This document shows, piece after piece, positions 1 through 64,000 of a DNA stretch of 64,000 nt. Every line of letters starts with the position of its first letter. Positions within the stretch are counted from its first letter, which is position 1. Source of the DNA: an uncultured Candidatus Saccharibacteria bacterium. Lineage in GTDB: Bacteria > Patescibacteriota > Minisyncoccia > Phycocordibacterales > UBA9973. The notes under the pieces are model-generated. The model was not told the DNA's origin. It did not search any database and was given only the letters and a program-made list of their open reading frames with translations. Both the position numbers and the translations under genes were made by a program. The stretch is taken from assembly GCA_964450735.1 (NCBI GenBank), contig CAYVDC010000004.1, positions 18,829-82,828 of the forward strand. Direction: 5' to 3'.

Positions 1-1922
1 GCAACTTTAATTTCTTCCTTCTTCTTCAACTTAATCCCATGAGCCTTAATGATCTCCTCATATTCTTTCTGCTCAAGCGTTTCAGTTTCAATCAATTTCT
101 CCGCGATCGCATCAAGCGCCTTTCGGTATTCGCCAATCACCTTTCGTGCTGAAGCGAATCCTGCCTGCATGATCTTTGAAACTTCGGCGTCGATTTCAGC
201 TGATTTAGATTGCGAGTAGTCTTTGTCTTCCACTCCTCGTCCGAACATTGCTCGTCCGCCATCTGATTCGAGAGCAACTGGGCCAATCAAGTCTGACATT
301 CCCCATCGAGTAACCATTGCCCGTGCGAGCGATGTCGCAACCTGCAAGTCATTTGAAGGACCAGTCGTGATATCTCCAAAGATTGTTTCTTCAGCGACGT
401 ATCCGCCGAGCGACATTGCGATATCATCCATGAATTCTTTCTTTGACTGGAGCTTGCGGTCTTCGAGCGGAAGCTTCAATGTGTAACCACCAGCACGTCC
501 ACGAGCAACAATTGAGACTTTGTGAACTGGATCAGCATATGGAAGGACTGAGGCAACAAGTGCGTGACCAGCTTCGTGATAGGCAGTAATTTTCTTTTCC
601 TGCGGGCTCATGAGGTGACTCTTTCGTTCAGGACCCATCATCACTTTTTCAATTGATCGAACGAGATCAAACTGACCAATTGTCTTGCGTTCTTCGCGGG
701 CTGCGAGAATTGCACCTTCGTTCATGATCGAGTGGAGGTCAGCACCAGAGAATCCCGGTGTTCGTTCAGCAATCACCGTAAGGTTTACATCTTCAGCCAA
801 GGGCTTCTTGCGAGCATGGATCTTAAGAATTTCTTCACGATCAGATCGGTCTGGAAGATCGAGCACAACACGTCGATCGAAACGTCCCGGTCGGAGCAAT
901 GCTGGATCAAGAACATCATTTCGGTTAGTAGCCGCAATGACAATAACTTTTTCAGTAGGTTCAAATCCATCCATTTCAACGAGGATCTGGTTCAGTGTCT
1001 GTTCGCGTTCATCATTTCCGCCTCCAACACCAGTTCCACGAACTCGTCCAACAGCATCAATTTCATCGATGAAAATAATTGCCGGTGAAGCTTTCTTTGC
1101 CATATCGAAGAGGTCGCGCACGCGTGATGCACCAACACCGACGAACATTTCTACGAATTCAGAACCTGAGAGATGGAAGAATGGCACGCCTGCTTCCCCT
1201 GCTACGGCACGGGCAAGCAATGTTTTACCGGTACCTGGTGCCCCGGTAAGCAAGACTCCTTTCGGAATGCGTGCACCGATATCGAGGAATTTTTTCGGAT
1301 TTTTTAGAAAGTCCACGATTTCAGACAGTTCTTGTTTGGCTTCTTTGGAACCGGCAATATCTTTGAACGTGACGCGATTGTTCTTGTCAGTCGGATCAGT
1401 GAGTTTTGCTTTTGACTGTCCAAAGGTGAAAGCCTGTGCTCCTGCGCCTTTCATTTGACGGAAGAGTATCCACGCAAGAACGCCGATGAGGACAATCGGG
1501 AGAAGGATTGGCAAGAGATTGAGCAACCAATAGCCTGCACCTGACTCGCTCTTGATAATGATATTTGTTGCTGCAATTTTATCTGCAGGAACTCCATAGT
1601 TCGTAAGCGATTCTGACAAGCTTGCTTCAGCTTCCTTTTTTGCTTTTGCTAAGCCTCCATCAGTAAGTGTGATCTCAAGTGAATCTCCAGAAACTGTGAT
1701 CTCTTTGACCTGTCCAGCATTCATCTGGGCTGCAAGCTGGGAAATAGAAATATCGGTCACTTCTTTTTTGACCTGGGAAAATCCAGAATATGCAGCAACG
1801 AGGACCATCAGGACGAGAATGGTCCAGAGGAAATGATTATAAAATCGAGGGCCGCCTTTGGGCATTTTGGCCTTTTCTTTGAGCTTTTCAAATGGTTTTG
1901 TATCGGGTTTTTTGTCTGACAT
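1..1922 (-). CDS. ftsH: ATP-dependent zinc metalloprotease FtsH (C-terminal end runs off window start)
   Basis: Reverse-strand translation gives an N-terminal TM region, the AAA Walker A motif [22 protein letters not shown], a Walker B/SRH region and the HEAGH zinc motif. ATG at 1922. Antisense to the listed + ORFs at 223–1458. Confidence 0.9.
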
Positions 1923-1993
1923 AGGGCAATTATACATGAAAATGGGCAAAAAATCCTGGTACGAGAGAGGCTCAAAATGGTAGTATTAAGCAC

Positions 1994-2557
1994 ATGAAAA
2001 CCATTCTTTTCGACTACTTTAATGTCATCTCCGCTCCAGTGTATGAAAAAGTCATCAAAAAATTCTTAACGGCAGACGACTACGCTCCATGGATGCACAA
2101 GCTCGACGCCCTCGATGTTGGGGAAATTACCGAAGATCAATTAGTCCGAGAACTTGCCATCACGGCAAAAGTATCAGAAGGCACTATACTTTCTGAAGTA
2201 CGAAACTCATATGATATCAACCACGAACTGATCGACTACATTCGCACCAACCTTAAAGGGAAATATAAAATTGGCCTCCTAACCAATATCGCGCGAAGCT
2301 TGATCGAAAAAATGATTCCAGAAGAATTAAAGATGTTCGATGTGCCAATCATTTCCTCTGATCTCAAACTCATTAAGCCAGATCCAAGAATATTTGAAGC
2401 TGCGATAAAGCTCTGCAATTGCGATGCAAGCGAAATTCTTTTTATCGACGACAAAGAGGTGAACATCGAAGTAGCAAAAGAAGCCGGAATGAATGGGATG
2501 GTGTATACGACGTTTGGGGTCTTCAAGAATGAATTACCGAAGTATCTTGAAAAATAA
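1994..2557 (+). CDS. HAD-superfamily hydrolase
   Basis: 187 aa. C-terminal LFIDDKEVNIEVAKEAGMNGMVY matches HAD motifs III/IV. Confidence 0.55.
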   Translation: MKTILFDYFNVISAPVYEKVIKKFLTADDYAPWMHKLDALDVGEITEDQLVRELAITAKVSEGTILSEVRNSYDINHELIDYIRTNLKGKYKIGLLTNIARSLIEKMIPEELKMFDVPIISSDLKLIKPDPRIFEAAIKLCNCDASEILFIDDKEVNIEVAKEAGMNGMVYTTFGVFKNELPKYLEK

Positions 2558-2794
2558 TCAAATTAAATGTTTCCTCGCAAAAGCATGCCCCGAGCCGTGC
2601 TTTAAATATCTTTCAAATTCAAGCGCTTTATATTTATTTAAAAATGAACAGTAAAAAATCAAGCAGTAATTTTCCTTTTGTGTTGTTTTTACAGTTTTTT
2701 TCTTATGGTTTTTTAACCTCTGTTTCAGATCTGTACTAAAACCTATATAAATCTTATCTGAAGAAGCCGCTTGTAAAATATAAACATAAAACAT
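2558..2794 (-). CDS. GIY-YIG nuclease superfamily small protein (UPF0213-like)
   Basis: MFYVYILQAASSDKIYIGFSTDLKQRLKNHKK is a GIY-YIG motif, with the C-terminal E…LKHGSGHAFARKH region typical of YhbQ-like proteins. Confidence 0.7.
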   Translation of the reverse strand: MFYVYILQAASSDKIYIGFSTDLKQRLKNHKKKTVKTTQKENYCLIFYCSFLNKYKALEFERYLKHGSGHAFARKHLI

Positions 2795-2820
2795 GTTTAA
2801 TTCTTAGCATACTAGAATGA

Positions 2821-2861
2821 AGAAACAATAAAGCAGTTCTGCTCCGCTAAAGCTACGCAGA
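2821..2861. repeat. stable stem-loop: 12-bp stem with a 2-nt bulge (aagcagttctgc / gcagaaCCactgctt), 14-nt loop
   Basis: Seen directly. No U-tract. Sits 3' of tmRNA on the minus strand. Confidence 0.5.
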
Positions 2862-2899
2862 ACCACTGCTTCTTGGATAGTATGCAAAGTAGGTGCTGT

Positions 2900-2944
2900 G
2901 CACTGCGAAGCTAAAAGCCGCTCCTGAATTTGAAGCGGCTTTTA
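2900..2944. repeat. stable stem-loop: 12-bp perfect stem gctaaaagccgc / gcggcttttagc, 13-nt loop
   Basis: Seen directly. Immediately 3' of the tmRNA end on the minus strand. No U-tract. Confidence 0.5.
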
Positions 2945-2950
2945 GCGAAG

Positions 2951-3340
2951 CAGTGGAACTGGCGAGAATTGAACTCGCGTGCAAGAAGGAATGTAATATA
3001 GATCTACAAGCTTAGATCGTTTCAGGGTGTTTAAATACCGATGCTATGAAACAAACAAAATACAGCGGTATCGATTCTCAATTTATTTCAGGCTGTACGC
3101 GAGACGACGCACTTCCCTATCTCTAGATGTATGATATCCGATTTTCGCCTCTAGTGATCAACGAAGCGGATATCCAGATGTCGCGTTAAGCGAGGGCTGG
3201 AGCAAAATCTCCGAACGCAAAGTAAGGAGACTTTGTAAATGCAGTTTTTGCATTTGAGGTTTGCGCGATTATCACGAGATTCCGCACATACTCGGCATGC
3301 GTATACTACAAACGACTTCCTGTCGATGCCTGGCAGTCCC
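2951..3340 (-). ncRNA. ssrA: tmRNA (SsrA), CCA not encoded
   Basis: Minus-strand 5' end GGGACUGCCAGGCAUCGACAGG matches the tmRNA 5' acceptor plus the GGAUUCGACGGG motif. The 3' end has T-arm GCGAG-UUCAAUU-CUCGC, then CAGUUCC-A, which pairs with 5' GGGACUG (one G·U). Putative tag ORF runs from GCA (about nt 88) to ...GCU CCA GCC CUC GCU UAA (tag ends ...FAPALA). smpB is directly upstream on the same strand. Confidence 0.7.
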
Positions 3341-3433
3341 ATTATTCATTTTTCAATGAAAGCGCATCTCTGCACTCAGGGACGAACAAGTAGAATTGCT
3401 CCTACCGTTCACCCCTGGGCACAGATATACTAT

Positions 3434-3877
3434 TTATCTTCGTCCCTTCATCAATCGATTCACCTCGCGCCCCGTTTCGCGATCCTTGATGGTTTCGCGC
3501 TTGTCGAATTTCTTCTTTCCTTTCACAACGGCGATCTTTATCTTGATCTTGGTTCCCTTATTATACAATGAGAGTGGTACTATAGTCAATCCTTTCTCCA
3601 GATCAGTCAATTCCTGAATTTCTTTTTTCTTGAGCAGTATCTTGCGATTACGAAGTGGGTCTACCAGCGTTGCCGCATTCATCGGCTGATACGGTGGAAT
3701 ATCCATTCCCATGACAAAAGCCTCCCCGCCACGAATGATCACGTGGGCGCTTTCAATACGCCCGTGTTTTTGACGGATGCTTTTTACTTCCCAGCCTTCA
3801 AGTTCAATCCCCGCTTCATATTCGTCTATGATCTCGTAGTTGAACTTGGCTTTTGTGTTGTCGACATAATTGGCCAC
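3434..3877 (-). CDS. smpB: SsrA-binding protein SmpB
   Basis: 147 aa with the ...EGWEVKSIR...GGEAF...IPPY... SmpB signature. Confidence 0.9.
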   Translation of the reverse strand: MANYVDNTKAKFNYEIIDEYEAGIELEGWEVKSIRQKHGRIESAHVIIRGGEAFVMGMDIPPYQPMNAATLVDPLRNRKILLKKKEIQELTDLEKGLTIVPLSLYNKGTKIKIKIAVVKGKKKFDKRETIKDRETGREVNRLMKGRR

Positions 3878-3929
3878 GGGACTACTATATCATATTTCTT
3901 TTATCGTTTATTTATTCTACAATCATTCA

Positions 3930-5261
3930 ATGCAACCAAAACTCACTGTAGCCGGCTATCGAGGAATCTGGGGCGAAAGCCTCACCCCCGAGATTGCCCA
4001 CGATTTTACCCAAGCATTCGGACAATTTATTCAAAAACGAGGCGGCAAGCGAATCCTTATCGGCCGCGACGCTCGACCATCAGGACAAGAGTTGGTAAAA
4101 ACTGTTTCCGAAACACTTTCGGCTATGGGATTTCAAGTTACGGTTGGTGGATTGCTTCCCACTCCGACAGTTCTTTTCCTGGTCCGCGAATTGAAATTTG
4201 ACGGTGCGATGATCATTACCGCTTCTCATAATCCACCTGAATATAACGGACTTAAACTTGTGACATCAAAAGGAATGTTTACTGATGAAGCTGAAGTTGC
4301 GGAAGTAAAAGAATTGCTAGGCAATGAACCAGCAGATTTGCCAGGTGGGACAATTACTGTTGATGAATCATTGGGTGAAAAGCATGTCTCTCACATTTTA
4401 GAAAAAATTGATCGAAATTTGATCGCTTCAAAAAAATTCAAAGTCGTTCTCGACCCAATCAACAGCGCCGGTGCATTCCTCGGACCAAAGCTCTTACAAG
4501 AACTTGGATGCGAAGTAGTCGTGATCAACGGCGAACCAAATGGAGAATTCGCCCATATGCCGGAACCGTTGCCTGAAAACCTCAAGCAGCTTGGCGAAAC
4601 AGTACAGGCTGAAGACGCTCATATCGGATTCGCACAGGACCCAGACGCAGACCGACTTGTCGTCTGCAATGAAAAAGGAGAAGTAGTGTTTGAAGAATAC
4701 ACCCTTTCCCTTGCAATCAAAGCAGTCCTCTCAAAAACTCCCGGCGATATCGTCATCAACATGTCCACTTCAAGCACCAATGAAGCCCTGGCAAAAGAAT
4801 ACGGGGGCGAAACATTCCGAACCAAAGTCGGCGAAGCGAATGTCGTCGGAGGAATCATCAAAAACAACGCAGTCATCGGCGGCGAAGGCGGCGGAGGTGT
4901 GATCTACCCTGCTATTAACACCTGTAGAGATTCCCTTACAGGAATGGCATTGATACTCGAACTCATGGCACGCGAAGAAAAATCACTTTCAGAAATCATC
5001 GAATCCCTCCCCCACTTCGAAATGCGAAAAAACAAATTCAAATTCGACGGCGAGATCAGCGACCTGTTTGAAAAGATGGAAGCAGAATTCCCTGATGCGC
5101 TGCCAAACTTCCTCGACGGACTTCGTCTCGATTTTATTGACGGAGCGTGGCTGCATCTCCGAGCTTCAAATACAGAGCCAATCGTGCGACTCTACGGAGA
5201 AGCAAAGACGAGCGAACGGATTGAGAATTTGATTGAAAGGACAAAAATATTGATTGGATAA
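3930..5261 (+). CDS. alpha-D-phosphohexomutase (phosphoglucosamine mutase / phosphomannomutase family)
   Basis: Active-site loop TASHNPPEYNGLK, GGEGGGG sugar-binding loop. The conserved N-terminus begins at MQPKLTVAGYRGIWG (internal Met of ORF 3870–5261). Confidence 0.8.
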   Translation: MQPKLTVAGYRGIWGESLTPEIAHDFTQAFGQFIQKRGGKRILIGRDARPSGQELVKTVSETLSAMGFQVTVGGLLPTPTVLFLVRELKFDGAMIITASHNPPEYNGLKLVTSKGMFTDEAEVAEVKELLGNEPADLPGGTITVDESLGEKHVSHILEKIDRNLIASKKFKVVLDPINSAGAFLGPKLLQELGCEVVVINGEPNGEFAHMPEPLPENLKQLGETVQAEDAHIGFAQDPDADRLVVCNEKGEVVFEEYTLSLAIKAVLSKTPGDIVINMSTSSTNEALAKEYGGETFRTKVGEANVVGGIIKNNAVIGGEGGGGVIYPAINTCRDSLTGMALILELMAREEKSLSEIIESLPHFEMRKNKFKFDGEISDLFEKMEAEFPDALPNFLDGLRLDFIDGAWLHLRASNTEPIVRLYGEAKTSERIENLIERTKILIG

Positions 5262-5265
5262 AAAG

Positions 5266-5308
5266 AGAGCCAGAAAGTGTATGAAACTTCCTGGCTCTTT
5301 ATATTTAT
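5266..5308. terminator. bidirectional intrinsic terminator (agagccag…ctggctct + T-run)
   Basis: Hairpin then ttatatttat, between convergent genes. Confidence 0.55.
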
Positions 5309-5310
5309 CT

Positions 5311-5931
5311 CTAATTTTCTAAAGCTTTTAATTCCTCAATTGTATACTTTTTTTCTTTTATTCCAGCCCTGCCAGCCAGTTGTATCCCCAGACCACAAAT
5401 GGTCTTGGGTAAAAATTGTTCTTCAAGCATCCTATCGCCCTGCAAAGCTTCATGTATGTGCTTCTGCGAGGTTTCTCCAAATTTGTACGATTTTCCATCA
5501 AAAAGCCCAAACGGCCTTTCTTCAGAAAATTGATCGCGGGCAAACCGATCAGGTGCATATTGTTTAGTGGGATTTGCAATGGCAAGTGCCCCGCCGCCAT
5601 AGGTAGTAACTACAACATCTTCCCCAGTCAATTTTTTTTCCTCCAAAAAAGCAAGAATAATTTGGCTGTGAAAGATGTAGTCTACTCCTGGCCCAAGCAG
5701 TATGAACTTTCTGTTGTTCTGAAAAAGGTTTACGGAAATAATTATAAATTTGTAGAGTCCGAAAAAACCTAAATCTTCAAGGTTCTTAAACGAAAGGAGC
5801 GGTATTACTTTCATATATAATTGTGTTTTAGTGATTGAATAGCAAAATACACAAGCTATGTACTTAGCTATACAATCACGGATTTCAGAGAAGTTTGTTT
5901 TGAGATTACTGATGAATTGGTAATTTGTCAA
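5311..5931 (-). CDS. hypothetical protein (possible Rossmann-like fold; alternative start at 5814 MKVIPLL)
   Basis: 206-aa ORF. A GPGVDYIFHSQ…YGGGALAIANP segment is present. No confident family. Confidence 0.4.
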   Translation of the reverse strand: MTNYQFISNLKTNFSEIRDCIAKYIACVFCYSITKTQLYMKVIPLLSFKNLEDLGFFGLYKFIIISVNLFQNNRKFILLGPGVDYIFHSQIILAFLEEKKLTGEDVVVTTYGGGALAIANPTKQYAPDRFARDQFSEERPFGLFDGKSYKFGETSQKHIHEALQGDRMLEEQFLPKTICGLGIQLAGRAGIKEKKYTIEELKALEN

Positions 5932-5941
5932 ATCTCAATTT

Positions 5942-6676
5942 TTACTTGCCCATCTTCGTTCTCTTAATATGAAACGTCACCGTCGGCACCCCAAAATGCT
6001 TCCCGATATCGCTCACCAATTGCCGAATATAGAATCCCGCCGAAACATCCACTCGCCATTTTGTTATCTGGAATTCTTGGCTGTCTTTGTCTTTCAAAAT
6101 CTCCTTCCATTTCGCCTTGATTTCTTCCTGGCGGAAGTCGCCGTGAACAAGATCAACTCGATGCAATATGGTCGAAAGCAATTCCTCGTCACTAATAGTC
6201 CGCTCGTTCAAGAATTCAAAACCATACAAAGAAACCTCATGCTGAACCTCAGGCATATTCCCCTCTCTCGCATGGGTGTGCAATTGCTTGCCTTCAAATG
6301 TCTTGGAAGAATACGGCGGATAATTTTGTGTGATAGTTTTGGTATTTTCTTTGAAATAGCTAGAAACTTCTTCAACATCGAGTATTTTAGAAAAATCAGA
6401 ATCAGTTACCAAACCCAAAAGGTCATAGGTATCAGTGGAAACACCAGAAAGAATCTCAAACTCATATGTTTTGTTGAGTTTGGTGTATGCGTCTTTGTTT
6501 TTGCATTCCTCTCCAATCAATATGATCATCTGCCCTTCTACCAACGGATCCAAGCGGCCAGCATAGGTCATTGGCATACCTACAGGGATATTCTTTTCAA
6601 CTCGAACACGCTCGAGTGCTTCGAGCGGAGTTTCTCCCATGTTTTTGTAGATAAGAAGTGTATCCATACATGACAT
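5942..6676 (-). CDS. truB: tRNA pseudouridine(55) synthase TruB-like
   Basis: YAGRLDPLVEGQMIIL resembles the TruB catalytic GTLDPLATG motif. C-terminal ...GFYIRQLVSDIG... resembles the TruB KGTYIRSL region. Confidence 0.6.
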   Translation of the reverse strand: MSCMDTLLIYKNMGETPLEALERVRVEKNIPVGMPMTYAGRLDPLVEGQMIILIGEECKNKDAYTKLNKTYEFEILSGVSTDTYDLLGLVTDSDFSKILDVEEVSSYFKENTKTITQNYPPYSSKTFEGKQLHTHAREGNMPEVQHEVSLYGFEFLNERTISDEELLSTILHRVDLVHGDFRQEEIKAKWKEILKDKDSQEFQITKWRVDVSAGFYIRQLVSDIGKHFGVPTVTFHIKRTKMGK

Positions 6677-6747
6677 CCTACCATGCTAAATAAAAAAGAT
6701 CGGTATATGTTTTAAGCATATACCGATTTACATGTATCTTTTTCTTC

Positions 6748-7461
6748 TTATTTGTTTTTTACCTTCATTGTAGGTTTTTTGGGAACAACAAATATTCTCC
6801 CCGGTTCATACACTTTAGGTGCTAGTTCTGCAATCAAGCGATAGGTGCGTTCTTTCCCATCAGGTTGCGCTTTTGCCCTTTCAAGTGAAATTACGAACAT
6901 TTTGCTCTTTTTTAAAACAGGTTCTATGAGCCAGCAATATCCTAAATCGATAATTCTGTCTTTAGTTTCATCTGCTTCAAAAAGCGGGCCTTTACCATTC
7001 AGATCTAGCTCAATAAAATATCCAGCAATCTTTAAAATTGCCCTCAATCGTATTGGCTGAATTGCGCCTTTCAATACTCTATCTAAATCATGGGTAGTTT
7101 CCTGAGGTGACTTATATATTTTGTATTTTGGCCTGTCGGAGATGGCATGCTTCTTGCTTAAAAACAGCAAGGCAACGTCCTTCAAAACTGCATCTGGCGC
7201 AATTACCACTTTTTTTGTTAAGCGGGGTATGCGGCACGAAGCATATTTTGAGGTTACCTTATATCCTCTCAGCTTAAAACCATATGGTATGTTTATTTCG
7301 CCTTGTAAATTCCCCGGGTATTTAAATATCGGGAAATAATGCTTGGCAAACCCATATGTTTTAAGTTCTATATCAAGCTTTACATGTGCTTGATCGTGCA
7401 GCAATTTGTTTAAAGCGTTTTGTTTTTCAAGTGTTTGCGGTCCTAGTTGATTCTTTGCCAT
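6748..7461 (-). CDS. hypothetical protein, 237 aa, monocistronic
   Basis: Long ORF with no recognisable motif. Flanked by promoter-like and terminator-like sequence. Confidence 0.45.
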   Translation of the reverse strand: MAKNQLGPQTLEKQNALNKLLHDQAHVKLDIELKTYGFAKHYFPIFKYPGNLQGEINIPYGFKLRGYKVTSKYASCRIPRLTKKVVIAPDAVLKDVALLFLSKKHAISDRPKYKIYKSPQETTHDLDRVLKGAIQPIRLRAILKIAGYFIELDLNGKGPLFEADETKDRIIDLGYCWLIEPVLKKSKMFVISLERAKAQPDGKERTYRLIAELAPKVYEPGRIFVVPKKPTMKVKNK

Positions 7462-7528
7462 TTTTTGTTAATTTTTCTCAAAATAGCACGCAAATACCAT
7501 ACTGTCAATTAGTACCTCAATACCTCTT

Positions 7529-7557
7529 TACATTTTCCTTGTTTTAGGCTAGTATAC
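7529..7557 (+). promoter_or_regulatory. sigma70-like promoter candidate for the infC operon (TTACAT-N16-TAGTAT)
   Basis: Seen directly upstream of infC. Confidence 0.3.
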
Positions 7558-7580
7558 GTCTACGATATGTCCTCAAAATA

Positions 7581-8144
7581 TTGAGTAATAAACTCTGTAG
7601 AGGGAGGTGCTTATCTTTATTTAAATTGAAAGAAAGAATCAACAACCAAATACGCGCCAAAGAACTTCGCGTTCTCGTTGAAGAAGGAGAAAACCTCGGT
7701 GTTCTCCCCTTCAAAGAAGCATTGGAAAAGGCTCAGGAACTCGGATTGGATCTCATTGAGATCTCACCGAATGCCGTGCCTCCCGTTGCCAAAATCATGG
7801 ATTTCGGCAAATACCAGTACGTAGAGAGCAAGAAAGCCAAGAAGGCAAAGGCAAACGCCAAGACAAGTGAGACCAAGTCCATCCAGATCAAAGTAGGTAC
7901 GGGTGACCACGACCTCGAGCTCAAGGCCAAGACCGCTTCAAAGTGGCTCTCCGAAGGACACCGTATCAAAGTTGAGCTCTATCTCTCAGGACGAACCAAG
8001 TTCATGGACGAGAAATTCCTGAAGGAACGATTGGATCGAGTGTTAAAACTCATCACCGAAAACTTCAAGATCTCAGACCCAGCAAAGCGAAGCCCTAAAG
8101 GCCTCATGCTGACCATCGAACGAGACCTAGCAAAAAAAGTTTAA
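7581..8144 (+). CDS. infC: translation initiation factor IF-3 (non-AUG start; true start probably internal, e.g. TTG at 7626)
   Basis: ELRVLVEEGENLGVLPFKEALEKAQELGLDLIEISPNAVPPVAKIMDFGKYQY aligns with the IF3 N and C domains. Strong SD AGGGAGGTG at 7601–7609 lies inside the listed ORF. The ORF start itself is TTG. Confidence 0.85.
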   Translation: MSNKLCRGRCLSLFKLKERINNQIRAKELRVLVEEGENLGVLPFKEALEKAQELGLDLIEISPNAVPPVAKIMDFGKYQYVESKKAKKAKANAKTSETKSIQIKVGTGDHDLELKAKTASKWLSEGHRIKVELYLSGRTKFMDEKFLKERLDRVLKLITENFKISDPAKRSPKGLMLTIERDLAKKV

Positions 8145-8173
8145 TTACCATTATCAATTAAGATCGCATATAT

Positions 8174-8371
8174 ATGGCAAAAGGAATGAAAACAAAGAAG
8201 GCGGTTGCAAAACGCTTGAAAATCACCAAGAGCGGAAAGCTCATGGCACGAAAGCCAGGTTTCAACCACTTCAACGCAAAGCAGAGTCGAACGAAGCAGC
8301 TCGCTGGCCGCAAATCAACGGAATTTACAATCAAGCCGAAGACACGCAGCTACGTCTTACCATTTAACTAA
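8174..8371 (+). CDS. rpmI: 50S ribosomal protein L35
   Basis: MAKGMKTKKAVAKRLKITKSGKLMARKPGFNHF… matches L35. Confidence 0.9.
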   Translation: MAKGMKTKKAVAKRLKITKSGKLMARKPGFNHFNAKQSRTKQLAGRKSTEFTIKPKTRSYVLPFN

Positions 8372-8382
8372 GTAATTAATCT

Positions 8383-8727
8383 ATGTCACGAGTAAAACGA
8401 GGTGTCATCAAAGCAAAACGACGCCGCAATACCCTCGCCCAAGTAAAAGGATACCGATTTGGACGAAGCACTAAAGAAGCAATGGCCCGCGACGCTATCC
8501 GACATGCTGGAGCGCACGCATTCGCACACCGACGAGACAAGAAGAACGACAAGCGACAGCTCTGGAATACAAAGATCAGCGCAACAGCAGTCACCTTCTC
8601 TCTCTCATACTCCAAGCTTATGGGCGGTCTTAAGAAAAAAGGAATTCTCCTTGATCGAAAGATCCTCGCAACCCTTGCAGAAAAGAACCCAGAAACATTT
8701 GAACGATTGATCGCTCAAGTAAAATAA
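8383..8727 (+). CDS. rplT: 50S ribosomal protein L20
   Basis: MSRVKRGVIKAKRRRNTLAQVKGYRFGRST… matches L20. Confidence 0.9.
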   Translation: MSRVKRGVIKAKRRRNTLAQVKGYRFGRSTKEAMARDAIRHAGAHAFAHRRDKKNDKRQLWNTKISATAVTFSLSYSKLMGGLKKKGILLDRKILATLAEKNPETFERLIAQVK

Positions 8728-8734
8728 TACAAAA

Positions 8735-8768
8735 GAAAAAACCTCCATTTGGAGGTTTTTTCTTTTGT
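8735..8768. terminator. bidirectional intrinsic terminator aaaaaacctcca-ttt-ggaggtttttt
   Basis: Perfect GC stem flanked by an A-run and a T-run, between convergent rplT and the giant gene. Confidence 0.7.
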
Positions 8769-8772
8769 ATTA

Positions 8773-11700
8773 TTATTTGATCTTACTTATGAGGCTTCGC
8801 GTCAGCGGTCCAAAGAATCCGCTCGTCGGCTTGATACCATAAGCAGTCTGGAACTTAACCAAAGCCTTGAATGTAGCAGGACCGAAATAGCGAGTTTCAT
8901 TGCCAATTGATCCGGGACCAAACGCTGAGATTGGAAAACCGTGGCTATTCAAGAACTGCTGGAGTCTAAGAACATCGTCTGAGGTCATACCAAGCTTGAG
9001 ATCACGATTGAAGACATACGTCGTTGTTCCACCAGTTGAAGGATAGATAGGCGTGGTTGGAATAATTACGGGGGTTGATCCGATACTTGGAACAACCAAG
9101 CCGCTATTTCCAGGGAGAAGCACGACTCCGCCACTATTTGATACTGAAGGCGTAGGAGTTGGTACTACAGGCACGCTAACTTCAAAAGCTGAAACCGCTA
9201 ACGCGACTGAGGTGTTTCCTGCGCTATCAGTAATTGAGACTGTACAGTTTGTGTATGTTCCCCCGCCAAGAGTATTGAAAGTAATTGTATTTGAACCAGT
9301 GCTTGCTGACGTCGTAGGTGATGAACATGAGCCTCCGTATGACACAGTACCACCTTCATTTGTACTGAATACATAGTCAGGAGTGGTGTCAGTTGTCGGC
9401 GTCGTAATAGGAGTTACTTCGGTTAAGGTCGGAGGGTTAGTATCAATAACGATAGCCTTATTTGCCTCAAGGTTAGTTGCGGGTACGAAATCAGTCATAG
9501 CATTGCCCGCCTGATCAGCAATAGTTCCAGCAATAGTTTTAATATTCAAGTCGCTACTCAAATCCCCGGCTTGTACCGTGTAGTTACAGCTTGCAGATGA
9601 AGCGTTTGTAATAGTAAACGAGCAAGTCTGGTCAGTAATGCCAGTTTCGAGAGTGACAATTACTGAACCTGTCGAAGTAACAGCCTCTGAGAAGGTTACC
9701 TGGACGGCAATTACTTCCCCTGCTTTATATGAACCATCGGGCTTGCTTGAAGTGATGTTGGTAATTGTTGGAGGAGTTGTTTCGATAGTAAAGCTTGTAA
9801 CGGAAAGTGTATTTGAAACATTGCCGACAGTGTCAGTCACTTGGATCGTACAGTTTGAATAGGTGCCTACTGTAAGCGCGTTGAATGTGATCGTATTTGA
9901 TCCGCTTGTTGCTAAAGTTGTTGCAGATGAGCATGAACCTCCGTACGTGATAGTTCCAGCTTCTGTAGATCCGAATACATAGTTTGGCGTAGTGTCATTT
10001 CCAGGAGTAACAACTGGAGTCACCTGGGTAAGTGTTGGCCCTGCCGTATCAATAACCAATGCCTTGTTTGCAGCAAGGTTTGTAGCTGGCACAAAGTTCG
10101 TCATTGGATTTGCAGACTGGTCAGCAATTGTTCCTGAGATAGCATTCACATTCAAATCTCCGCTTGTGTCTCCTGCCTGAACAGTGTAGTTACATGAAGC
10201 CGAAGCGCTGTTTGAAACAGTAAACGTACATGTTCTGTCAGTCGCGCCTGTTTCAAGCGTGATAGTAACACTGCCAGTTGAAGTAACCGCTTCAGAGAAT
10301 GTAACCTGAATAGCGATCACTTCGCCGATGCCATATGTGCCGTTTGTCTTTGATGAGGTGATATTTGTAATTGTAGGAGCGTCTGCATCAATGGTTGTAA
10401 AGCTCCATGCAGTCGTGCTTGAAATGCCGGCGTAGCTATTTGTCGCGGCATCGCGGAATGCACCTGAATCAACTTGAACATAATATTCAGTAAAGCTTGC
10501 AAACGTTATTGAAGGATCGATTGTAATCGTTGTTGTTCCTGAACCTGTCACCTGTCCGCTTCCGACAGCAATAGTTTCTATTGTTGAATTATCAGATGTT
10601 TTTTTGATAGTAATATTACCAGTATTTGCTGTAACAGCTTCGGTGAATGTCATGACCAAGTTTGCAGTTGCAGAAACACCCGTAGCATTATCTAATGGCG
10701 AAAGGGTTGAAACAGTTGGGGCCGTAGTGTCTACTCTGAAAGTAGTGACACTGAGAGGTGTTGATGCGTTTAATGCTGCGTCTGTGACAGTAATCGTACA
10801 ATTACTATATGTAGCGTCAGTAAGCGTATTGAATGTAATGGTGTTGCTTCCAACAGTCGCAGATGTAGTCGCTGATGAGCATGAACCTCCGTAGGTAATA
10901 GTACCCGCTTCATTTATTGTAAATGTATAGTCAGGAGTTGCATCATTTGTTGGAGTCAAAACAGGAGTAACTTCCGAAATCGTTGGTGCAGTCACATCAC
11001 CGGATGAAGGAGTAACCGAGTTTGAAGCCGCTGACTGGCTGCTTGAACCAGCAGTGTTTGTTCCATACACTTTAAACGTATATGGCGTTGCCGAAAGACC
11101 GCTTACCGTAATCGGTGATGAACTTCCAGTTCCGGTAATGCTGCTCGGTGTTGAGATCGCAGTATAGGTAACATCCGCTCCCCCATCGAAATCTGAAATT
11201 GTAAATGCAACGTTTGCAGAACCTGCGCCAGCGGACGCTGTACCGATGGTTGGGGTGCTTGGAGCAACCACATCGGTGTATCCAATACGTGCCAAACCAT
11301 CACGCCATACATGGCCGATGATTGTTCGAGCTGCGTCATTTTCATGAATATGGTCATGACTCAATCCATCATAAATTGAATTAAGATTGCCAGATCCATC
11401 ATTCAAGAGATCAGTATGTCGGTATACGCGAGCATCCACGCCGGTAATTGGCGTTGCGCCATTGCCCTTGATAGCATCATTTACATCAAGCCATTTCTGA
11501 TAAGCAATCAATCCATTTGTAGAGCCGTACACATCGATATATCGTTGCTTCGCTGGTGTCATAGTAGCAATAACAATCTTTGAACCGGCCTTCTTGTTTG
11601 CGTTGATAGTCGTGATGAGGTCTTGAAGACGAGCAATGGCAACGCTTGCTGCTTCTGCAGGATCAAGGTCATTGAGTCCAATTTCAACGAACGTCACATC

Positions 11701-14514
11701 GAATGTTCCTCTGTTCCCTGTTGCGAGATAGGCTGTTTTTTGTTGCGCAATAGTATTGCCTGGTACCGCAATACTTGTAGCCGACCAGCCCAAATTTGAC
11801 TGCGCTGTTGTAAAGAGATAGTTAATGATCTGTGATCCTCCATCATACGTGGCAACAGTACTATCACCAATTGCAAGTGCGGTTCCATACACTGAGTACG
11901 AAAATGGTACATGGTTGGCAAGGGATCCATTGTTGGTAATTGAAATTGTTTTTGTTCCCGGTTGATATGGAGTGTAGGTAAATGTAGCTGTTGGTGAGCC
12001 TGAAGAAATCGAGACAGTGGTAGGAGTAAATGTTCCACCAGCACCACTATCGCTTGGAGTAACCACTACTGTGCCAGTAATCAAACCATCGGCCCCTATG
12101 CCAAAGGTGCTTGAAGCAACACCTACTGCCCCGCTTGAAGGAGCAGTCATGGTAATAGTTGTGGCTGGTCCATTGGGATTTGCGGTAAATGCGAATCCTG
12201 CTGGATTCGTCAATGCATCATTGTTTGTAAGAGAAATTGTTTTTGCTCCCACTGATTCAGGAGTATACGTAAATGTTGCAGTAGGAACAGATGGTGTAAG
12301 AGTGACGCTTGTTGGAGTAAAAGTTCCGCCATCACCGCCGTCATTTGGTGTCACAACAACATCATATGCAAGTGTGCCGTCTACACTCACCGTAAAATTT
12401 GTTGAGGCTAGGGTTGTAAGTCCAGACGATGGGCCTGACAATGAGATGTTAGCCGCTGCTGCTGCGAGAGTAGCATGGACACCAATTCGTGTGCTGTTCA
12501 AATCACTGTAGATAGCAACATGCTGCAATCTACCGCCGACGTAACCACCAGCTCCACCGTTTGACATCAAGTACAATGAAAGATTTCCGAACGCATTTGT
12601 GTTGTTATTTAAAAATGGCCTTGAAGTCGGGGTTACTAATGTTCCATCTATATAAGTATCAACCTCGTTGGCTGGCTGAGTTTTATCGAACACTGTAACA
12701 ACATGATGCCAGGCACCAACTGTTGGACGAGTATAGAGAGCGCCATTATAGCCAACGTTTCCAAAAAGTGCAGTCAGTGCGTCGGCGGTGCTACCACTAG
12801 TTCCTCCATCCACAACATAGCCAAATGTCCCATTTGTTTGTCCAAGGCTGGTACCATATCCCCATAGATTTTTTGGTGATATCGATCCATACGTAGGGAT
12901 ATACACCAATCCTTCAACAACTAATTTGCTATATGAAGAAAGACTGAGTGCCGAAGCAGAGACTGCATAATCATTTACACCATCAAACGAAACAGCTGTA
13001 CCGCCAGTTTTTCCCACAGCACCAACGGTGGCACCACCAGTGAGCGTGAGTGCGGTTCCACCGACTGTAGCGGCAAGCGAAGTACCCGATGATTCATTCA
13101 TTTTCCAGTAGTAAAGCAAGTTGCTCTCCGCTCCCACTGTTTGCGTATAAGTAGCAATAGTAGCAAAGTAACTGACTGAGCTTGGATTTACCAGTCCACC
13201 ATTGTTTGTAACTGAAATAGTTTTCGTACCTGTTGAACCTGCAGTGTACGTGAAAGTTGCAGTTGGTGAGCCTGCTGAAATAGCTACGCTCGTTGGGGTA
13301 AATGTTCCCCCACCGCTTGAATCACTTGGGGTTACTGTCACAGTTCCTGAAATTGCTCCGTCTGCACCGACAGTGAAATTGGTCGAGGCAAAAGCGACAC
13401 TACCACTTGAGGGACCAGAAAGTGTTACCGCCGTTGCTGCGTTACTTGAGACATAACTAAGTGAGCTAGGATTCGAGAGACTTTGATTGTTTGTTACAGA
13501 AATTGTTTTCGTTCCTGTTGATGCAGGCGTATACGTGAAAGTTGCAGTAGGAGTCCCCGAAGAAAGCGTAACCGTAGTTGGAGTAAAGGTTCCACCGTTT
13601 CCTCCATCGCTCGGAGTAACAATAGTGCTTGCTGCAAAAGTAGCATTTCCTCCAACAGTAAAGTTTGTCGATGCAACGCCATTCAACCCGTTAGTAGGAC
13701 CGGTAAGTGTAATTGCTGTCGCTGTATTCAAAAGATCAGCATGCGCTGCAATTCGAGCAGCGCTCAAGTCGCTATAAATAGCAAGGTGTTGCATTGAACC
13801 TGGAGAAAAAACAGAAGTGCCAGCGCGGCTCATCAAATACAATGTGAGGTTGGCAAAGTTGTTCGTGTTATTAAAATCGTATGGACGAGAAGTTGCAGTT
13901 TGCAAAACACCGTCAATATAAAAAGCTACTTCACCACTTGAAAGGCTTTTATCATATACCGCAACAATATGGTGCCAGGCTGCTGCTGATTGGCGGTTAT
14001 ATAACGCAATACTATAGCTAGTATTACCTAACAGAGCAACGTTTGCAGCAGCCGTTGTGCCGTTTACTCCACCATCCCCTGCATAATAAAATGAGCCATT
14101 CGAACCACTAACATCAGTACCGTATTCCCAAATATTTCTAGCGGAAGTGGTAGGAGTTGGATATGACGGTATATACACAAGTGCTTCAACAACCACCTTA
14201 TTATATGCAGAAAGATTAAGAACTGAAGCTGTCGAAGCATAGTCATTTACTCCATCAAATGACACAGCTGCTCCGTCGATACGGCCAGTAGCTCCCGCAA
14301 CTGCACCATTACCCAAGTTAATATTCACTCCTCCAACAAGGGCAGTTTCAACCGTCCCTGAAGCCGCATCCATTGGCCAGTAGTATTTCAAGTTGGTTTC
14401 ACCTTGAACGACGTCTCGGTAGGCAGCAAAGGCGCCACTTGAGGTTAAACCGAAAGCCAAAAAGGCTATTAAAATAAGAAGAATTTTTTTGATGTACATA
14501 GCGTAGTACATCAA
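8773..14514 (-). CDS. giant secreted multidomain surface protein (1913 aa): signal peptide, two LamG/concanavalin-like modules, repeated Ig-like (Big) modules, SGNH/GDSL hydrolase module, C-terminal PG_binding_1 domain
   Basis: N-terminal MMYYAMYIKKILLILIAFLAFGLTSSGAFA. The LamG-like segment YYW…GGT…VSFDGVNDY…GLVYIP…WHHVV…YIDG occurs twice. Repeated ...TGTKTISVTNN... Ig-like units. AIGDSTVA … DHIH (SGNH catalytic Ser and Asp/His). C-terminal LKLGMTSDDVLRLQQFLNSHGF…FGPATFKALVKFQ peptidoglycan-binding motif. Confidence 0.8.
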   Translation of the reverse strand: MMYYAMYIKKILLILIAFLAFGLTSSGAFAAYRDVVQGETNLKYYWPMDAASGTVETALVGGVNINLGNGAVAGATGRIDGAAVSFDGVNDYASTASVLNLSAYNKVVVEALVYIPSYPTPTTSARNIWEYGTDVSGSNGSFYYAGDGGVNGTTAAANVALLGNTSYSIALYNRQSAAAWHHIVAVYDKSLSSGEVAFYIDGVLQTATSRPYDFNNTNNFANLTLYLMSRAGTSVFSPGSMQHLAIYSDLSAARIAAHADLLNTATAITLTGPTNGLNGVASTNFTVGGNATFAASTIVTPSDGGNGGTFTPTTVTLSSGTPTATFTYTPASTGTKTISVTNNQSLSNPSSLSYVSSNAATAVTLSGPSSGSVAFASTNFTVGADGAISGTVTVTPSDSSGGGTFTPTSVAISAGSPTATFTYTAGSTGTKTISVTNNGGLVNPSSVSYFATIATYTQTVGAESNLLYYWKMNESSGTSLAATVGGTALTLTGGATVGAVGKTGGTAVSFDGVNDYAVSASALSLSSYSKLVVEGLVYIPTYGSISPKNLWGYGTSLGQTNGTFGYVVDGGTSGSTADALTALFGNVGYNGALYTRPTVGAWHHVVTVFDKTQPANEVDTYIDGTLVTPTSRPFLNNNTNAFGNLSLYLMSNGGAGGYVGGRLQHVAIYSDLNSTRIGVHATLAAAAANISLSGPSSGLTTLASTNFTVSVDGTLAYDVVVTPNDGGDGGTFTPTSVTLTPSVPTATFTYTPESVGAKTISLTNNDALTNPAGFAFTANPNGPATTITMTAPSSGAVGVASSTFGIGADGLITGTVVVTPSDSGAGGTFTPTTVSISSGSPTATFTYTPYQPGTKTISITNNGSLANHVPFSYSVYGTALAIGDSTVATYDGGSQIINYLFTTAQSNLGWSATSIAVPGNTIAQQKTAYLATGNRGTFDVTFVEIGLNDLDPAEAASVAIARLQDLITTINANKKAGSKIVIATMTPAKQRYIDVYGSTNGLIAYQKWLDVNDAIKGNGATPITGVDARVYRHTDLLNDGSGNLNSIYDGLSHDHIHENDAARTIIGHVWRDGLARIGYTDVVAPSTPTIGTASAGAGSANVAFTISDFDGGADVTYTAISTPSSITGTGSSSPITVSGLSATPYTFKVYGTNTAGSSSQSAASNSVTPSSGDVTAPTISEVTPVLTPTNDATPDYTFTINEAGTITYGGSCSSATTSATVGSNTITFNTLTDATYSNCTITVTDAALNASTPLSVTTFRVDTTAPTVSTLSPLDNATGVSATANLVMTFTEAVTANTGNITIKKTSDNSTIETIAVGSGQVTGSGTTTITIDPSITFASFTEYYVQVDSGAFRDAATNSYAGISSTTAWSFTTIDADAPTITNITSSKTNGTYGIGEVIAIQVTFSEAVTSTGSVTITLETGATDRTCTFTVSNSASASCNYTVQAGDTSGDLNVNAISGTIADQSANPMTNFVPATNLAANKALVIDTAGPTLTQVTPVVTPGNDTTPNYVFGSTEAGTITYGGSCSSATTLATSGSNTITFNALTVGTYSNCTIQVTDTVGNVSNTLSVTSFTIETTPPTITNITSSKPDGSYKAGEVIAVQVTFSEAVTSTGSVIVTLETGITDQTCSFTITNASSASCNYTVQAGDLSSDLNIKTIAGTIADQAGNAMTDFVPATNLEANKAIVIDTNPPTLTEVTPITTPTTDTTPDYVFSTNEGGTVSYGGSCSSPTTSASTGSNTITFNTLGGGTYTNCTVSITDSAGNTSVALAVSAFEVSVPVVPTPTPSVSNSGGVVLLPGNSGLVVPSIGSTPVIIPTTPIYPSTGGTTTYVFNRDLKLGMTSDDVLRLQQFLNSHGFPISAFGPGSIGNETRYFGPATFKALVKFQTAYGIKPTSGFFGPLTRSLISKIK

Positions 14515-14563
14515 TTATATACCAAAAACCTTATAATCAAAAGCTTTTCGGGCCTTTCAAGGA

Positions 14564-15148
14564 TTACTGGACTTGAGTCTTGGTATTTTTAGTTTTTTCG
14601 ATGATTTCCATCAATTTTTGAACCAAAACCTTGGGATCTTCATGGAAAATAACATTCTGAGTTGGATATTCACCTCGAGAAACGATTTCTTTGACGAGTG
14701 GAGCGATGCTTCCCTCTCCTTCAAGCACGCCAACTGGCTTGCTTTCCTGGAAAGCGACAGTAAATTCATTAACCGTTCCCACTCGCCCACAGCCAACAAT
14801 GATAGCGTCTGCGCTCCTGGAGAATAACAAATCACGGCCAGGTTCGCCGAATCCTGTATAAATAACGGCGTCAGTATATAACAGCGGCATACGATAGACT
14901 TCAGCATGTTCTTTTTCACTGCTTGCTGGGGATAGGCCGATGACAAAGCCCTTTTCTTCTTTAGCGCCCATGGCTGCCCACATTGGAAAACCCGAAGAAG
15001 CACCGGTAAGCAAAATGCCGCCTTGGCGTGAGATCTCGCGTCCAAGCTCTTTTGCTTGGTCGAGAGCATTGATGCCGCATGTTCCTGTTTCAGTTGCACC
15101 AGCAACACCAATTTTTATTTTGAGATAGTTGTGTTTTCCTGCTTGCAT
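14564..15148 (-). CDS. LOG-family / TIGR00725 Rossmann-fold nucleotide-binding protein
   Basis: IGVAGATETGTCG … ILLTGASSGFPMWAAMGA … GFGEPGRDLLFSRSADAIIVGCGRVGTVNE resembles the LOG/YgdH-like family. Confidence 0.55.
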   Translation of the reverse strand: MQAGKHNYLKIKIGVAGATETGTCGINALDQAKELGREISRQGGILLTGASSGFPMWAAMGAKEEKGFVIGLSPASSEKEHAEVYRMPLLYTDAVIYTGFGEPGRDLLFSRSADAIIVGCGRVGTVNEFTVAFQESKPVGVLEGEGSIAPLVKEIVSRGEYPTQNVIFHEDPKVLVQKLMEIIEKTKNTKTQVQ

Positions 15149-15152
15149 AGTT

Positions 15153-16532
15153 TTAACAATCTAACGTTACGCTTGTTCCTGCATCTGGAGCAACTGCACT
15201 CACACCCAAGAAATCTCTGAGCTTTTGGACCAAAAACAGCGCTGCTTTGGGTTCACCCATGACTACAAAGACTTTTTTGAGGCTGTCTGCCGTATTTGCC
15301 ACAAAATCAGTGAGCGCGTCAGTGTCTTTGTGTCCTGAATACCCGCTGATTTTTTCGATATGCGCGCGCACGGCGACTTTTTCATGCATGATCATTACCT
15401 CAGTAGCGCCTTCTTCTATCTTGCGGCCGAGTGTACCTTGAGACTGGTAGCCGATCAAAAGAATCGTGTTGTTTGGGTCTGGAAGATAATTGAGTTCATG
15501 GTGAATAATTCGTCCCCCGTTAGACATGCCTGACCCTGCGATGACAATTTTTGGATTTGGAATATGAACGATTTCTTTTGAATCTTTTGTATCGTCGGTA
15601 ATGCGCAGTCCTGGAAAGGAAAAAATATCAGCATCTTTTTTAATATCTGCCTGCACCATTGGATTGAAGTACTCAGAGTATTTTTTAAATACAGAAGTGA
15701 GTTTGATACCAAGCGGTGAATCGAAATACACAGGCATCTTTGGAATGCGCTCGTTTTCAACCAGAGTATTCATTTCATAAAGAAGTTCCTGGCTGCGCTC
15801 AAGCGAGAATGTAGGCATGATGAGAACTCCTTTTCGCTTGTAGTTGTCCTGTATGACTTCTTGCAATCGCTGCTTGCGGATCTCGCGATCTTCGTGCTTG
15901 CGGTCGCCATAGACGCTTTCCATGATGAGATAGTCAACGTTCTCGAGCTTCTCAGTATCTTGCAGAATTGGCGACGGTGAGTTTCCCAGGTCGCCAGTAA
16001 AGACAATTTTCTTGCCATAGAAGGTGAACTCGATCATTGATGAACCAAGCACATGGCCAGCATCAAGCAATCTAAATGAAAAATCAGGACCGAGCTCCAC
16101 TACTTTGTGGTATGGATACCCTTCCCAGAGGCTGATTGCATGCTTGATGTTTTCTTCGCCGTACATCGTGCGAAGATCATGTTCCTTGTCCTTGGTAACA
16201 ATAGCTGCAGTATCCTCAAGCATTGGATAAGTAAGTTCTTTGGTCGGCGGGGTTGAATAAATAACGCCTTTAAAGCCCTCCTCTATGAGTTTTGGTATAC
16301 GGCCGATGTGGTCAATATGGCAATGCGTGATAAATAGCGCATCGATCTCAGCTGGATTGTATGGAAATGGGCCCCAGTTTACTTTGTCAGCGATGCTTTC
16401 ACCCTGGATCATGCCGCAATCGACAAGAAGCTTCTTGCCGTCGGCTTCGATAAGAAAATTTGCACCAGTTACCGTGCCCGCACCGGAGCAGAAAGTAATT
16501 TTGAACGGGTGCGTTGTGTTAGTGTCTGTCAT
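15153..16532 (-). CDS. MBL-fold beta-CASP ribonuclease (RNase J / CPSF-like)
   Basis: HCHIDHIGRIP (HxHxDH motif), beta-CASP spacing, C-terminal His. Start set at MTDTNTTHPFKITFCSGAG (ATG 16532). The listed upstream extension to 16601 is encoded by the inverted-repeat element and is probably not coding. Confidence 0.7.
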   Translation of the reverse strand: MTDTNTTHPFKITFCSGAGTVTGANFLIEADGKKLLVDCGMIQGESIADKVNWGPFPYNPAEIDALFITHCHIDHIGRIPKLIEEGFKGVIYSTPPTKELTYPMLEDTAAIVTKDKEHDLRTMYGEENIKHAISLWEGYPYHKVVELGPDFSFRLLDAGHVLGSSMIEFTFYGKKIVFTGDLGNSPSPILQDTEKLENVDYLIMESVYGDRKHEDREIRKQRLQEVIQDNYKRKGVLIMPTFSLERSQELLYEMNTLVENERIPKMPVYFDSPLGIKLTSVFKKYSEYFNPMVQADIKKDADIFSFPGLRITDDTKDSKEIVHIPNPKIVIAGSGMSNGGRIIHHELNYLPDPNNTILLIGYQSQGTLGRKIEEGATEVMIMHEKVAVRAHIEKISGYSGHKDTDALTDFVANTADSLKKVFVVMGEPKAALFLVQKLRDFLGVSAVAPDAGTSVTLDC

Positions 16533-16560
16533 TACTGATAAGTATACAGTATTGGTGAGC

Positions 16561-16699
16561 AAAATCCCAAGCATATTCAAAATAATTTCTCCGCAAACCA
16601 AGGCCCCGTCTCGGGCTAGCGCCTCTTCGCGGGGTTTCGCCGGCGGAAAGCAGCAGCCGGCTCATGCTACGAAATTATTTTGAATATGCTTGGGATTTT
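16561..16699. repeat. 139-bp element: perfect 29-bp inverted repeats (aaaatcccaagcatattcaaaataatttc) flanking an 81-nt GC-rich core
   Basis: Seen directly. IR arms at 16561–16589 and 16671–16699 are exact reverse complements. The core 16590–16670 has internal hairpins ccccg…cgggg and gccggc…gccggc. Confidence 0.6.
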
Positions 16700-16960
16700 A
16701 TTGTATGAAATAAAAAAAATCCGCACTAACGCTAGGTTGTGCAGCTTCTTTTTAGGACTATCTGGCAGATATCACCTTAGCATGTATGCTAAGTGGGTTC
16801 TAGACGAGTGAGGCCAAGGCCAAACGCGATCGAGGATCCCTGGAGATATTGTTCTAAGTGATACTCCGAAATAATCCTATAGTCAGTATACGCTCATGAA
16901 ATTTCTTGGCAAGTATTTTTTCCAAAAAGAACACGAGTTTGGGAAATTTCAAATGTATTC

Positions 16961-17572
16961 TTATAAAAGATCCTTTGTTTTTTCTTTGAGCATACCTGCG
17001 CCTTCATAAAAATAACCATGCATGCCCAAACTTTTAGCAGTATCGACATTTTTTTGTCCGTCACAGAAGAACATTATTTCTTCTGGTTTCAGATTCAGTG
17101 TTTTAAAAACAAAATCCCAATATTCTGGCTGCCATTTATCATATCCTATGTCGCATGTGCAAAATATTCCATCAAAATGGTCTTTTAATCCGACAACGTC
17201 GAGAAGATACTGCTTTCTGTACTTTTCTTGTCTTGTTGCGATATAGCATTGCATGCCTTTTGACCGCAATTCATCGACAATTGTAAGTACTTCTTTGTCT
17301 GTAACATTGTAACCTTCGAACCAGTACTTAAGAAGGTCATCAACTGTACCCGGATAGTTCCATTTAGCTAGATAGGGTGTAATTTTTTCCTTAAGGTCTG
17401 CCCTGCCAAATGAACATTCTCGAAAATCCTTCACAAAGAACTCTGAAATTACTTCCATTGGGAGGTTAAGATCCTCTGCCAAACGCTCGCTGAATATCTT
17501 TCCATTTCCTAGGATTACCACTCCATCGAGATCAAATAAGACTGCTTTTATCATATTCCAAGATAATAACAC
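16961..17572 (-). CDS. HAD-superfamily hydrolase
   Basis: MIKAVLFDLDGVV (motif I DxD), …FFCDGQKNVDTAKSLGM (motif IV). Confidence 0.65.
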   Translation of the reverse strand: MLLSWNMIKAVLFDLDGVVILGNGKIFSERLAEDLNLPMEVISEFFVKDFRECSFGRADLKEKITPYLAKWNYPGTVDDLLKYWFEGYNVTDKEVLTIVDELRSKGMQCYIATRQEKYRKQYLLDVVGLKDHFDGIFCTCDIGYDKWQPEYWDFVFKTLNLKPEEIMFFCDGQKNVDTAKSLGMHGYFYEGAGMLKEKTKDLL

Positions 17573-17579
17573 AGAACCC

Positions 17580-17655
17580 GCTTGCAGGCTTTTTCACTTT
17601 CTTCTCAAAAACAAGCCGTGCTATACTCCGTACAGAGTTTTATCAGTTAGTCAGA
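17580..17655. repeat. intergenic repeat module, copy 1 (acccgcttgcaggcttttt…ctttcttct…aaaacaagc…tacagagttttatca-ttag)
   Basis: About 75 bp, about 85% identical to copy 2 at 18016–18092. Contains TTCTCA…TATACT promoter-like hexamers. Confidence 0.5.
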
Positions 17656-17663
17656 CATACACC

Positions 17664-18005
17664 ATGGAAAAAATGCAAGCCCCAGTACCGGGCCGTTCAA
17701 GCGGAGAAGGCCGCGGCGACCAAATAACACACAATGAATCTGCAGAATACAAAGAATCTGTTCAAATGCTTTTCAACCTTATAGACTCAGCGGCTAATGG
17801 CAAAAAAGAAATTTCTGCTGGATCGACCATGCTTACTCTTATTGATGAAAATCCTCGAGGTTGGCAGAGTTCTTCAGAAAATAATTGGCGTGTGTATGAA
17901 GATGGAACCTTCGAAGAAGCAGACTCTCAGCAAGCAACTTCACCGCAAACAGATCGCCAAGAAAAAATCGAGGACTTGATCATTAAATACAAAGGCATGC
18001 TATAA
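17664..18005 (+). CDS. small acidic hypothetical protein (113 aa)
   Basis: ORF directly downstream of repeat copy 1. No recognisable domain. Confidence 0.4.
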   Translation: MEKMQAPVPGRSSGEGRGDQITHNESAEYKESVQMLFNLIDSAANGKKEISAGSTMLTLIDENPRGWQSSSENNWRVYEDGTFEEADSQQATSPQTDRQEKIEDLIIKYKGML

Positions 18006-18015
18006 AACGGCACAA

Positions 18016-18092
18016 AACCCGCTTGCAGGCTTTTTTACTTTCTTCTGAAAAACAAGCAATACGCTACTCCCTACAGAGTTTTATCAATTAGC
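18016..18092. repeat. intergenic repeat module, copy 2
   Basis: Near-identical to 17580–17655. Confidence 0.5.
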
Positions 18093-18179
18093 GATTTAGC
18101 TAACAAAGAACAGTAAAATTGACTTCTAACCTTGTATGCACTACACTTTTATCATTACTAGGATAAATTATTACTGCAT

Positions 18180-18527
18180 ATGAGTGAAAAATTTGGCGGT
18201 ATGGGTGGAGGAGACTTCTCAAAGAAACTAGAAGATTCCAAGAAAGTACAGCAAGATAAGACACAAGAATTAAATACAAACACCGAGCTTCTTATAGGAA
18301 AAGAAAGATTTGGTGGTTTAACTAGCACCTTGGACCAGTTAAGCGAGGGAGTAAAACTGCTTATTTCTAAAGCTGAAAAAAATGAAGCAGGAAGCGGAGA
18401 AAAAATCGAAAACCTATTGCGCGATGTTTCAAATAATCTTTACGGACACGTCTCTTCTACAAACGGCAATCCTGAAAAACTTATCAAGGCACTGGAAGAA
18501 CTGCGAGATCGAACCAACTTCGGTTAA
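18180..18527 (+). CDS. small hypothetical protein (115 aa)
   Basis: ORF downstream of repeat copy 2. Glycine-rich N-terminus, no recognisable domain. Confidence 0.4.
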   Translation: MSEKFGGMGGGDFSKKLEDSKKVQQDKTQELNTNTELLIGKERFGGLTSTLDQLSEGVKLLISKAEKNEAGSGEKIENLLRDVSNNLYGHVSSTNGNPEKLIKALEELRDRTNFG

Positions 18528-18555
18528 AAATCCGATAACCGACCTGAATAAACAC

Positions 18556-18580
18556 AAAACCCGCTTGCAGGCGGGTTTTG
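18556..18580. terminator. bidirectional terminator aaaacccgc-ttgcag-gcgggtttt (third, complete copy of the cccgcttgcaggc repeat core)
   Basis: Perfect 9-bp stem with flanking A/T runs, between convergent genes. Confidence 0.65.
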
Positions 18581-18602
18581 AATTTCTCTCTTTAGGATTT
18601 CT

Positions 18603-19115
18603 TTATTTCTTCTTTGGCTGAGTGAACTTTTCGTGTGCAGTTGTGTAATCGAAGAGTTCTTCAGGCTTGAACCAGTGCTCGATTTCGAGCTTTGCTTCTT
18701 CAGCATCGCCAGAAGCGTGCATGAGGTTAGGAATACCGATCTCATGTGTGTCAGCGTGACCGTAGCTCACATGTGAGTAGTCGCCGCGAACAGTTCCTGG
18801 AAGAGCGCTCTTTGGCTCTGTAGCGCCAACCATCTTGCGGACGAGAGCAGCTGCTTCAACGCCTTCGAGAACGAAAGCGATGACAGGACCTGCGTTCATC
18901 ATTTCAAGAGTGATGTCGAAGACCTTCTGTCCTCGGCGTGAGATCACTTTGCCGATGTTCTCATAGTGGTGATGATAGTGCTCAGTTGTCGGTCGGAGCA
19001 TCTTGTTTCCGACGATCTTGAGGCCTACCTTCTCGAATCGAGCGAGGATTTCTCCTACAAGTCCGCGCTGTACAGCGTCAGGCTTGAAGAGGATGAGTGT
19101 GCGTTCTAGTTGCAT
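18603..19115 (-). CDS. ndk: nucleoside diphosphate kinase
   Basis: LILFKPDAVQRGLVGEI…GNKMLRPT…NLMHASGD (active-site His) matches NDK. Confidence 0.9.
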   Translation of the reverse strand: MQLERTLILFKPDAVQRGLVGEILARFEKVGLKIVGNKMLRPTTEHYHHHYENIGKVISRRGQKVFDITLEMMNAGPVIAFVLEGVEAAALVRKMVGATEPKSALPGTVRGDYSHVSYGHADTHEIGIPNLMHASGDAEEAKLEIEHWFKPEELFDYTTAHEKFTQPKKK

Positions 19116-19178
19116 AATTCAGTACTGTTTCTAAACCAATAATACGTTGAATTCTATCAGAAAACGGCGTTTTAGCAA

Positions 19179-19751
19179 TTATTTCTTTATTTGTTCCTTG
19201 AAGGTAAGAACCTTGTATGAATCTTCATCAAAACCCCTTTTCTTGTATACTGCCCTACTTGAACCGCTTACACGCTCTTCCCAATTCAAGCCAAGTTTCA
19301 ATGCCATCGCCTGAACAGCGTCCCAACTTTTTCCTTCGATTTCTACATGCGGATCGAGTAGCGGCCAAGTATCGATATCTACTTCAACACCGTCCAAAGT
19401 ATATCGAGTGCGCTTATTTTCTACATATATAAGCTCAACAAGACCAATTGCGGCAAGAATTTTTTCTGTTTCTTCAAAATTGCTGACTTTTACTTCGAGC
19501 TCATTCATTCCCCCTCCCAAAAGTTCTTTTGAACTTGCTACTCCAAATCGCTGTTTGTAGGTAAGAGTAATCTGCTCCCCTTCATCTCTCAAACGTATCC
19601 AACCGCCGTCTTTATCCAAGCGGCCATCCGGGAAGTCAAAAACTTTGCGGCGATAATTATAATCACCCACTTTAACCGCACCAAACGAAAGAAGCTTCTG
19701 TTCCAAAGCTTCTTTGTGTATATCCAAAAATTTTACTTCAATCTCTTCCAT
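19179..19751 (-). CDS. CYTH-domain protein (class IV adenylyl cyclase / triphosphate tunnel metalloenzyme family)
   Basis: N-terminal EIEVKFL (CYTH ExExK motif). About 190 aa, with Arg/Glu/Lys pattern typical of CyaB-like proteins. Its ATG overlaps the upstream gene's stop (TAATG). Confidence 0.6.
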   Translation of the reverse strand: MEEIEVKFLDIHKEALEQKLLSFGAVKVGDYNYRRKVFDFPDGRLDKDGGWIRLRDEGEQITLTYKQRFGVASSKELLGGGMNELEVKVSNFEETEKILAAIGLVELIYVENKRTRYTLDGVEVDIDTWPLLDPHVEIEGKSWDAVQAMALKLGLNWEERVSGSSRAVYKKRGFDEDSYKVLTFKEQIKK

Positions 19752-22495
19752 TATGAATTCGAATTATAGTTATAACGTCCCATGATCTCTGCTTCCACTT
19801 CTTCACGATCGCGGCCGAATTTGAGGTATGAAAGCTCTTTGAGTTTTGCTGCCATCTCGGGTGAGCCCTTTGGAGGAAATGGCGTATGTGAGTTAAATGG
19901 CTTTACCGGCATTCCGTTTACCAGCATCTTGATGTAGCAGTTCAAGTTCTCAAGCTTCAAGATATCCTTTGGAGTAAATTCAGGCTCAAATTGTTTTGAG
20001 AATATTTCAGCGTTCTCTGGAGACACACGATGCACTACCATAGTACCAACGTTACCGAAGACGGCGTTCTTGATATTGTCTTCAAGCTGTTCGACGTATT
20101 GGTGGGCAATGTTAAGCGAGAGGCGGTATTTACGAGCCTCAGACAAGATCACTTCGATCGAGTCAGTCGTGATGTTCTGGAATTCGTCGATGTACAAATA
20201 GAAATCATGAACCGGTACGCCAGTTCCCACGATGTCCACACGGGAAAGCGCAGCCATGGTGATCTTTCCAACAAGAATGAGACCAATCAAGTTCGCGTTG
20301 ATATCTCCAAGTCGTCCTTTTGAAAGATTCACTAAGAGAATCTTTTTGTTGTCCATGATCTCGCGGAAATTGAACACGGATTTTTCTTGAGCAACTACCG
20401 GGCGCATGATGTCGTTTGAAATAAACACGTCGAACTTGTTGGTAACATACGGCACGAAGTTCGCAAGTGATTGTTCACCTGACGTCTGCTCGGCATTTGT
20501 CCAGAATTGCTTGATGATTGGGTTCTTGCAGCGTGAAAGTTTGAGGTCGCGGAATTCTTTGTCAGCCAGCACGCGGCCGATCTCAAGAAGCGTCATTCCT
20601 GACGATGGGTCTTCCATCACGAGCAATGCAGAGTTACGGAAGTATTGTTCGAAAGCCGGACCGCCGGCAGTTTTCATATCGAAGAGCTTGTTGAAGATAG
20701 CCAAGAGTTCGTTTACCACGAATGTCTTTTGTTCAGGATACTTTGGATCGTATTCCAACATGTTCAATCCCATCGGGCGATCGATGTATGCAGGGTCAAA
20801 GTAGATCACATCATCAATACGTTCCTTTGGAATGTTTGCGAGAATGTCTTGGATATCTGAACCGTGTGGGTCGATAAAGCAAACACCGTCGCCGTTTTTG
20901 ATATCCTGAATAATCATATTTTTCAAGAACACCGTCTTACCAGTACCAGTTTGTCCGATAACATAGGTGTGGCGAACACGGTCTTCGCGAGCCATGTATA
21001 CATCGTTGAACTGTCCACGATACTCGTTTTGTCCGAGCAAGATTCCCTGAGGATTCATTTCCATTGGAAGCGGAGCTGTTGCGGCTTTTGCCTGCTTGAG
21101 CTGCGGAGTTCCTGAGACGCCGATTGGGAAATGGAATACTGATGCAAGTTCCTTGAGGTTCATAGCGAGCAATTCTTCTTCTCGCATCTGGCGATATGAA
21201 TAGTCGCGGAAGAATTGATCAGCATCGCGCTCATCAGTACGGTGCCATTCAATACGGTTTGCCAATGGCTCATTGAACTGGTTGAAAGCAGACTCGATCT
21301 CGCGAACAATGTCTTTGGAACGTTCCTTGGTTGCCCCTGATGCAACAATGCGGATACCAGCATATACGACAGTGCTCTTGAGCTTGTTTTGGATATTCTC
21401 GATATCTTTTTGATTAGCTTCTTTTTTGTCCTTTTCGCTATCGCTTCCAGCCAAGAGATCTTTGACCAAGAAAAAAGTCTGACGGGCAACTGAATGCATC
21501 TGTTTGACAGCCTCTCGCGCGCGGATCTTTTCTTCTTTGACGCGATGGAGTACATGGGAAAATTCTTTGACGAGCTTCTCCCCTGCTGGGACAATAATAA
21601 ATTGAAGCGATGCGCCTTCGCCAGAAGCCTTGAGTTTTGAAAATGCGTTCACGATCGTTCCCATTGGATCATGCTCGATAGCGTCGTGTGTCTTGATCGG
21701 ATAGACTTCTGTTTCTCCAAAGTGCGCATACGATCCTACTGCGTATCCGTCTTCGGTAAAAACATTGTAATCATCGGTAATCTCACGAAGCTTTGCGTCC
21801 TGGTAGAATCCTAGAATCTGCTTTTCAAAAAGATCTACTTTGTCGGTAGGAATAGCTGCATAGAACATCACCTGGTTTCCGTTGTTTGAAATTGCAATCT
21901 CAAGCGTGTAGTAGCGGCGAGAGCTATTGTTAGTTCCGCCGACATTTAACATACCAGCATAAAATTGCTCCATAGCTTGGATAAACTCTTTGTAACCTTT
22001 GGCGTTGTCTTTGTCTTCTTCTGGAAGTGTGATCTCAAAAAGCTTCATGTCCACGCCTTTCCAGATCGGGTTCGTTTCAGTCAGTCCAGGAACACCATGC
22101 GTTGCATGCAAATACTGCACAAGAAATCTGTGAAAGTCGCTATCAACGTGCGGGTTGTGGAGGCCGGCAACAACGTCGAGTGCGGTCTTGATGCCGCGAT
22201 CCATAAGGATACCGAGGAGTTCCTCCATTTTGCGATCATGTGTTTCTGGCTTGAGCTTGAGTACAAGTTCTTCAACCTTGTGTTCAGGCATGACGCGAGT
22301 TTCGTGGAGAATATCTTTTGCATCAGCGATCTTGTATGACTCAATCACTTCTTGAGTAACCTGCACCTTTTCTGCCTCCCCTCCCTGCCCGTTCTCAATC
22401 TGCTTCTCGCGCTCAGCGATCTTTTCACGCAAAAAAGCGATCTCTTCTTCGGGAGTTTTAAACTTTGGTGATGCGCCTAATTGAAGTCCTTCCAT
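19751..22495 (-). CDS. large P-loop ATPase, HerA/VirB4/VirD4(TraG)-like AAA-like (DUF87-type) C-terminal domain, with a 450-aa N-terminal domain of unknown function
   Basis: Walker A HTYVIGQTGTGKTV. Walker B-like YLYIDEFQN followed by LSEARKYRLSLNIAHQYVEQL (arginine-finger/Q motif region of HerA/VirB4/TrwB-type ATPases). No TM segment seen. Confidence 0.55.
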   Translation of the reverse strand: MEGLQLGASPKFKTPEEEIAFLREKIAEREKQIENGQGGEAEKVQVTQEVIESYKIADAKDILHETRVMPEHKVEELVLKLKPETHDRKMEELLGILMDRGIKTALDVVAGLHNPHVDSDFHRFLVQYLHATHGVPGLTETNPIWKGVDMKLFEITLPEEDKDNAKGYKEFIQAMEQFYAGMLNVGGTNNSSRRYYTLEIAISNNGNQVMFYAAIPTDKVDLFEKQILGFYQDAKLREITDDYNVFTEDGYAVGSYAHFGETEVYPIKTHDAIEHDPMGTIVNAFSKLKASGEGASLQFIIVPAGEKLVKEFSHVLHRVKEEKIRAREAVKQMHSVARQTFFLVKDLLAGSDSEKDKKEANQKDIENIQNKLKSTVVYAGIRIVASGATKERSKDIVREIESAFNQFNEPLANRIEWHRTDERDADQFFRDYSYRQMREEELLAMNLKELASVFHFPIGVSGTPQLKQAKAATAPLPMEMNPQGILLGQNEYRGQFNDVYMAREDRVRHTYVIGQTGTGKTVFLKNMIIQDIKNGDGVCFIDPHGSDIQDILANIPKERIDDVIYFDPAYIDRPMGLNMLEYDPKYPEQKTFVVNELLAIFNKLFDMKTAGGPAFEQYFRNSALLVMEDPSSGMTLLEIGRVLADKEFRDLKLSRCKNPIIKQFWTNAEQTSGEQSLANFVPYVTNKFDVFISNDIMRPVVAQEKSVFNFREIMDNKKILLVNLSKGRLGDINANLIGLILVGKITMAALSRVDIVGTGVPVHDFYLYIDEFQNITTDSIEVILSEARKYRLSLNIAHQYVEQLEDNIKNAVFGNVGTMVVHRVSPENAEIFSKQFEPEFTPKDILKLENLNCYIKMLVNGMPVKPFNSHTPFPPKGSPEMAAKLKELSYLKFGRDREEVEAEIMGRYNYNSNS

Positions 22496-22557
22496 GTGCT
22501 CCTATTATACGCCACAGGAAGAATAACTACAAAAGCTTCTTGTGCTATACTTTATGA

Positions 22558-22971
22558 ATGAACAAAAAATACATTCTTGGTCTCGTCTGCATCGCCATCG
22601 TCGCAGCATTAGTAATCTATGCTTCTGTCGCCGACAAAAAAGCCTCTACCGAGAAACCAGCACCTGCTACCGCAGAAGAAACTGATTTGGGAGTAACAGG
22701 TACTGGAGCCGTACAGCAGCCAGCATCAAGCAAGTACCCTGCTTTCGTACAGACATTTATCAATACCCACAGCACCGGCCAGGTCATCAAGTTCAATTTG
22801 AACAACAATACCTACTACTCGTTCCGCACCAGCTTTGCTTCAGGAGCAGGAACAACGCTCTATGACAAGAACGGAAACCTCGCGGCAAACTGCGCAGGAG
22901 CAGTCGGACCAGAAGAAAAGAACGAGCTTTGCAAGCAGTCAGGAATGGGAGAAGTTATCTGGAAAAGATAG
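22558..22971 (+). CDS. small secreted/membrane-anchored hypothetical protein
   Basis: N-terminal hydrophobic segment ILGLVCIAIVAALVIYA. TATACT -10 element lies about 12 nt upstream. Confidence 0.45.
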   Translation: MNKKYILGLVCIAIVAALVIYASVADKKASTEKPAPATAEETDLGVTGTGAVQQPASSKYPAFVQTFINTHSTGQVIKFNLNNNTYYSFRTSFASGAGTTLYDKNGNLAANCAGAVGPEEKNELCKQSGMGEVIWKR

Positions 22972-22975
22972 GAAA

Positions 22976-23008
22976 ATAAAAAAACACCTTAAGGGTGTTT
23001 TTTTATTT
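22976..23008. terminator. bidirectional terminator aaaaacaccc-ttaa-gggtgttttt
   Basis: Perfect stem with flanking A and T runs, between convergent genes. Confidence 0.7.
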
Positions 23009-23015
23009 CCGCAAA

Positions 23016-23498
23016 CTATTCTTTCTTAGCTAGATCTCGAATGTAGTCTCGAATCTTCTTGAGCTCATCAATTTCAGTTTTATCATACATCACCTGTTCG
23101 CTATCAGGGTTTGCCATATCAACTGAAAGAGCATTCTGGAGCATTGTCTCAACAATCTTTGAAAGTTCTTCAGTTCTACCGAAGTCTTCAAGACCACGAA
23201 GCGCTTCCTGAAGGTCATCAGGACTTATGCCCTTAGCATATCCCTTTCGATCTCTCTGGCCTTCGGGTAAGCCATGATTAAAAGGCTCACCTCGGCCTTG
23301 GTTACTTTTGAGATGTACCCAAGTGGTTATTTCTTCCAACTTTTTTTTATTTGCTTCCTCCTTTGCTTTAGCTGCTTTTGACTCTGTAGTTGAAAAACCT
23401 GAAAGTCCCACTTTTTCAAGAGGCACATTAGCTGCTTTTTTAATTTTTTCAGTAATTCCAGTAATTCGTCCCCCGTAACCTCCCATTCTTTCTGTCAT
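23016..23498 (-). CDS. hypothetical protein (160 aa)
   Basis: ORF with no recognisable motif. Confidence 0.4.
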   Translation of the reverse strand: MTERMGGYGGRITGITEKIKKAANVPLEKVGLSGFSTTESKAAKAKEEANKKKLEEITTWVHLKSNQGRGEPFNHGLPEGQRDRKGYAKGISPDDLQEALRGLEDFGRTEELSKIVETMLQNALSVDMANPDSEQVMYDKTEIDELKKIRDYIRDLAKKE

Positions 23499-23637
23499 AT
23501 TGTTTATGTTGAATAGCTAATAATATAGTACTGAACTCTTGACAGTTAGAGTATAAAACAGCAGAAACTATTACGCAACTAAACTACTCCGCTAAGTATA
23601 AAATCACCTTCTTTTACAGTAAGGCGATTTTTTCTAT

Positions 23638-24405
23638 CTAGAATATTGTCAGTATCTCTGGCTCCCCTTCTGTGATAAGCACTGTATGTTCGAAATGGGC
23701 GCTTCGCGATGCGTCTTCGGTTTTCACCGTCCATCCGTCGCGAGCAACGATTGTATAGTCTTCGCCGATGTTGAGCATTGGTTCAATAGCAACCACCATT
23801 CCTGGCTTGAGCAATTCTCCTTTACCTGCTTTGCCGTAGTTTGGAATATATGGATCTTCGTGGATAGCTTTACCGACACCATGACCTGAGAGATCGCGAA
23901 CAATTCCATAGCCAAGGGGCTTTACGAATTGCTCGATGGCGAAACCAATATCTCCAACTCTATTGCCGCCCTTTGCTGCAGCGATGCCGACAAGCATCGC
24001 TTCTTTGGTTTTATACAAAAGTTCTTGATCTTTTTTTGAAATTTTTCCAACGCCGACTGTGATCGCGTGATCGGTAAATAGGCCTTGGTGTTTGAGTCCG
24101 AGATCAAGTGAAACGATGTCGCCTTCCTTGAGGATCTTTTGGGCTGTAGGAATGCCGTGAACGATTTCATTGTTTACGGAAACACAGAGCGATGCTGGGA
24201 AAGGGGTCATGTGGAGAGCTGGCTTGTAGTGTTTGAAAGCAGGCTCGTCTCCGCCGTCGCGGATCAATCCCTCAGCGATCGTATCAAGCTCAAGCGTCGA
24301 AATACCTGGCCGTACATGGGTTGCAACCTCGGCCAATATCCGTGCAAGGCGCTTGCCGCCCTCTCGGAGGATCTCGATCTCTTCAGGTGTCTTGATGATT
24401 ACCAT
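23638..24405 (-). CDS. map: methionine aminopeptidase, type I
   Basis: KTPEEIEILREGG…VHGIP…DIVSLDLG…GHGVGKAIHEDP…VVAIEPM…FEHTVLIT covers the MetAP metal-ligand motifs. Confidence 0.9.
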   Translation of the reverse strand: MVIIKTPEEIEILREGGKRLARILAEVATHVRPGISTLELDTIAEGLIRDGGDEPAFKHYKPALHMTPFPASLCVSVNNEIVHGIPTAQKILKEGDIVSLDLGLKHQGLFTDHAITVGVGKISKKDQELLYKTKEAMLVGIAAAKGGNRVGDIGFAIEQFVKPLGYGIVRDLSGHGVGKAIHEDPYIPNYGKAGKGELLKPGMVVAIEPMLNIGEDYTIVARDGWTVKTEDASRSAHFEHTVLITEGEPEILTIF

Positions 24406-24514
24406 TGCCCTACTCTAGCAAAGTTATGGGACTTTTGCACCTGTTTTGCTTGACCTGCCAATGTGTAAATGGTACAACCAGACTAATCCCTCCTGTCATC
24501 TAAACCCCAACACC

Positions 24515-25219
24515 ATGACAACAAAAACCATCATCCTTGGCAACGCATCTATTGATGCAATTCTTAATTCGCTTTTGGAGAGTACTATCATCATGAAAGG
24601 CAAGAATGCACTCGAGTATTTTGGCCCAGAAATCTACACCCCTGAAACAAAATTTCTTGGTGACGAAGTTTTTCTGGTAAACCACAGTGCCGTCGGGAAT
24701 TTGAGCCGTCGCCACGATCTTGCTGTGTTACGCCGCCAGTTTCCGAACCTACTTATTGTAGGCAATGCGCTGTGCACACAAGAAGTACAAAATTTTTTGG
24801 CAAAGATGCCGAGGAATTTTGATTTCATTTTTTTACAGCAGTCTAACAAGCGTCTTAATATGCGCGAAAGAATTTTTTCAGTCGATATTTGGAACTGCCT
24901 CTATATGCTTCAGCATTTTAGAAAGCAAAACCCAACTACTCGAGTTAATCAATTCTCTTTAGGGCCTATCGGGGAGGATGTAATAATACAAGGTTTTGCT
25001 GAACTGATTGATAGAGGTAAGATTGCCGAAGCAGTACATTATGCAAATTGCTTAGCTGTACCTGACCCTGAAATACAAAGAATATCTCGAAGCAAAAAAC
25101 TAAGAGAATCACTTTTACATTTTCATCGTTTCTCTGCAAAAATACAATCAACCAGTAAAGAACTTACCAAAACCTTCAACCTACTATTTCCGAAACCGCT
25201 CGATATTATGTATTCATAA
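24515..25219 (+). CDS. hypothetical protein (possible alternative start at 24446)
   Basis: Long ORF with no recognisable motif. Confidence 0.4.
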   Translation: MTTKTIILGNASIDAILNSLLESTIIMKGKNALEYFGPEIYTPETKFLGDEVFLVNHSAVGNLSRRHDLAVLRRQFPNLLIVGNALCTQEVQNFLAKMPRNFDFIFLQQSNKRLNMRERIFSVDIWNCLYMLQHFRKQNPTTRVNQFSLGPIGEDVIIQGFAELIDRGKIAEAVHYANCLAVPDPEIQRISRSKKLRESLLHFHRFSAKIQSTSKELTKTFNLLFPKPLDIMYS

Positions 25220-25237
25220 CCACCACCCGTAAGAAAA

Positions 25238-25282
25238 GCAAAAGCCCCCTACTAGATCTGTATCTAGTGAGGGCTTTTTTAT
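25238..25282. terminator. bidirectional terminator (aaaagccc…gggctttt with a palindromic loop)
   Basis: Seen directly between convergent genes. Confidence 0.55.
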
Positions 25283-25284
25283 TT

Positions 25285-25968
25285 TTATCTGATTGTAGTT
25301 CCTTTGAACTCGTTTCCATCCAAATAGTTTTTGAGATTTTCGATACTCTTGCCATTCATCACAACTACTTCTACTCCAAGCTCTGAACATTTTCTTGAGG
25401 CAACTGGATCAAACGGAGCAGAGGTGTTTGCCATATGGTCATGAGGTAAAAGCTTCATGAAATCCACCCATGAAACATTTTCAAGCTTCTCTGCGTCAGG
25501 GTTGGTGCGCGGGTCTTTGGTATAGACAAAATCAATGTTTGAAAGGTTTACCAAGCGCTTTGCCTGGAATCGTTCAGCGAAAAGAGCTGCAACATTGTCT
25601 GTAGAAGCGCCTGGCTGCCATCCGCCTGCGATAACAACTGATTTTGAGGGATCAATTGCCTCTGTTGGCTCGCGTAACACAAAAGCTTCTGCGAGGCTGC
25701 CAAACAAGACTCGCACTAGTTCCGCGTTCAGTCTTGTTGCTGCAATCCCAACTCTATGTAGTTCAAAATCATCAGTGATGCCGAGAGACTGGGCAACATC
25801 CCCATATCGGCGGGCAAGCTTGCCTCCACCGACAACAACGACAAACTTTTTGCCTTCAGCTACTTGCGCTTTAAGCAGGTCTGTAAAATTCTTGAGAAGC
25901 TCTGCATCTACGCTATCAGGAGCAACGAGCGATCCACCAAGAGAAATGATTGTCCAGTTTGTTTCCAT
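25285..25968 (-). CDS. pyrH: UMP kinase (amino-acid kinase family)
   Basis: IISLGGSLVAP…VVVVGGGKLARRY…VIAGGWQPGASTD match PyrH motifs. Confidence 0.8.
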   Translation of the reverse strand: METNWTIISLGGSLVAPDSVDAELLKNFTDLLKAQVAEGKKFVVVVGGGKLARRYGDVAQSLGITDDFELHRVGIAATRLNAELVRVLFGSLAEAFVLREPTEAIDPSKSVVIAGGWQPGASTDNVAALFAERFQAKRLVNLSNIDFVYTKDPRTNPDAEKLENVSWVDFMKLLPHDHMANTSAPFDPVASRKCSELGVEVVVMNGKSIENLKNYLDGNEFKGTTIR

Positions 25969-25969
25969 A

Positions 25970-26554
25970 TTAGAGTCCTAATACTTTTTTAATTTCTTCG
26001 TGAACCTCCGGTACTGTCTGCAAGCCGTTCACTTTGTAGAGCTTGTAGCCTTTTTGCTTGAGAACTTCAAGGGCAGGAAGAACACTGTTCTCATACACGT
26101 CAAAACGGTTCGCAATGCCGGCGTCTGTATCGTCTGCACGGTTGCGAAGTTTCATTCGCTTGATCGCTTCTTCTTTGGAGACATCAACATAGATGAGATC
26201 AACGTTGGTACGTCCATAGAATTCCATCATAGTAATGAAGTCTTCTGACTGGCGAATGCTTCGAGGATAGCCGTCGAGAAAGAGCACAGTCTCAGGACCT
26301 TTCAAATCTCGGCTCATGAGTGTCGTGAACATGCCTCCAGTAAGTACATCAGGGAGAAGGCGGCCGTTGTCTAGGATGTCTTTGATCACTGTGCCAGTAT
26401 AATTGTCGCTTGCAGTAATAGCTCGAAATTCATTACCTGGAGAAAAATGGACAATTGAGTGCCCTCCATCAGTAAAAAACTTCTTGAGAAGCTCTACTTG
26501 GGTGCCTTTGCCGGCGCCGACGTTTCCAAAAAATACATAGGTTTTAGGTTCCAT
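25970..26554 (-). CDS. adk: adenylate kinase
   Basis: P-loop FFGNVGAGKGTQ. NMP-binding and LID regions present. Confidence 0.9.
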   Translation of the reverse strand: MEPKTYVFFGNVGAGKGTQVELLKKFFTDGGHSIVHFSPGNEFRAITASDNYTGTVIKDILDNGRLLPDVLTGGMFTTLMSRDLKGPETVLFLDGYPRSIRQSEDFITMMEFYGRTNVDLIYVDVSKEEAIKRMKLRNRADDTDAGIANRFDVYENSVLPALEVLKQKGYKLYKVNGLQTVPEVHEEIKKVLGL

Positions 26555-26574
26555 ATACCAGCCATACTAGCATA

Positions 26575-26606
26575 CAAAAACAGCCCGACAAAGTGGGCTG
26601 TTTTTG
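26575..26606. terminator. intrinsic terminator aaaacagccc-gacaaagt-gggctgttttt
   Basis: Seen directly between the 504-aa gene and adk. Confidence 0.65.
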
Positions 26607-26629
26607 AAGATCATTTAAACAATGAGCGA

Positions 26630-28144
26630 CTAGTTTGAGGGAGAAAGAAGCTTTTCTTCTAGTTTTTCAATAAAAGTATCTCTTGTCGTCCCCTCTTCAA
26701 GAAGACATTCAATAGCTGAGCTCAAGTGGTACTTGATCACAGCAGCGGGAAGCTCATCAATATTGTCGATGTTGTCACATAAAATAGTCCAAACCAAATT
26801 AGGATCAACTTTGTTTAGAAGTTCCGTATACTCTCGACGCTCGCTAGATGTAAGTTGTGTGCCTAAAGGATCCAATGATTCAGTAAGTTTGCCACGCATT
26901 TCATCAAACAACTTCGCTTGTTCAAATGAACCAGTAAAAGTCTTAAATAATTCTGCGTGGGGCGTAAACTTTGAATCGATACTATCTTTTTGAAGCATCC
27001 CTTTTTCACCAAAAGCGAATTCTCTCACTTTGTCTTCCTGTGTTCCAAGGTCGGCAAGATCAGGATATGCATCATGGATTTCCTTGAACAAAGGATCTGT
27101 CGCAAATCTCTCCGGGCTGATAAGCCGGAAAAACCCAAAGGCATACGCTTTCATTAAGTACTCTTTGGTATCTTCTGCAAGTTCTCTATCAGAAATGCCT
27201 GCTGTGGCTTTTTCTACCGAATGCAGGTAACTATTCATATGGCTTCGAATATACCGCATGATCGCAGGACGTTCTGAAACAAATTCTTCAAAAACAGACT
27301 GGTGAAAATTGAGGGACCATAGTTCCCCAGCAAAGACTGAGCTTGATACGCTAGCATCTTGAATTGGAGTGTTATTAAAATCTCTCGTTAAAGATTCATT
27401 TCCACCCGCAGCAAGGATCACGCTATCTGCGGAATTCGCACCACCAGGCAAGAATGCTGTATGCGAAATAAGATCATGATTGAACCATGTTGCCATTTCT
27501 TGCAGTTTTGTAGCAATATTTTTTGACTCTGAATTTTGACGGATCTGTGCAAGCGGTTCTTCTTCCAAGACGATAGTGCCCTGATTGAATCCAGACATGG
27601 TTGGGTGAAACTTATCACGAAAATGTGAGAAGCCGAACAACAATTCCCAATTGCGCTTTTTATTTACCATTATTGGATCAAAAAATCCTAACGATACTTT
27701 TCTTCCATCTTCAAGCTGTTTGGTTCCCGCAAGCATTACCCCATTGATGCTTTTTTCTTTTCTTAAATCCTTCAGCTCTTTAAAATATTCTTTTGAAATA
27801 AGCGATGTTGTAGCAGAAACTACCGTTTTATCAGGCATTGTTTTTGCAAGGACATCATGTTTTTCTATTGAAACTTTTTCTATTGAGACGCCGGCGACCT
27901 TAAAAAATGGATCGTTCTTTGCATTAATCTCTGGATCAAATCCGAGAGTGCTTTTGACAGTTTTTTTGTATAAATCTATCTCCTCGTTTCGGATCTGCTC
28001 GAGCGTATAATCTGATAGATCATCCATAGACCTGGAAAAAGCTTCTGTGACTTCTTCATTGCTTTTGAATAGTAAATTCTCTTTGTTTACCAATAATTTT
28101 CCTTCTGTCTTTTTGTTATTCTCGATTGCTGGCATTTCCATCAT
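26630..28144 (-). CDS. hypothetical protein, 504 aa, no recognisable domain; monocistronic insert between secY and adk
   Basis: Long ORF flanked on both sides by intrinsic terminators. Confidence 0.5.
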   Translation of the reverse strand: MMEMPAIENNKKTEGKLLVNKENLLFKSNEEVTEAFSRSMDDLSDYTLEQIRNEEIDLYKKTVKSTLGFDPEINAKNDPFFKVAGVSIEKVSIEKHDVLAKTMPDKTVVSATTSLISKEYFKELKDLRKEKSINGVMLAGTKQLEDGRKVSLGFFDPIMVNKKRNWELLFGFSHFRDKFHPTMSGFNQGTIVLEEEPLAQIRQNSESKNIATKLQEMATWFNHDLISHTAFLPGGANSADSVILAAGGNESLTRDFNNTPIQDASVSSSVFAGELWSLNFHQSVFEEFVSERPAIMRYIRSHMNSYLHSVEKATAGISDRELAEDTKEYLMKAYAFGFFRLISPERFATDPLFKEIHDAYPDLADLGTQEDKVREFAFGEKGMLQKDSIDSKFTPHAELFKTFTGSFEQAKLFDEMRGKLTESLDPLGTQLTSSERREYTELLNKVDPNLVWTILCDNIDNIDELPAAVIKYHLSSAIECLLEEGTTRDTFIEKLEEKLLSPSN

Positions 28145-28176
28145 GATGGATGGATTTTAGCACATTTGGACAAATA

Positions 28177-28210
28177 CAAAAGAGCGGCGCCGTAGGCGCC
28201 GCTCTTTTTG
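28177..28210. terminator. intrinsic terminator aaaagagcggcgcc-gtag-gcgccgctcttttt
   Basis: Seen directly, immediately after secY. Confidence 0.7.
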
Positions 28211-28218
28211 TTCTATAT

Positions 28219-29490
28219 CTAATACTCTCGCATTGAGAGCTGCGCATCGATGCGCTTCAAGAGGTCGAGGACCACTGAAACGACGATGAGGAGCGCGGTA
28301 CCACCGATAGCGATCTGCGTGATGCCGGTAACTTCTTTGAGGATGAGCGGAATAATCGCGATCAAGCCCAAGAAGATAGCGCCGACAAACGTGATTCGTG
28401 AAGTGATGTTTCCGACATACTCTTCAGTCTGCATACCTGGGCGAACGCCTGGGATAAATGCACCGTTCTTCTGAAGGTTCTCAGCCATTTGATGTGGATC
28501 AAAAGTGATAGCCGTGTAGAAGTACGTAAATACGAATACGAGTACGAAGTAGACAGCGGCATATGCCCAAGCATTCTGAACGAATGCAGTAAGCGCATGA
28601 CCGATACCCTGCAATGTGCCGTTCGCTGCGCCAGAGAGAGCTGTACCAAGAATCTGCGGGAACAATAGAATTGAAAGCGCGAAGATAATTGGCATAACGC
28701 CTGCCTGGTTGATGCGAATTGGAACATAGGTAGATACACCACCTGTTGTCTTGTTACCGACAAGTCGCTTAGCGTAAGTAACTGGAATCGATCGCTCCGC
28801 TTCGGAGACAAATACGACTGCAGCAACGACCACAAGAGCGATTGCGATAAAGATGATCAATGTAGGAATCTGTGAAGCATCGAAGGTGAACAAGAAGCGT
28901 GAGAGCTCTTGAGGAACCTGTGCAACGATACCTGCGAAGATAATGAGTGACATACCGTTTCCAATACCGAACTCAGTAACGATCTCACCGATCCACATAA
29001 GCAAGATTGAACCTGCAATGATGGTGATGAGTGCTACGAGCTGCTGGAAGAGGTCGAGCTGTCCGAGGATCCCTTGTCGAGACAAGATGACCATCAAGCT
29101 AAAGCCCTGAATTGCTGCCAACGGAACGGTAAGCAATCGTGTGTACTGTGCGAACTTTCTGCGTCCGTTCTCTCCTTCTTCTTGGTAGAGCTGCTTCAAG
29201 CGCGGGATCATGATCGTGAGCAACTGGAGAATGATCGAAGCCGTAATGAACGGTCCGACTCCAAGCATGATCAATGAGAGCGTTGAGAGTCCTCCACCTG
29301 AGAAGATGTTGAGTACGCCGAAGAATTGGTTGTTGTTGAGGAATGCAGCGAGACGTCCGGCATCGATGCCCGGAACTGGGATTGCGGCCAAAAGGCGAAA
29401 CGCCAAGAGTGCCAAGATCATGATCAAGACTCGTTTGCGGAGCAAGCGGTCAGTGAACACCATCTTAATTTTTTTCCATACTGTTTCCAT
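28219..29490 (-). CDS. secY: preprotein translocase subunit SecY
   Basis: 423 aa, 10 TM segments, with the conserved SecY N-terminal and plug-region motifs. Confidence 0.9.
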   Translation of the reverse strand: METVWKKIKMVFTDRLLRKRVLIMILALLAFRLLAAIPVPGIDAGRLAAFLNNNQFFGVLNIFSGGGLSTLSLIMLGVGPFITASIILQLLTIMIPRLKQLYQEEGENGRRKFAQYTRLLTVPLAAIQGFSLMVILSRQGILGQLDLFQQLVALITIIAGSILLMWIGEIVTEFGIGNGMSLIIFAGIVAQVPQELSRFLFTFDASQIPTLIIFIAIALVVVAAVVFVSEAERSIPVTYAKRLVGNKTTGGVSTYVPIRINQAGVMPIIFALSILLFPQILGTALSGAANGTLQGIGHALTAFVQNAWAYAAVYFVLVFVFTYFYTAITFDPHQMAENLQKNGAFIPGVRPGMQTEEYVGNITSRITFVGAIFLGLIAIIPLILKEVTGITQIAIGGTALLIVVSVVLDLLKRIDAQLSMREY

Positions 29491-29521
29491 ACATGTTGGA
29501 AGCTACAGCTAGCGAAGTCAA

Positions 29522-29953
29522 TTACTTGACTGCGCCGCCTGCAGCGACAATTTTATCTTGTGCCTGCTTTGAAACTTTGCAGCCGGAGAACAAAAGAGGA
29601 ATTGAAATGTTTCCAGTTGCCAAGATCTTCACGACCGGTTTTGAACCTTTCGGATAGGTCACGAGCTTCTTTTCACGCAATGACTCAGGAGTTACCTGGT
29701 CGTTCTTCTGGAATGCTGTTTCAAGAGCGCTCAAGTTGACGACGCAAGCTTTTCCCTGAAATGAATGAAAACGGTAACCGCGAAGCTTTGGGAGCTTCTT
29801 GATGATGACGCGCAATTCTGGATATTTTTTGTTTCCAGCTCGAGCGTTCTGACCTTTGGTACCACGACCAGAAGTCTTACCTCGTTTTCCTCCACGTCCT
29901 ACTTGAACGTGTTTTTCATTTGGATTTTTTCGTTTGAGTTGATGTAACTGCAT
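29522..29953 (-). CDS. rplO: 50S ribosomal protein L15
   Basis: L15 KRGKTSGRGTKGQNARAG… motif. Confidence 0.9.
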   Translation of the reverse strand: MQLHQLKRKNPNEKHVQVGRGGKRGKTSGRGTKGQNARAGNKKYPELRVIIKKLPKLRGYRFHSFQGKACVVNLSALETAFQKNDQVTPESLREKKLVTYPKGSKPVVKILATGNISIPLLFSGCKVSKQAQDKIVAAGGAVK

Positions 29954-29957
29954 AAGA

Positions 29958-30662
29958 TTACTCCTTTACTGGGGCTGCAGCAGCAGCTTCAGGTGCTTTT
30001 ACTTCGACCGGTCCCATTCCTCGCTTGGTAGCGATTTTAGAAAGAGCTTTGATCGTCACACGGGCGATGTTGAGCTTGTTCTTTGAACCTGAGTTGATTT
30101 TTGAAGTGACGTTTGAAATACCGGCGAGGTTCAAGATGTCGCGAGTTGCTGATCCTGATACCAATCCTTTACCGTTGTTCGGTCGGATCATAACGCTTGC
30201 GCTTGAGTACTTAGCTGCTACTTCATGAGGGATCGAGCCTTTCTTGTTGAGATTGATCTTGATCATCTGCTTGCGAGCGCTTCGTACTGCTTTGTTGATT
30301 GCGAGCGATGTATCGCCTGCCTTTCCTGTTCCGACTCCGACTGATCCTTTCTTGTCGCCGATTGCAATTGAAACTGCAAATGACATACGTCGTCCTCCTG
30401 ATACCACACGGGTAACGCGGCGGATTGAGATCATCTTCTGTTCGAATTCAGGCTTTGGTCGGTCAAATGAAGGACGTCCTCGGCGATCTCCGCCTCGGCT
30501 TCCTCCTGGTCCGCCAGTTCGTGGGCCTGAAGAGCTACCTGCGCCTCGAGGACCTCCTGGTCCGCGTGAGCCTGCACCTCCACGAGCACCACCTGCACCT
30601 GCTGGTCGAGCATGAGCTGGACGAGCTGCTGGGGCTGCTGTTGTTGGTTTTGTGTCTGCCAT
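29958..30662 (-). CDS. rpsE: 30S ribosomal protein S5 with an approx. 75-aa Gly/Arg/Pro-rich N-terminal extension and an Ala-rich C-terminal tail
   Basis: S5 core …IRRVTRVVSGGRRMSFAVS…GKGLVSGSATRDILNLAGI… The extension is encoded by a locally GC-rich stretch. Confidence 0.9.
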   Translation of the reverse strand: MADTKPTTAAPAARPAHARPAGAGGARGGAGSRGPGGPRGAGSSSGPRTGGPGGSRGGDRRGRPSFDRPKPEFEQKMISIRRVTRVVSGGRRMSFAVSIAIGDKKGSVGVGTGKAGDTSLAINKAVRSARKQMIKINLNKKGSIPHEVAAKYSSASVMIRPNNGKGLVSGSATRDILNLAGISNVTSKINSGSKNKLNIARVTIKALSKIATKRGMGPVEVKAPEAAAAAPVKE

Positions 30663-30667
30663 ATAGT

Positions 30668-31018
30668 TTAGAATTTAAGACCAGCCTTACGTGCAGCATC
30701 CGCGAGGAGCTTTACGCGACCAGTGTATTTAAAACCGTTTCGATCAAAGACGACCTCCTTGATGTTTTTTGCGAGAGCAGCTTCTGCAACGAGCTTTCCG
30801 ATCTCTTCAGCGCGAAGAGTCTTGGTGCCTTTTGCAGTTTTTACGTCTGATGCCTGTGCTACTGTCTTTCCTGCATTGTCATCGATGATCTGAGCATAGA
30901 TGAATTTGTTGGAACGATAGACTGACAAACGTGGACGTGATTCGGTACCCGAAATTTTCATTCGGATTTTTCGCTTCAAGCGAAGGCGCTTCTGATCTTT
31001 GTTTTGCTGTGTTTTCAT
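30668..31018 (-). CDS. rplR: 50S ribosomal protein L18
   Basis: L18 motif …[20 protein letters not shown]…. Confidence 0.9.
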
Positions 31019-31029
31019 ATAGTTGATGC

Positions 31030-31563
31030 TTACGCAGTTTTCTTACCTTGCTTGCGGCGAACGACCTCACCTTCATAGTGAAATCCTTTACCTTTATATG
31101 GTTCTGGCTTTTTGAGGGCGCGTACCATAGAAGCGAATTGTCCGACCTTTTCTTTATCGATACCAGTGACAGTGATGTTGTTTTTTTCAGCAGTGACAGT
31201 AAGTCCTTCTGGAACTGGAACTGAAACTGGGTGTGAGAATCCGAGGGCGAGATCAAGGTTTGAGCCTTTTACTTCGCTTTTGAATCCCACTCCTTCGAGA
31301 ATGAGCTTCTTTACATATGGAGTGTTTACGCCTGCAATCATGTTTTTGACATGTGAAGCGTATGTTCCCCAAAGTGCGTATGCGAATCCTCCTGAAATCG
31401 ATGGCTTGAAAGTGACTTTGTCGCCTTCAATCATGATGGTAACTTCATCTCGAAATGTTCGTGTAAGTGTTCCCTTTGGACCTTTGACAGTCAAAGTGCC
31501 GTCCTGAAGTTTTACTTCAGTTCCGCTTGGAATAACTAGTTCTTGTTTACCGACTCGTGACAT
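31030..31563 (-). CDS. rplF: 50S ribosomal protein L6
   Basis: [33 protein letters not shown]…. Confidence 0.9.
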
Positions 31564-31583
31564 ATATATAACTCAAAATTCGA

Positions 31584-31970
31584 TTACCAAATCGAAAGGA
31601 TTACTTCGCCACCGACGTGCTCTTTCTTGGCTTCCTTGTCTGTAAGGATTCCTTTTGGAGTTGAGAGTACCATGATGCCGCGGCCGTTTTTGACTGGCTT
31701 GAGATCATTGACGCCCATATAGGTTCGTCGTGATACTTTCGATACGCGCATGACATCGTCAATGCGTGGTGTTGCGTCTTTGTAAAGAAGTTCGACCTCG
31801 ATAACTTCTCCTACTTTCTTTGCCTTCTTGCTTACGCTCTTGATAAATCCCGAACGTACCAAAGTGTTTGCGATCTCGAGCTTGATTTTTGAATGCGGAA
31901 AAGCGACGGTAGCATTACCGGCACGTGACGCGTTCTTGATCATGACGAGCATGTTTGCGATTGGATCCAT
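31584..31970 (-). CDS. rpsH: 30S ribosomal protein S8
   Basis: MDPIANMLVMIKNASRAG…. Confidence 0.9.
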   Translation of the reverse strand: MDPIANMLVMIKNASRAGNATVAFPHSKIKLEIANTLVRSGFIKSVSKKAKKVGEVIEVELLYKDATPRIDDVMRVSKVSRRTYMGVNDLKPVKNGRGIMVLSTPKGILTDKEAKKEHVGGEVILSIW

Positions 31971-31997
31971 AGATAACTTCTGAGAGTTAGGCGGTTA

Positions 31998-32183
31998 TTA
32001 CCATGATGACTTGCGTACTCCAGGAATCATTCCTTCGTTTGCAAGTTCACGGAAACAGATTCGGCAAAGGCCGAAATCCCGCATGAATCCTCTACCGCGA
32101 CCACAGCGAAAACAACGATTTTTCGCTCGTGTGGAGAACTTTGGCTTTTTTAACGATCGGGCAACAGTTGATGTTTTTGCCAT
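31998..32183 (-). CDS. rpsZ: 30S ribosomal protein S14 type Z (zinc-binding, 61 aa)
   Basis: [61 protein letters not shown] has the CxxC…CxxC pattern. Only the C-terminal part of listed ORF 31998–32357 is coding. Confidence 0.85.
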
Positions 32184-32524
32184 ACTTAAAAAGCTACTTT
32201 TTTTAATAAATTCATCCTCCAATATCGCGCTTGGGCTCATGAGATGCTTAATTGGGCAAAAACCCTGTAAGCACAATATGAAACCGAACGGATTAAGAAG
32301 ACAAAAGCACCATGACCGGTGCTTTCGACATAATAGCAGAAATGGGTGAAAAGTCAATAATTATTACTGACAACCTTCGATACCAGGATCCATATCTATA
32401 ACGCATGGTGAGCCCCACTCCGTATTTACTACATCCATAAAGTTAGGATTTAAATTAAATTGCTTGGTGTACACTAAAAAAGAAGCTCCAATAAGAACTA
32501 TTTGAATAATGAATAGTTTTTTAA

Positions 32525-33022
32525 TCATATATAAACAACAGGTATATTAAAAAATACAATAATAAGGAATCGCGAAATTATCTGGCATAAAGTAAAAAGT
32601 ATAACAGTTAGAAGCAATTGTTTTTTAAATTTCCCTCTGCGGTATGGAAGATATGTTACCAAGATTGGTAAAATAACGACAAAAATATAACCGGTAGTGA
32701 AAAGCAATATAGTATTTCTTGGTTGAGTTACTATGCTTTCTTGCAGAAGAGCACGTACATTAGGAAGAATAGTCAAAACAATATGAGCAATACTCCCTAC
32801 TACAAGCAACCAAAAAGACCATTTAGCTAGGGTCGCATCACTTGAATCAGAAACTGGAGCCGGGATTGGCGTTGGAATTGAAGCTGATCCAGTAAGAAAA
32901 CTTGCTTCTGTTATCTCCTCATCTTTCCAACCTTGAGCGACCAATGTGGGGCGATAGACGGATTCGGGAATACCTGCTGCTTTTTGTTTTTGTATATATG
33001 AGACCAGATCCTGGTTTAACAT
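32525..33022 (-). CDS. membrane protein: N-terminal 40-aa soluble motif (L..YIQ.Q...G...E.I...L...GW..EEI.E.F) plus 3–4 TM helices; inserted between rplE and rpsZ
   Basis: N-terminal DLVSYIQKQKAAGIPESVYRPTLVAQGWKDEEITEASF, then hydrophobic helices. Paralogous N-terminus to the gene at 49756–50520. Confidence 0.5.
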   Translation of the reverse strand: MLNQDLVSYIQKQKAAGIPESVYRPTLVAQGWKDEEITEASFLTGSASIPTPIPAPVSDSSDATLAKWSFWLLVVGSIAHIVLTILPNVRALLQESIVTQPRNTILLFTTGYIFVVILPILVTYLPYRRGKFKKQLLLTVILFTLCQIISRFLIIVFFNIPVVYI

Positions 33023-33048
33023 ACACAGAGTATATCAGACCGTATAAA

Positions 33049-33080
33049 AGAAAAACACCCAGTAACGGGTGTTTTTCTTT
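33049..33080. terminator. intrinsic terminator aaaaacaccc-agtaac-gggtgttttt
   Basis: Seen directly, immediately after rplE. Confidence 0.7.
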
Positions 33081-33088
33081 TTGAAGTT

Positions 33089-33643
33089 TTATTTAGCAGC
33101 TTCTGCTGACTTGAACGGCACCCCGATCAACTCAAAGAACTTTGTAGCTTCTTTTTTGTTTTTCGCTGATGTGACGATAGTGATCGCCAAACCGAAGATG
33201 TCTTTCAATTCTTCATCTCCAGTCTCAGGAAAGATGCTGTGCTCTTTCACTGGGATAGTGATGTTACCGATGTCGTCTACGATGCGTCGCTCGAGACCGC
33301 GGAAGTCCTTTGTTCGAGGAAGTGCGATGTTGAGGAGCTTGTCGAGGAACGAGTACATGCGAGTATTTCGGAGTGTGACTGCAACGCCGATAGCGTCACC
33401 TGCACGAACCTTGAAGCTCGCAACTGATTTCTTTGCCTTGCGGAGAGTTGGCTTCTGGCCAGTGATCTTCGCGAGACGATCAAGAATGAAGTCGTTACGG
33501 TTCTTGTCTTTCTTGATAGCGCTTCCAGTTCCAACAGATATTACTACCTTCTGGATCTTTGGAGCAGCCATCTTGTTCTTGTAGCCGAACTCGCCTTTCA
33601 TTGATGCGATCGATTCTTCTGCTTTTGCTTTGACTGATTTCAT
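33089..33643 (-). CDS. rplE: 50S ribosomal protein L5
   Basis: L5 motifs …PKIQKVVISVGTG… LRNTRMYSFLDKLLNIALPR…. Confidence 0.9.
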   Translation of the reverse strand: MKSVKAKAEESIASMKGEFGYKNKMAAPKIQKVVISVGTGSAIKKDKNRNDFILDRLAKITGQKPTLRKAKKSVASFKVRAGDAIGVAVTLRNTRMYSFLDKLLNIALPRTKDFRGLERRIVDDIGNITIPVKEHSIFPETGDEELKDIFGLAITIVTSAKNKKEATKFFELIGVPFKSAEAAK

Positions 33644-33648
33644 AGGTA

Positions 33649-33957
33649 TTACTTGAGCTCTTGTCCGCTCTTCTGAGCGACGCGAACTCGCTTACCGGAA
33701 ACGACCTTTTTCTGAACGCGTGTGCCCTTTCCTCCTTTCGGATCAACTGGCTGAACGTTTGAGATGTGAATTGAACGAGTAACATCGATGATCTCACCTT
33801 TGCCGCCTGATGTGCGGGTCTTCTGGTGCTTCTTCCAAATGTTTACTCCTTCAACGAGGACTCGATTCTTTGCAGTCAAGACCTTTGCGATCTTGCCTTT
33901 TGCTCCCTTGTCCTTACCTGAGAGCACTACTACGCTGTCTCCTTTTTTGATATGCAT
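33649..33957 (-). CDS. rplX: 50S ribosomal protein L24
   Basis: MHIKKGDSVVVLSGKDKGAKGKI…. Confidence 0.9.
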   Translation of the reverse strand: MHIKKGDSVVVLSGKDKGAKGKIAKVLTAKNRVLVEGVNIWKKHQKTRTSGGKGEIIDVTRSIHISNVQPVDPKGGKGTRVQKKVVSGKRVRVAQKSGQELK

Positions 33958-33961
33958 ATAA

Positions 33962-34333
33962 TTAGAGCACTTCAGGTGCGAGTGAAATTATCTTCTGATA
34001 ACCTGCCTCACCGACTTCACGTGGGATTGGACCAAAGATGCGACCTGCTTTTGGTTCTGGCTTTTCTTTATCGAGGATCACAACTGCGTTGTCATCGAAT
34101 CGGATGTACGAACCGTCCTTGCGGCGGTAAGCATCGCGAACTCGAACTACAACTGCGCGGTGAACGTCTTTCTTCTTGACCGCCTTGCGAGGCTCAGCGA
34201 TTTTGACTGAAATAATGACGAGGTCTCCGATCGAAGCGTAACGTCGCTTTGAGCCTTTCAAAACTTTGAAGACTTTACCAACTTTACCTCCGGCGTTGTC
34301 TGTGATCTTTACTACTGTTCCATCTTGAATCAT
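33962..34333 (-). CDS. rplN: 50S ribosomal protein L14
   Basis: MIQDGTVVKITDNAGGK…. Confidence 0.9.
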   Translation of the reverse strand: MIQDGTVVKITDNAGGKVGKVFKVLKGSKRRYASIGDLVIISVKIAEPRKAVKKKDVHRAVVVRVRDAYRRKDGSYIRFDDNAVVILDKEKPEPKAGRIFGPIPREVGEAGYQKIISLAPEVL

Positions 34334-34360
34334 ATAAGTTTCTGAGTTAGTAGGATGCGA

Positions 34361-34654
34361 TTATGCAGCCTTGCCAACTACGATGAATTTTTTATCTTTA
34401 GAGATCGGACGAGTCTCCATTATTTCGACCTTGTCGCCTGTCTTGTAGGCATTTTCTTCGTCATGCGCCTTGTACTTCTTTGAGATAGTGTAGTACTTCT
34501 GGTATTTTTCGTGCTTAACGTAACGGTCAACTTTGACGACAACAGTCTTGTTCATCTTGTCAGAAGTGATCACGCCCGCCATGACTTTACCTTTTGGCTC
34601 GCTAGCAGTTTCCTGCTTTGCTACTTTTGCTTTCTTTGTTGTTGCTGCTTTCAT
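34361..34654 (-). CDS. rpsQ: 30S ribosomal protein S17
   Basis: …[29 protein letters not shown]… with an N-terminal Lys/Ala extension. Confidence 0.9.
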
Positions 34655-34656
34655 GA

Positions 34657-34854
34657 TTATTGTGCTGCGCGAGTCGCAAGTTCTGTCTTCAACTGCGCGA
34701 TTAATTTTTTAGAAGTACGACCTGCTTTGACATCTTTCTGGCGTGTCATTCCTTCAGCGAATTTGAATCCTCGAACATTTTCCATTTCCGTAGCGAGCAT
34801 AGTTGCGAGCTCTTCAGTAGTCTTGTCTTTGAGAGTTGCTTTCTGTGTTTTCAT
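34657..34854 (-). CDS. rpmC: 50S ribosomal protein L29
   Basis: 65 aa, alpha-helical, in the L29 position (…[20 protein letters not shown]…). Confidence 0.85.
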
Positions 34855-34858
34855 ATAA

Positions 34859-35281
34859 TTATGCTCGGCTTACGATTTTGGTTTTGACCGGGAGTTTTGT
34901 TCCTGCCTTGCGGAGAGCTTCCTTTGCGATGACTGCATCTACGCCGTCAACTTCAAAGATAATGCGTCCTGGGCGAACTTCGAAGCAGTATGAATCTGGA
35001 TCTCCTTTTCCTTTTCCCATACCCACTTCAGCAGCCTTTCGGGTAACTGGTCGGTCAGGGAAAATACGAATCCATACCTTGCCGGCCTTTGTGAGGTGGC
35101 GAGTCATGGCCTTTCGAGCTGATTCAAGCTGAGCTGACGTTACGCGGTGGAGGCCTTCAGATTTGAGTCCGAATCCGCCGAATGCGAGGGTCACGCCACG
35201 AGTATCAGGCTTTGAGAGTTTGGCATCGCTCTTGCGATTCGTCTGCCACTTGCGGTGTTTTACTTTTTTAGGGAGTAACAT
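34859..35281 (-). CDS. rplP: 50S ribosomal protein L16
   Basis: MLLPKKVKHRKWQTNRK…. Confidence 0.9.
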   Translation of the reverse strand: MLLPKKVKHRKWQTNRKSDAKLSKPDTRGVTLAFGGFGLKSEGLHRVTSAQLESARKAMTRHLTKAGKVWIRIFPDRPVTRKAAEVGMGKGKGDPDSYCFEVRPGRIIFEVDGVDAVIAKEALRKAGTKLPVKTKIVSRA

Positions 35282-35293
35282 ATTATTTAACTC

Positions 35294-35974
35294 TTATTGT
35301 TTGCCTCCCGCCTTTGGAGCGTCAGCAAATACTATTCCTCGGTTGATCCAGACCTTGATACCGATGTCGCCGTAAGGCAAGTGTGCTCGCTCTCGAGCGA
35401 AGTCGATGTCCGCTCGGAATGTCTGAAGTGGGATTGATCCACGCTTCAATTCTTCTGAACGTGCGATTTCAGCGCCGCCGAGACGTCCGCCGATAACGAT
35501 ACGTGCTCCTTCTACGCCGCGAACGCCCATGACCTTTTCGATCGTCTGCTTGATGACGCGTCGGTATGGCATGCGCTTTTCGAGACCTTCAGCAACTGCA
35601 AATGCGACCAAGCGTGCGTCTGCATCTGGGTTGGTAACTTCAACGATATCGATCTTGAGTTCTTCAGGCATGCGAAGTTTCTTCGCTGTGATGAACTTAG
35701 TGATATCGTTCTTGAGCTTGAGTGTTCCTTCGCCTGATCGTCCAATCAAAACGCCTGGGCGTGATGTGCGGAAAATAATGCGAGTAGATTTCTGGTTTCG
35801 CTCGATTTCAATCGATGAAACATATGATCCGCGGAGCTTCTTATCCAAATATTCTCGCAAGAGAACGTCTGTTTTCAAATTGTCCTGATACTTCTTGTCG
35901 CCTGCAAACCATCGTGATTTCCAGTCGCGAAGCATAATGAGACGGTGTGCGTATGGGTGAACTATTTTTGACAT
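35294..35974 (-). CDS. rpsC: 30S ribosomal protein S3
   Basis: MSKIVHPYAHRLIMLRDWKSRWFA… with KH domain. Confidence 0.9.
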   Translation of the reverse strand: MSKIVHPYAHRLIMLRDWKSRWFAGDKKYQDNLKTDVLLREYLDKKLRGSYVSSIEIERNQKSTRIIFRTSRPGVLIGRSGEGTLKLKNDITKFITAKKLRMPEELKIDIVEVTNPDADARLVAFAVAEGLEKRMPYRRVIKQTIEKVMGVRGVEGARIVIGGRLGGAEIARSEELKRGSIPLQTFRADIDFARERAHLPYGDIGIKVWINRGIVFADAPKAGGKQ

Positions 35975-35991
35975 ATATATGTGTTAGATAA

Positions 35992-36459
35992 TTACTTTTT
36001 TGTTGCTGTCTTCTTCGCGACCTTTGGTGCAGCTGCTTTCTTGACTGCTACTTTCTTTGCTGGAGCTTTTGCTGCTGATTTCTTAGCAACTACCGGCTTT
36101 GGCAAACCTTTTCGGTGTTTTGGAGCTTTTTCAGTCTTTTCAGCAAGGAGGATCATAACGTGTGATCCGCGCTTGTTGATGCTTGATGCACGTCCGAATG
36201 CGCGTGGCATTGAACGATGCAAGACAATTCCTTTGTCTACACGCATTTCCTTGATAACAAGGTTTTCTGCTGAGAGACCATTCTGGTTGACTGCGTTAGC
36301 TACTGCTGAAGCCAAAAGCTTCTCGAGCGGAGCTGCTGCGCGCTTGACCATGAACTTAAGTTCCATTTCTGCTTCCTTAACGCTTTTGCCAACGAGTGAT
36401 TTTGCAACCAATCGGACTTTACGTGGAGCTTGTCTGTAATTTGAGAGTAATGCTTTCAT
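35992..36459 (-). CDS. rplV: 50S ribosomal protein L22 with a Lys/Ala-rich C-terminal tail
   Basis: MKALLSNYRQAPRKVRLVAKSLVGKSVKEAEMELKF…. Confidence 0.9.
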   Translation of the reverse strand: MKALLSNYRQAPRKVRLVAKSLVGKSVKEAEMELKFMVKRAAAPLEKLLASAVANAVNQNGLSAENLVIKEMRVDKGIVLHRSMPRAFGRASSINKRGSHVMILLAEKTEKAPKHRKGLPKPVVAKKSAAKAPAKKVAVKKAAAPKVAKKTATKK

Positions 36460-36470
36460 AGTATGGACTC

Positions 36471-36815
36471 TTATTTCTTCTTATCAGCTGGAGCGGATTT
36501 TGCTGCCTGAGCTGCTGAGATTTCGGCCTCTTTCTTCTTTTGCTCAAGTTCTTTCTGCATCTTACCTCCGTGTTTGGTAAACTTGCGAGTCAAAGAGAAT
36601 TCTCCGAGTCTGTGTCCGACCATGTCTTCTGTAACTAGAACTTCTACGTGTATCTTGCCGTTGTGAACGCCGAAGATGAATCCCACCATTTCTGGTGCGA
36701 TCTGTGATGCGCGGGACCATGTCTTGATAACGCCAGTCTTTTGTGGCTCTTTGCCAGCAATTTTCTTGAGCAGGCGCTCATCGACATACATTCCCTTTTT
36801 GAGTGATCGTGTCAT
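36471..36815 (-). CDS. rpsS: 30S ribosomal protein S19 with a C-terminal extension
   Basis: [19 protein letters not shown]…[31 protein letters not shown]…. Confidence 0.9.
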
Positions 36816-37084
36816 GTATAGGGTTTCTCGAACGACCTTATAAAATAAGGCTATTCGGTTATTAAAGCAAGGAAAGTAATGGTATTCCTTGCCAAGTTAA
36901 CAATAATAATTTACTAGTTTCAAGCCCGAAATCCGGGTTTGAGACTAATTAAAAGGGCTCTTTCGAGGAGCCGATGGGGTCAGATTAGCAGGAAATGGGC
37001 TGAATGTCAAATATAACCTTGATTTTATTGACGAAAGAGCAGTTTATGGTAAGGTAAGAGGTATTTCCTCATTAAAACCTGAAT

Positions 37085-38623
37085 ATGGAACGATTAAAAA
37101 ACAAAGACCTCATCAAGAAAATTTTTGACAGAGGCATAGTTGGGACCAATTTCCTTAAACCTATCACCTTCAAATCGCGTATCCGTTCATGGATATATTG
37201 CGACTGGCGCAAAGCCTGCGGCCACCCCGATTTGATGGATGATATAAAAGAGGGGCTTGCAGAGATTGTAAGAACCGCTCCTATTACAGCTGATGCAGTA
37301 TTTGGAGTAGCAACCGGTGCTATTCCGCACGCCACGCTTCTTGCGCAGCACTTAAAGCTGCCATTTGGCTATGTGCGCCCTGATGCCAAAGCAAAAAATT
37401 ACGGCTTAGGCAAAAGAGTAGAAGGCACTGATGTAAAAGGCAAAGTAGTATTATTGGTAGAAGACTTAAACTCAACAGCAACCAGCATGATAGAAAATGC
37501 TGCTATCTTAAAAGAAGAAGGCGCTGCCGAAGTTATTCTGTTATCAATATTTACTTACAACCTGGCAGAAGCAAATGCAAATATTGAGAATTCCGGCTTA
37601 CGGTACTACTCATTACTGAGCATTAATGACTTATTGCCGTACTTGAAGGAACAATTGGATGTAGATCAATTTGTATCTGCAACTGATTGGATACAAGACC
37701 CACGCGCATGGTTTGATAAATACAAAACCACATTCAATTTTGGTTTTCTAACCACACTTCGTAAATCGGCAAAACAAGCCGGTAACATTGCGTGCATGGG
37801 CCTTGATCCTGTGCTGGAATCACTACCAAATGAATTCAGCTCGCAAGGGGTTCGGGGCATATACAGCTTTTACAAAGTTTTGTTTGAGGCAATGCGCACT
37901 GCAAATCTTTCGCCGGCGATGTTTAAGCCTAATGAAGGATTTTTCTCTTCACTCAATAATGGCTTCGAAGGAAGCTTTGTGGGAGACGAAACTTTGAGCA
38001 AGGTTAATGCGTTGGTAAGAGATATTTTCTTTGGCATTCCTCTTAATATAGATGCAAAGAGAGGCGACATTGGAAAATCATCAGATAATTACGCTAAAGA
38101 GTATTACTGTGGTTGGAAAACTGAAGCCATGACTATTCATACTTACATGGGCAAAGATTCAGTTATGCCTTTTGTTAAATACTGTTCAGCCGAAAAATGC
38201 TGCGGAGTATACGCATTAGACAGAACATCGAACCCCGGCGGTAATGATTTTCAAACACTGCTTATCGGCAATGAACCGCTTCATAGTATTGTTGGCGGAA
38301 AAATTATCGAATGGGGCACGGGCGCTTATGGTTTGGGAGCAGTAGTAGGAGCAACATCTATCGAAGAACTTTCTTTTTTAGCTAAAAAGTTTGCAGGTAA
38401 AGATGTTCCATTACTTGTTCCTGGCGTTGGCGATCAAGGCGGTAAAGCGCCTGATGTGATGCATGCGTTACATATGGCGAAGTACGAAATAGAGTTGGCG
38501 CGCATTAACAGCTCGTCAAAACTAACACACCCTTGGGGAACAAACGAGGCACCGAGTAACTGGCTTGAACTTTGTTTAAACAATATTAAACAGTTATGCC
38601 ACGAAACAAACATTGCGGCATAA
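37085..38623 (+). CDS. pyrEF: bifunctional orotate phosphoribosyltransferase / OMP decarboxylase (pyrE–pyrF fusion, type-2 OMPDC)
   Basis: N-terminal half has the PRTase type I PRPP loop VVLLVEDLNSTATSMIENAA and the OPRT flexible loop. C-terminal half has CMGLDP, NIDAKRGDIGKSSDNYAKEY and LLVPGVGDQGG, the three type-2 OMP decarboxylase signatures. Confidence 0.75.
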   Translation: MERLKNKDLIKKIFDRGIVGTNFLKPITFKSRIRSWIYCDWRKACGHPDLMDDIKEGLAEIVRTAPITADAVFGVATGAIPHATLLAQHLKLPFGYVRPDAKAKNYGLGKRVEGTDVKGKVVLLVEDLNSTATSMIENAAILKEEGAAEVILLSIFTYNLAEANANIENSGLRYYSLLSINDLLPYLKEQLDVDQFVSATDWIQDPRAWFDKYKTTFNFGFLTTLRKSAKQAGNIACMGLDPVLESLPNEFSSQGVRGIYSFYKVLFEAMRTANLSPAMFKPNEGFFSSLNNGFEGSFVGDETLSKVNALVRDIFFGIPLNIDAKRGDIGKSSDNYAKEYYCGWKTEAMTIHTYMGKDSVMPFVKYCSAEKCCGVYALDRTSNPGGNDFQTLLIGNEPLHSIVGGKIIEWGTGAYGLGAVVGATSIEELSFLAKKFAGKDVPLLVPGVGDQGGKAPDVMHALHMAKYEIELARINSSSKLTHPWGTNEAPSNWLELCLNNIKQLCHETNIAA

Positions 38624-38649
38624 ATAATGCCAAGATTAATTAAAAGAAC

Positions 38650-38686
38650 AGCGGGTCGAGATTAAAATCTCTTCCCGCTTTTTTAG
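38650..38686 (+). terminator. intrinsic terminator agcggg…cccgct + tttttt
   Basis: Seen directly after pyrEF. Confidence 0.55.
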
Positions 38687-38739
38687 TTGCCTTATTTCCC
38701 TTTTTATGGGATAAATGGCCAAACAAACGTACTCTACAC

Positions 38740-39738
38740 ATGAGAAAAATAACCTTTACCTACGGTGGCTTCAATAATGCCTTCCGTGTCATGCCAGGAG
38801 CTGGCATTGCAAAAACCATTGAGGATGTAAAAGCCTTGCTCAAAAACAAGGACATCACCATCATCGTATTTGGCTCTATTACAGTTTTGGGACGCAACGG
38901 AAACGACGGCAACCAAATGTACATAGATCCCAAAGGCGAGTTTACTGTTAACTCAGTTGGTATGACCAACCTCGGCAAAGAAAAGTACAAAACAGTACTC
39001 AGAGAAATTGTTGAGCTTGTTCACGAAGCTGGTAAAAAACTTGTGGTAAGCATCGCTGCTGTACAGTCATACAAAGAATACTCTGAACTGCTTCAGTTCT
39101 GCATCGAGTGCGGCGCAGACGGCGTTGAACTAAACTTCGGCTGTCCTAACGTTGTTGACGGTGGTACAAGTCACGCAATACCAAGCTTTGATCCGGAAAA
39201 CCTTCGCATTACGCTTGAGTACATTGAAAATGAGTTTGGCGGCACAGTGCCTATACCAGTATGGGTGAAAATTTCACCGCTCATACATGAACACACGATG
39301 GTTCGAACCGTCGCTTCTAGTAAACCTATCGAATACACATTTGCGCTTAACAAAGACTTGGCGAAAAAAGTTTGCGATGTACTGAACGGATTCAATTTCA
39401 TAAAAGCAGTAGTATGTTGCAACACTATCGGCAATGTATGCGCGCTTGATGAAACTGGAAAACCGATGATTGGGCCGAACAGCAACAATCCCAAAAATAC
39501 CGGCGGACTTTCAGGAAAAGCAGTGCATGCGATAAGTGTACGGCAAACCATGTTTTTTAGAGCAAACTTGAAACCAACCATTGATATTATTGGTGCAGGC
39601 GGCAATGAGACAGGCGAAGACATGGACGACTTTATTAGAGCAGGAGCTGCTGGAATTCAGGTAGTTTCTCCATACTATCGGAACAAAGATCCCTTCGTAT
39701 TCAGCAATATTGCATCTTTATACGTCTTACTTGATTAA
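38740..39738 (+). CDS. pyrD: dihydroorotate dehydrogenase, class 1 (catalytic Cys)
   Basis: LNFGCPNV (N.SCPN with Cys), GGLSGKAV, IIGAGGNETGEDMDDFIRAGAAGIQV match DHODH motifs. No pyrK nearby. Confidence 0.8.
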   Translation: MRKITFTYGGFNNAFRVMPGAGIAKTIEDVKALLKNKDITIIVFGSITVLGRNGNDGNQMYIDPKGEFTVNSVGMTNLGKEKYKTVLREIVELVHEAGKKLVVSIAAVQSYKEYSELLQFCIECGADGVELNFGCPNVVDGGTSHAIPSFDPENLRITLEYIENEFGGTVPIPVWVKISPLIHEHTMVRTVASSKPIEYTFALNKDLAKKVCDVLNGFNFIKAVVCCNTIGNVCALDETGKPMIGPNSNNPKNTGGLSGKAVHAISVRQTMFFRANLKPTIDIIGAGGNETGEDMDDFIRAGAAGIQVVSPYYRNKDPFVFSNIASLYVLLD

Positions 39739-39762
39739 CGAACTACTTACGTACGATATATT

Positions 39763-39792
39763 CGGCCTTCGGAAACGAAGGCCTTTTTTATT
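39763..39792 (+). terminator. intrinsic terminator ggccttcg-gaaa-cgaaggcc + tttttt
   Basis: Seen directly after pyrD. Confidence 0.7.
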
Positions 39793-39843
39793 GTCTTTTT
39801 TGATTTCCATGGTAATGTGTGAGCAACTAAATTCCATTAAAAC

Positions 39844-41070
39844 ATGAAACTGAACAACAACCAGCTGAAAAAAGTATTGGCATTTTTGCACAATATGGGC
39901 CTTACTGATGTAACCGAAGAAGACATACTACAAATAGTAGAGAATGACTTCGACGGCCATGCCCATGCACGCAAAGGCGCACAGACCAAAATCATCATTC
40001 CGCAAATGAAACAAGTTTCTGTTGCAGCATTTTATATGCCTAATGCAACCGTCAATGAAATTGGCGATAATGAAATCGGAATTACCTCCTACGAAAAATT
40101 GATGTGGTACCGCAATCATATTTTAGAAGAATGCGGCCCAAATTTTTTACCGCTCTTTTCTTTATACCTTTCAGAAAAACTTTCCGTGGCTGACATTGAA
40201 CGGGCATGGAAAGAAAAGCTGATTTCCGGTATCAAGTATTATCCAAAGGGTGCGACCACAGGCAGTGAAGGCGGCTCAAGCGGCTTTGCAAAACTGCGTG
40301 CACAATTGGAATGCATGAACGATCTTAAAATTACTTTTAACATGCATGGTGAAATACCCACTATCGACGGCATCAACCCCGTACCTGGCGGAGAACGCGA
40401 ACCTTTATTCTACCGAACCGAAGGTGAGGAATTACTGCAATGGTACACAGGACCAATTGTTGCTGAACATATCACAACATGGGAAGGCGTTGAGTTTACG
40501 AAGCGGTATGACAATGTAGTAGCTACGCTCACACCTCAACATTGCTTGCTTAGCAATATGGCAATCTTTCATAAAGTAAAAGCAAACAACGATTGGTATA
40601 ACTACGCCATAAAAATGGGTCTGTGCCCTAGCATGATATGCGCGCCAGTCCTAAAAGAACAAACGCAAGTTGCCGCCATATGGCAAGCACTTATTTGGCA
40701 GTATCGCCAAAAAAAGAAAAAGTTCTTCAAAGGTACTGACACTGCACATCACCCACCGCACGGAAAATACAAAGAAGAATGCGACTGCGGCGTGTACAAC
40801 TCACCGATACAGATGGAAATGTATTACATGCTGTTTAAATACCTCGACACATATTCGTGCAAAGGTATTATGGACGACTTTCAACGGTTTATGAGCGATA
40901 TTGGTATGGAGTTTTATGGGATTACCGGCAAGGTAACAAACAAAACCATAGCTATTGTACGTACGCCAAACAAAATCGAAGCCGAATACGGCGGAGCAGT
41001 GCCACCATTTGCTGGTGAAACGCTTCCTTGGAAGGCAATCGATATAACTGCCGCCTTGGCAGACGAATAA
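39844..41070 (+). CDS. pyrC: dihydroorotase, class II-like (amidohydrolase superfamily)
   Basis: DGHAHAR metal motif. IKYYPKGATTGSEGG resembles E. coli PyrC KLYPANATTNSSHG. GTDTAHHPPHGK resembles the LGTDSAPH… motif. Confidence 0.7.
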   Translation: MKLNNNQLKKVLAFLHNMGLTDVTEEDILQIVENDFDGHAHARKGAQTKIIIPQMKQVSVAAFYMPNATVNEIGDNEIGITSYEKLMWYRNHILEECGPNFLPLFSLYLSEKLSVADIERAWKEKLISGIKYYPKGATTGSEGGSSGFAKLRAQLECMNDLKITFNMHGEIPTIDGINPVPGGEREPLFYRTEGEELLQWYTGPIVAEHITTWEGVEFTKRYDNVVATLTPQHCLLSNMAIFHKVKANNDWYNYAIKMGLCPSMICAPVLKEQTQVAAIWQALIWQYRQKKKKFFKGTDTAHHPPHGKYKEECDCGVYNSPIQMEMYYMLFKYLDTYSCKGIMDDFQRFMSDIGMEFYGITGKVTNKTIAIVRTPNKIEAEYGGAVPPFAGETLPWKAIDITAALADE

Positions 41071-41094
41071 TTACAACACTAAAAAAACCTATGT

Positions 41095-41125
41095 CCCCGT
41101 TTCGAAAGAGACGGGGCTTTTTGTA
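41095..41125 (+). terminator. intrinsic terminator ccccgt…acgggg + cttttt
   Basis: Seen directly after pyrC. Confidence 0.6.
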
Positions 41126-41155
41126 CCAAAGCGTTTTTTCGTATATAGTGGAGCT

Positions 41156-41956
41156 ATGAAGATCGGCATATTTGATTCAGGCCTCGGAGGACTTTTCATC
41201 ATGAAAAGCATTGTTTCGAGCTTGCCACAATATGACTATATCTACCTCGGAGACACCTTACGCCTTCCCTACGGAGATCGCGACCAGGCCACCATCCAGA
41301 CGTTTCTTCGAAACGGAGTGGACTATCTGTTTAAACAAGGCTGCGTGCTCATCATAGTTGCCTGTAACACCGCCTCAGCAGAAGCTCTGCGTCAGATACA
41401 GCAAACATATCTCCCCGAATGCTATCCCGATCGCCGCGTACTCGGCGTGATCATCCCTGCAATCGAAGAAGCTATGCGCGGCGACCGAGTCGGCGTCCTT
41501 GGGACCATGGCCACAGTGAAGTCTCGTACCTACGAAAAAGAATTCAAAAAAAAGAGCAGCCATATTCGCGTCTTTCAACAAGCAGCGCCGCTTCTCGTTC
41601 CCATGATTGAAAACGGCGAATGGAACCTCATCGAGCCCGTACTGCGCGAATACTTGCAGCCGCTTTTGGAAAAAGATATCGACACACTCGTCCTCGGCTG
41701 TACGCACTACCCTATTTTGAAAAAAGAAATCCGCAATATCATCGGACCGGAGGTCCATCTCGTCTGTCAGGATGAATTCATCGACAAGAAACTTGAGGAC
41801 TACCTCAAACGTCATCCTGAGATCAGCGACAGACTTTCCTCAAACGGAACACGTGAATTTACAATTACAAAAACTAGCGAGCATTTTGAAAAGCTCGCCA
41901 AAGAATGGTTCAACAAAGACATCGAACTAAAAGTTATTGAGATTCCGGAGATCTAG
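41156..41956 (+). CDS. murI: glutamate racemase
   Basis: IGIFDSGLGGL, IVACNTAS, LGCTHYP match MurI motifs. Confidence 0.85.
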   Translation: MKIGIFDSGLGGLFIMKSIVSSLPQYDYIYLGDTLRLPYGDRDQATIQTFLRNGVDYLFKQGCVLIIVACNTASAEALRQIQQTYLPECYPDRRVLGVIIPAIEEAMRGDRVGVLGTMATVKSRTYEKEFKKKSSHIRVFQQAAPLLVPMIENGEWNLIEPVLREYLQPLLEKDIDTLVLGCTHYPILKKEIRNIIGPEVHLVCQDEFIDKKLEDYLKRHPEISDRLSSNGTREFTITKTSEHFEKLAKEWFNKDIELKVIEIPEI

Positions 41957-41972
41957 AAAATAAAATTACATC

Positions 41973-43136
41973 CTACTTTTCCACCTGCGCTTCATCGATA
42001 ATTCTTGAAGCCTCGCGCCCAAACGTAGTGACAATCTCTCGACAAGCGGCAACAAATTCCTTGTCTTCGAATAAACTCGTATCGATCTCCTGAGAACTGT
42101 CATTTTGACGATCATATTCTCCAAGAAAAGCTCCGTATGTTGAAAAAAGGTTTTCAATCTCTGCATTCATTTTTCCATACAGGTCAGCAAGCTTGGACTC
42201 CGACTGGGTCATTTTGATCTTTTGATCCTGTTTAAGCTTGGCGAACAAACCGCCAACGAACAGTTGAGACTCAGCAATAAGTCGAAACGTACTTTTGCCA
42301 CTGAATTCAGTGGGCCGTATTTCAAGACGGCAAATATTACGCGCCTGTTTCTTCATTTTCCTCGATTTCTGAGTACGCCCTGACTTTATGAGAACCGAGT
42401 TTGCTGTTTTGCGTTTTTTTATGCGATCAGCTGTGACAAATGCGTAGGTTAAAATATCGGTCACGCGTTGCACGTGGTTGCGTGTTTCCGAATCTTCAAA
42501 TGTTAATCCTTCTGGAACACCAAAATTAAGATGAAGGGAAAGTGAGCCAGGTATGATTTCTCTTTCTCCTGAAACAGGATTGTCTTGTGTCGGCAATATA
42601 TCAAGCATGCCAAGTTCTTGGAGGACTCGCGCCTGTGGTCCGGGACTATAAGAAAAGTTCGGATTAACTTCAAAAAGCATTTCTGATTCCTGATCAGTAT
42701 GTACGTCGAGAAGATCGAAAGTTTTTTTGTAATCAAGCAATTCTTCAGTTTCGGGTATTTCAACTTCGATGCCGATTGTAGGCAACGGATTGGTTTTGCT
42801 CATATACTTCTCTTCTTTCTCTGAGTAGTATCTCATCTCCGCATATTCATTCGCCAGATCCGTATCAGTGGCATGCGGATTCTGCTTAAGAAATGTAAAA
42901 AGATGCAACCGCGCCATAGGCATGACAGTCGGTTCAAGCTCTCTGAACATTCTGGTGAAATCGATTACTCGCTTGGCTAGACCTGAATATTCTTTTGATT
43001 TTGGGCTTTCGTTCGTTATCTCAGGCTCAAAGAGGCCTTCTTCTGGAGGTAAATCAAATCCATCATCGATGCCTTCATACGATTCTTCAGGTATTTGGGT
43101 TTTGGGCCTAGGGGCACCAATAAATCTCTCTTGCAT
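41973..43136 (-). CDS. hypothetical protein; weak resemblance to GCS2/YbdK-type carboxylate-amine ligases (amidoligase fold)
   Basis: TIGIEVEIPE (G.E.E), SLHLNFGVPEG (H.H), ICRLEIRPTEF (E.R) occur in the order seen in glutamine-synthetase-like GCS2 enzymes. Length 387 aa is close to YbdK. Low certainty. Confidence 0.35.
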   Translation of the reverse strand: MQERFIGAPRPKTQIPEESYEGIDDGFDLPPEEGLFEPEITNESPKSKEYSGLAKRVIDFTRMFRELEPTVMPMARLHLFTFLKQNPHATDTDLANEYAEMRYYSEKEEKYMSKTNPLPTIGIEVEIPETEELLDYKKTFDLLDVHTDQESEMLFEVNPNFSYSPGPQARVLQELGMLDILPTQDNPVSGEREIIPGSLSLHLNFGVPEGLTFEDSETRNHVQRVTDILTYAFVTADRIKKRKTANSVLIKSGRTQKSRKMKKQARNICRLEIRPTEFSGKSTFRLIAESQLFVGGLFAKLKQDQKIKMTQSESKLADLYGKMNAEIENLFSTYGAFLGEYDRQNDSSQEIDTSLFEDKEFVAACREIVTTFGREASRIIDEAQVEK

Positions 43137-43138
43137 AA

Positions 43139-43540
43139 TTATGAATGGAAATAGGAAATAAGCTTTGGGATGAAAATAATGCAGCCGATCACGATTGCCG
43201 CGATAGCTGAGAGTAACACTGCGCCAGCTGCGACGTCTTTGGTATCACGAGCGAATGGATGTTCCTCTGGACTGGTAAGATCAATATCAAATTCAATTGC
43301 GGTATTGAATGCTTCCGCGAGAATGACGATTGAAATAGCAAGCACGATTGCGAGCCACTCGCTTTGGGTTATCCGAAAAAAGAAACCGAGAAACACGGCA
43401 ACTGCCCCAGCTAGCAAATGGAGCCACATATTGTGCTGAGTTTTTAGTAATACAAAGATACCGCGTAGCGCATATTGGAAGCTCTTGCCTCGCTTTACCA
43501 CGCTGAATGCTTCAAGTTCTTTGGCTGGTTCATCAAACAT
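43139..43540 (-). CDS. dgkA: prokaryotic diacylglycerol kinase / undecaprenol kinase family (DgkA)
   Basis: Three TM helices and signature LAEAFNTAIEFDID (A.E..N.AIE…D). Confidence 0.7.
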   Translation of the reverse strand: MFDEPAKELEAFSVVKRGKSFQYALRGIFVLLKTQHNMWLHLLAGAVAVFLGFFFRITQSEWLAIVLAISIVILAEAFNTAIEFDIDLTSPEEHPFARDTKDVAAGAVLLSAIAAIVIGCIIFIPKLISYFHS

Positions 43541-43612
43541 AGGGTAAGTATAGCAGAGTATGCGAAAGGGGGAAATTGATACCTTAGATCTCTTTGGTGT
43601 ACAATTTTGAGT

Positions 43613-43650
43613 AGAAAAAATGCCCCGCGTGTAGGCAGGGCATTTAAATA
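43613..43650 (-). terminator. intrinsic terminator aaatgccc…gggcattt + T-run on the minus strand
   Basis: Seen directly downstream of the 43665–44135 gene. Confidence 0.6.
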
Positions 43651-43664
43651 AAAATCTTATACGA

Positions 43665-44135
43665 TTAGGATGTTTTTTGTGATGGATGATGTAGGTATCT
43701 CAGAAGTTTTTGCTCAAATGCGCTAAATTTCTGTGTTTTTTTCTTAGCTGCTTTTCTAGGCTTATTGTGCATAATTTGAACAATCATGTATATGGTATAT
43801 ATAAATATCAGTGCGCCGATAATAGACGCCCATGATAAATAAGGAACCCATTCAACACGGTACATTAGAATCAAGCATGCCGGAATAGTTGTGAGCGTAA
43901 GCATGCTCGCAACAAAAGCAGAAACCTCCTGATCAAGGAATATCCGAGCAAGATTGTACACGCAAACACACATACCAAACGATAATCCGAGTAAAACAAA
44001 AAAACCTTCAATACCCTGCAAGTAACGGGGGTACTGAAAGAGCGTGTACTCATCGAGCGGCAGCAATCTGCCTGCAAAGAAATTCATGCAAAAAGTAATA
44101 CCAAGAGCGGCGGAGAGGGTAACGGTTTTCTTCAT
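43665..44135 (-). CDS. hypothetical polytopic membrane protein (156 aa)
   Basis: Four hydrophobic helices. Own promoter (TTCAAA-N16-TACAAT at 44168–44194 on minus) and own terminator. Confidence 0.45.
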   Translation of the reverse strand: MKKTVTLSAALGITFCMNFFAGRLLPLDEYTLFQYPRYLQGIEGFFVLLGLSFGMCVCVYNLARIFLDQEVSAFVASMLTLTTIPACLILMYRVEWVPYLSWASIIGALIFIYTIYMIVQIMHNKPRKAAKKKTQKFSAFEQKLLRYLHHPSQKTS

Positions 44136-44167
44136 AAGTGTTTTTTCTTTTAAAGTGTGTACGAATG

Positions 44168-44194
44168 ATTGTAACTAGAGTACACCTGATTTGA
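44168..44194 (-). promoter_or_regulatory. sigma70-like promoter TTCAAA-N16-TACAAT for the 43665–44135 gene
   Basis: Seen directly, about 35 nt upstream of the ATG. Confidence 0.3.
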
Positions 44195-44312
44195 ACAAAA
44201 GTCGAGAGCTAAAATTTCTACTACAATCGTAACTAATGTTACATAAACATTTGTTACTGAGTGGCTGCACGCGCCTGATCGCTGAGTTTTAAAAGTATCA
44301 CGCGGCGCGCGG

Positions 44313-44360
44313 TGATGCCCCTTCCGGGGCATCAAAAAACCACGCTTGCAGGCGTGGTTG
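44313..44360 (-). terminator. rplB terminator: aaccacgc-ctgcaa-gcgtggtt + tttttt, followed by a second hairpin gatgcccc-ggaa-ggggcatc
   Basis: Seen directly downstream of rplB on the minus strand. Confidence 0.65.
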
Positions 44361-44389
44361 ATTGAAAATTTCTCTCTTTGTTTGTGTGA

Positions 44390-45238
44390 TTAAGATTCCT
44401 TTCGCTTCTTGCCAGTGACGCGGCGTGAGACGATGAATGGGTTTGAGTATTTCTTTGGAGTACGAGTCTTTCGTCCACCAGTAACTTTACCCCACATTGT
44501 CTTCGGTCGTCGCAATCCACGGCCTTGTCGTCCTTCACCTCCACCGTATGGGTGGTCAACAGGGTTCATAACCGAACCACGAACAGTTGGGCGAATACCC
44601 TTCCATCGTGAGCGTCCAGCTTTACCGTAGTTTCGAAGTTTGTTCTCGTCGTTTGATACTTCACCGATTGTAGCCCAGCAAAGCTCAGAAACTTTTCGAA
44701 CTTCAGATGATGGCATCTTCAAGTTTGTATATCCATCAGCGTTCGCGACAACTTGTACGAATGTTCCAGCGCCACGTGAGAGTTTTGCTCCACCGTTTTG
44801 CTTGAGTTCGACGTTGTAGACAAACATACCGACTGGGATGTACTTGAGCGGAAGTCGGTTTCCCGGCTTGAGAGCTGCCTTTTCAGAAACGATGAATTCG
44901 TCTCCGACGCGAGTCGTCTTTGAGGCGATCACGTAGCGCTTCTCTCCGTCAGCATACACTGCGAGAGCAATGAAGGCTGTTCGGTTTGGATCGTATTCAA
45001 CAGAAGCGATCTTGGCTGGGATTTCTTTCTTGTTGTACAAGAAATCGATCTCGCGGTAGACACGCTTGTTACCACCTCCCTTGTGTCGAGTAGTGATACG
45101 GCCCTGGTTGTTGCGTCCAACTGAACGCTTGGTTCCCTTGGTGAGAGCCTTTTCAACTTTGTGGCCGGAAAGCTTTTCCTTGTAGTTAACTGTCTGAAGC
45201 TGGCGTCGTGACGCGCTTGTAGGTTTATAGGTTTTCAT
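44390..45238 (-). CDS. rplB: 50S ribosomal protein L2
   Basis: …SVMNPVDHPYGGGEGR… L2 signature. Confidence 0.9.
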   Translation of the reverse strand: MKTYKPTSASRRQLQTVNYKEKLSGHKVEKALTKGTKRSVGRNNQGRITTRHKGGGNKRVYREIDFLYNKKEIPAKIASVEYDPNRTAFIALAVYADGEKRYVIASKTTRVGDEFIVSEKAALKPGNRLPLKYIPVGMFVYNVELKQNGGAKLSRGAGTFVQVVANADGYTNLKMPSSEVRKVSELCWATIGEVSNDENKLRNYGKAGRSRWKGIRPTVRGSVMNPVDHPYGGGEGRQGRGLRRPKTMWGKVTGGRKTRTPKKYSNPFIVSRRVTGKKRKES

Positions 45239-45239
45239 A

Positions 45240-45632
45240 TTACATCAACTCTATTTTGTCCCCTTTCTTGAGGTACACATACGCTTTTCGACCGCCTGCT
45301 GTAACTCCACGCTTGCCTCGAACAAATACTTTTCGCGCTCGGATCTTCATAACGTTAACCTTGAGAGGTGTAACTTTGTAAAGTTTTACGATTGCTTCTT
45401 TTACTTGTGTCTTGGATGCGTTAGGAGTGATATCAAATGTATATACATTTGCTTCAGCAACCTTCGTTGCCTTTTCAGTGATGCGAGGTCGTACGATTAC
45501 AGATGCCACATCTTTTGTGTACACTGCATTCTTTGCGACTGCATCTTTTGAAACTTCAACCGGAGCTGAGACTTTCTTCGCAGTTACTGCTTTTTTCACA
45601 GTAGTTTTCTTTGCTGTAGTTTTTGTAGCCAT
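45240..45632 (-). CDS. rplW: 50S ribosomal protein L23 with a Lys/Ala/Thr-rich N-terminal extension
   Basis: …VIVRPRITEKATKVAEANVYTFDITPNASKTQVKEAI…. Confidence 0.85.
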   Translation of the reverse strand: MATKTTAKKTTVKKAVTAKKVSAPVEVSKDAVAKNAVYTKDVASVIVRPRITEKATKVAEANVYTFDITPNASKTQVKEAIVKLYKVTPLKVNVMKIRARKVFVRGKRGVTAGGRKAYVYLKKGDKIELM

Positions 45633-45637
45633 ACAGA

Positions 45638-46378
45638 TTATTTAGCAAGACGTGACAACAAGAGATCAAAAGATTTCTTGGTATCAGTCATGACAAGATA
45701 TTTGCTGCTCAAAAGTTCGACCGGATTGATGTCTTTGACATAAGTTGTAGCGAGCTGAGGAAGATTTTTGATAGCGCGGAGTGTGCTGTCATTTTTTGCA
45801 GGCAATGCAACGAGTGCTGTCTGCTTCTTGCCAGCCAATCGCTCGAAGCCCTTGATGCCAGACAATGTCTTGAATGCTTTTGCTGCATCCTTTGTTTTTG
45901 CTGTCTTGAAATCAAGAGAGTCAACGAAGAGAATGTGTCCTTCTTTGTGTTTCTGTGAGAGAACCATAAAGAGAGCTTTTGCACGCATCTTTTTGTTGAT
46001 CTTTTTCTTGTAGTTCTTTTCAGCGAGTGGTCCGTGCGTTACGCCTCCACCTTTCCAGATTGGAGATCGTGATGAACCGTGACGTGCGCGTCCAGTACCC
46101 TTCTGCTTCCACGGCTTTCGTCCTCCACCACGGACTTCTCCGCGGCCTTTGGTGTCAGCTGTGCCAGCGCGAGCGTTGGACATCATCGAAGTAACAACTT
46201 GGTGTACAAGGTCGGAATTGAAAGTGAGACCGAAGATTTCCTGTGGGAGATCAACAGTACCTACTTCCTTGCCGGCGAGGCTGTACAATTTTGAATCAGT
46301 AGCGATAGCTGCCTTTTCTTTCTTTACTGCAACTTTTTTAGGAGCTGCTGCTTTCTTTGTAGTTTTTGTAGTAGCCAT
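45638..46378 (-). CDS. rplD: 50S ribosomal protein L4 with an N-terminal extension
   Basis: …GRGEVRGGGRKPWKQKGTGRARHGSSRSPIWKGGGVTHGP…. Confidence 0.9.
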   Translation of the reverse strand: MATTKTTKKAAAPKKVAVKKEKAAIATDSKLYSLAGKEVGTVDLPQEIFGLTFNSDLVHQVVTSMMSNARAGTADTKGRGEVRGGGRKPWKQKGTGRARHGSSRSPIWKGGGVTHGPLAEKNYKKKINKKMRAKALFMVLSQKHKEGHILFVDSLDFKTAKTKDAAKAFKTLSGIKGFERLAGKKQTALVALPAKNDSTLRAIKNLPQLATTYVKDINPVELLSSKYLVMTDTKKSFDLLLSRLAK

Positions 46379-46381
46379 ATA

Positions 46382-46996
46382 TTAACCGACAATTGAGACA
46401 ACCGTACCACGGCGTCCTGGAATTGCTCCTTTAACAACTAAGATGTTATTCGCTGTATCGACATCAACGATTTTAAGATTCTGAACAGTGATGATATCAC
46501 CGCCCATTCGTCCCGCCATGCGCATTCCTTTCGGAACGCGTGTTCGGAGACCTCCGCCGATGGATCCCGGTTCGCGCTCAGAGTGTTTCTGACCGTGAGT
46601 TCGTGGACCTCCGTGGAAGCCGTGACGCTTGACCACACCCTGGAAACCTTTACCTTTTGAGGTGCCGGTTACGCGGACTGTGTCGCCTGGCTGGAACTGT
46701 GAAAGTTCGATAACATCGCCGACTTTGAGAACAGGCAATGCACCAACCTTTGAACGATATTCCTTGAGGTATCGGAATTGACCGAGTTCCTTCATGTGAC
46801 CGAGACGAGCCTTGGTCATGCGTTCTTTCTTCTGTTCGCCGAAACCTACTTGAACGGCATCATAGCCTTCTTTCGCTTTCGTTTTTACCTGTGTGACAGT
46901 GGCAGGACCTGTTGCGATAACAGTTGATGGCACTACTTTACCGTCTGCGGTAAAGTATTGGATCATCTCCACTTTTGTTCCAATAACGAATTTCAT
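46382..46996 (-). CDS. rplC: 50S ribosomal protein L3
   Basis: …FQPGDTVRVTGTSKGKGFQGVVKRHGF…. Confidence 0.9.
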   Translation of the reverse strand: MKFVIGTKVEMIQYFTADGKVVPSTVIATGPATVTQVKTKAKEGYDAVQVGFGEQKKERMTKARLGHMKELGQFRYLKEYRSKVGALPVLKVGDVIELSQFQPGDTVRVTGTSKGKGFQGVVKRHGFHGGPRTHGQKHSEREPGSIGGGLRTRVPKGMRMAGRMGGDIITVQNLKIVDVDTANNILVVKGAIPGRRGTVVSIVG

Positions 46997-47022
46997 ATAA
47001 GTTCTCGCGCTCTGCTATATGC

Positions 47023-47376
47023 TTAGAGCATTTTCACATCAACGTCGACTCCTGAAGGGAGTGAGAGGTTGGTAAGCGCTTCAATAGTTTTCTGATTAGG
47101 ATTAACGATATCGATTACTCGCTTGTGAATTCGAATTTCGAATTGTTCACGAGTATTTTTGTAGATGAATGATGAGCGATTGACAGTGTATTTCTTGATC
47201 TCTGTCGGCATCGGGATCGGACCAAGGACGACTGCGTCATAACGAGCGGCAGTATCCATGATCTGTTTGACGGACGCATCGAGAATTTTGTTCTCGTACG
47301 CTCGTACGCGGATGCGCAATTTCACTACACCTTCCTCTTTGCTCTTTGCAGTTTTTGATTTTGTCGCTGTAGCCAT
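47023..47376 (-). CDS. rpsJ: 30S ribosomal protein S10
   Basis: …LRIRVRAYENKILDASVKQIMDTAARYDAVVLGPIPMPT…. Confidence 0.9.
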   Translation of the reverse strand: MATATKSKTAKSKEEGVVKLRIRVRAYENKILDASVKQIMDTAARYDAVVLGPIPMPTEIKKYTVNRSSFIYKNTREQFEIRIHKRVIDIVNPNQKTIEALTNLSLPSGVDVDVKML

Positions 47377-47401
47377 AATGGGAGGAAAGCATTATCCGTG
47401 A

Positions 47402-47428
47402 AGCGCGAGCGAAGCTCGCGCTTCATTG
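47402..47428 (-). promoter_or_regulatory. stem-loop gaagcgcgagc-ttc-gctcgcgcttc in the tuf–rpsJ intergenic region (possible processing or attenuator site in the S10 leader)
   Basis: 11-bp perfect stem, seen directly. No SD upstream of rpsJ. Confidence 0.35.
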
Positions 47429-47431
47429 GGA

Positions 47432-48631
47432 CTATGCAATGATCTTAGTAACAACTCCAGCGCCAACAGTCTTACCACCTTCGCGGATAGCAAAACGTGT
47501 CTGAGCCTCGAGAGCGACCGGTGTAACGAGTTTAACTTTGAAAGTAACAGTATCTCCTGGCATAACCATTTCCTTTCCTTCTGGAAGGGTAACTTCTCCA
47601 GTCACGTCAGTTGTACGAACGTAGAACTGAGGCTTGTAACCAGTGATGAAAGGAGTGTGGCGTCCACCTTCTTCCTTTTTCAAGATGTACACTTCTGATT
47701 CGAATTCAGCGTGAGGAGTAACAGTACCTGGCTTAACGAGAACCTGTCCGCGTGTAAGGTCTTCTTTCTTGACACCTCGGAGGAGGATACCAGCGTTGTC
47801 GCCAGCCATACCTTCTTTCAAGTTCTTGTTGAACATTTCGATACCAGTAACAGTTGTCTTCTGAGTGTCCTTGATACCGACGATTTCGATATCTTCACCA
47901 ACCTTAACAACTCCACGTTCGATACGGCCTGTAACTACAGTTCCGCGTCCTTCGATTGAGAAGATGTCTTCGATAGGCATAAGGAATGGCTTGTCGAGAT
48001 CACGCTCTGGCATAGGGATGTATGTATCCAATGCGTTTGCGAGTTCGAGAACCTTCTGAGCCCAAGGATCGTTGTTGTCAGCTGATTCGAGAGCCTTGAG
48101 TCCTGAACCGCGGATAACTGGAGCACCTGCGCCGTCGAATCCCTGCTTTGTGAGGAGTTCTCGGATTTCTTCTTCAACCATATCAATCATGTCTTTGTCA
48201 TCAACCATGTCGCACTTGTTGAGGAAAACGATGATCTTTGGCACACCAACCTGTTTTGCAAGCAAAACGTGTTCGCGAGTCTGTGGCATCGCACCGTCAG
48301 TAGCAGCAACCACGAGTACAGCGCCGTCCATCTGAGCAGCACCAGTAATCATGTTCTTGATGTAGTCAGCGTGACCTGGAGCATCAATGTGAGCGTAGTG
48401 ACGAGTAGGAGTTTCGTACTCGTTGTGTGAGAGGGCGATCGTGATTCCACGAGCCTTTTCTTCTGGGGCGTTGTCGATCTGATCAACACCTTTCATCTTT
48501 GATGAGTAACCACCACCCTGTCGGTTGAGGACAGTGAGGATAGCTGCTGTCAAAGTAGTCTTGCCGTGGTCGACGTGGCCGATTGTACCTACGTTAACGT
48601 GTGGCTTCGCGCGATTAAATTCTTCTGCCAT
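47432..48631 (-). CDS. tuf: elongation factor Tu
   Basis: [31 protein letters not shown]… The ORF's upstream extension to 48691 is not conserved. Confidence 0.95.
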
Positions 48632-48842
48632 AAGCTTTTTTCTTCGATTCCTGGGTGAAGGAGAGATGACGAGAACGCGTATCTTTCCCAAACCTATGAA
48701 TCAATAAAGAACAAATACTAGTTATTAATTGGCTGGATTGACTGTCCAGACCATGTTTATTTACTTTTGTCAAATTTGGCAAAAATAAAAACGCCCCGAA
48801 GGAGCGATCAGAGATAGAATACCCTATCTGGCCTTATAAGTC

Positions 48843-48880
48843 AAGAAAAATAGCCCCTTCAGTAATCTGGGGGGGCTATT
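48843..48880 (-). terminator. minus-strand intrinsic terminator tagcccc…ggggcta + ttttt
   Basis: Seen directly. Terminates an about 245-nt ORF-free transcribed stretch (48881–49126). Confidence 0.5.
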
Positions 48881-49126
48881 AAGTGCAAATTTTGCTTAAA
48901 TTGTAGTTAAAAGTGGAAGTTTTAGTAAAAAAACCTTATTTTAAGGGGTTTTTAGGTTGCCATGACCACGGCCTCCCCTGTCATCTTTGGGGATTTCTGT
49001 GTACCTGCCACGCTTCCTTTTGGTGTCTACAAATTCCCGTGAGCCGAATTCAAGATGGGAATTCTTCTTGGTGGATTTTTTCTTTGTTGCCATTGAGTCA
49101 AATTTTAGAATGATTGGGTGAAAAAA

Positions 49127-49600
49127 TTAAGGTTTTTTATATACAACAAGCAGAATGGAAACTACGGTACCGATAATACCTACCATATTTATCCATGTCA
49201 GGGTCTCAAGCCTCTCAAATAGAGGCGCAGCAAGCCGATTGACGGCAGGAACTCCAGCCATGACTACTGCCATGCAAATGATAGCGCTGACATTCGACGG
49301 ATCGCTAATTTGAGCAAAGGTGATCATACCGCTTACATTGAGAAATGCAGCAAGTGCAACAAGCGCCAGAGCAAATCCTACTGGCAGCGCACTGGTTTGG
49401 TATGACAAATCTTGTTTAGGGGAAAAAGCAAAAACCAATGCAGCAGCAACCAGAAACCCAATGCCAAGAAAAAGAAGAATCCATGCAAGCGGCAGTCCGG
49501 CTTTGCGGGAAAGAAATGGCCACAGAGCCCAGACAAACAAAGTAAATACTGTTCGGAAGATTATTTTTGTTTCCATAGTTAACAGGGATTGGGTTTTCAA
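49127..49600 (-). CDS. hypothetical polytopic membrane protein (157 aa; alternative start METKIIF at 49576)
   Basis: Four or five hydrophobic helices. Inserted between fusA and tuf. Confidence 0.45.
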   Translation of the reverse strand: MKTQSLLTMETKIIFRTVFTLFVWALWPFLSRKAGLPLAWILLFLGIGFLVAAALVFAFSPKQDLSYQTSALPVGFALALVALAAFLNVSGMITFAQISDPSNVSAIICMAVVMAGVPAVNRLAAPLFERLETLTWINMVGIIGTVVSILLVVYKKP

Positions 49601-49649
49601 ATTTGTTTCTTATGTGTATATAACCATGTGCGGTTTGTAAATGCAATAC

Positions 49650-49746
49650 AAAAGCCGGGCGCGCTTGATTTACCGATAGGTAAATCACTTCGAGCAGCGT
49701 GATAGTGCAAATCCTGTCACCACGCGAGAAGCAGCGCCCGGCTTTT
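49650..49746 (-). other. 97-nt structured element: 13-bp perfect GC-rich closing stem (aaaagccgggcgc / gcgcccggctttt) enclosing internal hairpins (e.g. gatttacc-gata-ggtaaatc)
   Basis: Seen directly between the two membrane-protein genes. T-run follows on the minus strand. Confidence 0.45.
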
Positions 49747-49755
49747 GATCTATAT

Positions 49756-50520
49756 CTAATTCACCTGCATATTCATCTGATACTGCTGATTCTGAAAATT
49801 CGGCTGTTCATTCATTACTTGTGTAGAAGGGAAAAACAATTTTAGTATCCCTACCCCTGCCATTGCTCCAATAACTGCAAACACAGCAAATATCGCAATA
49901 CCAAATACCAGCCAGAGACCAAACACTGCAAGTGTTTTGAGCACTGTAACAGAATAGTAATACCAGAATATCGCCAAGTTGAAGACAAGTCCGAGAATAG
50001 GAACAAGAAACGGCGGCATACCTGCGTATGCTAAAAGTACCAACACAAACGTAACCGCAAAGCTCAACCCTCCATAAAAGAGTGCCTTGCTAAATGTGCT
50101 TCCAGGAATTTTTAAAAGCTTTGTAATCAAATACAGCACGATTGCACCGATCAGTCCTGACACGAATGTAATTGCAGCGCTCAAGCCGATAAACGATGGT
50201 ACTGCAAATGTTCCTGACACCAGCGCGAGATAGCCAATGTTCAGCAGGCATCCTGCTAAGTACATTACCGCTCCGATCGCAAGAGTCGGATTTTTTGCTG
50301 CGTGCATGAATTCAGATTCGCGAGTCGGCGCGTAGACCGACTGTGCTTGCATCTGCTGATTGTATTGTGGCGGTGGCACTGGATTTTCTAATTCATAAAA
50401 TCCTTCGCTGATCTCTTCGATCGGCCATCCGTGCGACTGGAGTGCGTAAATAATTTCTTCGCGACGCAGCCCTCTTTGTTGTTGTGTCTGAATGAAATTC
50501 AGCAGTTCTGGTTTTGCCAT
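49756..50520 (-). CDS. membrane protein with the same N-terminal 40-aa motif as 32525–33022, plus 6 TM helices and a Gln/Asn-rich C-terminus
   Basis: N-terminal ELLNFIQTQQQRGLRREEIIYALQSHGWPIEEISEGF aligns with the 32525–33022 product. Confidence 0.5.
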   Translation of the reverse strand: MAKPELLNFIQTQQQRGLRREEIIYALQSHGWPIEEISEGFYELENPVPPPQYNQQMQAQSVYAPTRESEFMHAAKNPTLAIGAVMYLAGCLLNIGYLALVSGTFAVPSFIGLSAAITFVSGLIGAIVLYLITKLLKIPGSTFSKALFYGGLSFAVTFVLVLLAYAGMPPFLVPILGLVFNLAIFWYYYSVTVLKTLAVFGLWLVFGIAIFAVFAVIGAMAGVGILKLFFPSTQVMNEQPNFQNQQYQMNMQVN

Positions 50521-50565
50521 ACGTACAGTATAAAATAATGTTGCTAATGTGTGAACTATACAAAA

Positions 50566-50596
50566 TAAAAACCCAAGCCGAAGCCCGAGTTTTTAT
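50566..50596 (-). terminator. terminator after fusA (aactcgggc-ttcg-gcttgggtt, with G·U pairs, then ttttt)
   Basis: Seen directly. Confidence 0.45.
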
Positions 50597-50604
50597 TTCG
50601 AATA

Positions 50605-52764
50605 TTATTTTCGCTTTGAGATGATAAGGTCTGCAACGTTCTGAGGAACAACATCGTAACGGAGGAATTCCATAGTGAATCCTGCGCGTCCTTCTGTCAT
50701 TGATCGGAGCGATGTCATGTAGCCGAACATTTCTGATAATGGAACGACAGCTTTGACCACCTGGTTCAAGCCGCGAGCTTCCATTCCTTCGATGATTCCG
50801 CGCTTTGATGACATTGATCCAGCAACGTCTCCCATGAACTTGTCAGGAGTGATAACTTCAACTTTCATCATAGGTTCGAGGATCACTGGGCGAGCCTGCT
50901 TGGCTGCATCCTGGATAGCCATAGATGCTGCGATCTTGAAGGCCATTTCGTTCGAGTCCACATCGTGGAAGCTTCCGTCCCAAAGATCAACTGAAACGTC
51001 AACCATTTTGAATCCAGCGAGCACGCCACGTTCGAGACCTTCCTTGAGTCCTTTTTCAACTGCAGGGATGTATTCCTGTGGAATCGCACCTCCTTTAATT
51101 GTGTTCATGAACTCGAAGTGAGCTTCTCGTTTAACGTTTCGTGGCAAGTCTTCGATCTGCTCTTTGGTAAGAGTCATATCCATCGGCTTGATCTTGATCT
51201 TGACGTGACCATAGTTACCACGACCTCCAGACTGCTTGATGTACTTACCTTCAACTTCAGCAGTTCCCAAGATTGTTTCGCGGTATGCAACCTGTGGGTT
51301 ACCTACGTTTGCTTCAACAGCGAATTCGCGCTTCATTCGGTCAACGATGATTTCAAGGTGAAGTTCTCCCATACCTGCGATGATTGTTTCGCCAGTTTCC
51401 TGGTCAGTAGTCACGCGGAATGTTGGGTCTTCCTGAGCGAGGCGGTTAAGTGCCATACCCATTTTTTCCTGGTCAGCTTTTGTTTTTGGTTCGATTCGGA
51501 GGGAGATAACTGGTTCTGGGAAGACGATTCGGTTCAATTCGATTGGATTTTCTTCATCACAGAGCGTGTCTGAAGTAATAGTGTCTTTCAAACCGACGGC
51601 TGCAGCGATTTCTCCTGCGAACACCTTCTTCACTTCTTCTCGGTCGTTAGCATGCATTCGCAAGATACGTCCGATTCGTTCCTTGTTTCGAGTTCGTGGG
51701 TTGTAGATGTATGAACCTGCAGCCAAGCTACCAGAGTAGACTCGGAAGAAGATAATCTGTCCTACGAATGGGTCAGTAGCAACCTTGAAGGCAAGAGCTG
51801 CAAATGGTTCTGAATCAGAAGCATTTCGGACAGCTGGTTCTTCAGTATCAGGGTTGATACCTGGAATTGGAGGAATGTCAGTTGGGGCTGGCAAGTAGTC
51901 AATAACAGCATCGAGTACGAGCTGTACGCCTTTGTTCTTGAGAGCTGATCCTGCGAACACTGGGAAGATCGCGTTTGCGATAACTGCCTTTCGGAGGATC
52001 TTTTTGAGTTCATCTACAGATGGAACTTTTCCATCGAGGTAAGCGGTCATAGCGGCCTCATCGTTTGCAACGATAGCTTCGATGAGTTCTGTGTGATACT
52101 TTTCAGCATCAGCTTTCATGTCTTCAGGGATATCTTTTTCGATAACCTTGTTTCCCATGTCTCCTTCGAAGTAGTACGCCTTCATTTTCAAAAGGTCTAC
52201 TACACCTTCATGCTTTTCTTCGAGACCGATTGGAATCTGCATGCGGACAGCTGACTTGTTCAAACGATCAAGAATCGTTGCGAATGAACGTTCAAATGAT
52301 GCGCCAGTTCGGTCGAGCTTGTTGATGAAACAGATACGTGGAACGTTTGCTTCGTCAGCATAGCGCCAGTTTGTTTCTGACTGTGGTTCTACGCCGGCTA
52401 CTCCGTCGAATACCACTACCGCACCGTCAAGCACGCGGAGTGATCGCTTCACTTCCACAGTGAAGTCGATGTGTCCAGGAGTATCGATGATGTTGAATCG
52501 CATTTTCTTGCTCTTGTCTGCACCTGCGTATGTAGGTGTCCAGAAACAAGTAACAGCAGCTGAAGTAATTGTAATACCTCGCTCGCGTTCCTGTTCCATC
52601 CAGTCAGTGGTAGTTTCACCGTCGTGAACTTCACCGATCTTGTGTGACACACCCGTGTAGTACAACACGCGTTCTGTCGTCGTAGTCTTTCCGGCATCAA
52701 TGTGGGCGATGATACCGAAGTTTCGCACTTTTTCTAATGGGTAATCTCTTTCCATAAAACTCAA
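50605..52764 (-). CDS. fusA: elongation factor G (likely start MERDYPL at 52755)
   Basis: …[24 protein letters not shown]… plus all EF-G domains, 719 aa. Confidence 0.95.
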
Positions 52765-52898
52765 ATTATTACTAAGTTCGTTGCTGATAAATAAAAATGA
52801 CCGCTAGGTCTTTTATGCCAAGACTATAGCACAGAATGGGAAATTTACAAATCAACGGTAAGCCCTCTAAGTTAGAGCTTAAAAGGCCTCAAGAGTGT

Positions 52899-54389
52899 TT
52901 ATTCTTCAAGAAAATGATGGCTTCCGAAGAGCTTCATATGCCGCACACGATCTTCTTCTGTAAATGGGTTAGTGGTGCTTTTTACATTCTTATCATGCCA
53001 ATCTGACTGCAAAATAGGATCCCAACTATCAAACCCCTCAGGGAAGCCAGTAACGCCTTCATTGAAAACAATTTTTGATTCTGTAATCGGTCGATTCTTA
53101 GTTTCTTCGTACGCATCTTTCCACTTCTTTTCTTCTGAATTAACAGATTCTTCAGCGATTCTTGCCGCCTCTTCAGGATTTTTTTTGCGATAAACAATGT
53201 TGTAATCCGTCAGGATATCTCGGATTTCTTTCTTGGAATACGCTCGTCCTTTTTCTTCGCCGTTAAATACTCTTCCGTTATGTTCAAGCACCTGATACAC
53301 AAATGATGTTGTGTTGTCCGACTGATACAAATTGGAAGTACCAACATATGTACCGGGAGTAACCTCAAATTTGCCAGGGAATATATTATTTAGATTTTCT
53401 TCATACCATTTACAGAATTTACTTTCAGTGATCACATCAATGTTTTTTTCTATGAAATCATTCGCTTTCTGCCATGCACTGTCACGATTCCCCTTTTCCT
53501 GGTACAAAAAGTATTTATACATATCATTAAGAGCATTCTTTCGAGCTTCTGCTTTTGGAATGCCAAAATCTCTATAATGCGGCTGCAATAAGAAACGATC
53601 AATATTCCAATGACTGTCACCCTCAACTGGAACGCCGGTGATAACCGAGTCCATTGTATTGTGATAATTATAATACCTGTTGCCTGTCTCCGGATCAGTT
53701 ACAACATCATCTGTTTCTGAACGGGCATTAATATAGTTGCTGAAAAAGTCTGTCTCACCTAAACTTTTTGGCACTCGAGTTTTTTCTTTCATTTCTTCTA
53801 GTGTCTTAAATGGCGTTTCAGTTGCACCAAAGGCATATGAAACTTTTTGAAGCCCTGTTTCGGTATACCAACCTGATTTAGGATTATGAAAATGACGAAC
53901 ATTGCCATCCTTAGTTACATAGTCTTCATCCTTCCAAGGATTATTATTTTCTTTTTGAGATTTCGCTTCTTTTTTTATATCTGTTTTAGTTTTTGTTTCT
54001 GTATTCTGGGCTATTCCCTGTTGCGATAAAAAAGAGAACGCTGCTACTAACGCAACTTTTACTCCTTTCGCAAATTCACGCTTCAGTTTTCCAACTGAAT
54101 CTGCAAATCGTGCCTGCGCTAATTTTCCTTCAACGCCGCTAGCGTCAGGACTTTTGGCAATTTCATCTGCCAAGGCTTTTTCACCTTCAGTAATAAATTT
54201 AAATTCTTCTTCCGAGGCATCTTTCTCTAGTCGATTAACAACGTAATCAAATTCCGCCGTTGTCATATCCTTGTGCGCAAGATTTTCAATCAAGCCTTCG
54301 CCAACTTCTTTTGGAATAGTTCGCTCTTGCGGTGAAGCTGGTACGCCAGACTTTCCAGATTGTTCCATCATATACAGCAATTGAACCAT
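52899..54389 (-). CDS. hypothetical bitopic membrane protein (496 aa) inserted between rpsG and fusA
   Basis: Start ATG 54389 lies 11 nt after a GGAGG embedded in the rpsG terminator stem. Single hydrophobic segment VKVALVAAFSFLSQQGIA. Large C-terminal domain with no recognised motif. The listed ORF 52899–54668 overlaps rpsG out of frame upstream of this start. Confidence 0.55.
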   Translation of the reverse strand: MVQLLYMMEQSGKSGVPASPQERTIPKEVGEGLIENLAHKDMTTAEFDYVVNRLEKDASEEEFKFITEGEKALADEIAKSPDASGVEGKLAQARFADSVGKLKREFAKGVKVALVAAFSFLSQQGIAQNTETKTKTDIKKEAKSQKENNNPWKDEDYVTKDGNVRHFHNPKSGWYTETGLQKVSYAFGATETPFKTLEEMKEKTRVPKSLGETDFFSNYINARSETDDVVTDPETGNRYYNYHNTMDSVITGVPVEGDSHWNIDRFLLQPHYRDFGIPKAEARKNALNDMYKYFLYQEKGNRDSAWQKANDFIEKNIDVITESKFCKWYEENLNNIFPGKFEVTPGTYVGTSNLYQSDNTTSFVYQVLEHNGRVFNGEEKGRAYSKKEIRDILTDYNIVYRKKNPEEAARIAEESVNSEEKKWKDAYEETKNRPITESKIVFNEGVTGFPEGFDSWDPILQSDWHDKNVKSTTNPFTEEDRVRHMKLFGSHHFLEE

Positions 54390-54394
54390 ATAAA

Positions 54395-54425
54395 CAAAAA
54401 ACCTCCAACAAGTGGAGGTTTTTCT
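54395..54425. terminator. intrinsic terminator aaaaaacctcca-acaag-tggaggttttt (same family as the rplT terminator)
   Basis: Seen directly, immediately after rpsG. Confidence 0.65.
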
Positions 54426-54438
54426 AAGATTGAGGTTA

Positions 54439-54909
54439 TTACCAAGCAAAGTGAGCGAACGCCTTGTTTGATTCTGCCATCTTGTGAGTGTCTTCGCGCT
54501 TTTTGACCGCTGAACCTTCACCTTTAGCTGCTGCCAACAATTCGTCAGCGAGCTTGATATGCATTGGCTGTCCTTTCTTGCTTCGCGCTGCTCCGATGAT
54601 CCATCGGATAGCGAGTGCCTGTCGTCGTTCTGGTCGAACTTCTCGAGGAACCTGGTAGTTAGCTCCACCGATTCGGCGTGAGCGGACTTCCATGAGTGGT
54701 GAAGCGTTTTTCATTGCTTCTGCAAACACTTCGAGAGGGTCTTTGCCATCTGACTTTTCTTTGATGAGGTCAAATGCGCCATAGACTACCTTGAGTGCTG
54801 TTTCCTTCTTTCCTGAAAGCATAACTGAGTTGATCAACTTTGAGAGTTCAGCTGAGTTGTATACGCTATCTGGACCAGGAATATTTCGATTTTTTACTTT
54901 TCTTCGCAT
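54439..54909 (-). CDS. rpsG: 30S ribosomal protein S7
   Basis: …SRRIGGANYQVPREVRPERRQALAIRWII…. Confidence 0.9.
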   Translation of the reverse strand: MRRKVKNRNIPGPDSVYNSAELSKLINSVMLSGKKETALKVVYGAFDLIKEKSDGKDPLEVFAEAMKNASPLMEVRSRRIGGANYQVPREVRPERRQALAIRWIIGAARSKKGQPMHIKLADELLAAAKGEGSAVKKREDTHKMAESNKAFAHFAW

Positions 54910-54966
54910 AAATGTATGTTCTTCTCCCGTTTAGTGCCTCACAACAGGAGGCGGGATACTGTTAGA

Positions 54967-55395
54967 TTATTTCTTAGCTGCGCCAGCTTTTGGACGCTTG
55001 TTTCCGTAGAGGGAACGACCTTGGCGACGTTTTTCAACGCCAGATGCATCGAGACGTCCACGAACGATGTGGTAACGTACTCCGATCAAGTCTTTAACAC
55101 GTCCACCGCGGAGCATGACAACTGAGTGTTCCTGCAAGTTGTGTCCTTCTCCTGGGATGTATGCTGTTACTTCCATACCGTTAGTAAGTCGTACACGAGC
55201 GATCTTTCGGAGCGCTGAGTTCGGCTTCTTTGGTGTAGTAGTTGTAACTTTGGTACATACGCCACGCTTGAATGGTGATGCGTAGTAAATTGGGCGGTTT
55301 TTAAGCGCATTGAAGCCTCGAGCCAAAGCGACTGCTTTTGACTTTCGAACGACTTTCTTTCTTGGGTTTCGAACTAGCTGGTTGATTGAGGGCAT
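54967..55395 (-). CDS. rpsL: 30S ribosomal protein S12
   Basis: [14 protein letters not shown]…[10 protein letters not shown]… Start at the conserved MP(T/S)INQL. Confidence 0.9.
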
Positions 55396-55594
55396 TTGTA
55401 ATGATGCGCCGATCCTCACGGATGGCATAAGGGCTAAATAATGTATTGAAAATACTAACTAAAATGGGGCAACTCGTTTACTACTTCCCTCCTCTTCAGA
55501 CAAAAGTCGGGCAAGCAAAAAAGTCTGCTAGAGACTTGTGCGAGTACTATACAAGATGGTTTGAGAAAATGCAAGTCCTCGGAGAGCGCTGCCG

Positions 55595-55639
55595 GAACAC
55601 TTTAGATCGCCCTCTCCGAGAGGCGCTCTAAAGTGTTCC
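55595..55639. promoter_or_regulatory. 45-bp palindromic element: 12-bp perfect stem ggaacactttag / ctaaagtgttcc around a GC-rich 21-nt interior; about 200 nt upstream of rpsL
   Basis: Seen directly. No U-tract. Confidence 0.4.
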
Positions 55640-55697
55640 TTCGCGCCATGAGCAGCTACGAGTCATATATACAGAGACTGATTGTTATGCCAGTAAG

Positions 55698-56366
55698 TTA
55701 GAGTCGAACTCCAGTAAGTATAGTATAGAGCCCGCTCATGAGCGGCGAGATGAAATCGAACTTCCAGAGGATCACCACCAGGATAAAAACAAGGAAAAAG
55801 CCATTGCCTTCAAGCATTTCTCGAATACCCCGGTATTTTTGTGGGAGGATTGAAAAGAGGATTTTGGATCCATCGAGCGGAGGAACCGGCAATAGGTTGA
55901 AGAAAGCAAGGCCAATATTGGCAAGGATGACGACAGATACAATATATGCAAAGCTGTCATTGGCGAAATTAAACCAGTAGCCTGCTCGAAACACTAGTCC
56001 AAATACGATTGCCATTAGAAGGTTTGCGATAATACCTGCAGATGCAACGGCAAGCGTTCCCCATCGTTTGTTTGTAAGGTTATTTTCGTTATATGGCACT
56101 GGCCGAGCCCAACCGAATGGGAATGGTGACCCTGAGATGAGGAGGACACCCGGTACTATAATAGAGCCTACAAGGTCAATATGCTTGATTGGATTGAGGG
56201 TAAGGCGTCCTGCAGCCTCTGCTGTACGGTCACCGAGCCAAAGAGCTGCATAGCCGTGAGCCACCTCATGGATGATTACTGAAAAGATAAGTATTATGGC
56301 GCTTGCGATGGCAGTTACCGGGTCGTTCATGAAAATAAGTATACCAGGAGACAGGCATAGTTGCAT
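55698..56366 (-). CDS. site-2 protease family zinc metalloprotease (peptidase M50-like)
   Basis: HEVAHG (HExxH) in a TM helix. LLPVPPLDGS (LDG motif). Multiple TM segments. Confidence 0.6.
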   Translation of the reverse strand: MQLCLSPGILIFMNDPVTAIASAIILIFSVIIHEVAHGYAALWLGDRTAEAAGRLTLNPIKHIDLVGSIIVPGVLLISGSPFPFGWARPVPYNENNLTNKRWGTLAVASAGIIANLLMAIVFGLVFRAGYWFNFANDSFAYIVSVVILANIGLAFFNLLPVPPLDGSKILFSILPQKYRGIREMLEGNGFFLVFILVVILWKFDFISPLMSGLYTILTGVRL

Positions 56367-56399
56367 AATATAAAAGTATATGTTAGTCTAACTCTACTT

Positions 56400-56642
56400 A
56401 TGGCTAAAGTATGTCCAATAACTAAAACAGGTTCACGCGTAGCTGGAGGTTACTCCAACCGTGTTCGTGCAACCAAATTCAACCCAACCGGAAAGGTCCG
56501 AAAGTATCCAAACCTCCAGAAAAAGAAGGTCTGGGTTCCTGAACTCAAGAAATCAATCACTCTTACGATCTCAACTCGTGCAATCCGCACAATCAACAAG
56601 CGAGGAGCACTTGCAACCCTCCGAAAAGCTGGAATTCTCTAA
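56400..56642 (+). CDS. rpmB: 50S ribosomal protein L28
   Basis: MAKVCPITKTGSRVAGGYSNRVRATKFNPTG…WVPELKKSITLTISTRAIRTINKRG matches L28. Confidence 0.85.
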   Translation: MAKVCPITKTGSRVAGGYSNRVRATKFNPTGKVRKYPNLQKKKVWVPELKKSITLTISTRAIRTINKRGALATLRKAGIL

Positions 56643-56655
56643 TTCGCAACTATCA

Positions 56656-56688
56656 AACAAAAAACCGCCCATGTGGCGGTTTTTTGTT
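56656..56688. terminator. bidirectional terminator aaaaaaccgccc-atgt-ggcggtttttt
   Basis: Seen directly. Near-identical copy at 59751–59790. Confidence 0.7.
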
Positions 56689-56708
56689 TATGAACTTTAC
56701 TTTATTTC

Positions 56709-59700
56709 CTACGGCAATACTGTAAAACTCTTGCCCATTGTATTGTTTGTCTCATTTGATTCATCAACCATTCTAAACGCATATGGCCCAAAATCATCGA
56801 CAGTGGCAGTAAGGTCTATTGTGCGTGCAGTAGCAAGAATATTCGGTACAGAGTTTTGGTATACGGTCATGACATATGTCTGTCCGGGCTGAAGTGTTAC
56901 TGGAGTCAAAAGCTGACGTGCTCCATACGACACACCGCTACTTGAAACACTGAACTGAGTTCCCTGAGGAAGAACTGCAGCAGCTACAGTACTGATATTT
57001 TTTACGGTGATAGTGAATTGAAAGTTAGGGTTTGGATTAGGAGTCGGAGCAGTCAAAGGATTGATTGCCGTCACTCGTGGGAGTTGAGGAGCCCAAGTGA
57101 AACTGTCTACGATCAAATCGGGTTTAGCAGCCGAAGCAGGGATTGATGCACTTGGTGAACAATACTCCCAAGTATCTTTCAAATTCACATTGATGTTATT
57201 GTGGTAGCCATTATAACCGGTCATCATATATCCTTTAGTGCTAGTTGCGAGGGCAACTGGCATATATCTTTCAGGTCCACCAATATCTGCTTTTTGGCTC
57301 CATGTATTCGTTGCTGGGTTATATTCCCAGAAGTCAGCAAGAAATGTATTGCTAATAGTATTACCTCCTCCTATATACCCCTGCCCACCTAAGGAGAAGC
57401 CTCCAGCTCCAGCTCGAGCAACTCCACCAATATCTGCTTTTTGGCTCCATGTATTCGTTGCTGGGTTATATTCCCAGAAATCTTTAGTGCTATTGCTGAC
57501 ACTTAGACCACTTCCAATATATCCTTTTGATCCAATTGAAAAACCCGTAGCTTCATATCTTACAGTTCCTCCAAAGTTTGCCTTTTGAGCCCATGTATTC
57601 GTTGCAGGATTATATTCCCAGAAATCACGGCTCTGTCCACTATTTCCAAGTCCAGTACCAGCATAGCCCTTAGTACCGACCGAAAAGCCGACGCCACTTA
57701 CTCTCTCCAAACCACCGAAATCTGCTTTCTGAGTCCATGTGTTTGTTGCTGGATCATATTCCCAGAAATCTTTTTTTGATCCACCTGAAGCAGATTCTTG
57801 TCCTGTTCCCACATACCCTTTGTTACCGATTGAAAAGCCGAATGAAAATCTTGAGGTTCGTGGGAAATCTGCTTTTTGTGTCCAAGTATTCGTTGCTGGG
57901 TTATATTCCCAGAAATCTTTCATGAATGTTCCGTATGCTTCGCCTGTACCAACATAGAGCTTATCATCGATAGAAAAACCGACTGCTCCATATCTTTCAG
58001 TTCCAGGGAAATTTGCCTTCTGTGTCCAAATACTTAAAGCACATACCGAAGGAGCCCTTGGAATTGTGTTTATTACAACAGGGCCAGGTGGATTTACCGG
58101 CGGAGGCATAATAATAGTTACTGGCTTAACAATGACTGAATGATAGATTCTTCCAGTCCATGGAACCGAGCTTGCTGCTTGAGTCCAATTGATACCGTCT
58201 GATGTCACCCATTCATCTGAAGCTGCAGAAAAACCAGCAAAACCTCCTACTATCCATAGTTTGCCAGCATACACAACCATCTGGTGCGCGCTGCGAAGCC
58301 CCCAACCGGAAGTTGTTGTTACTCGAGACCAGTGTGCGCCGTCAGAAGATACAATAACATCCTGAGAATTTCCACCGCTTCCAAAACCTCCAGACATATA
58401 TATTTTTCCGTTAAACACCGCAGTACCCGCTTTTGAACGTGCGAGTAACGGAACCCCCGAGGCAGCCTGAGTCCAAGTACTGCCGTTAGTAGAATACCAA
58501 GCATCATCAACTTGCATGCTCATACAACCGCCCTGCCAAGTCGGACCGATACCGGTACAACTGAAGCCAGAAACAACCCACATCTTATTATCAAAAACAA
58601 ATGTAGAAGCCCCAGCACGCTCCTTCCATGGAGCTTTTGCTGTCACATTCGTCCAATTTATTCCGTCTGGGCTAGACCAAACATCATTGTAGTAAGTTGC
58701 AGTTATTGTAGGTTGGTTATTGGTATTGTAACCTCCCATAACCCAAAGTTTATTTTGATACACAACAACGGAATGATCGCCTCGAGCCGACCAAGGAGCA
58801 TTTGCTGTTACCTGGGTCCAAGTCACGCCGTCAACAGAACTCCAAACGTCATTTTTGTAATTGTAGCCTTGCTGTGGATGATCTTTCCCACCAATAACCC
58901 AGAGTTTATTATTGAAATAAACTGCTTGCTGCTTAGTTCGATTTCCCCATTGTGCAGCTGCTTGGATTTGAGTCCAATTTATTCCGTCACCTGAAGACCA
59001 CACATCTTTAAAAGCCTGTGACGTACCTGAGGATGATATTGAATTATAATTGTTGTCACCAGCAAGCAAAAATATTTTTTCTTGAATACCTGCCGCGCCC
59101 CCTGTTGGCCCTTGTGCTGGAATAGAGCCACCGTTTAATCGTGCCAGTGCTTCCTGAGTCTTTGGACCGATATTCATTCCATCGCCACTGATTCCATTTT
59201 GTTGTTGAAAGCGAATGATCGCACCCTTGGTTCCATTACCGTAATAGCCCGTCGCTTCTCCTGAAAGGAGGCCGGTTGAAATGAGATATTCCTGAATTTT
59301 TTGAATATCGGTGCTAGTTTCGCCAAAATTTAAAGTTCGGGAAATAGTAATCGGTGAAACCGCCTGAACAGTAGCAGTGGGAACTATACTTGTTGTTGAT
59401 ACTGCAGGAAGTTCTGTACGCCCATTCAATACCGCTGAATTTAATGTAGTAACTGGAAGCGTGCCAGCTGGAATGACTTTTACTGAAGCTTGGGCTTCGG
59501 TCATAGTAGAATAAGTCGCAGGATCTACCTTGTTTGCAGACACTGCTGTCGCACGGTTAACGACCGCTCCGAGTTCCGTACGCAGTTCTACAACTTGCTG
59601 TCGAAGACTAAGTACTTCATTCCACAGATCATCAAGTGGTGAGGCGTGAGCAAACGATACCGACCCAAGAAATGCAATTGCCAGGAGCAATCCAACTATG

Positions 59701-59729
59701 TATTTTTTCATATAAGAAAAGTATCCCAT
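56709..59729 (-). CDS. large secreted protein (1006 aa): signal peptide, PG_binding_1 domain, two arrays of Kelch/beta-propeller-like repeats, C-terminal beta-sandwich
   Basis: N-terminal KKYIVGLLLAIAFLGSVSFAHA. …IQKIQEYLISTGLLSGEATGYYGNGTKGAIIRFQ… is PG-binding. Repeats …WSS.DGINWTQ…KLWV.GG… and …FWEYNPATNTW.QKADFGG…GFS.G.KGY.GTG…. Confidence 0.75.
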   Translation of the reverse strand: MGYFSYMKKYIVGLLLAIAFLGSVSFAHASPLDDLWNEVLSLRQQVVELRTELGAVVNRATAVSANKVDPATYSTMTEAQASVKVIPAGTLPVTTLNSAVLNGRTELPAVSTTSIVPTATVQAVSPITISRTLNFGETSTDIQKIQEYLISTGLLSGEATGYYGNGTKGAIIRFQQQNGISGDGMNIGPKTQEALARLNGGSIPAQGPTGGAAGIQEKIFLLAGDNNYNSISSSGTSQAFKDVWSSGDGINWTQIQAAAQWGNRTKQQAVYFNNKLWVIGGKDHPQQGYNYKNDVWSSVDGVTWTQVTANAPWSARGDHSVVVYQNKLWVMGGYNTNNQPTITATYYNDVWSSPDGINWTNVTAKAPWKERAGASTFVFDNKMWVVSGFSCTGIGPTWQGGCMSMQVDDAWYSTNGSTWTQAASGVPLLARSKAGTAVFNGKIYMSGGFGSGGNSQDVIVSSDGAHWSRVTTTSGWGLRSAHQMVVYAGKLWIVGGFAGFSAASDEWVTSDGINWTQAASSVPWTGRIYHSVIVKPVTIIMPPPVNPPGPVVINTIPRAPSVCALSIWTQKANFPGTERYGAVGFSIDDKLYVGTGEAYGTFMKDFWEYNPATNTWTQKADFPRTSRFSFGFSIGNKGYVGTGQESASGGSKKDFWEYDPATNTWTQKADFGGLERVSGVGFSVGTKGYAGTGLGNSGQSRDFWEYNPATNTWAQKANFGGTVRYEATGFSIGSKGYIGSGLSVSNSTKDFWEYNPATNTWSQKADIGGVARAGAGGFSLGGQGYIGGGNTISNTFLADFWEYNPATNTWSQKADIGGPERYMPVALATSTKGYMMTGYNGYHNNINVNLKDTWEYCSPSASIPASAAKPDLIVDSFTWAPQLPRVTAINPLTAPTPNPNPNFQFTITVKNISTVAAAVLPQGTQFSVSSSGVSYGARQLLTPVTLQPGQTYVMTVYQNSVPNILATARTIDLTATVDDFGPYAFRMVDESNETNNTMGKSFTVLP

Positions 59730-59750
59730 GAGTGAGCAGGTTTAGCAATC

Positions 59751-59790
59751 AAACAAAAAAACCGCCCGAGTGGCGGTTTTTTTGTTTGAT
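59751..59790. terminator. bidirectional terminator aaaaaaaccgccc-gagt-ggcggttttttt
   Basis: Seen directly. Confidence 0.7.
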
Positions 59791-59804
59791 TTGTACTAAC
59801 TACG

Positions 59805-60023
59805 TTATCTAGTAGTAGGCTGTTTAGTAGGCTGTTCAACCTGAACGTTTTGTTCATTCATATTATCCTTCAACGCTGGACCTGGAACGTCACGAGTAAC
59901 CTGATCAGTAACACGAGCTGGTCCGCCCATACCACCTTTATTAAAAGCCATCATTCCAACAATTACTATTAATGCGATCGCGATAACTCCCAATAGGAAG
60001 TTAGTTATATTATTTTGCTGCAT
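59805..60023 (-). CDS. small membrane protein (72 aa), hypothetical
   Basis: One TM helix, LLGVIAIALIVIVGMMAF. Confidence 0.35.
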   Translation of the reverse strand: MQQNNITNFLLGVIAIALIVIVGMMAFNKGGMGGPARVTDQVTRDVPGPALKDNMNEQNVQVEQPTKQPTTR

Positions 60024-60096
60024 ATGCTGTTAAGTGTAGCACTGCTTATTTTTAAATACTATTGGAGTAATGCACAGTTTGCTATACTTCATATAT

Positions 60097-61902
60097 ATGA
60101 AAAAAATAGTGAGCGCAATCGTACACAAAGTACGAGAATGGTTTTCCTTGGACTACCGGTCGATGGCATTGCTTCGTATCGGCGTCGGAATAACCATACT
60201 TTTTGATCTTGCGCAGCGGCTGCCCGATCTTCGAGCTTTTTATTCAGATGCTGGTATTTTGCCTCGCGTTGAATACCTCAGACTCTGGGAAAATAAATGG
60301 TGGATCTCTCTTCATATGGCAGGAGGGCTTACTGCATTTGAATTGGTCCTTTTCATCGTTGCGGCAGCATTTGCAGTTATGCTTATCCTCGGATATCGAA
60401 CGCGCTTTGCAATGATAATGACCTGGGTCTTTTTGATTTCGCTTCAGATGCGAAATCCGGTAGTTCTCCAAGGAGGTGATGTGCTTTTCCGCGTGGTACT
60501 TTTCTGGATGATGTTTTTGCCGCTCGGCAAGGTTTGGTCGCTTGATCGATTATTCAGCCGAGTTGCTGCACCGACAAAAGAAACGTATTTTTCTGCTGCG
60601 ACACTTGCCTATATCGTTCAGATTTGTCTTCTCTATGTATTTACTGGATTACTGAAGACTGGAGATACATGGCATAACGGCACGGCTGTTTACTATGCGC
60701 TCCATGTTGACCAGCTCATCACGCCACTCGGTGCGTATTTGCGAGAGTTCCCTCAGCTCATGAGTGTTCTTACCTATGCAACATGGTATATAGAGTCATA
60801 CGGAGTTTTGCTCTTTTTCTCTCCGGTCGCCACAGGATTCTTCCGCACATTGGGACTCTTCCTCTTTGCTGCCCTGCAGGTTGGATTCAATAGTTCAATG
60901 CGGCTTGGCCTCTTTGGAATGATTGCAATCGTAGTAACATTTGGTTTGCTGCCGAGCGGATTTTGGAATGAAGGATATGAACGATTTACTACCTGGGTTT
61001 CGGGTGCTGGCAAAAAAGGATTGAAAATATATTACGATTTCGAATGCAGCTTCTGCTACAAAATGAGCCATCTGCTTAAACGTGTGCTACTACTTAATCA
61101 TCAAACTGAAATCCTAGCCGCAGAGTCTGATCCTGAAGTAGAAAAAATCATGCAGGCGAAAAATTCTTGGGTCATTGTCGATGCGCAAGGTAACAAGCAT
61201 ACAAGCTGGAATGGAGTTGCGACGGTACTTTCCTATTCTCCAGTTTTTGGTTGGACTTCGTGGTTCGCAAAACTTCCTGGGATCTCACATCTAGGTGAAA
61301 AAATCTATGCCTTGGTTTCTCGCAAACGAAAGCTTGTCTGCACGCCAGAACCAATCGAGCGCACACCGACAGTTATACAAACATGGGGCATCATCGCAGT
61401 AGAAGTTACTTTGATTTTCTTGATGCTCTACACGATAGCTTGGAACATCGATACCATCGACAATGGCCAGCCAAAACTTATTTCTCCTAAAATGCAATCG
61501 CTCGCATGGACCATTCATCTTGATCAGAAGTTCAACATGTTCGCACCAACACCGCTTACTGAGGACGGATGGTATGTCATGCCAGGCAAACTGCGAGATG
61601 GTACAGACGTAGACGTCTTCACCGGCAAAGCAGAGGTTTCATATACCAAACCAGAGTGGGTTGCCTACACGTACAAAAACCAACGCTGGCAAAAATATCT
61701 CATGAATCTTTGGAGTAAAGATTTTAGCGAATACCGTTTGAGTTACGGCAGATACTTGTGCCGAGAATGGAACAGCAAGCATTCTTCAGAGAAACAACTG
61801 GTAAGCTTCGAGATTATATTTATGCTCGAGAATACACCCGGTCCTAACGAAGCCCCTTTGCCGGTAGTGCCAACGACGATTTGGACGCATAGTTGTTTTT
61901 AG
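60097..61902 (+). CDS. HTTM-domain (vitamin-K-dependent gamma-carboxylase-like) membrane protein fused to a DCC-family thiol-disulfide oxidoreductase (DUF393) and a C-terminal domain
   Basis: N-terminal SLDYRSMALLRIGVGITILFDL… is an HTTM signature with multiple TM helices. KIYYDFECSFCYKMSHLLKRV is the DCC CxxC motif. Start taken at MKKIVSAIV (the ORF may extend to 60070). Confidence 0.6.
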   Translation: MKKIVSAIVHKVREWFSLDYRSMALLRIGVGITILFDLAQRLPDLRAFYSDAGILPRVEYLRLWENKWWISLHMAGGLTAFELVLFIVAAAFAVMLILGYRTRFAMIMTWVFLISLQMRNPVVLQGGDVLFRVVLFWMMFLPLGKVWSLDRLFSRVAAPTKETYFSAATLAYIVQICLLYVFTGLLKTGDTWHNGTAVYYALHVDQLITPLGAYLREFPQLMSVLTYATWYIESYGVLLFFSPVATGFFRTLGLFLFAALQVGFNSSMRLGLFGMIAIVVTFGLLPSGFWNEGYERFTTWVSGAGKKGLKIYYDFECSFCYKMSHLLKRVLLLNHQTEILAAESDPEVEKIMQAKNSWVIVDAQGNKHTSWNGVATVLSYSPVFGWTSWFAKLPGISHLGEKIYALVSRKRKLVCTPEPIERTPTVIQTWGIIAVEVTLIFLMLYTIAWNIDTIDNGQPKLISPKMQSLAWTIHLDQKFNMFAPTPLTEDGWYVMPGKLRDGTDVDVFTGKAEVSYTKPEWVAYTYKNQRWQKYLMNLWSKDFSEYRLSYGRYLCREWNSKHSSEKQLVSFEIIFMLENTPGPNEAPLPVVPTTIWTHSCF

Positions 61903-62002
61903 GAAAGAATAGAAAACTAAGAAGTGTTATAACACTATACAAATAAAAAGCGGGGCGCCTTCGGCGCCCCGCTTTTTTGTTCTCGTCTTTTACTTTTGAA
62001 TT

Positions 62003-63985
62003 CTATTGTCTAATTGAATATGAACCAGTTGGAAAATTATAGATCAACTGACCTCCCAAGTTAGTACCGCTGCCAGTAGCAGAAATGTTGTCGCCAACAA
62101 ATGTTGCTGTTGCAGTATCATCCCAATTAAATCCATATTGATTTAATGAAGTGGATACCATTCCTGCTCCGTTAGATGTACCAGTCAAAGTAGCATACAG
62201 ATTAAATGTTTTTGAGGTACCTGCCGATATGGTGTAGCCATCAAAATCCATGTTTGATTCGGTATTAAAGCTAGTATTGCCTGAAGACATAGTATTTCCT
62301 GTCGTTGCGAATTCACAGAAAATTGAGTCTGTAACATCAGAAATTCCACAGCTGCTTCCTAATACTGTATTCGCACCATCAGCGATTCGAAGGTTTGACA
62401 TTGTCAGTGAGCTGAAATTTGCAAGACCATAGATAAATGCGAGATCGTTTATCTTGATGTTTCCTTTAACATCCGCGGTGATAGTGACTTGGCCAATTTT
62501 ATTTTCAGCACCGACTAGTAAGCCGTTAACTACTGTACTATTTACAGTAACAGTGGGCTTTGATCCAACCAATGTCATTGTTGGAGCAAAAACTGTAGGA
62601 GTAATTATAGTAGTAGCACCTCCACAAGTGTATTTTGCATACGTAAGAGCAATCGATGATGTTCTATTAGAAGGAATTCCACTTATTCCAACTGAAGAAT
62701 ACGAAACATATACATCGATAAATACGCCCGAGTTAACAACTGGAATATTAAGACCTGTTAGCCAAGCAACCCCGCTAACTACAGGTGCAGTAACATTACC
62801 AACCTTAACACTTGTTATGGTACTGAGACCGTTCTCAGTAAACTTCAGTTCTGTAATAACCGGAGATCCGCCTGTGGGACTGACAAACAATGTCATTCTA
62901 GTTCCATCGACTGCCCCTGTATTACCTGCCGCAACATATTGTGCCTGAGTTGAATTACCACCTATAGTAGGAGTAAAAATGCCGCAGGCCTGCTGAACAG
63001 GTGCATTAATCGTAAACAAATTATCTGATGCATCAGTTGCAGCACCAACAATTGTTATCTTGTAGTTCAAACCATATACCATCTGTCCCCAAGTTGAGGT
63101 TGAAGGTAATGTAACTACCTGTGATCCATCATTAAGTGTGTGTGTAAGATTCACTCCCTGGTTAATACCAGGCATAGTCAAGAAAATATCAACATATGCT
63201 GATGAAGGAATGCTACATGTTTTCCAAGTAACAGTGATCTGCTGACCAGCTGTGTATATTTCTCCTCCATCTGGAGAAGTTACTTTTAGTTTAGGAGCTG
63301 CGTTTGGATTGAACTGGCAAACCCATCCTATCTGAGCAACTTGAATGTTTGCGCCGCATGGCTGTCCATTGATTGGGCTGAATCCATTAAATGAAGTGCA
63401 GCCGGGTGGCAAGATGCTTGATGCAGGAGTTCCAGTTCCTGTTGGGATCTGAGCCTGTGCACTTGCGCCGCCATTGAGAAGAAGTTGTGTCTTGGGACCA
63501 ACTACTGTTCCGTCATCATTGATGCCATTTGCTCGCTGGAGAGCCATCACTGCAGCTGCAGTAACCTTTCCATAGAGACCAGTAGCATTGTCAGACGCAA
63601 GGTATCCTTTTGAAACAAGAACATCCTGGAGTTTTTTAACTTCAGGTCCCTTCTCACCAATAGTAAGACTGTGAGAAAAAGAAATTCCTGGCGTTGGTTG
63701 TGTGCTGATTGTGGATCCTGAAGTTCCAGGATTAGTGCTAGGACATGGGCCTGTGCCACCGTTAGGGTTGCTACATGGTCCAGTATCGAAAACTGGCCAT
63801 TGATTAGGGGTTACACTTGAGTTCGTATTAAGTTTAGTGCTAGGACATGGGCCTGTGCCACCGTTAGGGTTGCTACATGGTCCAGTATCGAAAACTGGCC
63901 ATTGATTAGGGGTAGTATCTACTGTATTTATACTTGCCTTTGAAACATTTAGGCTAGCTCCCGATTTTAAAACAGCAGCACCCAA
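62003..63985 (-). CDS. secreted protein with PG_binding_1 domain and beta-rich C-terminal region; 5' end may lie beyond the listed start (near window end)
   Basis: …LTIGEKGPEVKKLQDVLVSKGYLASDNATGLYGKVTAAAVMALQ… is PG-binding. N-terminal tandem duplicated TPNQWPVFDTGPCSNPNGGTGPCPST units. Confidence 0.6.
   Translation of the reverse strand: MGAAVLKSGASLNVSKASINTVDTTPNQWPVFDTGPCSNPNGGTGPCPSTKLNTNSSVTPNQWPVFDTGPCSNPNGGTGPCPSTNPGTSGSTISTQPTPGISFSHSLTIGEKGPEVKKLQDVLVSKGYLASDNATGLYGKVTAAAVMALQRANGINDDGTVVGPKTQLLLNGGASAQAQIPTGTGTPASSILPPGCTSFNGFSPINGQPCGANIQVAQIGWVCQFNPNAAPKLKVTSPDGGEIYTAGQQITVTWKTCSIPSSAYVDIFLTMPGINQGVNLTHTLNDGSQVVTLPSTSTWGQMVYGLNYKITIVGAATDASDNLFTINAPVQQACGIFTPTIGGNSTQAQYVAAGNTGAVDGTRMTLFVSPTGGSPVITELKFTENGLSTITSVKVGNVTAPVVSGVAWLTGLNIPVVNSGVFIDVYVSYSSVGISGIPSNRTSSIALTYAKYTCGGATTIITPTVFAPTMTLVGSKPTVTVNSTVVNGLLVGAENKIGQVTITADVKGNIKINDLAFIYGLANFSSLTMSNLRIADGANTVLGSSCGISDVTDSIFCEFATTGNTMSSGNTSFNTESNMDFDGYTISAGTSKTFNLYATLTGTSNGAGMVSTSLNQYGFNWDDTATATFVGDNISATGSGTNLGGQLIYNFPTGSYSIRQ
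63735..63910. repeat. in-frame tandem duplication (2 x about 76 bp identical, about 100 bp period) inside the 62003–63985 gene
   Basis: Seen directly: 63735–63810 is identical to 63835–63910. Confidence 0.8.
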
Positions 63986-64000
63986 CTGGGTCCGTAAATC

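What the first reader, a model, noticed from the sequence alone, without database searches (positions are those of the whole stretch)
37085..38623. Bacterial pyrE–pyrF fusion with eukaryote-like domain order (OPRT–OMPDC) and a type-2 OMP decarboxylase
A single 512-aa ORF carries both enzymes. The PRTase PRPP-binding loop (VVLLVEDLNSTATS) and the OPRT N-domain are followed by MGLDP, DAKRGDIG…YA and PGVG.QGG, the hallmark motifs of the long type-2 OMP decarboxylase. Fusion of these two enzymes is the UMP-synthase arrangement of eukaryotes. In bacteria the two are normally separate genes.
Basis: partly seen in the sequence, partly recalled or inferred. Interest (0 to 1): 0.6.

Follow-up and report, generated by a model that had tools for sequence, protein, structure and literature searches.

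The report
Linker-less bacterial UMP synthase (PyrE–PyrF fusion)
A candidate-phyla-radiation bacterium encodes the last two enzymes of UMP synthesis as one tightly joined protein in the same order as animal and plant UMP synthase; this is a real, conserved and independently evolved fusion, but a modest addition to a well-known case of recurrent gene fusion.

Summary
Window 37085..38623 (+) is one uninterrupted 512-aa ORF with an N-terminal orotate phosphoribosyltransferase (OPRT) and a C-terminal type-2 OMP decarboxylase (TIGR02127, 133.6 bits, cutoff 110.6). It is not an artefact. An independent assembly is 100% identical across the junction. About 45 clusters (39-86% identity) share the collinear architecture in different genomic contexts. 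dN/dS is about 0.12-0.15 in both halves and in the junction. The host is a Patescibacteria (CPR) bacterium. The fusion is convergent with eukaryotic UMPS, not derived from it. Both halves are closest to bacterial standalone enzymes, and an SR1 genome keeps adjacent separate pyrE and pyrF. The join is about 6 conserved residues of invariant length, and AlphaFold gives pTM 0.89, suggesting a rigid two-domain unit. The order is not unique to this lineage. An independent OPRT-OMPDC family exists in Alkalispirochaeta, and PyrC-E-F and PyrD-E-F triple fusions also turned up. All are labelled only 'OMP decarboxylase' in databases. Papers I could search name only the reverse order in bacteria. Verdict: real bifunctional UMP synthase, a new variant of a known kind, of modest interest. 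In passing: the pyr cluster interrupts the S10 ribosomal operon between rplB and rpsS.

The parts
37085..38623 (+). pyrEF: single 512-aa ORF encoding the fused OPRT-OMPDC (putative bifunctional UMP synthase)
37085..37720 (+). OPRT (PyrE) domain, aa 1-212. It includes flexible-loop R98/K102/K104 (K104 codon 37394-37396) and the PRPP motif E126-D127 (37460-37465, VEDLNSTATS).
   Evidence: PF00156. TIGR00336 91.8 bits; 3dez/2aee E about 1e-27. R98, K104, E126 and D127 invariant. TM 0.85-0.90 to Bacillus and Streptococcus OPRT.
37697..37780 (+). Junction, aa 205-232: the PyrE C-terminal tail (DW..DP..WF..YK), about 6 fusion-specific residues (TTFNFG; family consensus TEFDFG), then the PyrF N-terminus (FLTTLRKSA). 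It has no flexible linker and its length is invariant in the family.
   Evidence: W209, F210, G220, T223, R226 invariant; comparison with termini of standalone PyrE and PyrF; junction length +/-1 residue in 45 members; omega 0.115; pLDDT 93-98 here
37730..38620 (+). Type-2 OMP decarboxylase (PyrF) domain, aa 216-512. It includes D241 (MGLDP), K281 (FKPN), D323-K325-D328 (DAKRGD, 38051-38068), the phosphate-gripper PGVGDQGG (aa 446-453, 38420-38443) and R473.
   Evidence: TIGR02127 133.6 bits, above the 110.6 cutoff; these residues are invariant or at least 90% conserved; chain coordinates of 3nqd map D323/K325/D328 to D70/K72/D75. TM 0.78-0.86 to type-2 OMPDC structures.
36816..37084 (.). Divergent intergenic region between rpsS (-) and pyrEF (+). 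It is about 85% conserved in the relative L006 and contains hairpins at about 36914-36948 and 36956-36972. The presumed promoter or leader region is uncharacterised.
38740..39738 (+). pyrD-like class-1 dihydroorotate dehydrogenase (332 aa, NFGCPNV active-site Cys motif). It is probably co-transcribed with pyrEF. A terminator-like hairpin follows at 39764-39783.
   Evidence: PF01180 114 bits; best NCBIfam models are below their cutoffs; terminator-like hairpin.
39844..41070 (+). pyrC-like dihydroorotase (408 aa, E. coli-type 'pyrC_dimer' relative). A terminator-like hairpin follows at 41095-41116.
   Evidence: TIGR00856 170.8 bits, below the 292.95 cutoff, aligned over 34-397; terminator-like hairpin.
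36471..36815 (-). rpsS (S19), the left flank of the roughly 7.5-kb interruption of the S10 operon that holds the pyr cluster
44390..45238 (-). rplB (L2), the right flank of the interruption

Best explanation
The ORF encodes a bifunctional UMP synthase. The N-terminal OPRT domain converts orotate and PRPP to OMP and PPi, and the C-terminal type-2 OMPDC domain decarboxylates OMP to UMP. It arose within Patescibacteria by in-frame fusion of an adjacent pyrE-pyrF gene pair, with loss of the pyrE stop codon and the short spacer. This event was independent of both the eukaryotic UMPS fusion and the cyanobacterial/kinetoplastid PyrF-PyrE fusion. The two domains are joined by a conserved segment of fixed length, about 6 residues, packed between helices, so the protein is probably a rigid two-domain unit. 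Because both parent enzymes are obligate homodimers with shared active sites, the fused protein must still pair both domains, as a dimer or a higher oligomer. The likely benefit is 1:1 co-expression, mutual stabilisation and one gene fewer in a reduced genome. With the adjacent pyrD- and pyrC-like genes it would carry carbamoyl-aspartate, dihydroorotate or orotate through to UMP. Shown here: the architecture, the domain family assignments, conservation of catalytic residues, purifying selection, family-wide conservation and independent origin. Inferred: both enzyme activities, the oligomeric state, the rigidity and the selective advantage.
For: Domain identities come, and fold matches (pLDDT 92.4, pTM 0.89; the only low-confidence stretch, 104-106, is the known mobile catalytic loop of OPRT). 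Catalytic residues are invariant across 38 fused homologs: OPRT R98, K104, E126 and D127; OMPDC D241, K281, D323, K325, D328, P446-G447-x-G449-x-Q451-G452, with R473 at 90% or more. Purifying selection acts on each part against the 86%-identical relative: omega 0.148 for OPRT, 0.115 for the junction and 0.125 for OMPDC. The fused gene occurs in unrelated neighbourhoods on long contigs, including a 569-kb Falkowbacteria contig. A pre-fusion-like state is seen in SR1, where pyrE ends in TAA, a 53-nt spacer with aaaggag follows, and pyrF begins in another frame. Standalone PyrE C-termini and PyrF N-termini abut exactly at the fused junction. In NJ trees all 45 fused OMPDC domains fall in one clade with two standalone PyrF, and the fused OPRT domains cluster with about a dozen standalone PyrE. 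The window holds no other pyrE or pyrF copy, so the fused gene is the only source of these activities in the 64 kb examined.
Against: No activity has been measured. The OPRT half scores below NCBIfam's curated equivalog cutoffs (TIGR00336 91.8 against 106.8; NF001729 86 against 245). This particular protein and its closest relative depart from near-invariant family residues in the orotate-binding loop (FKSGIKSP becomes FKSRIRSW: G32R, P36W) and in the PRPP phosphate loop (STGGS becomes STATS). NJ bootstrap support for exact monophyly of the fused family is weak (0/100 exact; 35/100 within two taxa), so a single origin is likely but not proven, and secondary fission is possible. No pyrB or carAB was seen in the window, so pathway completeness is unknown.
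Confidence: 0.85

Rival explanations
1. The N-terminal PRTase-like domain is not a working OPRT in this lineage. It could be a regulatory or scaffolding domain, or a phosphoribosyltransferase with altered base specificity, leaving the protein effectively a decorated OMP decarboxylase.
For: The OPRT-specific NCBIfam models are below their curated cutoffs. The G32R and P36W substitutions lie in the loop whose backbone binds orotate in solved OPRTs, and Gly is replaced by Ala and Thr in the PRPP loop of this member and P0002. OPRT-like proteins that act as regulators are known (NF002620 and the GfcR models appear in the hit lists).
Against: All best sequence and fold matches are genuine OPRTs. 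The catalytic-loop Lys and the acidic PRPP pair are invariant. The domain is under purifying selection (omega 0.148). No other pyrE is found in the window, although pyrC, pyrD and pyrF functions are clustered with it.
Confidence: 0.1
2. The fusion is an assembly, sequencing or gene-calling artefact that joins two adjacent genes.
For: The window comes from a metagenome-derived genome, and adjacent separate pyrE-pyrF genes do exist in a related lineage (SR1).
Against: An independent assembler gives the identical sequence. Forty-five collinear homologs come from many samples and sources, with no indel at the junction. The junction is conserved and under purifying selection.
Confidence: 0.01
3. 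The gene is a horizontally acquired eukaryotic UMPS, that is, a true orthologue of animal and plant UMP synthase.
For: It has the same domain order as eukaryotic UMPS, and the human OPRT domain (2wns) is a detectable homolog (E 2.5e-15).
Against: The OMPDC half is type 2 and gives no PDB sequence hit at E<=0.01 to human or yeast UMPS-type OMPDC domains. The OPRT half is much closer to Firmicute-type bacterial PyrE (1e-27). The nearest relatives of both halves are standalone prokaryotic proteins. Base composition is not anomalous.
Confidence: 0.01

Closest known systems
Eukaryotic UMP synthase (UMPS; animals, plants, Amoebozoa, Naegleria, Euglena): OPRT-OMPDC
   Same: It combines the same two activities in the same N-to-C order in one polypeptide, and the total length is similar (about 480-520 aa).
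   Different: From established knowledge of TIGR01740 versus TIGR02127, the eukaryotic C-domain is the short or classical OMPDC type. Here it is type 2, with no detectable PDB sequence match to human or yeast OMPDC. The join here is about 6 conserved residues rather than a flexible linker. The origin is independent and the host is bacterial. I did not check whether some protist OPRT-OMPDC proteins carry a type-2 domain.
Bifunctional PyrF/PyrE of cyanobacteria, Chloroflexi/Anaerolineae, kinetoplastids, diatoms and oomycetes (NCBIfam NF004034/PRK05500; Leishmania UMPS, PDB 3qw4)
   Same: It is a fusion of a type-2 OMPDC with OPRT, and 3qw4 is the best PDB sequence hit (E 2e-34). Bacterial members exist.
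   Different: The domain order is opposite (OMPDC first). The inter-domain gap is 21-125 residues in 112 such proteins, against a fixed short junction here. The NF004034 score is 121.9 against a cutoff of 656. Foldseek superposes only one domain at a time (TMq 0.43-0.44).
Alkalispirochaeta OPRT-OMPDC fusion family (P0128, P0391-P0400)
   Same: It is bacterial, has the same order and carries a type-2 OMPDC (TIGR02127 180.5 bits). It is also annotated only as OMP decarboxylase.
   Different: The fusion event is independent. Its OMPDC domain is nearest to standalone Spirochaeta PyrF, and in no bootstrap replicate do the two fused families approach an exclusive clade (0/50 for either domain tree). 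Its linker is long, variable and Pro/Ala-rich (19-113 residues).
Standalone PyrE plus PyrF encoded by adjacent genes (e.g. SR1 bacterium JAPLUV010000027.1, locus L001)
   Same: The gene order is the same, and tblastn identity is 48% in the best segment, with the match spanning query residues 6-507. The termini of the separate proteins correspond exactly to the fused junction.
   Different: They are two ORFs in different frames, separated by a TAA stop and a 53-nt spacer with its own Shine-Dalgarno sequence.

Membership tests
Type-2 OMP decarboxylase (TIGR02127 pyrF_sub2) | Profile score above the curated whole-protein cutoff | tested here: met
   133.6 bits against a cutoff of 110.6, aa 221-468 matching model positions 1-238 of 261
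Type-2 OMP decarboxylase (TIGR02127 pyrF_sub2) | Catalytic Asp/Lys array (Lys of the KPN motif plus DxKxxD) and the phosphate-gripper PGxGxQGG with a downstream Arg | tested here: met
   D241, K281, D323, K325, D328, P446, G447, G449, Q451 and G452 are invariant, and R473 is at least 90% conserved. The coordinates (3nqd 63-192 matching query 316-458) place D323/K325/D328 on D70/K72/D75 and Q451 on Q185.
Type-2 OMP decarboxylase (TIGR02127 pyrF_sub2) | TIM-barrel OMPDC fold | tested here: met
   a confident model, with TM 0.78-0.86 (normalised to target) to Toxoplasma, Leishmania and Anaerococcus OMPDC
Type-2 OMP decarboxylase (TIGR02127 pyrF_sub2) | OMP decarboxylase activity | not testable with these tools
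   Needs an enzyme assay or complementation of a pyrF mutant
Orotate phosphoribosyltransferase (PyrE) | Type-I PRTase domain with the PRPP-binding acidic pair and loop | tested here: met
   PF00156 58.1 bits against 26.3. E126-D127 invariant. This member has STATS where the family has STGGS.
Orotate phosphoribosyltransferase (PyrE) | Score above curated PyrE equivalog cutoffs | tested here: not met
   TIGR00336 91.8 bits against 106.8; NF001729 86.4 against 245. The domain is divergent, although every top hit is an OPRT.
Orotate phosphoribosyltransferase (PyrE) | Flexible catalytic loop with a conserved Arg and Lys (Salmonella R99/K103 equivalents) | tested here: met
   R98 and K104 invariant; the loop 104-106 is the only low-pLDDT segment, as expected for a mobile loop.
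Orotate phosphoribosyltransferase (PyrE) | Orotate-binding N-terminal loop (KSGxKSPxY-type) | tested here: inconclusive
   the family consensus is FKSGIKSPIYCDFR, but the window protein and P0002 have FKSRIRSWIYCDWR (G32R, P36W). The effect on orotate binding is unknown.
Orotate phosphoribosyltransferase (PyrE) | OPRT fold | tested here: met
   TM 0.85-0.90 (normalised to target), rmsd about 2 A, to B. anthracis, S. pyogenes and S. mutans OPRT
Eukaryotic UMPS (OPRT-OMPDC) | Domain order OPRT then OMPDC in one chain | tested here: met
Eukaryotic UMPS (OPRT-OMPDC) | Common descent with eukaryotic UMPS (both halves nearest to UMPS domains; classical-type OMPDC) | tested here: not met
   the C-half is type 2, and TIGR01740 gives only 18.1 bits; no human or yeast OMPDC hit; the nearest relatives are prokaryotic standalone enzymes.
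Bacterial bifunctional PyrF/PyrE (NF004034, PRK05500) | Score above the curated cutoff, and OMPDC-OPRT order | tested here: not met
   121.9 bits against a cutoff of 656, matched as two stretches; the best one puts query aa 221-427 on model positions 3-192, so the query's C-terminal half aligns to the model's N-terminal OMPDC part.

The most novel reading that the evidence does not exclude
The fixed-length, conserved junction locks OPRT and OMPDC into one geometry. That geometry would force a distinctive assembly (a closed tetramer or a filament, since both domains must still homodimerise) and bring the two active sites close enough to hand over OMP directly. In these reduced CPR genomes the pyrC-pyrD-pyrEF module would then serve as a scavenging route, turning host- or community-derived carbamoyl-aspartate, dihydroorotate or orotate into UMP without carAB or pyrB.
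Probability: 0.15. Interest if true: 0.5.

Novelty: new variant of a known kind. Interest (0 to 1): 0.3.

Why it matters
It adds a bacterial case of the animal/plant domain order, here with a type-2 decarboxylase, to the classic example of recurrent OPRT/OMPDC fusion. At least two bacterial lineages reached that order independently (Patescibacteria with essentially no linker, Alkalispirochaeta with a long one), and triple fusions also exist. This is useful for three reasons. First, these proteins are currently labelled only 'orotidine-5'-phosphate decarboxylase', which hides the OPRT activity in metabolic reconstructions of CPR genomes, where nucleotide synthesis capacity is a debated trait. 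Second, the pre-fusion state (SR1) and the fused state are both available, giving a natural experiment on how gene fusions form. Third, the linker-less protein may be a compact, crystallisable model for how two obligate-dimer enzymes are combined in one chain. It does not change any concept.

Tried and rejected
- In-frame UGA recoding (code 25) in the SR1 locus as a hidden fusion: rejected. The pyrE stop is TAA and pyrF is in another frame.
- The racemase-family gene next to pyrC as a pathway-related hydantoin or carbamoyl-aspartate racemase: rejected. It is glutamate racemase MurI (TIGR00067, 200 bits against a cutoff of 146.65).
- carB or pyrB among the large ORFs and by motif: none found. 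The 1,006-, 914- and 1,913-aa ORFs are Kelch/PG-binding, unknown or Ig-like surface proteins.
- Rfam at gathering threshold over the whole window: only the tmRNA, with no known pyrimidine leader or riboswitch upstream of pyrEF.
- Sigma-70 promoter scan of 36700-41300: no site upstream of pyrEF and fewer sites than in shuffles, so uninformative.
- Literature searches for a bacterial OPRT-OMPDC order or for CPR pyrimidine synthesis: nothing found. The primary paper, Makiuchi et al. 2007, is not in the library and was seen only through citing papers.
- The first bootstrap attempt with Biopython NJ timed out and was redone with numpy. NJ on about 200-280 columns does not resolve a single versus multiple origin within Patescibacteria.
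Full report
OBSERVATION. Pfam finds a phosphoribosyltransferase domain (aa 47-156) and an OMPdecase domain (aa 318-458), both above gathering scores. NCBIfam places aa 221-468 in TIGR02127 'pyrF_sub2', the type-2 OMP decarboxylase, at 133.6 bits against a curated cutoff of 110.6. It places aa 28-183 in TIGR00336 'pyrE' at 91.8 bits, below the 106.8 cutoff. Against solved structures, the N-half matches Streptococcus and Bacillus OPRTs (E about 1e-27). The C-half matches type-2 OMPDCs of Leishmania, Toxoplasma, Anaerococcus, Streptomyces and Plasmodium. The only bifunctional hit is Leishmania UMPS, with the two halves in swapped order.

ARTEFACT CHECK. A Logan assembly contig from run SRR12404947 is 100% identical to window 36762-41731, so it spans the whole gene. 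A database search returned about 40 cluster representatives of 508-524 aa with 39-86% identity and roughly 98% coverage, all carrying both Pfam domains and drawn from NCBI, JGI, ENA and Logan sources. Thirty-eight of them align through the junction without gaps. The fused gene sits in unrelated neighbourhoods on long contigs, including a 569-kb Falkowbacteria contig. Against the 86%-identical relative from GCA_013558375.1, Nei-Gojobori dN/dS is 0.148 for the OPRT part, 0.115 for the junction and 0.125 for the OMPDC part. An assembly or frameshift artefact is excluded for practical purposes.

HOST. The window has a bacterial tmRNA and an EF-G/EF-Tu/S10 ribosomal gene region. Its L2 protein is closest to named Pacebacteria, Nomurabacteria and Paceibacterota sequences at 72-78% identity. 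Named members of the fused family are Falkowbacteria and 'Patescibacteria group'. The host is therefore a Patescibacteria (CPR) bacterium.

ANATOMY. Catalytic residues of both enzymes are invariant across the 38 aligned fusions. In OPRT these are R98 and K104 of the mobile loop and E126-D127 of the PRPP motif. In OMPDC they are D241, K281, D323-K325-D328 and the PGxGxQGG phosphate gripper, with R473 at least 90% conserved. The chain coordinates of the M. thermautotrophicus enzyme hit put D323/K325/D328 on the well-studied D70/K72/D75 and Q451 on Q185.

The junction was resolved by aligning standalone relatives. Standalone PyrE proteins end at '...DW..DPEGW(F)..HK', and standalone type-2 PyrF proteins start at 'M-N-Y-L-x-x-L-R-x-S-A'. 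The fused proteins read '...DPEGWFDRHK-TEFDFG-FLTxLRxSA...'. Only about six residues are fusion-specific, and they are conserved (F217, F219 and G220 are near-invariant or invariant). The junction length varies by at most one residue in 45 members.

AlphaFold2 with the family alignment gives mean pLDDT 92.4 and pTM 0.89. The only low-confidence stretch is residues 104-106, the OPRT catalytic loop. The high pTM suggests a fixed inter-domain orientation; this is an inference, because I could not inspect coordinates. Foldseek confirms each fold separately: TM 0.85-0.90 to OPRTs and 0.78-0.86 to type-2 OMPDCs. No solved chain covers both domains in this arrangement (best query-normalised TM 0.48).

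ORIGIN. An SR1 bacterium carries pyrE and pyrF as adjacent separate genes in the same order. pyrE ends in TAA, a 53-nt AT-rich spacer with 'aaaggag' follows, and pyrF starts in a different frame. This is what a pre-fusion state should look like.

In an exhaustive profile search of 1.84 billion 50%-identity representatives, only five clusters match end to end in one stretch, so the family is small. With separate half-profiles I classified the fetched proteins:
- 45 compact OPRT-OMPDC fusions;
- 112 reverse-order OMPDC-OPRT fusions, whose named members are Anaerolineae/Chloroflexi and are often labelled 'uridine monophosphate synthetase' by JGI;
- 11 long-linker OPRT-OMPDC proteins whose named members are Alkalispirochaeta;
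- a PyrC-OPRT-OMPDC triple fusion (P0142);
- a PyrD-OPRT-OMPDC triple fusion (P0415).

In neighbour-joining trees the 45 compact fusions fall in one OMPDC clade together with two standalone PyrF. Their OPRT domains cluster with about a dozen standalone PyrE. Bootstrap support for exact monophyly is weak, so one origin with occasional fission, or a few closely spaced origins, cannot be told apart.

The Alkalispirochaeta family is clearly separate. Its OMPDC domain is nearest to standalone Spirochaeta PyrF (distance about 0.5, against at least 1.09 to the CPR fusions), and in no bootstrap replicate did the two fused families come within five taxa of forming an exclusive clade (0/50 for either domain).

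The relationship to eukaryotic UMPS is convergent. The C-half gives no PDB sequence hit to human or yeast OMPDC at E<=0.01, TIGR01740 scores only 18 bits, and the OPRT half is much closer to Firmicute-type PyrE than to the human OPRT domain.

MECHANISM. The best-supported reading is a bifunctional UMP synthase: orotate and PRPP give OMP at the N-domain, and OMP gives UMP and CO2 at the C-domain. From established knowledge of both families, each is an obligate homodimer whose active site borrows residues from the partner: the OPRT loop with K104, and the OMPDC Asp equivalent to D75. The fused chain must therefore still pair both domains, as Leishmania and human UMPS do. Whether this gives a closed dimer, a tetramer or an open polymer is not determinable here.

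The adjacent genes are a class-1 dihydroorotate dehydrogenase homolog (38740..39738) and an E. coli-type dihydroorotase homolog (39844..41070). Terminator-like hairpins follow pyrD and pyrC but not pyrEF, which suggests a pyrEF-pyrD transcript. No second pyrE or pyrF, and no pyrB or carB, was found in the 64 kb. Whether the organism makes pyrimidines de novo or scavenges intermediates remains open.

CAVEATS. This member and its closest relative differ from near-invariant family residues in the orotate-binding loop (G32R, P36W) and have STATS instead of STGGS in the PRPP loop. In addition, the OPRT half is below NCBIfam's equivalog cutoffs. I therefore keep a 10% rival in which the N-domain is not a normal OPRT.

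COMPARISON WITH WHAT IS KNOWN. Papers I could read give OPRT-OMPDC for plants, metazoa, Euglena and Naegleria. [quoted passage not shown] 2007 for multiple independent fusions, including eukaryote-versus-bacteria parallelism. NCBIfam has a curated model only for the reverse-order bacterial enzyme (NF004034). I found no report of the OPRT-first order in bacteria or of such a fusion in CPR. I rate it a new variant of a known kind: the order is that of eukaryotes, the decarboxylase class is that of the reverse-order fusions, and there is no linker. Interest is 0.3. It is a tidy, well-supported example and an annotation fix, not a conceptual surprise.

SIDE OBSERVATIONS.
- The pyr cluster lies in a roughly 7.5-kb interruption of the S10 ribosomal operon between rplB and rpsS. 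The relative shares the interruption, but its cargo differs beyond pyrEF.
- The two relatives show strongly mosaic divergence within the fused gene.
- Tandem OPRT-OPRT proteins with complementary loss of catalytic motifs turned up among the profile hits.

Noticed in passing
window 36471-45238: The S10 ribosomal operon (EF-Tu, S10, L3, L4, L23, L2 | S19, L22, S3, L16..., all on the - strand) is interrupted between rplB and rpsS, normally one of the most conserved adjacencies in bacteria. The roughly 7.5-kb insert holds a small membrane protein, a diacylglycerol kinase and a 387-aa unknown on the - strand, and pyrEF, pyrD, pyrC and murI on the + strand. The 86%-identical relative (L006) has the same interruption with pyrEF next to rpsS. 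So the interruption is real, and the site looks like a variable cargo spot.
   Followed up: partly
window 41156-41956 vs L006 7878-10355: At the same position in the insert, the window carries glutamate racemase MurI (TIGR00067, 200 bits, above cutoff). The relative instead carries an 825-aa MurL_N/MurL_epimerase/Mur-ligase fusion. These look like two alternative routes to D-glutamate in peptidoglycan, swapped at one locus. The relative also lacks pyrD and pyrC there.
   Followed up: no
window 37085-38620 vs L006 5546-7081: Divergence inside the fused gene is mosaic. Nt 150-600 are 95-99% identical (third positions 0.88-0.98), nt 676-1200 only 65-72% (third positions 0.38-0.56), and nt 1200-1500 87-90%. 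dS is 0.25 in the OPRT half against 1.17 in the OMPDC half. This suggests homologous recombination or allele replacement within the gene.
   Followed up: partly
proteins P0163, P0165, P0183, P0186, P0206, P0217, P0224, P0234, P0239, P0250: These are tandem OPRT-OPRT single-chain proteins (433-701 aa) with complementary degeneration. In most of the ten, half 1 keeps the catalytic flexible loop but has lost the PRPP-motif Glu and the Gly-rich loop, while half 2 keeps EDLxSTGxS but has a degraded flexible loop. Because the OPRT loop serves the partner subunit's site, this looks like a pseudo-heterodimer with a single composite active site. The taxon is unknown.
   Followed up: partly
proteins P0142 (1079 aa) and P0415 (859 aa): These are triple fusions ending in the same OPRT-then-type-2-OMPDC order. 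P0142 is dihydroorotase-OPRT-OMPDC with low-complexity Thr/Pro/Glu linkers. P0415 is DHO dehydrogenase (PF01180)-OPRT-OMPDC with essentially no linker between the last two domains. The source organisms are unknown.
   Followed up: partly
proteins P0128, P0391-P0400: This is a second, independent bacterial OPRT-OMPDC(type 2) fusion family in Alkalispirochaeta (528-627 aa) with a variable Pro/Ala-rich linker. It is annotated only as OMP decarboxylase or 'HUMPS family protein'.
   Followed up: yes
window 36914-36972 (intergenic rpsS / pyrEF): Two hairpins lie in the divergent intergenic region. The first is a 13-bp stem at about 36914-36948 that pairs fully only as + strand RNA (two G-U pairs); in the relative its middle is replaced by a different sequence that can still pair at its ends. 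The second is a conserved GGCTC...GAGCC hairpin with a T-run on the - strand (36972-36956), about 140 nt upstream of rpsS, which could be a leader or attenuator for the severed downstream half of the S10 operon. Rfam gave no hit.
   Followed up: no
window 8773-14514, 56709-59729, 62003-63985 (all -): Several very large predicted surface or cell-wall-associated proteins carry PG_binding_1 domains combined with Ig-like/filamin (1,913 aa) or Kelch beta-propeller repeats (1,006 aa). ORFs of 914, 589 and 504 aa have no Pfam match.
   Followed up: no
window 2951-3340 (-): A tmRNA gene (115 bits) has a long predicted tag peptide, AQTSNAKTAFTKSPYFAFGDFAPALA.
   Followed up: no

Follow-up and report, generated by a model that had tools for sequence, protein, structure and literature searches.

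A short, uncatalogued N-terminal module shared by two otherwise unrelated membrane proteins of a ribosomal gene cluster and by many other predicted Patescibacteria proteins

Two membrane protein genes at a ribosomal protein and elongation factor cluster

The window, by which we mean the whole 64-kb stretch of DNA analysed here, carries a ribosomal protein and elongation factor gene cluster with two ORFs (hereafter, A and B) whose products start with a similar N-terminus. The ribosomal proteins of the window were 50-80% identical to homologues from Patescibacteria MAGs. There is no L30 gene in the window, as rpsE (29958-30662) directly abuts rplO (29522-29953), and the absence of L30 is a CPR trait (PMC9297842). 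The genes and features around the two ORFs are as follows.

50605-52764, minus strand: fusA, the neighbour preceding ORF A
49756..50520, minus strand: ORF A, 254 aa, between fusA and tuf (ORF list)
50398..50520, minus strand: module of A, residues 1-41 (six-frame HMM match, 56.7 bits)
49127-49574/49600, minus strand: polytopic membrane ORF of 149/157 aa with five TM helices, between A and tuf, without family assignment
47432-48631: tuf, beyond ORF A and the 149/157-aa ORF
33089-33643: rplE, flanking ORF B
32525..33022, minus strand: ORF B, 165 aa, between rplE and rpsN/Z
32903..33022, minus strand: module of B, residues 1-40 (six-frame HMM match, 62.5 bits)
32364..32528, minus strand: ORF54, a signal-anchor ORF of 54 aa, overlapping with its start codon the stop codon of B (ATGA)
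31998-32183: rpsN/Z, a short zinc-type S14 gene (Pfam Ribosomal_S14)

A sequence-only reading of the window had singled out these two ORFs, and the coordinates, the neighbours and the peptides that it quoted agreed exactly with the ORF list. It had also ascribed multiple TM helices to both products, and we obtained five for A (AF2) and three for B (hydropathy scan).

In the full-length AF2 model of A (pLDDT 71), an N-terminal three-helix module (helices at residues 4-15, 20-29 and 34-45) is followed by a Q/P-rich linker (residues 46-77, disordered over 46-69), five TM helices (78-101, 108-135, 143-165, 172-189 and 193-229) and a disordered Q/N-rich tail. A Foldseek search with this model returned no meaningful PDB match for the five-TM part. 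The orthologue of A (P0074) is also 254 aa in length and shares 42% identity with it across the full length, and its gene is likewise located directly after fusA, in GCA_013565695.1 (locus L006). The full-length protein search with A matched A itself only, the scan of genome contigs using an A-P0074 alignment gave no matches, and a metagenome scan for full-length orthologues recovered only the known P0074 contig, indicating that the full-length family is tiny. A is thus nearly an orphan at full length, with a single known orthologue.

ORF B encodes the three-helix module, a P/S-rich linker (residues 43-64) and three TM helices. B is 45-46% identical to its two orthologues, P0003 and P0004. The gene of the latter (45%) is also located between L5 and S14, in GCA_964535545.1 (locus L002), where this gap is enlarged to six genes. 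ORF54 corresponds, in truncated form, to a protein of 189-193 aa in the same relative, and its overlap with the stop of B suggests that the two may be translationally coupled. When searched at full length and with their N-termini alone against Pfam/NCBIfam, A and B gave only sub-threshold noise (GLOD4_N, DUF2231 and SpiroCoCo_C).

The similarity of A and B is real and restricted to the N-terminus

BLASTP aligned residues 1-51 of A with residues 1-56 of B (17/56 identities, ~30%; E=4e-6), and no similarity was detected between their membrane parts (best BLASTP E=0.77). The Smith-Waterman score for the first 45 residues was 60, compared with 19.5 +/- 4.0 for shuffled sequences, and none of the 20,000 shuffles reached 60. 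To a profile of ~170 other family instances, from which A, B and all their orthologues had been excluded, A scored 55.3 bits and B 60.8 bits, and both proteins carry the residues G17, L27, G31 and W32 that characterize the family (see below). On these alignments, the N-termini of A and B are homologous over ~41 aa, in agreement with the shared conserved domain of approximately 40 aa described earlier, which also recurs elsewhere, in no fewer than 1,117 clusters.

As the TM regions (five and three helices) are unrelated, A and B are not whole-protein paralogues. The earlier description of the pair as paralogous membrane proteins thus applies to the homologous N-terminal module but not to the TM parts, and the module is fused to many unrelated architectures. 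Judged from the alignments, A and B share a mobile module on otherwise unrelated proteins.

The module defines a large and uncatalogued protein family

To find further copies of the module, we searched 1.84 billion representative proteins exhaustively with HMMER, using a four-sequence profile and a threshold of E<=1e-3. This gave at least 1,117 clusters of module-containing proteins (clustering at 50% identity), and the cluster names all read "hypothetical". A word-index search with the four-sequence N-terminal alignment yielded no candidates, the queries included. No description of the module was found in literature searches, and the family is uncatalogued, with no Pfam, NCBIfam or PDB family covering the module.

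The protein architectures were counted in the best 145 members of the at least 1,117 clusters. The module starts at residue 1 in 130 of these 145, at least one TM helix was predicted in 119 and exactly one in 71. The full rule (module at residue 1, then a low-complexity linker, then at least one TM helix) describes 109 of the best 145, and A and B comply with it. The linkers have a median length of 33 residues in the same set, and Pro, Ser and Lys are overrepresented in them.

Two or more copies of the module are present in 24 of the best 145 members, including giant proteins of 1,436 aa (P0024), 2,364 aa (P0030) and 2,842 aa (P0006). The giants have a signal/anchor, a huge extracellular region and a single C-proximal TM helix followed by 4-8 tandem modules. 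Other arrangements include 13 module copies after the TM helix (P0102), three copies followed by a C-terminal anchor (P0005) and a soluble multi-copy protein (P0010).

The consensus of the module is M-[IV]-N-Q-x-L-[LVI]-x-Y-I-x-x-Q-x-x-x-G-[VI]-S-x-E-x-I-x-x-A-L-x-x-x-G-W-x-x-E-D-I-x-E-A-F. G17, L27, G31 and W32 are conserved in >90% of the sequences, and the most conserved module positions are L6, Y9, I10, I23, L27, W32, I37 and F41. The module is acidic, with a median net charge of -2, and its third helix (x-E-D-I-x-E-A-F in the consensus) is acidic as well, without conserved basic residues.

The predicted fold is common and resembles several known domains

An AF2 model of the module, built from a 68-sequence domain alignment with A as the first sequence, is a three-helix bundle (helices at 4-15, 20-29 and 34-45, with turns at the conserved G17 and G31-W32) with a pLDDT of 91. 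No significant E-value was obtained when the module was searched against the PDB with Foldseek (all >1), as expected for 47 residues. The best superposition was on a RecX repeat (3c1d; TM 0.80, rmsd 0.5 A over 39 residues), and the N-domain of PEX14 superposed with a TM of 0.75. At E<1e-3, a sequence profile search of the PDB matched nothing but HHH miniproteins of de novo design. The Pfam scan of the best 145 members did not detect any family spanning the module. Its most frequent match was RecX_HTH1 (8/145), which consisted of summed sub-threshold fragments, mainly in multi-repeat proteins, and matches to DUF494, UBA and assorted HTH models were sporadic. The fold class is therefore ordinary, and it is the family that is without an existing model or name.

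The RecX repeat (Pfam RecX_HTH1/2/3; PDB 3c1d and 3dfg) has a three-helix topology like the module, and tandem arrays are found in both RecX and some members of the family. However, RecX is a soluble regulator of RecA with exactly three repeats, whereas A and B have one acidic copy on a membrane protein, and neither matched the Pfam RecX models even at E<=10.

PEX14 (PDB 5oml and 4bxu) has a small N-terminal three-helix bundle just before a TM segment, as in the module proteins. Its N-domain docks short motifs (WxxxF/Y) of a soluble partner and is in this respect a functional analogy for the interaction role that we propose below. Unlike the module carriers, PEX14 is a eukaryotic peroxisomal protein. 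The sequence match was not significant (E=0.5-1), so the resemblance is structural only, and PEX14 is not known to have the conserved G-W turn of the module family.

RodZ comprises a cytoplasmic N-terminal HTH, a linker, a single TM helix and an extracytoplasmic domain, and it binds MreB. This is the overall layout, with the N-terminus inside, of the 71 single-TM family members, and RodZ uses its cytoplasmic helical domain for contacts with protein and not for binding DNA. RodZ differs in having a longer XRE-type HTH and in being encoded by a single-copy gene, whereas the module decorates many unrelated proteins per genome. No XRE/HTH Pfam match was found for A or B. The comparison with RodZ is an analogy of layout.

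UBA and UBA-like domains are similar to the module in size and in their helix-turn-helix-turn-helix pattern. Among PDB sequences, the module weakly matched the UBA domains of ACK1 and Cbl (E=0.1-0.5), and Pfam UBA was weakly matched in one multi-repeat member, but A and B had no match to the Pfam UBA/UBA-like models. This likeness does not imply a ubiquitin-like system.

The module is predicted to face the cytoplasm

The charged residues flanking the first TM helix were counted to predict the orientation of the family members. K+R amounted to 2.87 on the N-side and 1.14 on the C-side, and the N-side count was the higher one in 70 proteins and the lower one in 12. The K/R-rich loop between TM2 and TM3 of B (YRRGKFKKQ) also fits an N-in orientation. 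No signal peptide can precede the module, because it starts at Met1. Given the positive-inside count and the placement of the modules relative to the TM helices, the module is predicted to be cytoplasmic in both arrangements. This supports a cytoplasmic location for the single copy before the first TM helix and likewise for the 4-13 copies after the last one. A role of the module as a prepilin leader was considered and rejected, as there is no real prepilin cleavage motif after it.

The module is typical of Patescibacteria and also occurs in archaea

One genome per GTDB species was scanned with the degenerate pattern M[IV]NQQLL[DE], which gave 61 confirmed module loci in addition to those of the window. 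The record titles were nearly all from Patescibacteria lineages (Kaiser-, Nomura-, Falkow-, Uhr-, Adler-, Yanofsky-, Komeili- and Tagabacteria, as well as Saccharibacteria, Minisyncoccia and Paceibacterota). Two loci are archaeal, i.e., L063 (Woesearchaeota) and L064, the latter being truly archaeal as judged from an eRF1/Pelota-type gene 4 kb away. A few records are titled as Gammaproteobacteria, Spirochaetia or Bacteroidales, and these labels look unreliable. The module is thus typical of Patescibacteria (CPR) and is also found in some archaea labelled DPANN.

Several MAGs gave two loci each despite the narrow pattern, and the flanks of the 61 loci (~540 kb) contained five additional copies. 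At this density of ~1 copy per 100 kb, the two copies in the 64-kb window are not far above the base rate. Among the approximately one dozen genes inserted into a single cluster, two family members are somewhat more than would be expected from the base rate.

Family members are rarely found near ribosomal genes

Ribosomal genes were detected within ~6 kb of 3 of the 61 other loci and at none of the remaining 58, and 3/61 is similar to the share of a small genome (2-4%) occupied by ribosomal clusters and their flanks. At L066, a 377-aa single-TM family member that is not an orthologue of B occupies the same gap between L5 and S14, together with a Pif1/RecD-like helicase, a toxin-like ORF and FolC. 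A 451-aa member is encoded between secY and adk at L038, and L027 is 5 kb from rpsL/rpsG. No neighbour family recurred in more than 7 of the 61 loci.

The cluster of the window is itself interrupted elsewhere. A 7.5-kb insert between rpsS and rplB includes a pyrE/pyrF-like fusion, a DHO-dehydrogenase-like gene, a racemase, dagK and others, and there is a 504-aa ORF between secY and adk and an ORF of ~550 aa between rpsG and fusA. Given these insertions and the helicase, FolC and toxin-like genes at L066, the gaps of the cluster look generally permissive. The simplest reading is that the cluster junctions of this lineage tolerate insertions and that an abundant family sometimes lands there. The family may be enriched in ribosomal-cluster gaps, of which 3/61 gives no demonstration. 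The earlier suggestion of a family prone to inserting at these loci is weakly supported by L066 and L038, but the gaps also hold unrelated genes.

A and B are predicted to be transcribed from their own signals

Promoters and terminators were called from consensus matches and folding predictions. The signals predicted around the two genes are as follows.

50556..50604, minus strand: intrinsic terminator directly after the fusA stop, with a UUCG loop and a U-run (-21.5 kcal/mol, z = -8.8)
50521..50555, minus strand: promoter-like TTCACA-17-TATACT, 6 nt from the ATG of A, no SD (consensus match)
49645..49750, minus strand: branched hairpin (106 nt) with a GC-rich closing stem and a U-run, after the stop of A (-51.7 kcal/mol, z = -6.7)
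48792..48806, minus strand: terminator-like hairpin and T-run upstream of tuf (z = -2.4, modestly better than shuffles)
33023..33088, minus strand: rplE terminator and start region of B, with a hairpin at 33046-33081 (-23.3 kcal/mol, z = -5.9)
33029-33034, minus strand: TATACT of B, 6 nt before its ATG
32302..32327, minus strand: 11-bp terminator-like hairpin with a U-rich tail, closing the B-ORF54 unit upstream of rpsN/Z (-16.2 kcal/mol, z = -3.4)

None of 200 shuffles was as stable as the fusA terminator, and the same arrangement is found at the orthologous locus L006, where the start of the A orthologue reads TATACT-N8-ATG. The locus of the B orthologue (L002) likewise has a terminator plus TATACT-N6-ATG. 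The hairpin after the stop of A is a probable terminator or structured 3' end. No Rfam match was obtained for the structured regions flanking A and B.

Given the predicted terminators and separate starts, co-transcription of A and B with the ribosomal and elongation factor genes is unlikely. Instead, they probably represent insulated units outside the fusA-tuf and spc transcripts. Of the earlier statement that the two genes are embedded in operons, the conserved position is upheld by the P0074 and P0004 loci, but membership in the operon transcripts is at odds with these predictions.

A cytoplasmic interaction handle as the favoured reading

On balance, we lean towards a joint reading in which A and B carry the same module as an interaction handle, and in which their location in the cluster reflects the abundance of the family, insertion-tolerant gaps and the self-contained nature of the two units. 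The module would be a cytoplasmic protein-protein interaction handle through which many different membrane and surface proteins dock, either onto a shared partner in the cytoplasm or onto one another, with the flexible Pro/Ser/Lys-rich linker tethering it to the membrane. The handle is suggested by a mobile, acidic three-helix module on a flexible tether, which many unrelated membrane proteins carry in 1 to 13 copies. Conservation alone is no proof of an interaction surface, because the most conserved positions could all belong to the core of the bundle. It also speaks against a handle that no neighbour gene recurs consistently at the family loci. The presence of A and B in the ribosomal and elongation factor cluster would follow from an abundant family meeting inter-operon gaps that tolerate inserts. 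Each of the two could be an old, self-contained unit with an upstream terminator, a TATACT-N6-ATG start and a downstream terminator, and would be transcribed independently.

An extension that we regard as doubtful is that the module is the docking handle of an unrecognised sorting or scaffolding system of ultra-small episymbiotic prokaryotes (CPR and DPANN-like archaea), presumably shared between the two groups by horizontal transfer. If so, the system would position or cluster hundreds of different membrane proteins and giant adhesin-like surface proteins, or couple them mechanically to the inside of the cell, with a docking valency tuned from 1 to 13 copies. Uncharacterised membrane and secreted proteins are abundant in the proteomes of Patescibacteria and DPANN and are presumed to mediate their episymbiotic way of life (PMC10849945). 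A short, easily recognised and confidently predicted module marks what is predicted to be the cytoplasmic end of >1,000 protein families, giant surface proteins included. It is useful as an annotation handle, because no Pfam or NCBIfam model exists for it, and it could also be used as a topology marker or as bait for a cytoplasmic partner.

Alternative explanations

The module could instead be a device for topology or biogenesis that needs no stable partner, which we consider unlikely. A fast-folding bundle would block translocation of the N-tail, which in one variant fixes the N-in orientation of the following signal-anchor, or the module would serve as a tag for an insertion pathway. Such a device would account for the 130 of 145 modules that lie exactly at Met1 before a linker and TM helix, and the N-in orientation supported by the positive-inside count and the frequent leaderless-type starts of the family genes are also in its favour. 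But the 4-13-copy arrays after the last TM helix of the type-I giants cannot be an N-terminal plug or tag, nor can soluble multi-copy proteins such as P0010, and the >90% conservation of G17, G31 and W32 goes beyond what a generic plug needs.

It is very improbable that the module is a membrane-tethered, nucleic-acid-binding HTH, RecX-like or regulator-like, that binds DNA, RNA or RecA. The closeness of the RecX superposition (TM 0.80, rmsd 0.5 A) and the weak summed RecX_HTH1 matches in 8/145 members, mostly multi-repeat, are set against Foldseek E-values that all exceed 1 for a three-helix bundle, which is a very common fold. A and B themselves have no RecX or HTH Pfam match, and the median net charge of -2, the acidic helix 3 and the lack of conserved basic residues do not suit a nucleic acid binder. 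We rejected the identity of the module as a DNA-binding HTH, the domain being acidic.

Also very improbable is a link with translation, as proposed by the earlier reading for the pair, in which the module, or A and B, would contact ribosomes or elongation factors (e.g., tethering translation to the membrane) and selection for co-expression would keep the location. The orthologues of A and B do keep their positions at merely 42-46% identity, two unrelated members are found in spc-cluster gaps (L066 at L5|S14 and L038 at secY|adk), and secA, infB or prfB adjoin some family loci. However, ribosomal genes are absent near 58/61 loci and the 3/61 match the 2-4% expectation, no neighbour family exceeds 7/61, and strong predicted terminators part A from fusA and B from rplE, both of which have their own promoter-like starts. 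In addition, helicase, FolC, toxin-like and secreted proteins are encoded in these gaps in relatives, and the cluster of the window also has the 7.5-kb insert of pyrimidine and lipid genes. The look-alike genes A and B in a ribosomal cluster are no evidence of a translation-linked membrane function. The object of interest is an unannotated, widespread CPR/DPANN module of membrane proteins, cytoplasmic by prediction and of a common fold, and not a pair of translation-linked paralogues.

A chance or compositional resemblance of the A and B N-termini without common origin, for which one could cite the short domain (~41 aa) and the merely 30% pairwise identity, is refuted by the leave-out profile (55-61 bits for A and B) and the exhaustive family search (>1,000 members with the same G17, L27, G31 and W32), and none of the 20,000 shuffles reached the observed score.

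Start signals of the family genes

From the spacing of TATACT before the two ORFs, transcription would be expected to begin on the first nucleotide of the ATG or immediately beside it, a layout predicted to give leaderless mRNAs. This layout is not peculiar to the family, and the same TATACT-N6-ATG-type motif precedes dagK (43540). An SD-like sequence was detected for 2 of 34 window genes, and we thus rejected the SD-less start as a family-specific feature, the genome being generally without SD. A TANNNT 5-9 nt before the ATG was present in 36/63 family genes (57%) compared with 36% of 476 control ORFs, and in these AT-rich genomes such a site close to the ATG is frequent.

Insertions in the ribosomal gene cluster

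The L5|S14 junction, which holds B, the smaller of the two module-bearing membrane proteins in the window, takes up insertions recurrently. A 54-aa ORF (32364-32528, minus strand), probably coupled to B, is a truncated counterpart of a secreted or anchored protein of 189-193 aa encoded at 6755-7324 of L002, the B-orthologue locus of GCA_964535545.1. The two have MIKKLFIIQI... and PCVID.DP...GCQ in common, and the window's version has lost approx. 135 aa from its C-terminus. The same junction is filled in another Patescibacteria MAG (L066, 4119-9194), where the gap contains the following genes.

622-aa Pif1/RecD-like helicase
377-aa module-bearing protein
144-aa toxin-like ORF, opposite strand
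FolC

The S10-type cluster of the window is split by a 7.5-kb block (36816-44389), with rpsS on one side and rplB on the other. Alongside a small membrane protein and two ORFs without a family, the block includes four genes.

37085-38623, PRTase+OMP-decarboxylase fusion
38740-39738, DHO-dehydrogenase-like gene
41156-41956, Asp/Glu racemase
43139-43540, dagK

Another ORF was located between secY and adk.

26630-28144, minus strand, 504-aa ORF

It had no convincing match in Pfam. The same position in GCA_964535545.1 is taken by a 509-aa gene (L002, 12196-13725), also without a Pfam match, and in locus L038 by another module-bearing protein. At 29953-29958, rplO directly adjoins rpsE, and rpmD (L30) is absent between them, a known CPR trait (PMC9297842).

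Start signals and RNA features

The starts of A (the module-bearing protein encoded after fusA), B and dagK share TATACT-N6-ATG, a leaderless-type arrangement.

50521-50532, before A
33023-33034, before B
about 43541-43552, before dagK

An SD-like motif precedes only 2 of the window's 34 confident genes, and thus initiation in this genome seems to proceed largely without SD. Directly 3' of A, a 106-nt branched hairpin (49645-49750, minus strand; -51.7 kcal/mol, z -6.7) has a GC-rich closing stem followed by a U-run. It had no match in Rfam, and its predicted fold could represent either a terminator of unusual length or a structured RNA of small size. No tRNA genes were found across the entire 64-kb window; a tmRNA gene was detected.

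2951-3340, minus strand, tmRNA gene (Rfam, 115 bits), tag peptide AQTSNAKTAFTKSPYFAFGDFAPALA

Distribution and context of the module

The module, the acidic domain common to the A and B N-termini, was also detected on archaeal MAG contigs (L064, 6001-6612; L063, 2594-2716), which implies that it is shared between CPR bacteria and archaea. L064 also encodes an eRF1/Pelota-type gene (10020-11117), with a PKD/Ig giant protein upstream. Seven module-bearing MAG contigs (L012, L019, L028, L036, L045, L029 and L054) have Gammaproteobacteria, Spirochaetia or Bacteroidales titles; judging by which genes they carry and how closely they resemble CPR loci, they may be mislabelled or mis-binned.

Among the module genes, those of L030, L043, L049, L050, L052, L054 and L058 form an orthologous subgroup with the conserved upstream sequence GGGTATTTTTT-N-TGTTAGAATATA...ATG. 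Their recurrent neighbors are secA, RNase HII and dnaE-like genes, each found at 6-7 of the 61 other module-family loci. In four giant proteins of 1,358-2,842 aa (P0006, P0024, P0030 and P0102), a single TM helix, placed close to the C-terminal end, is followed by a predicted cytoplasmic tail of 4-13 tandem modules.
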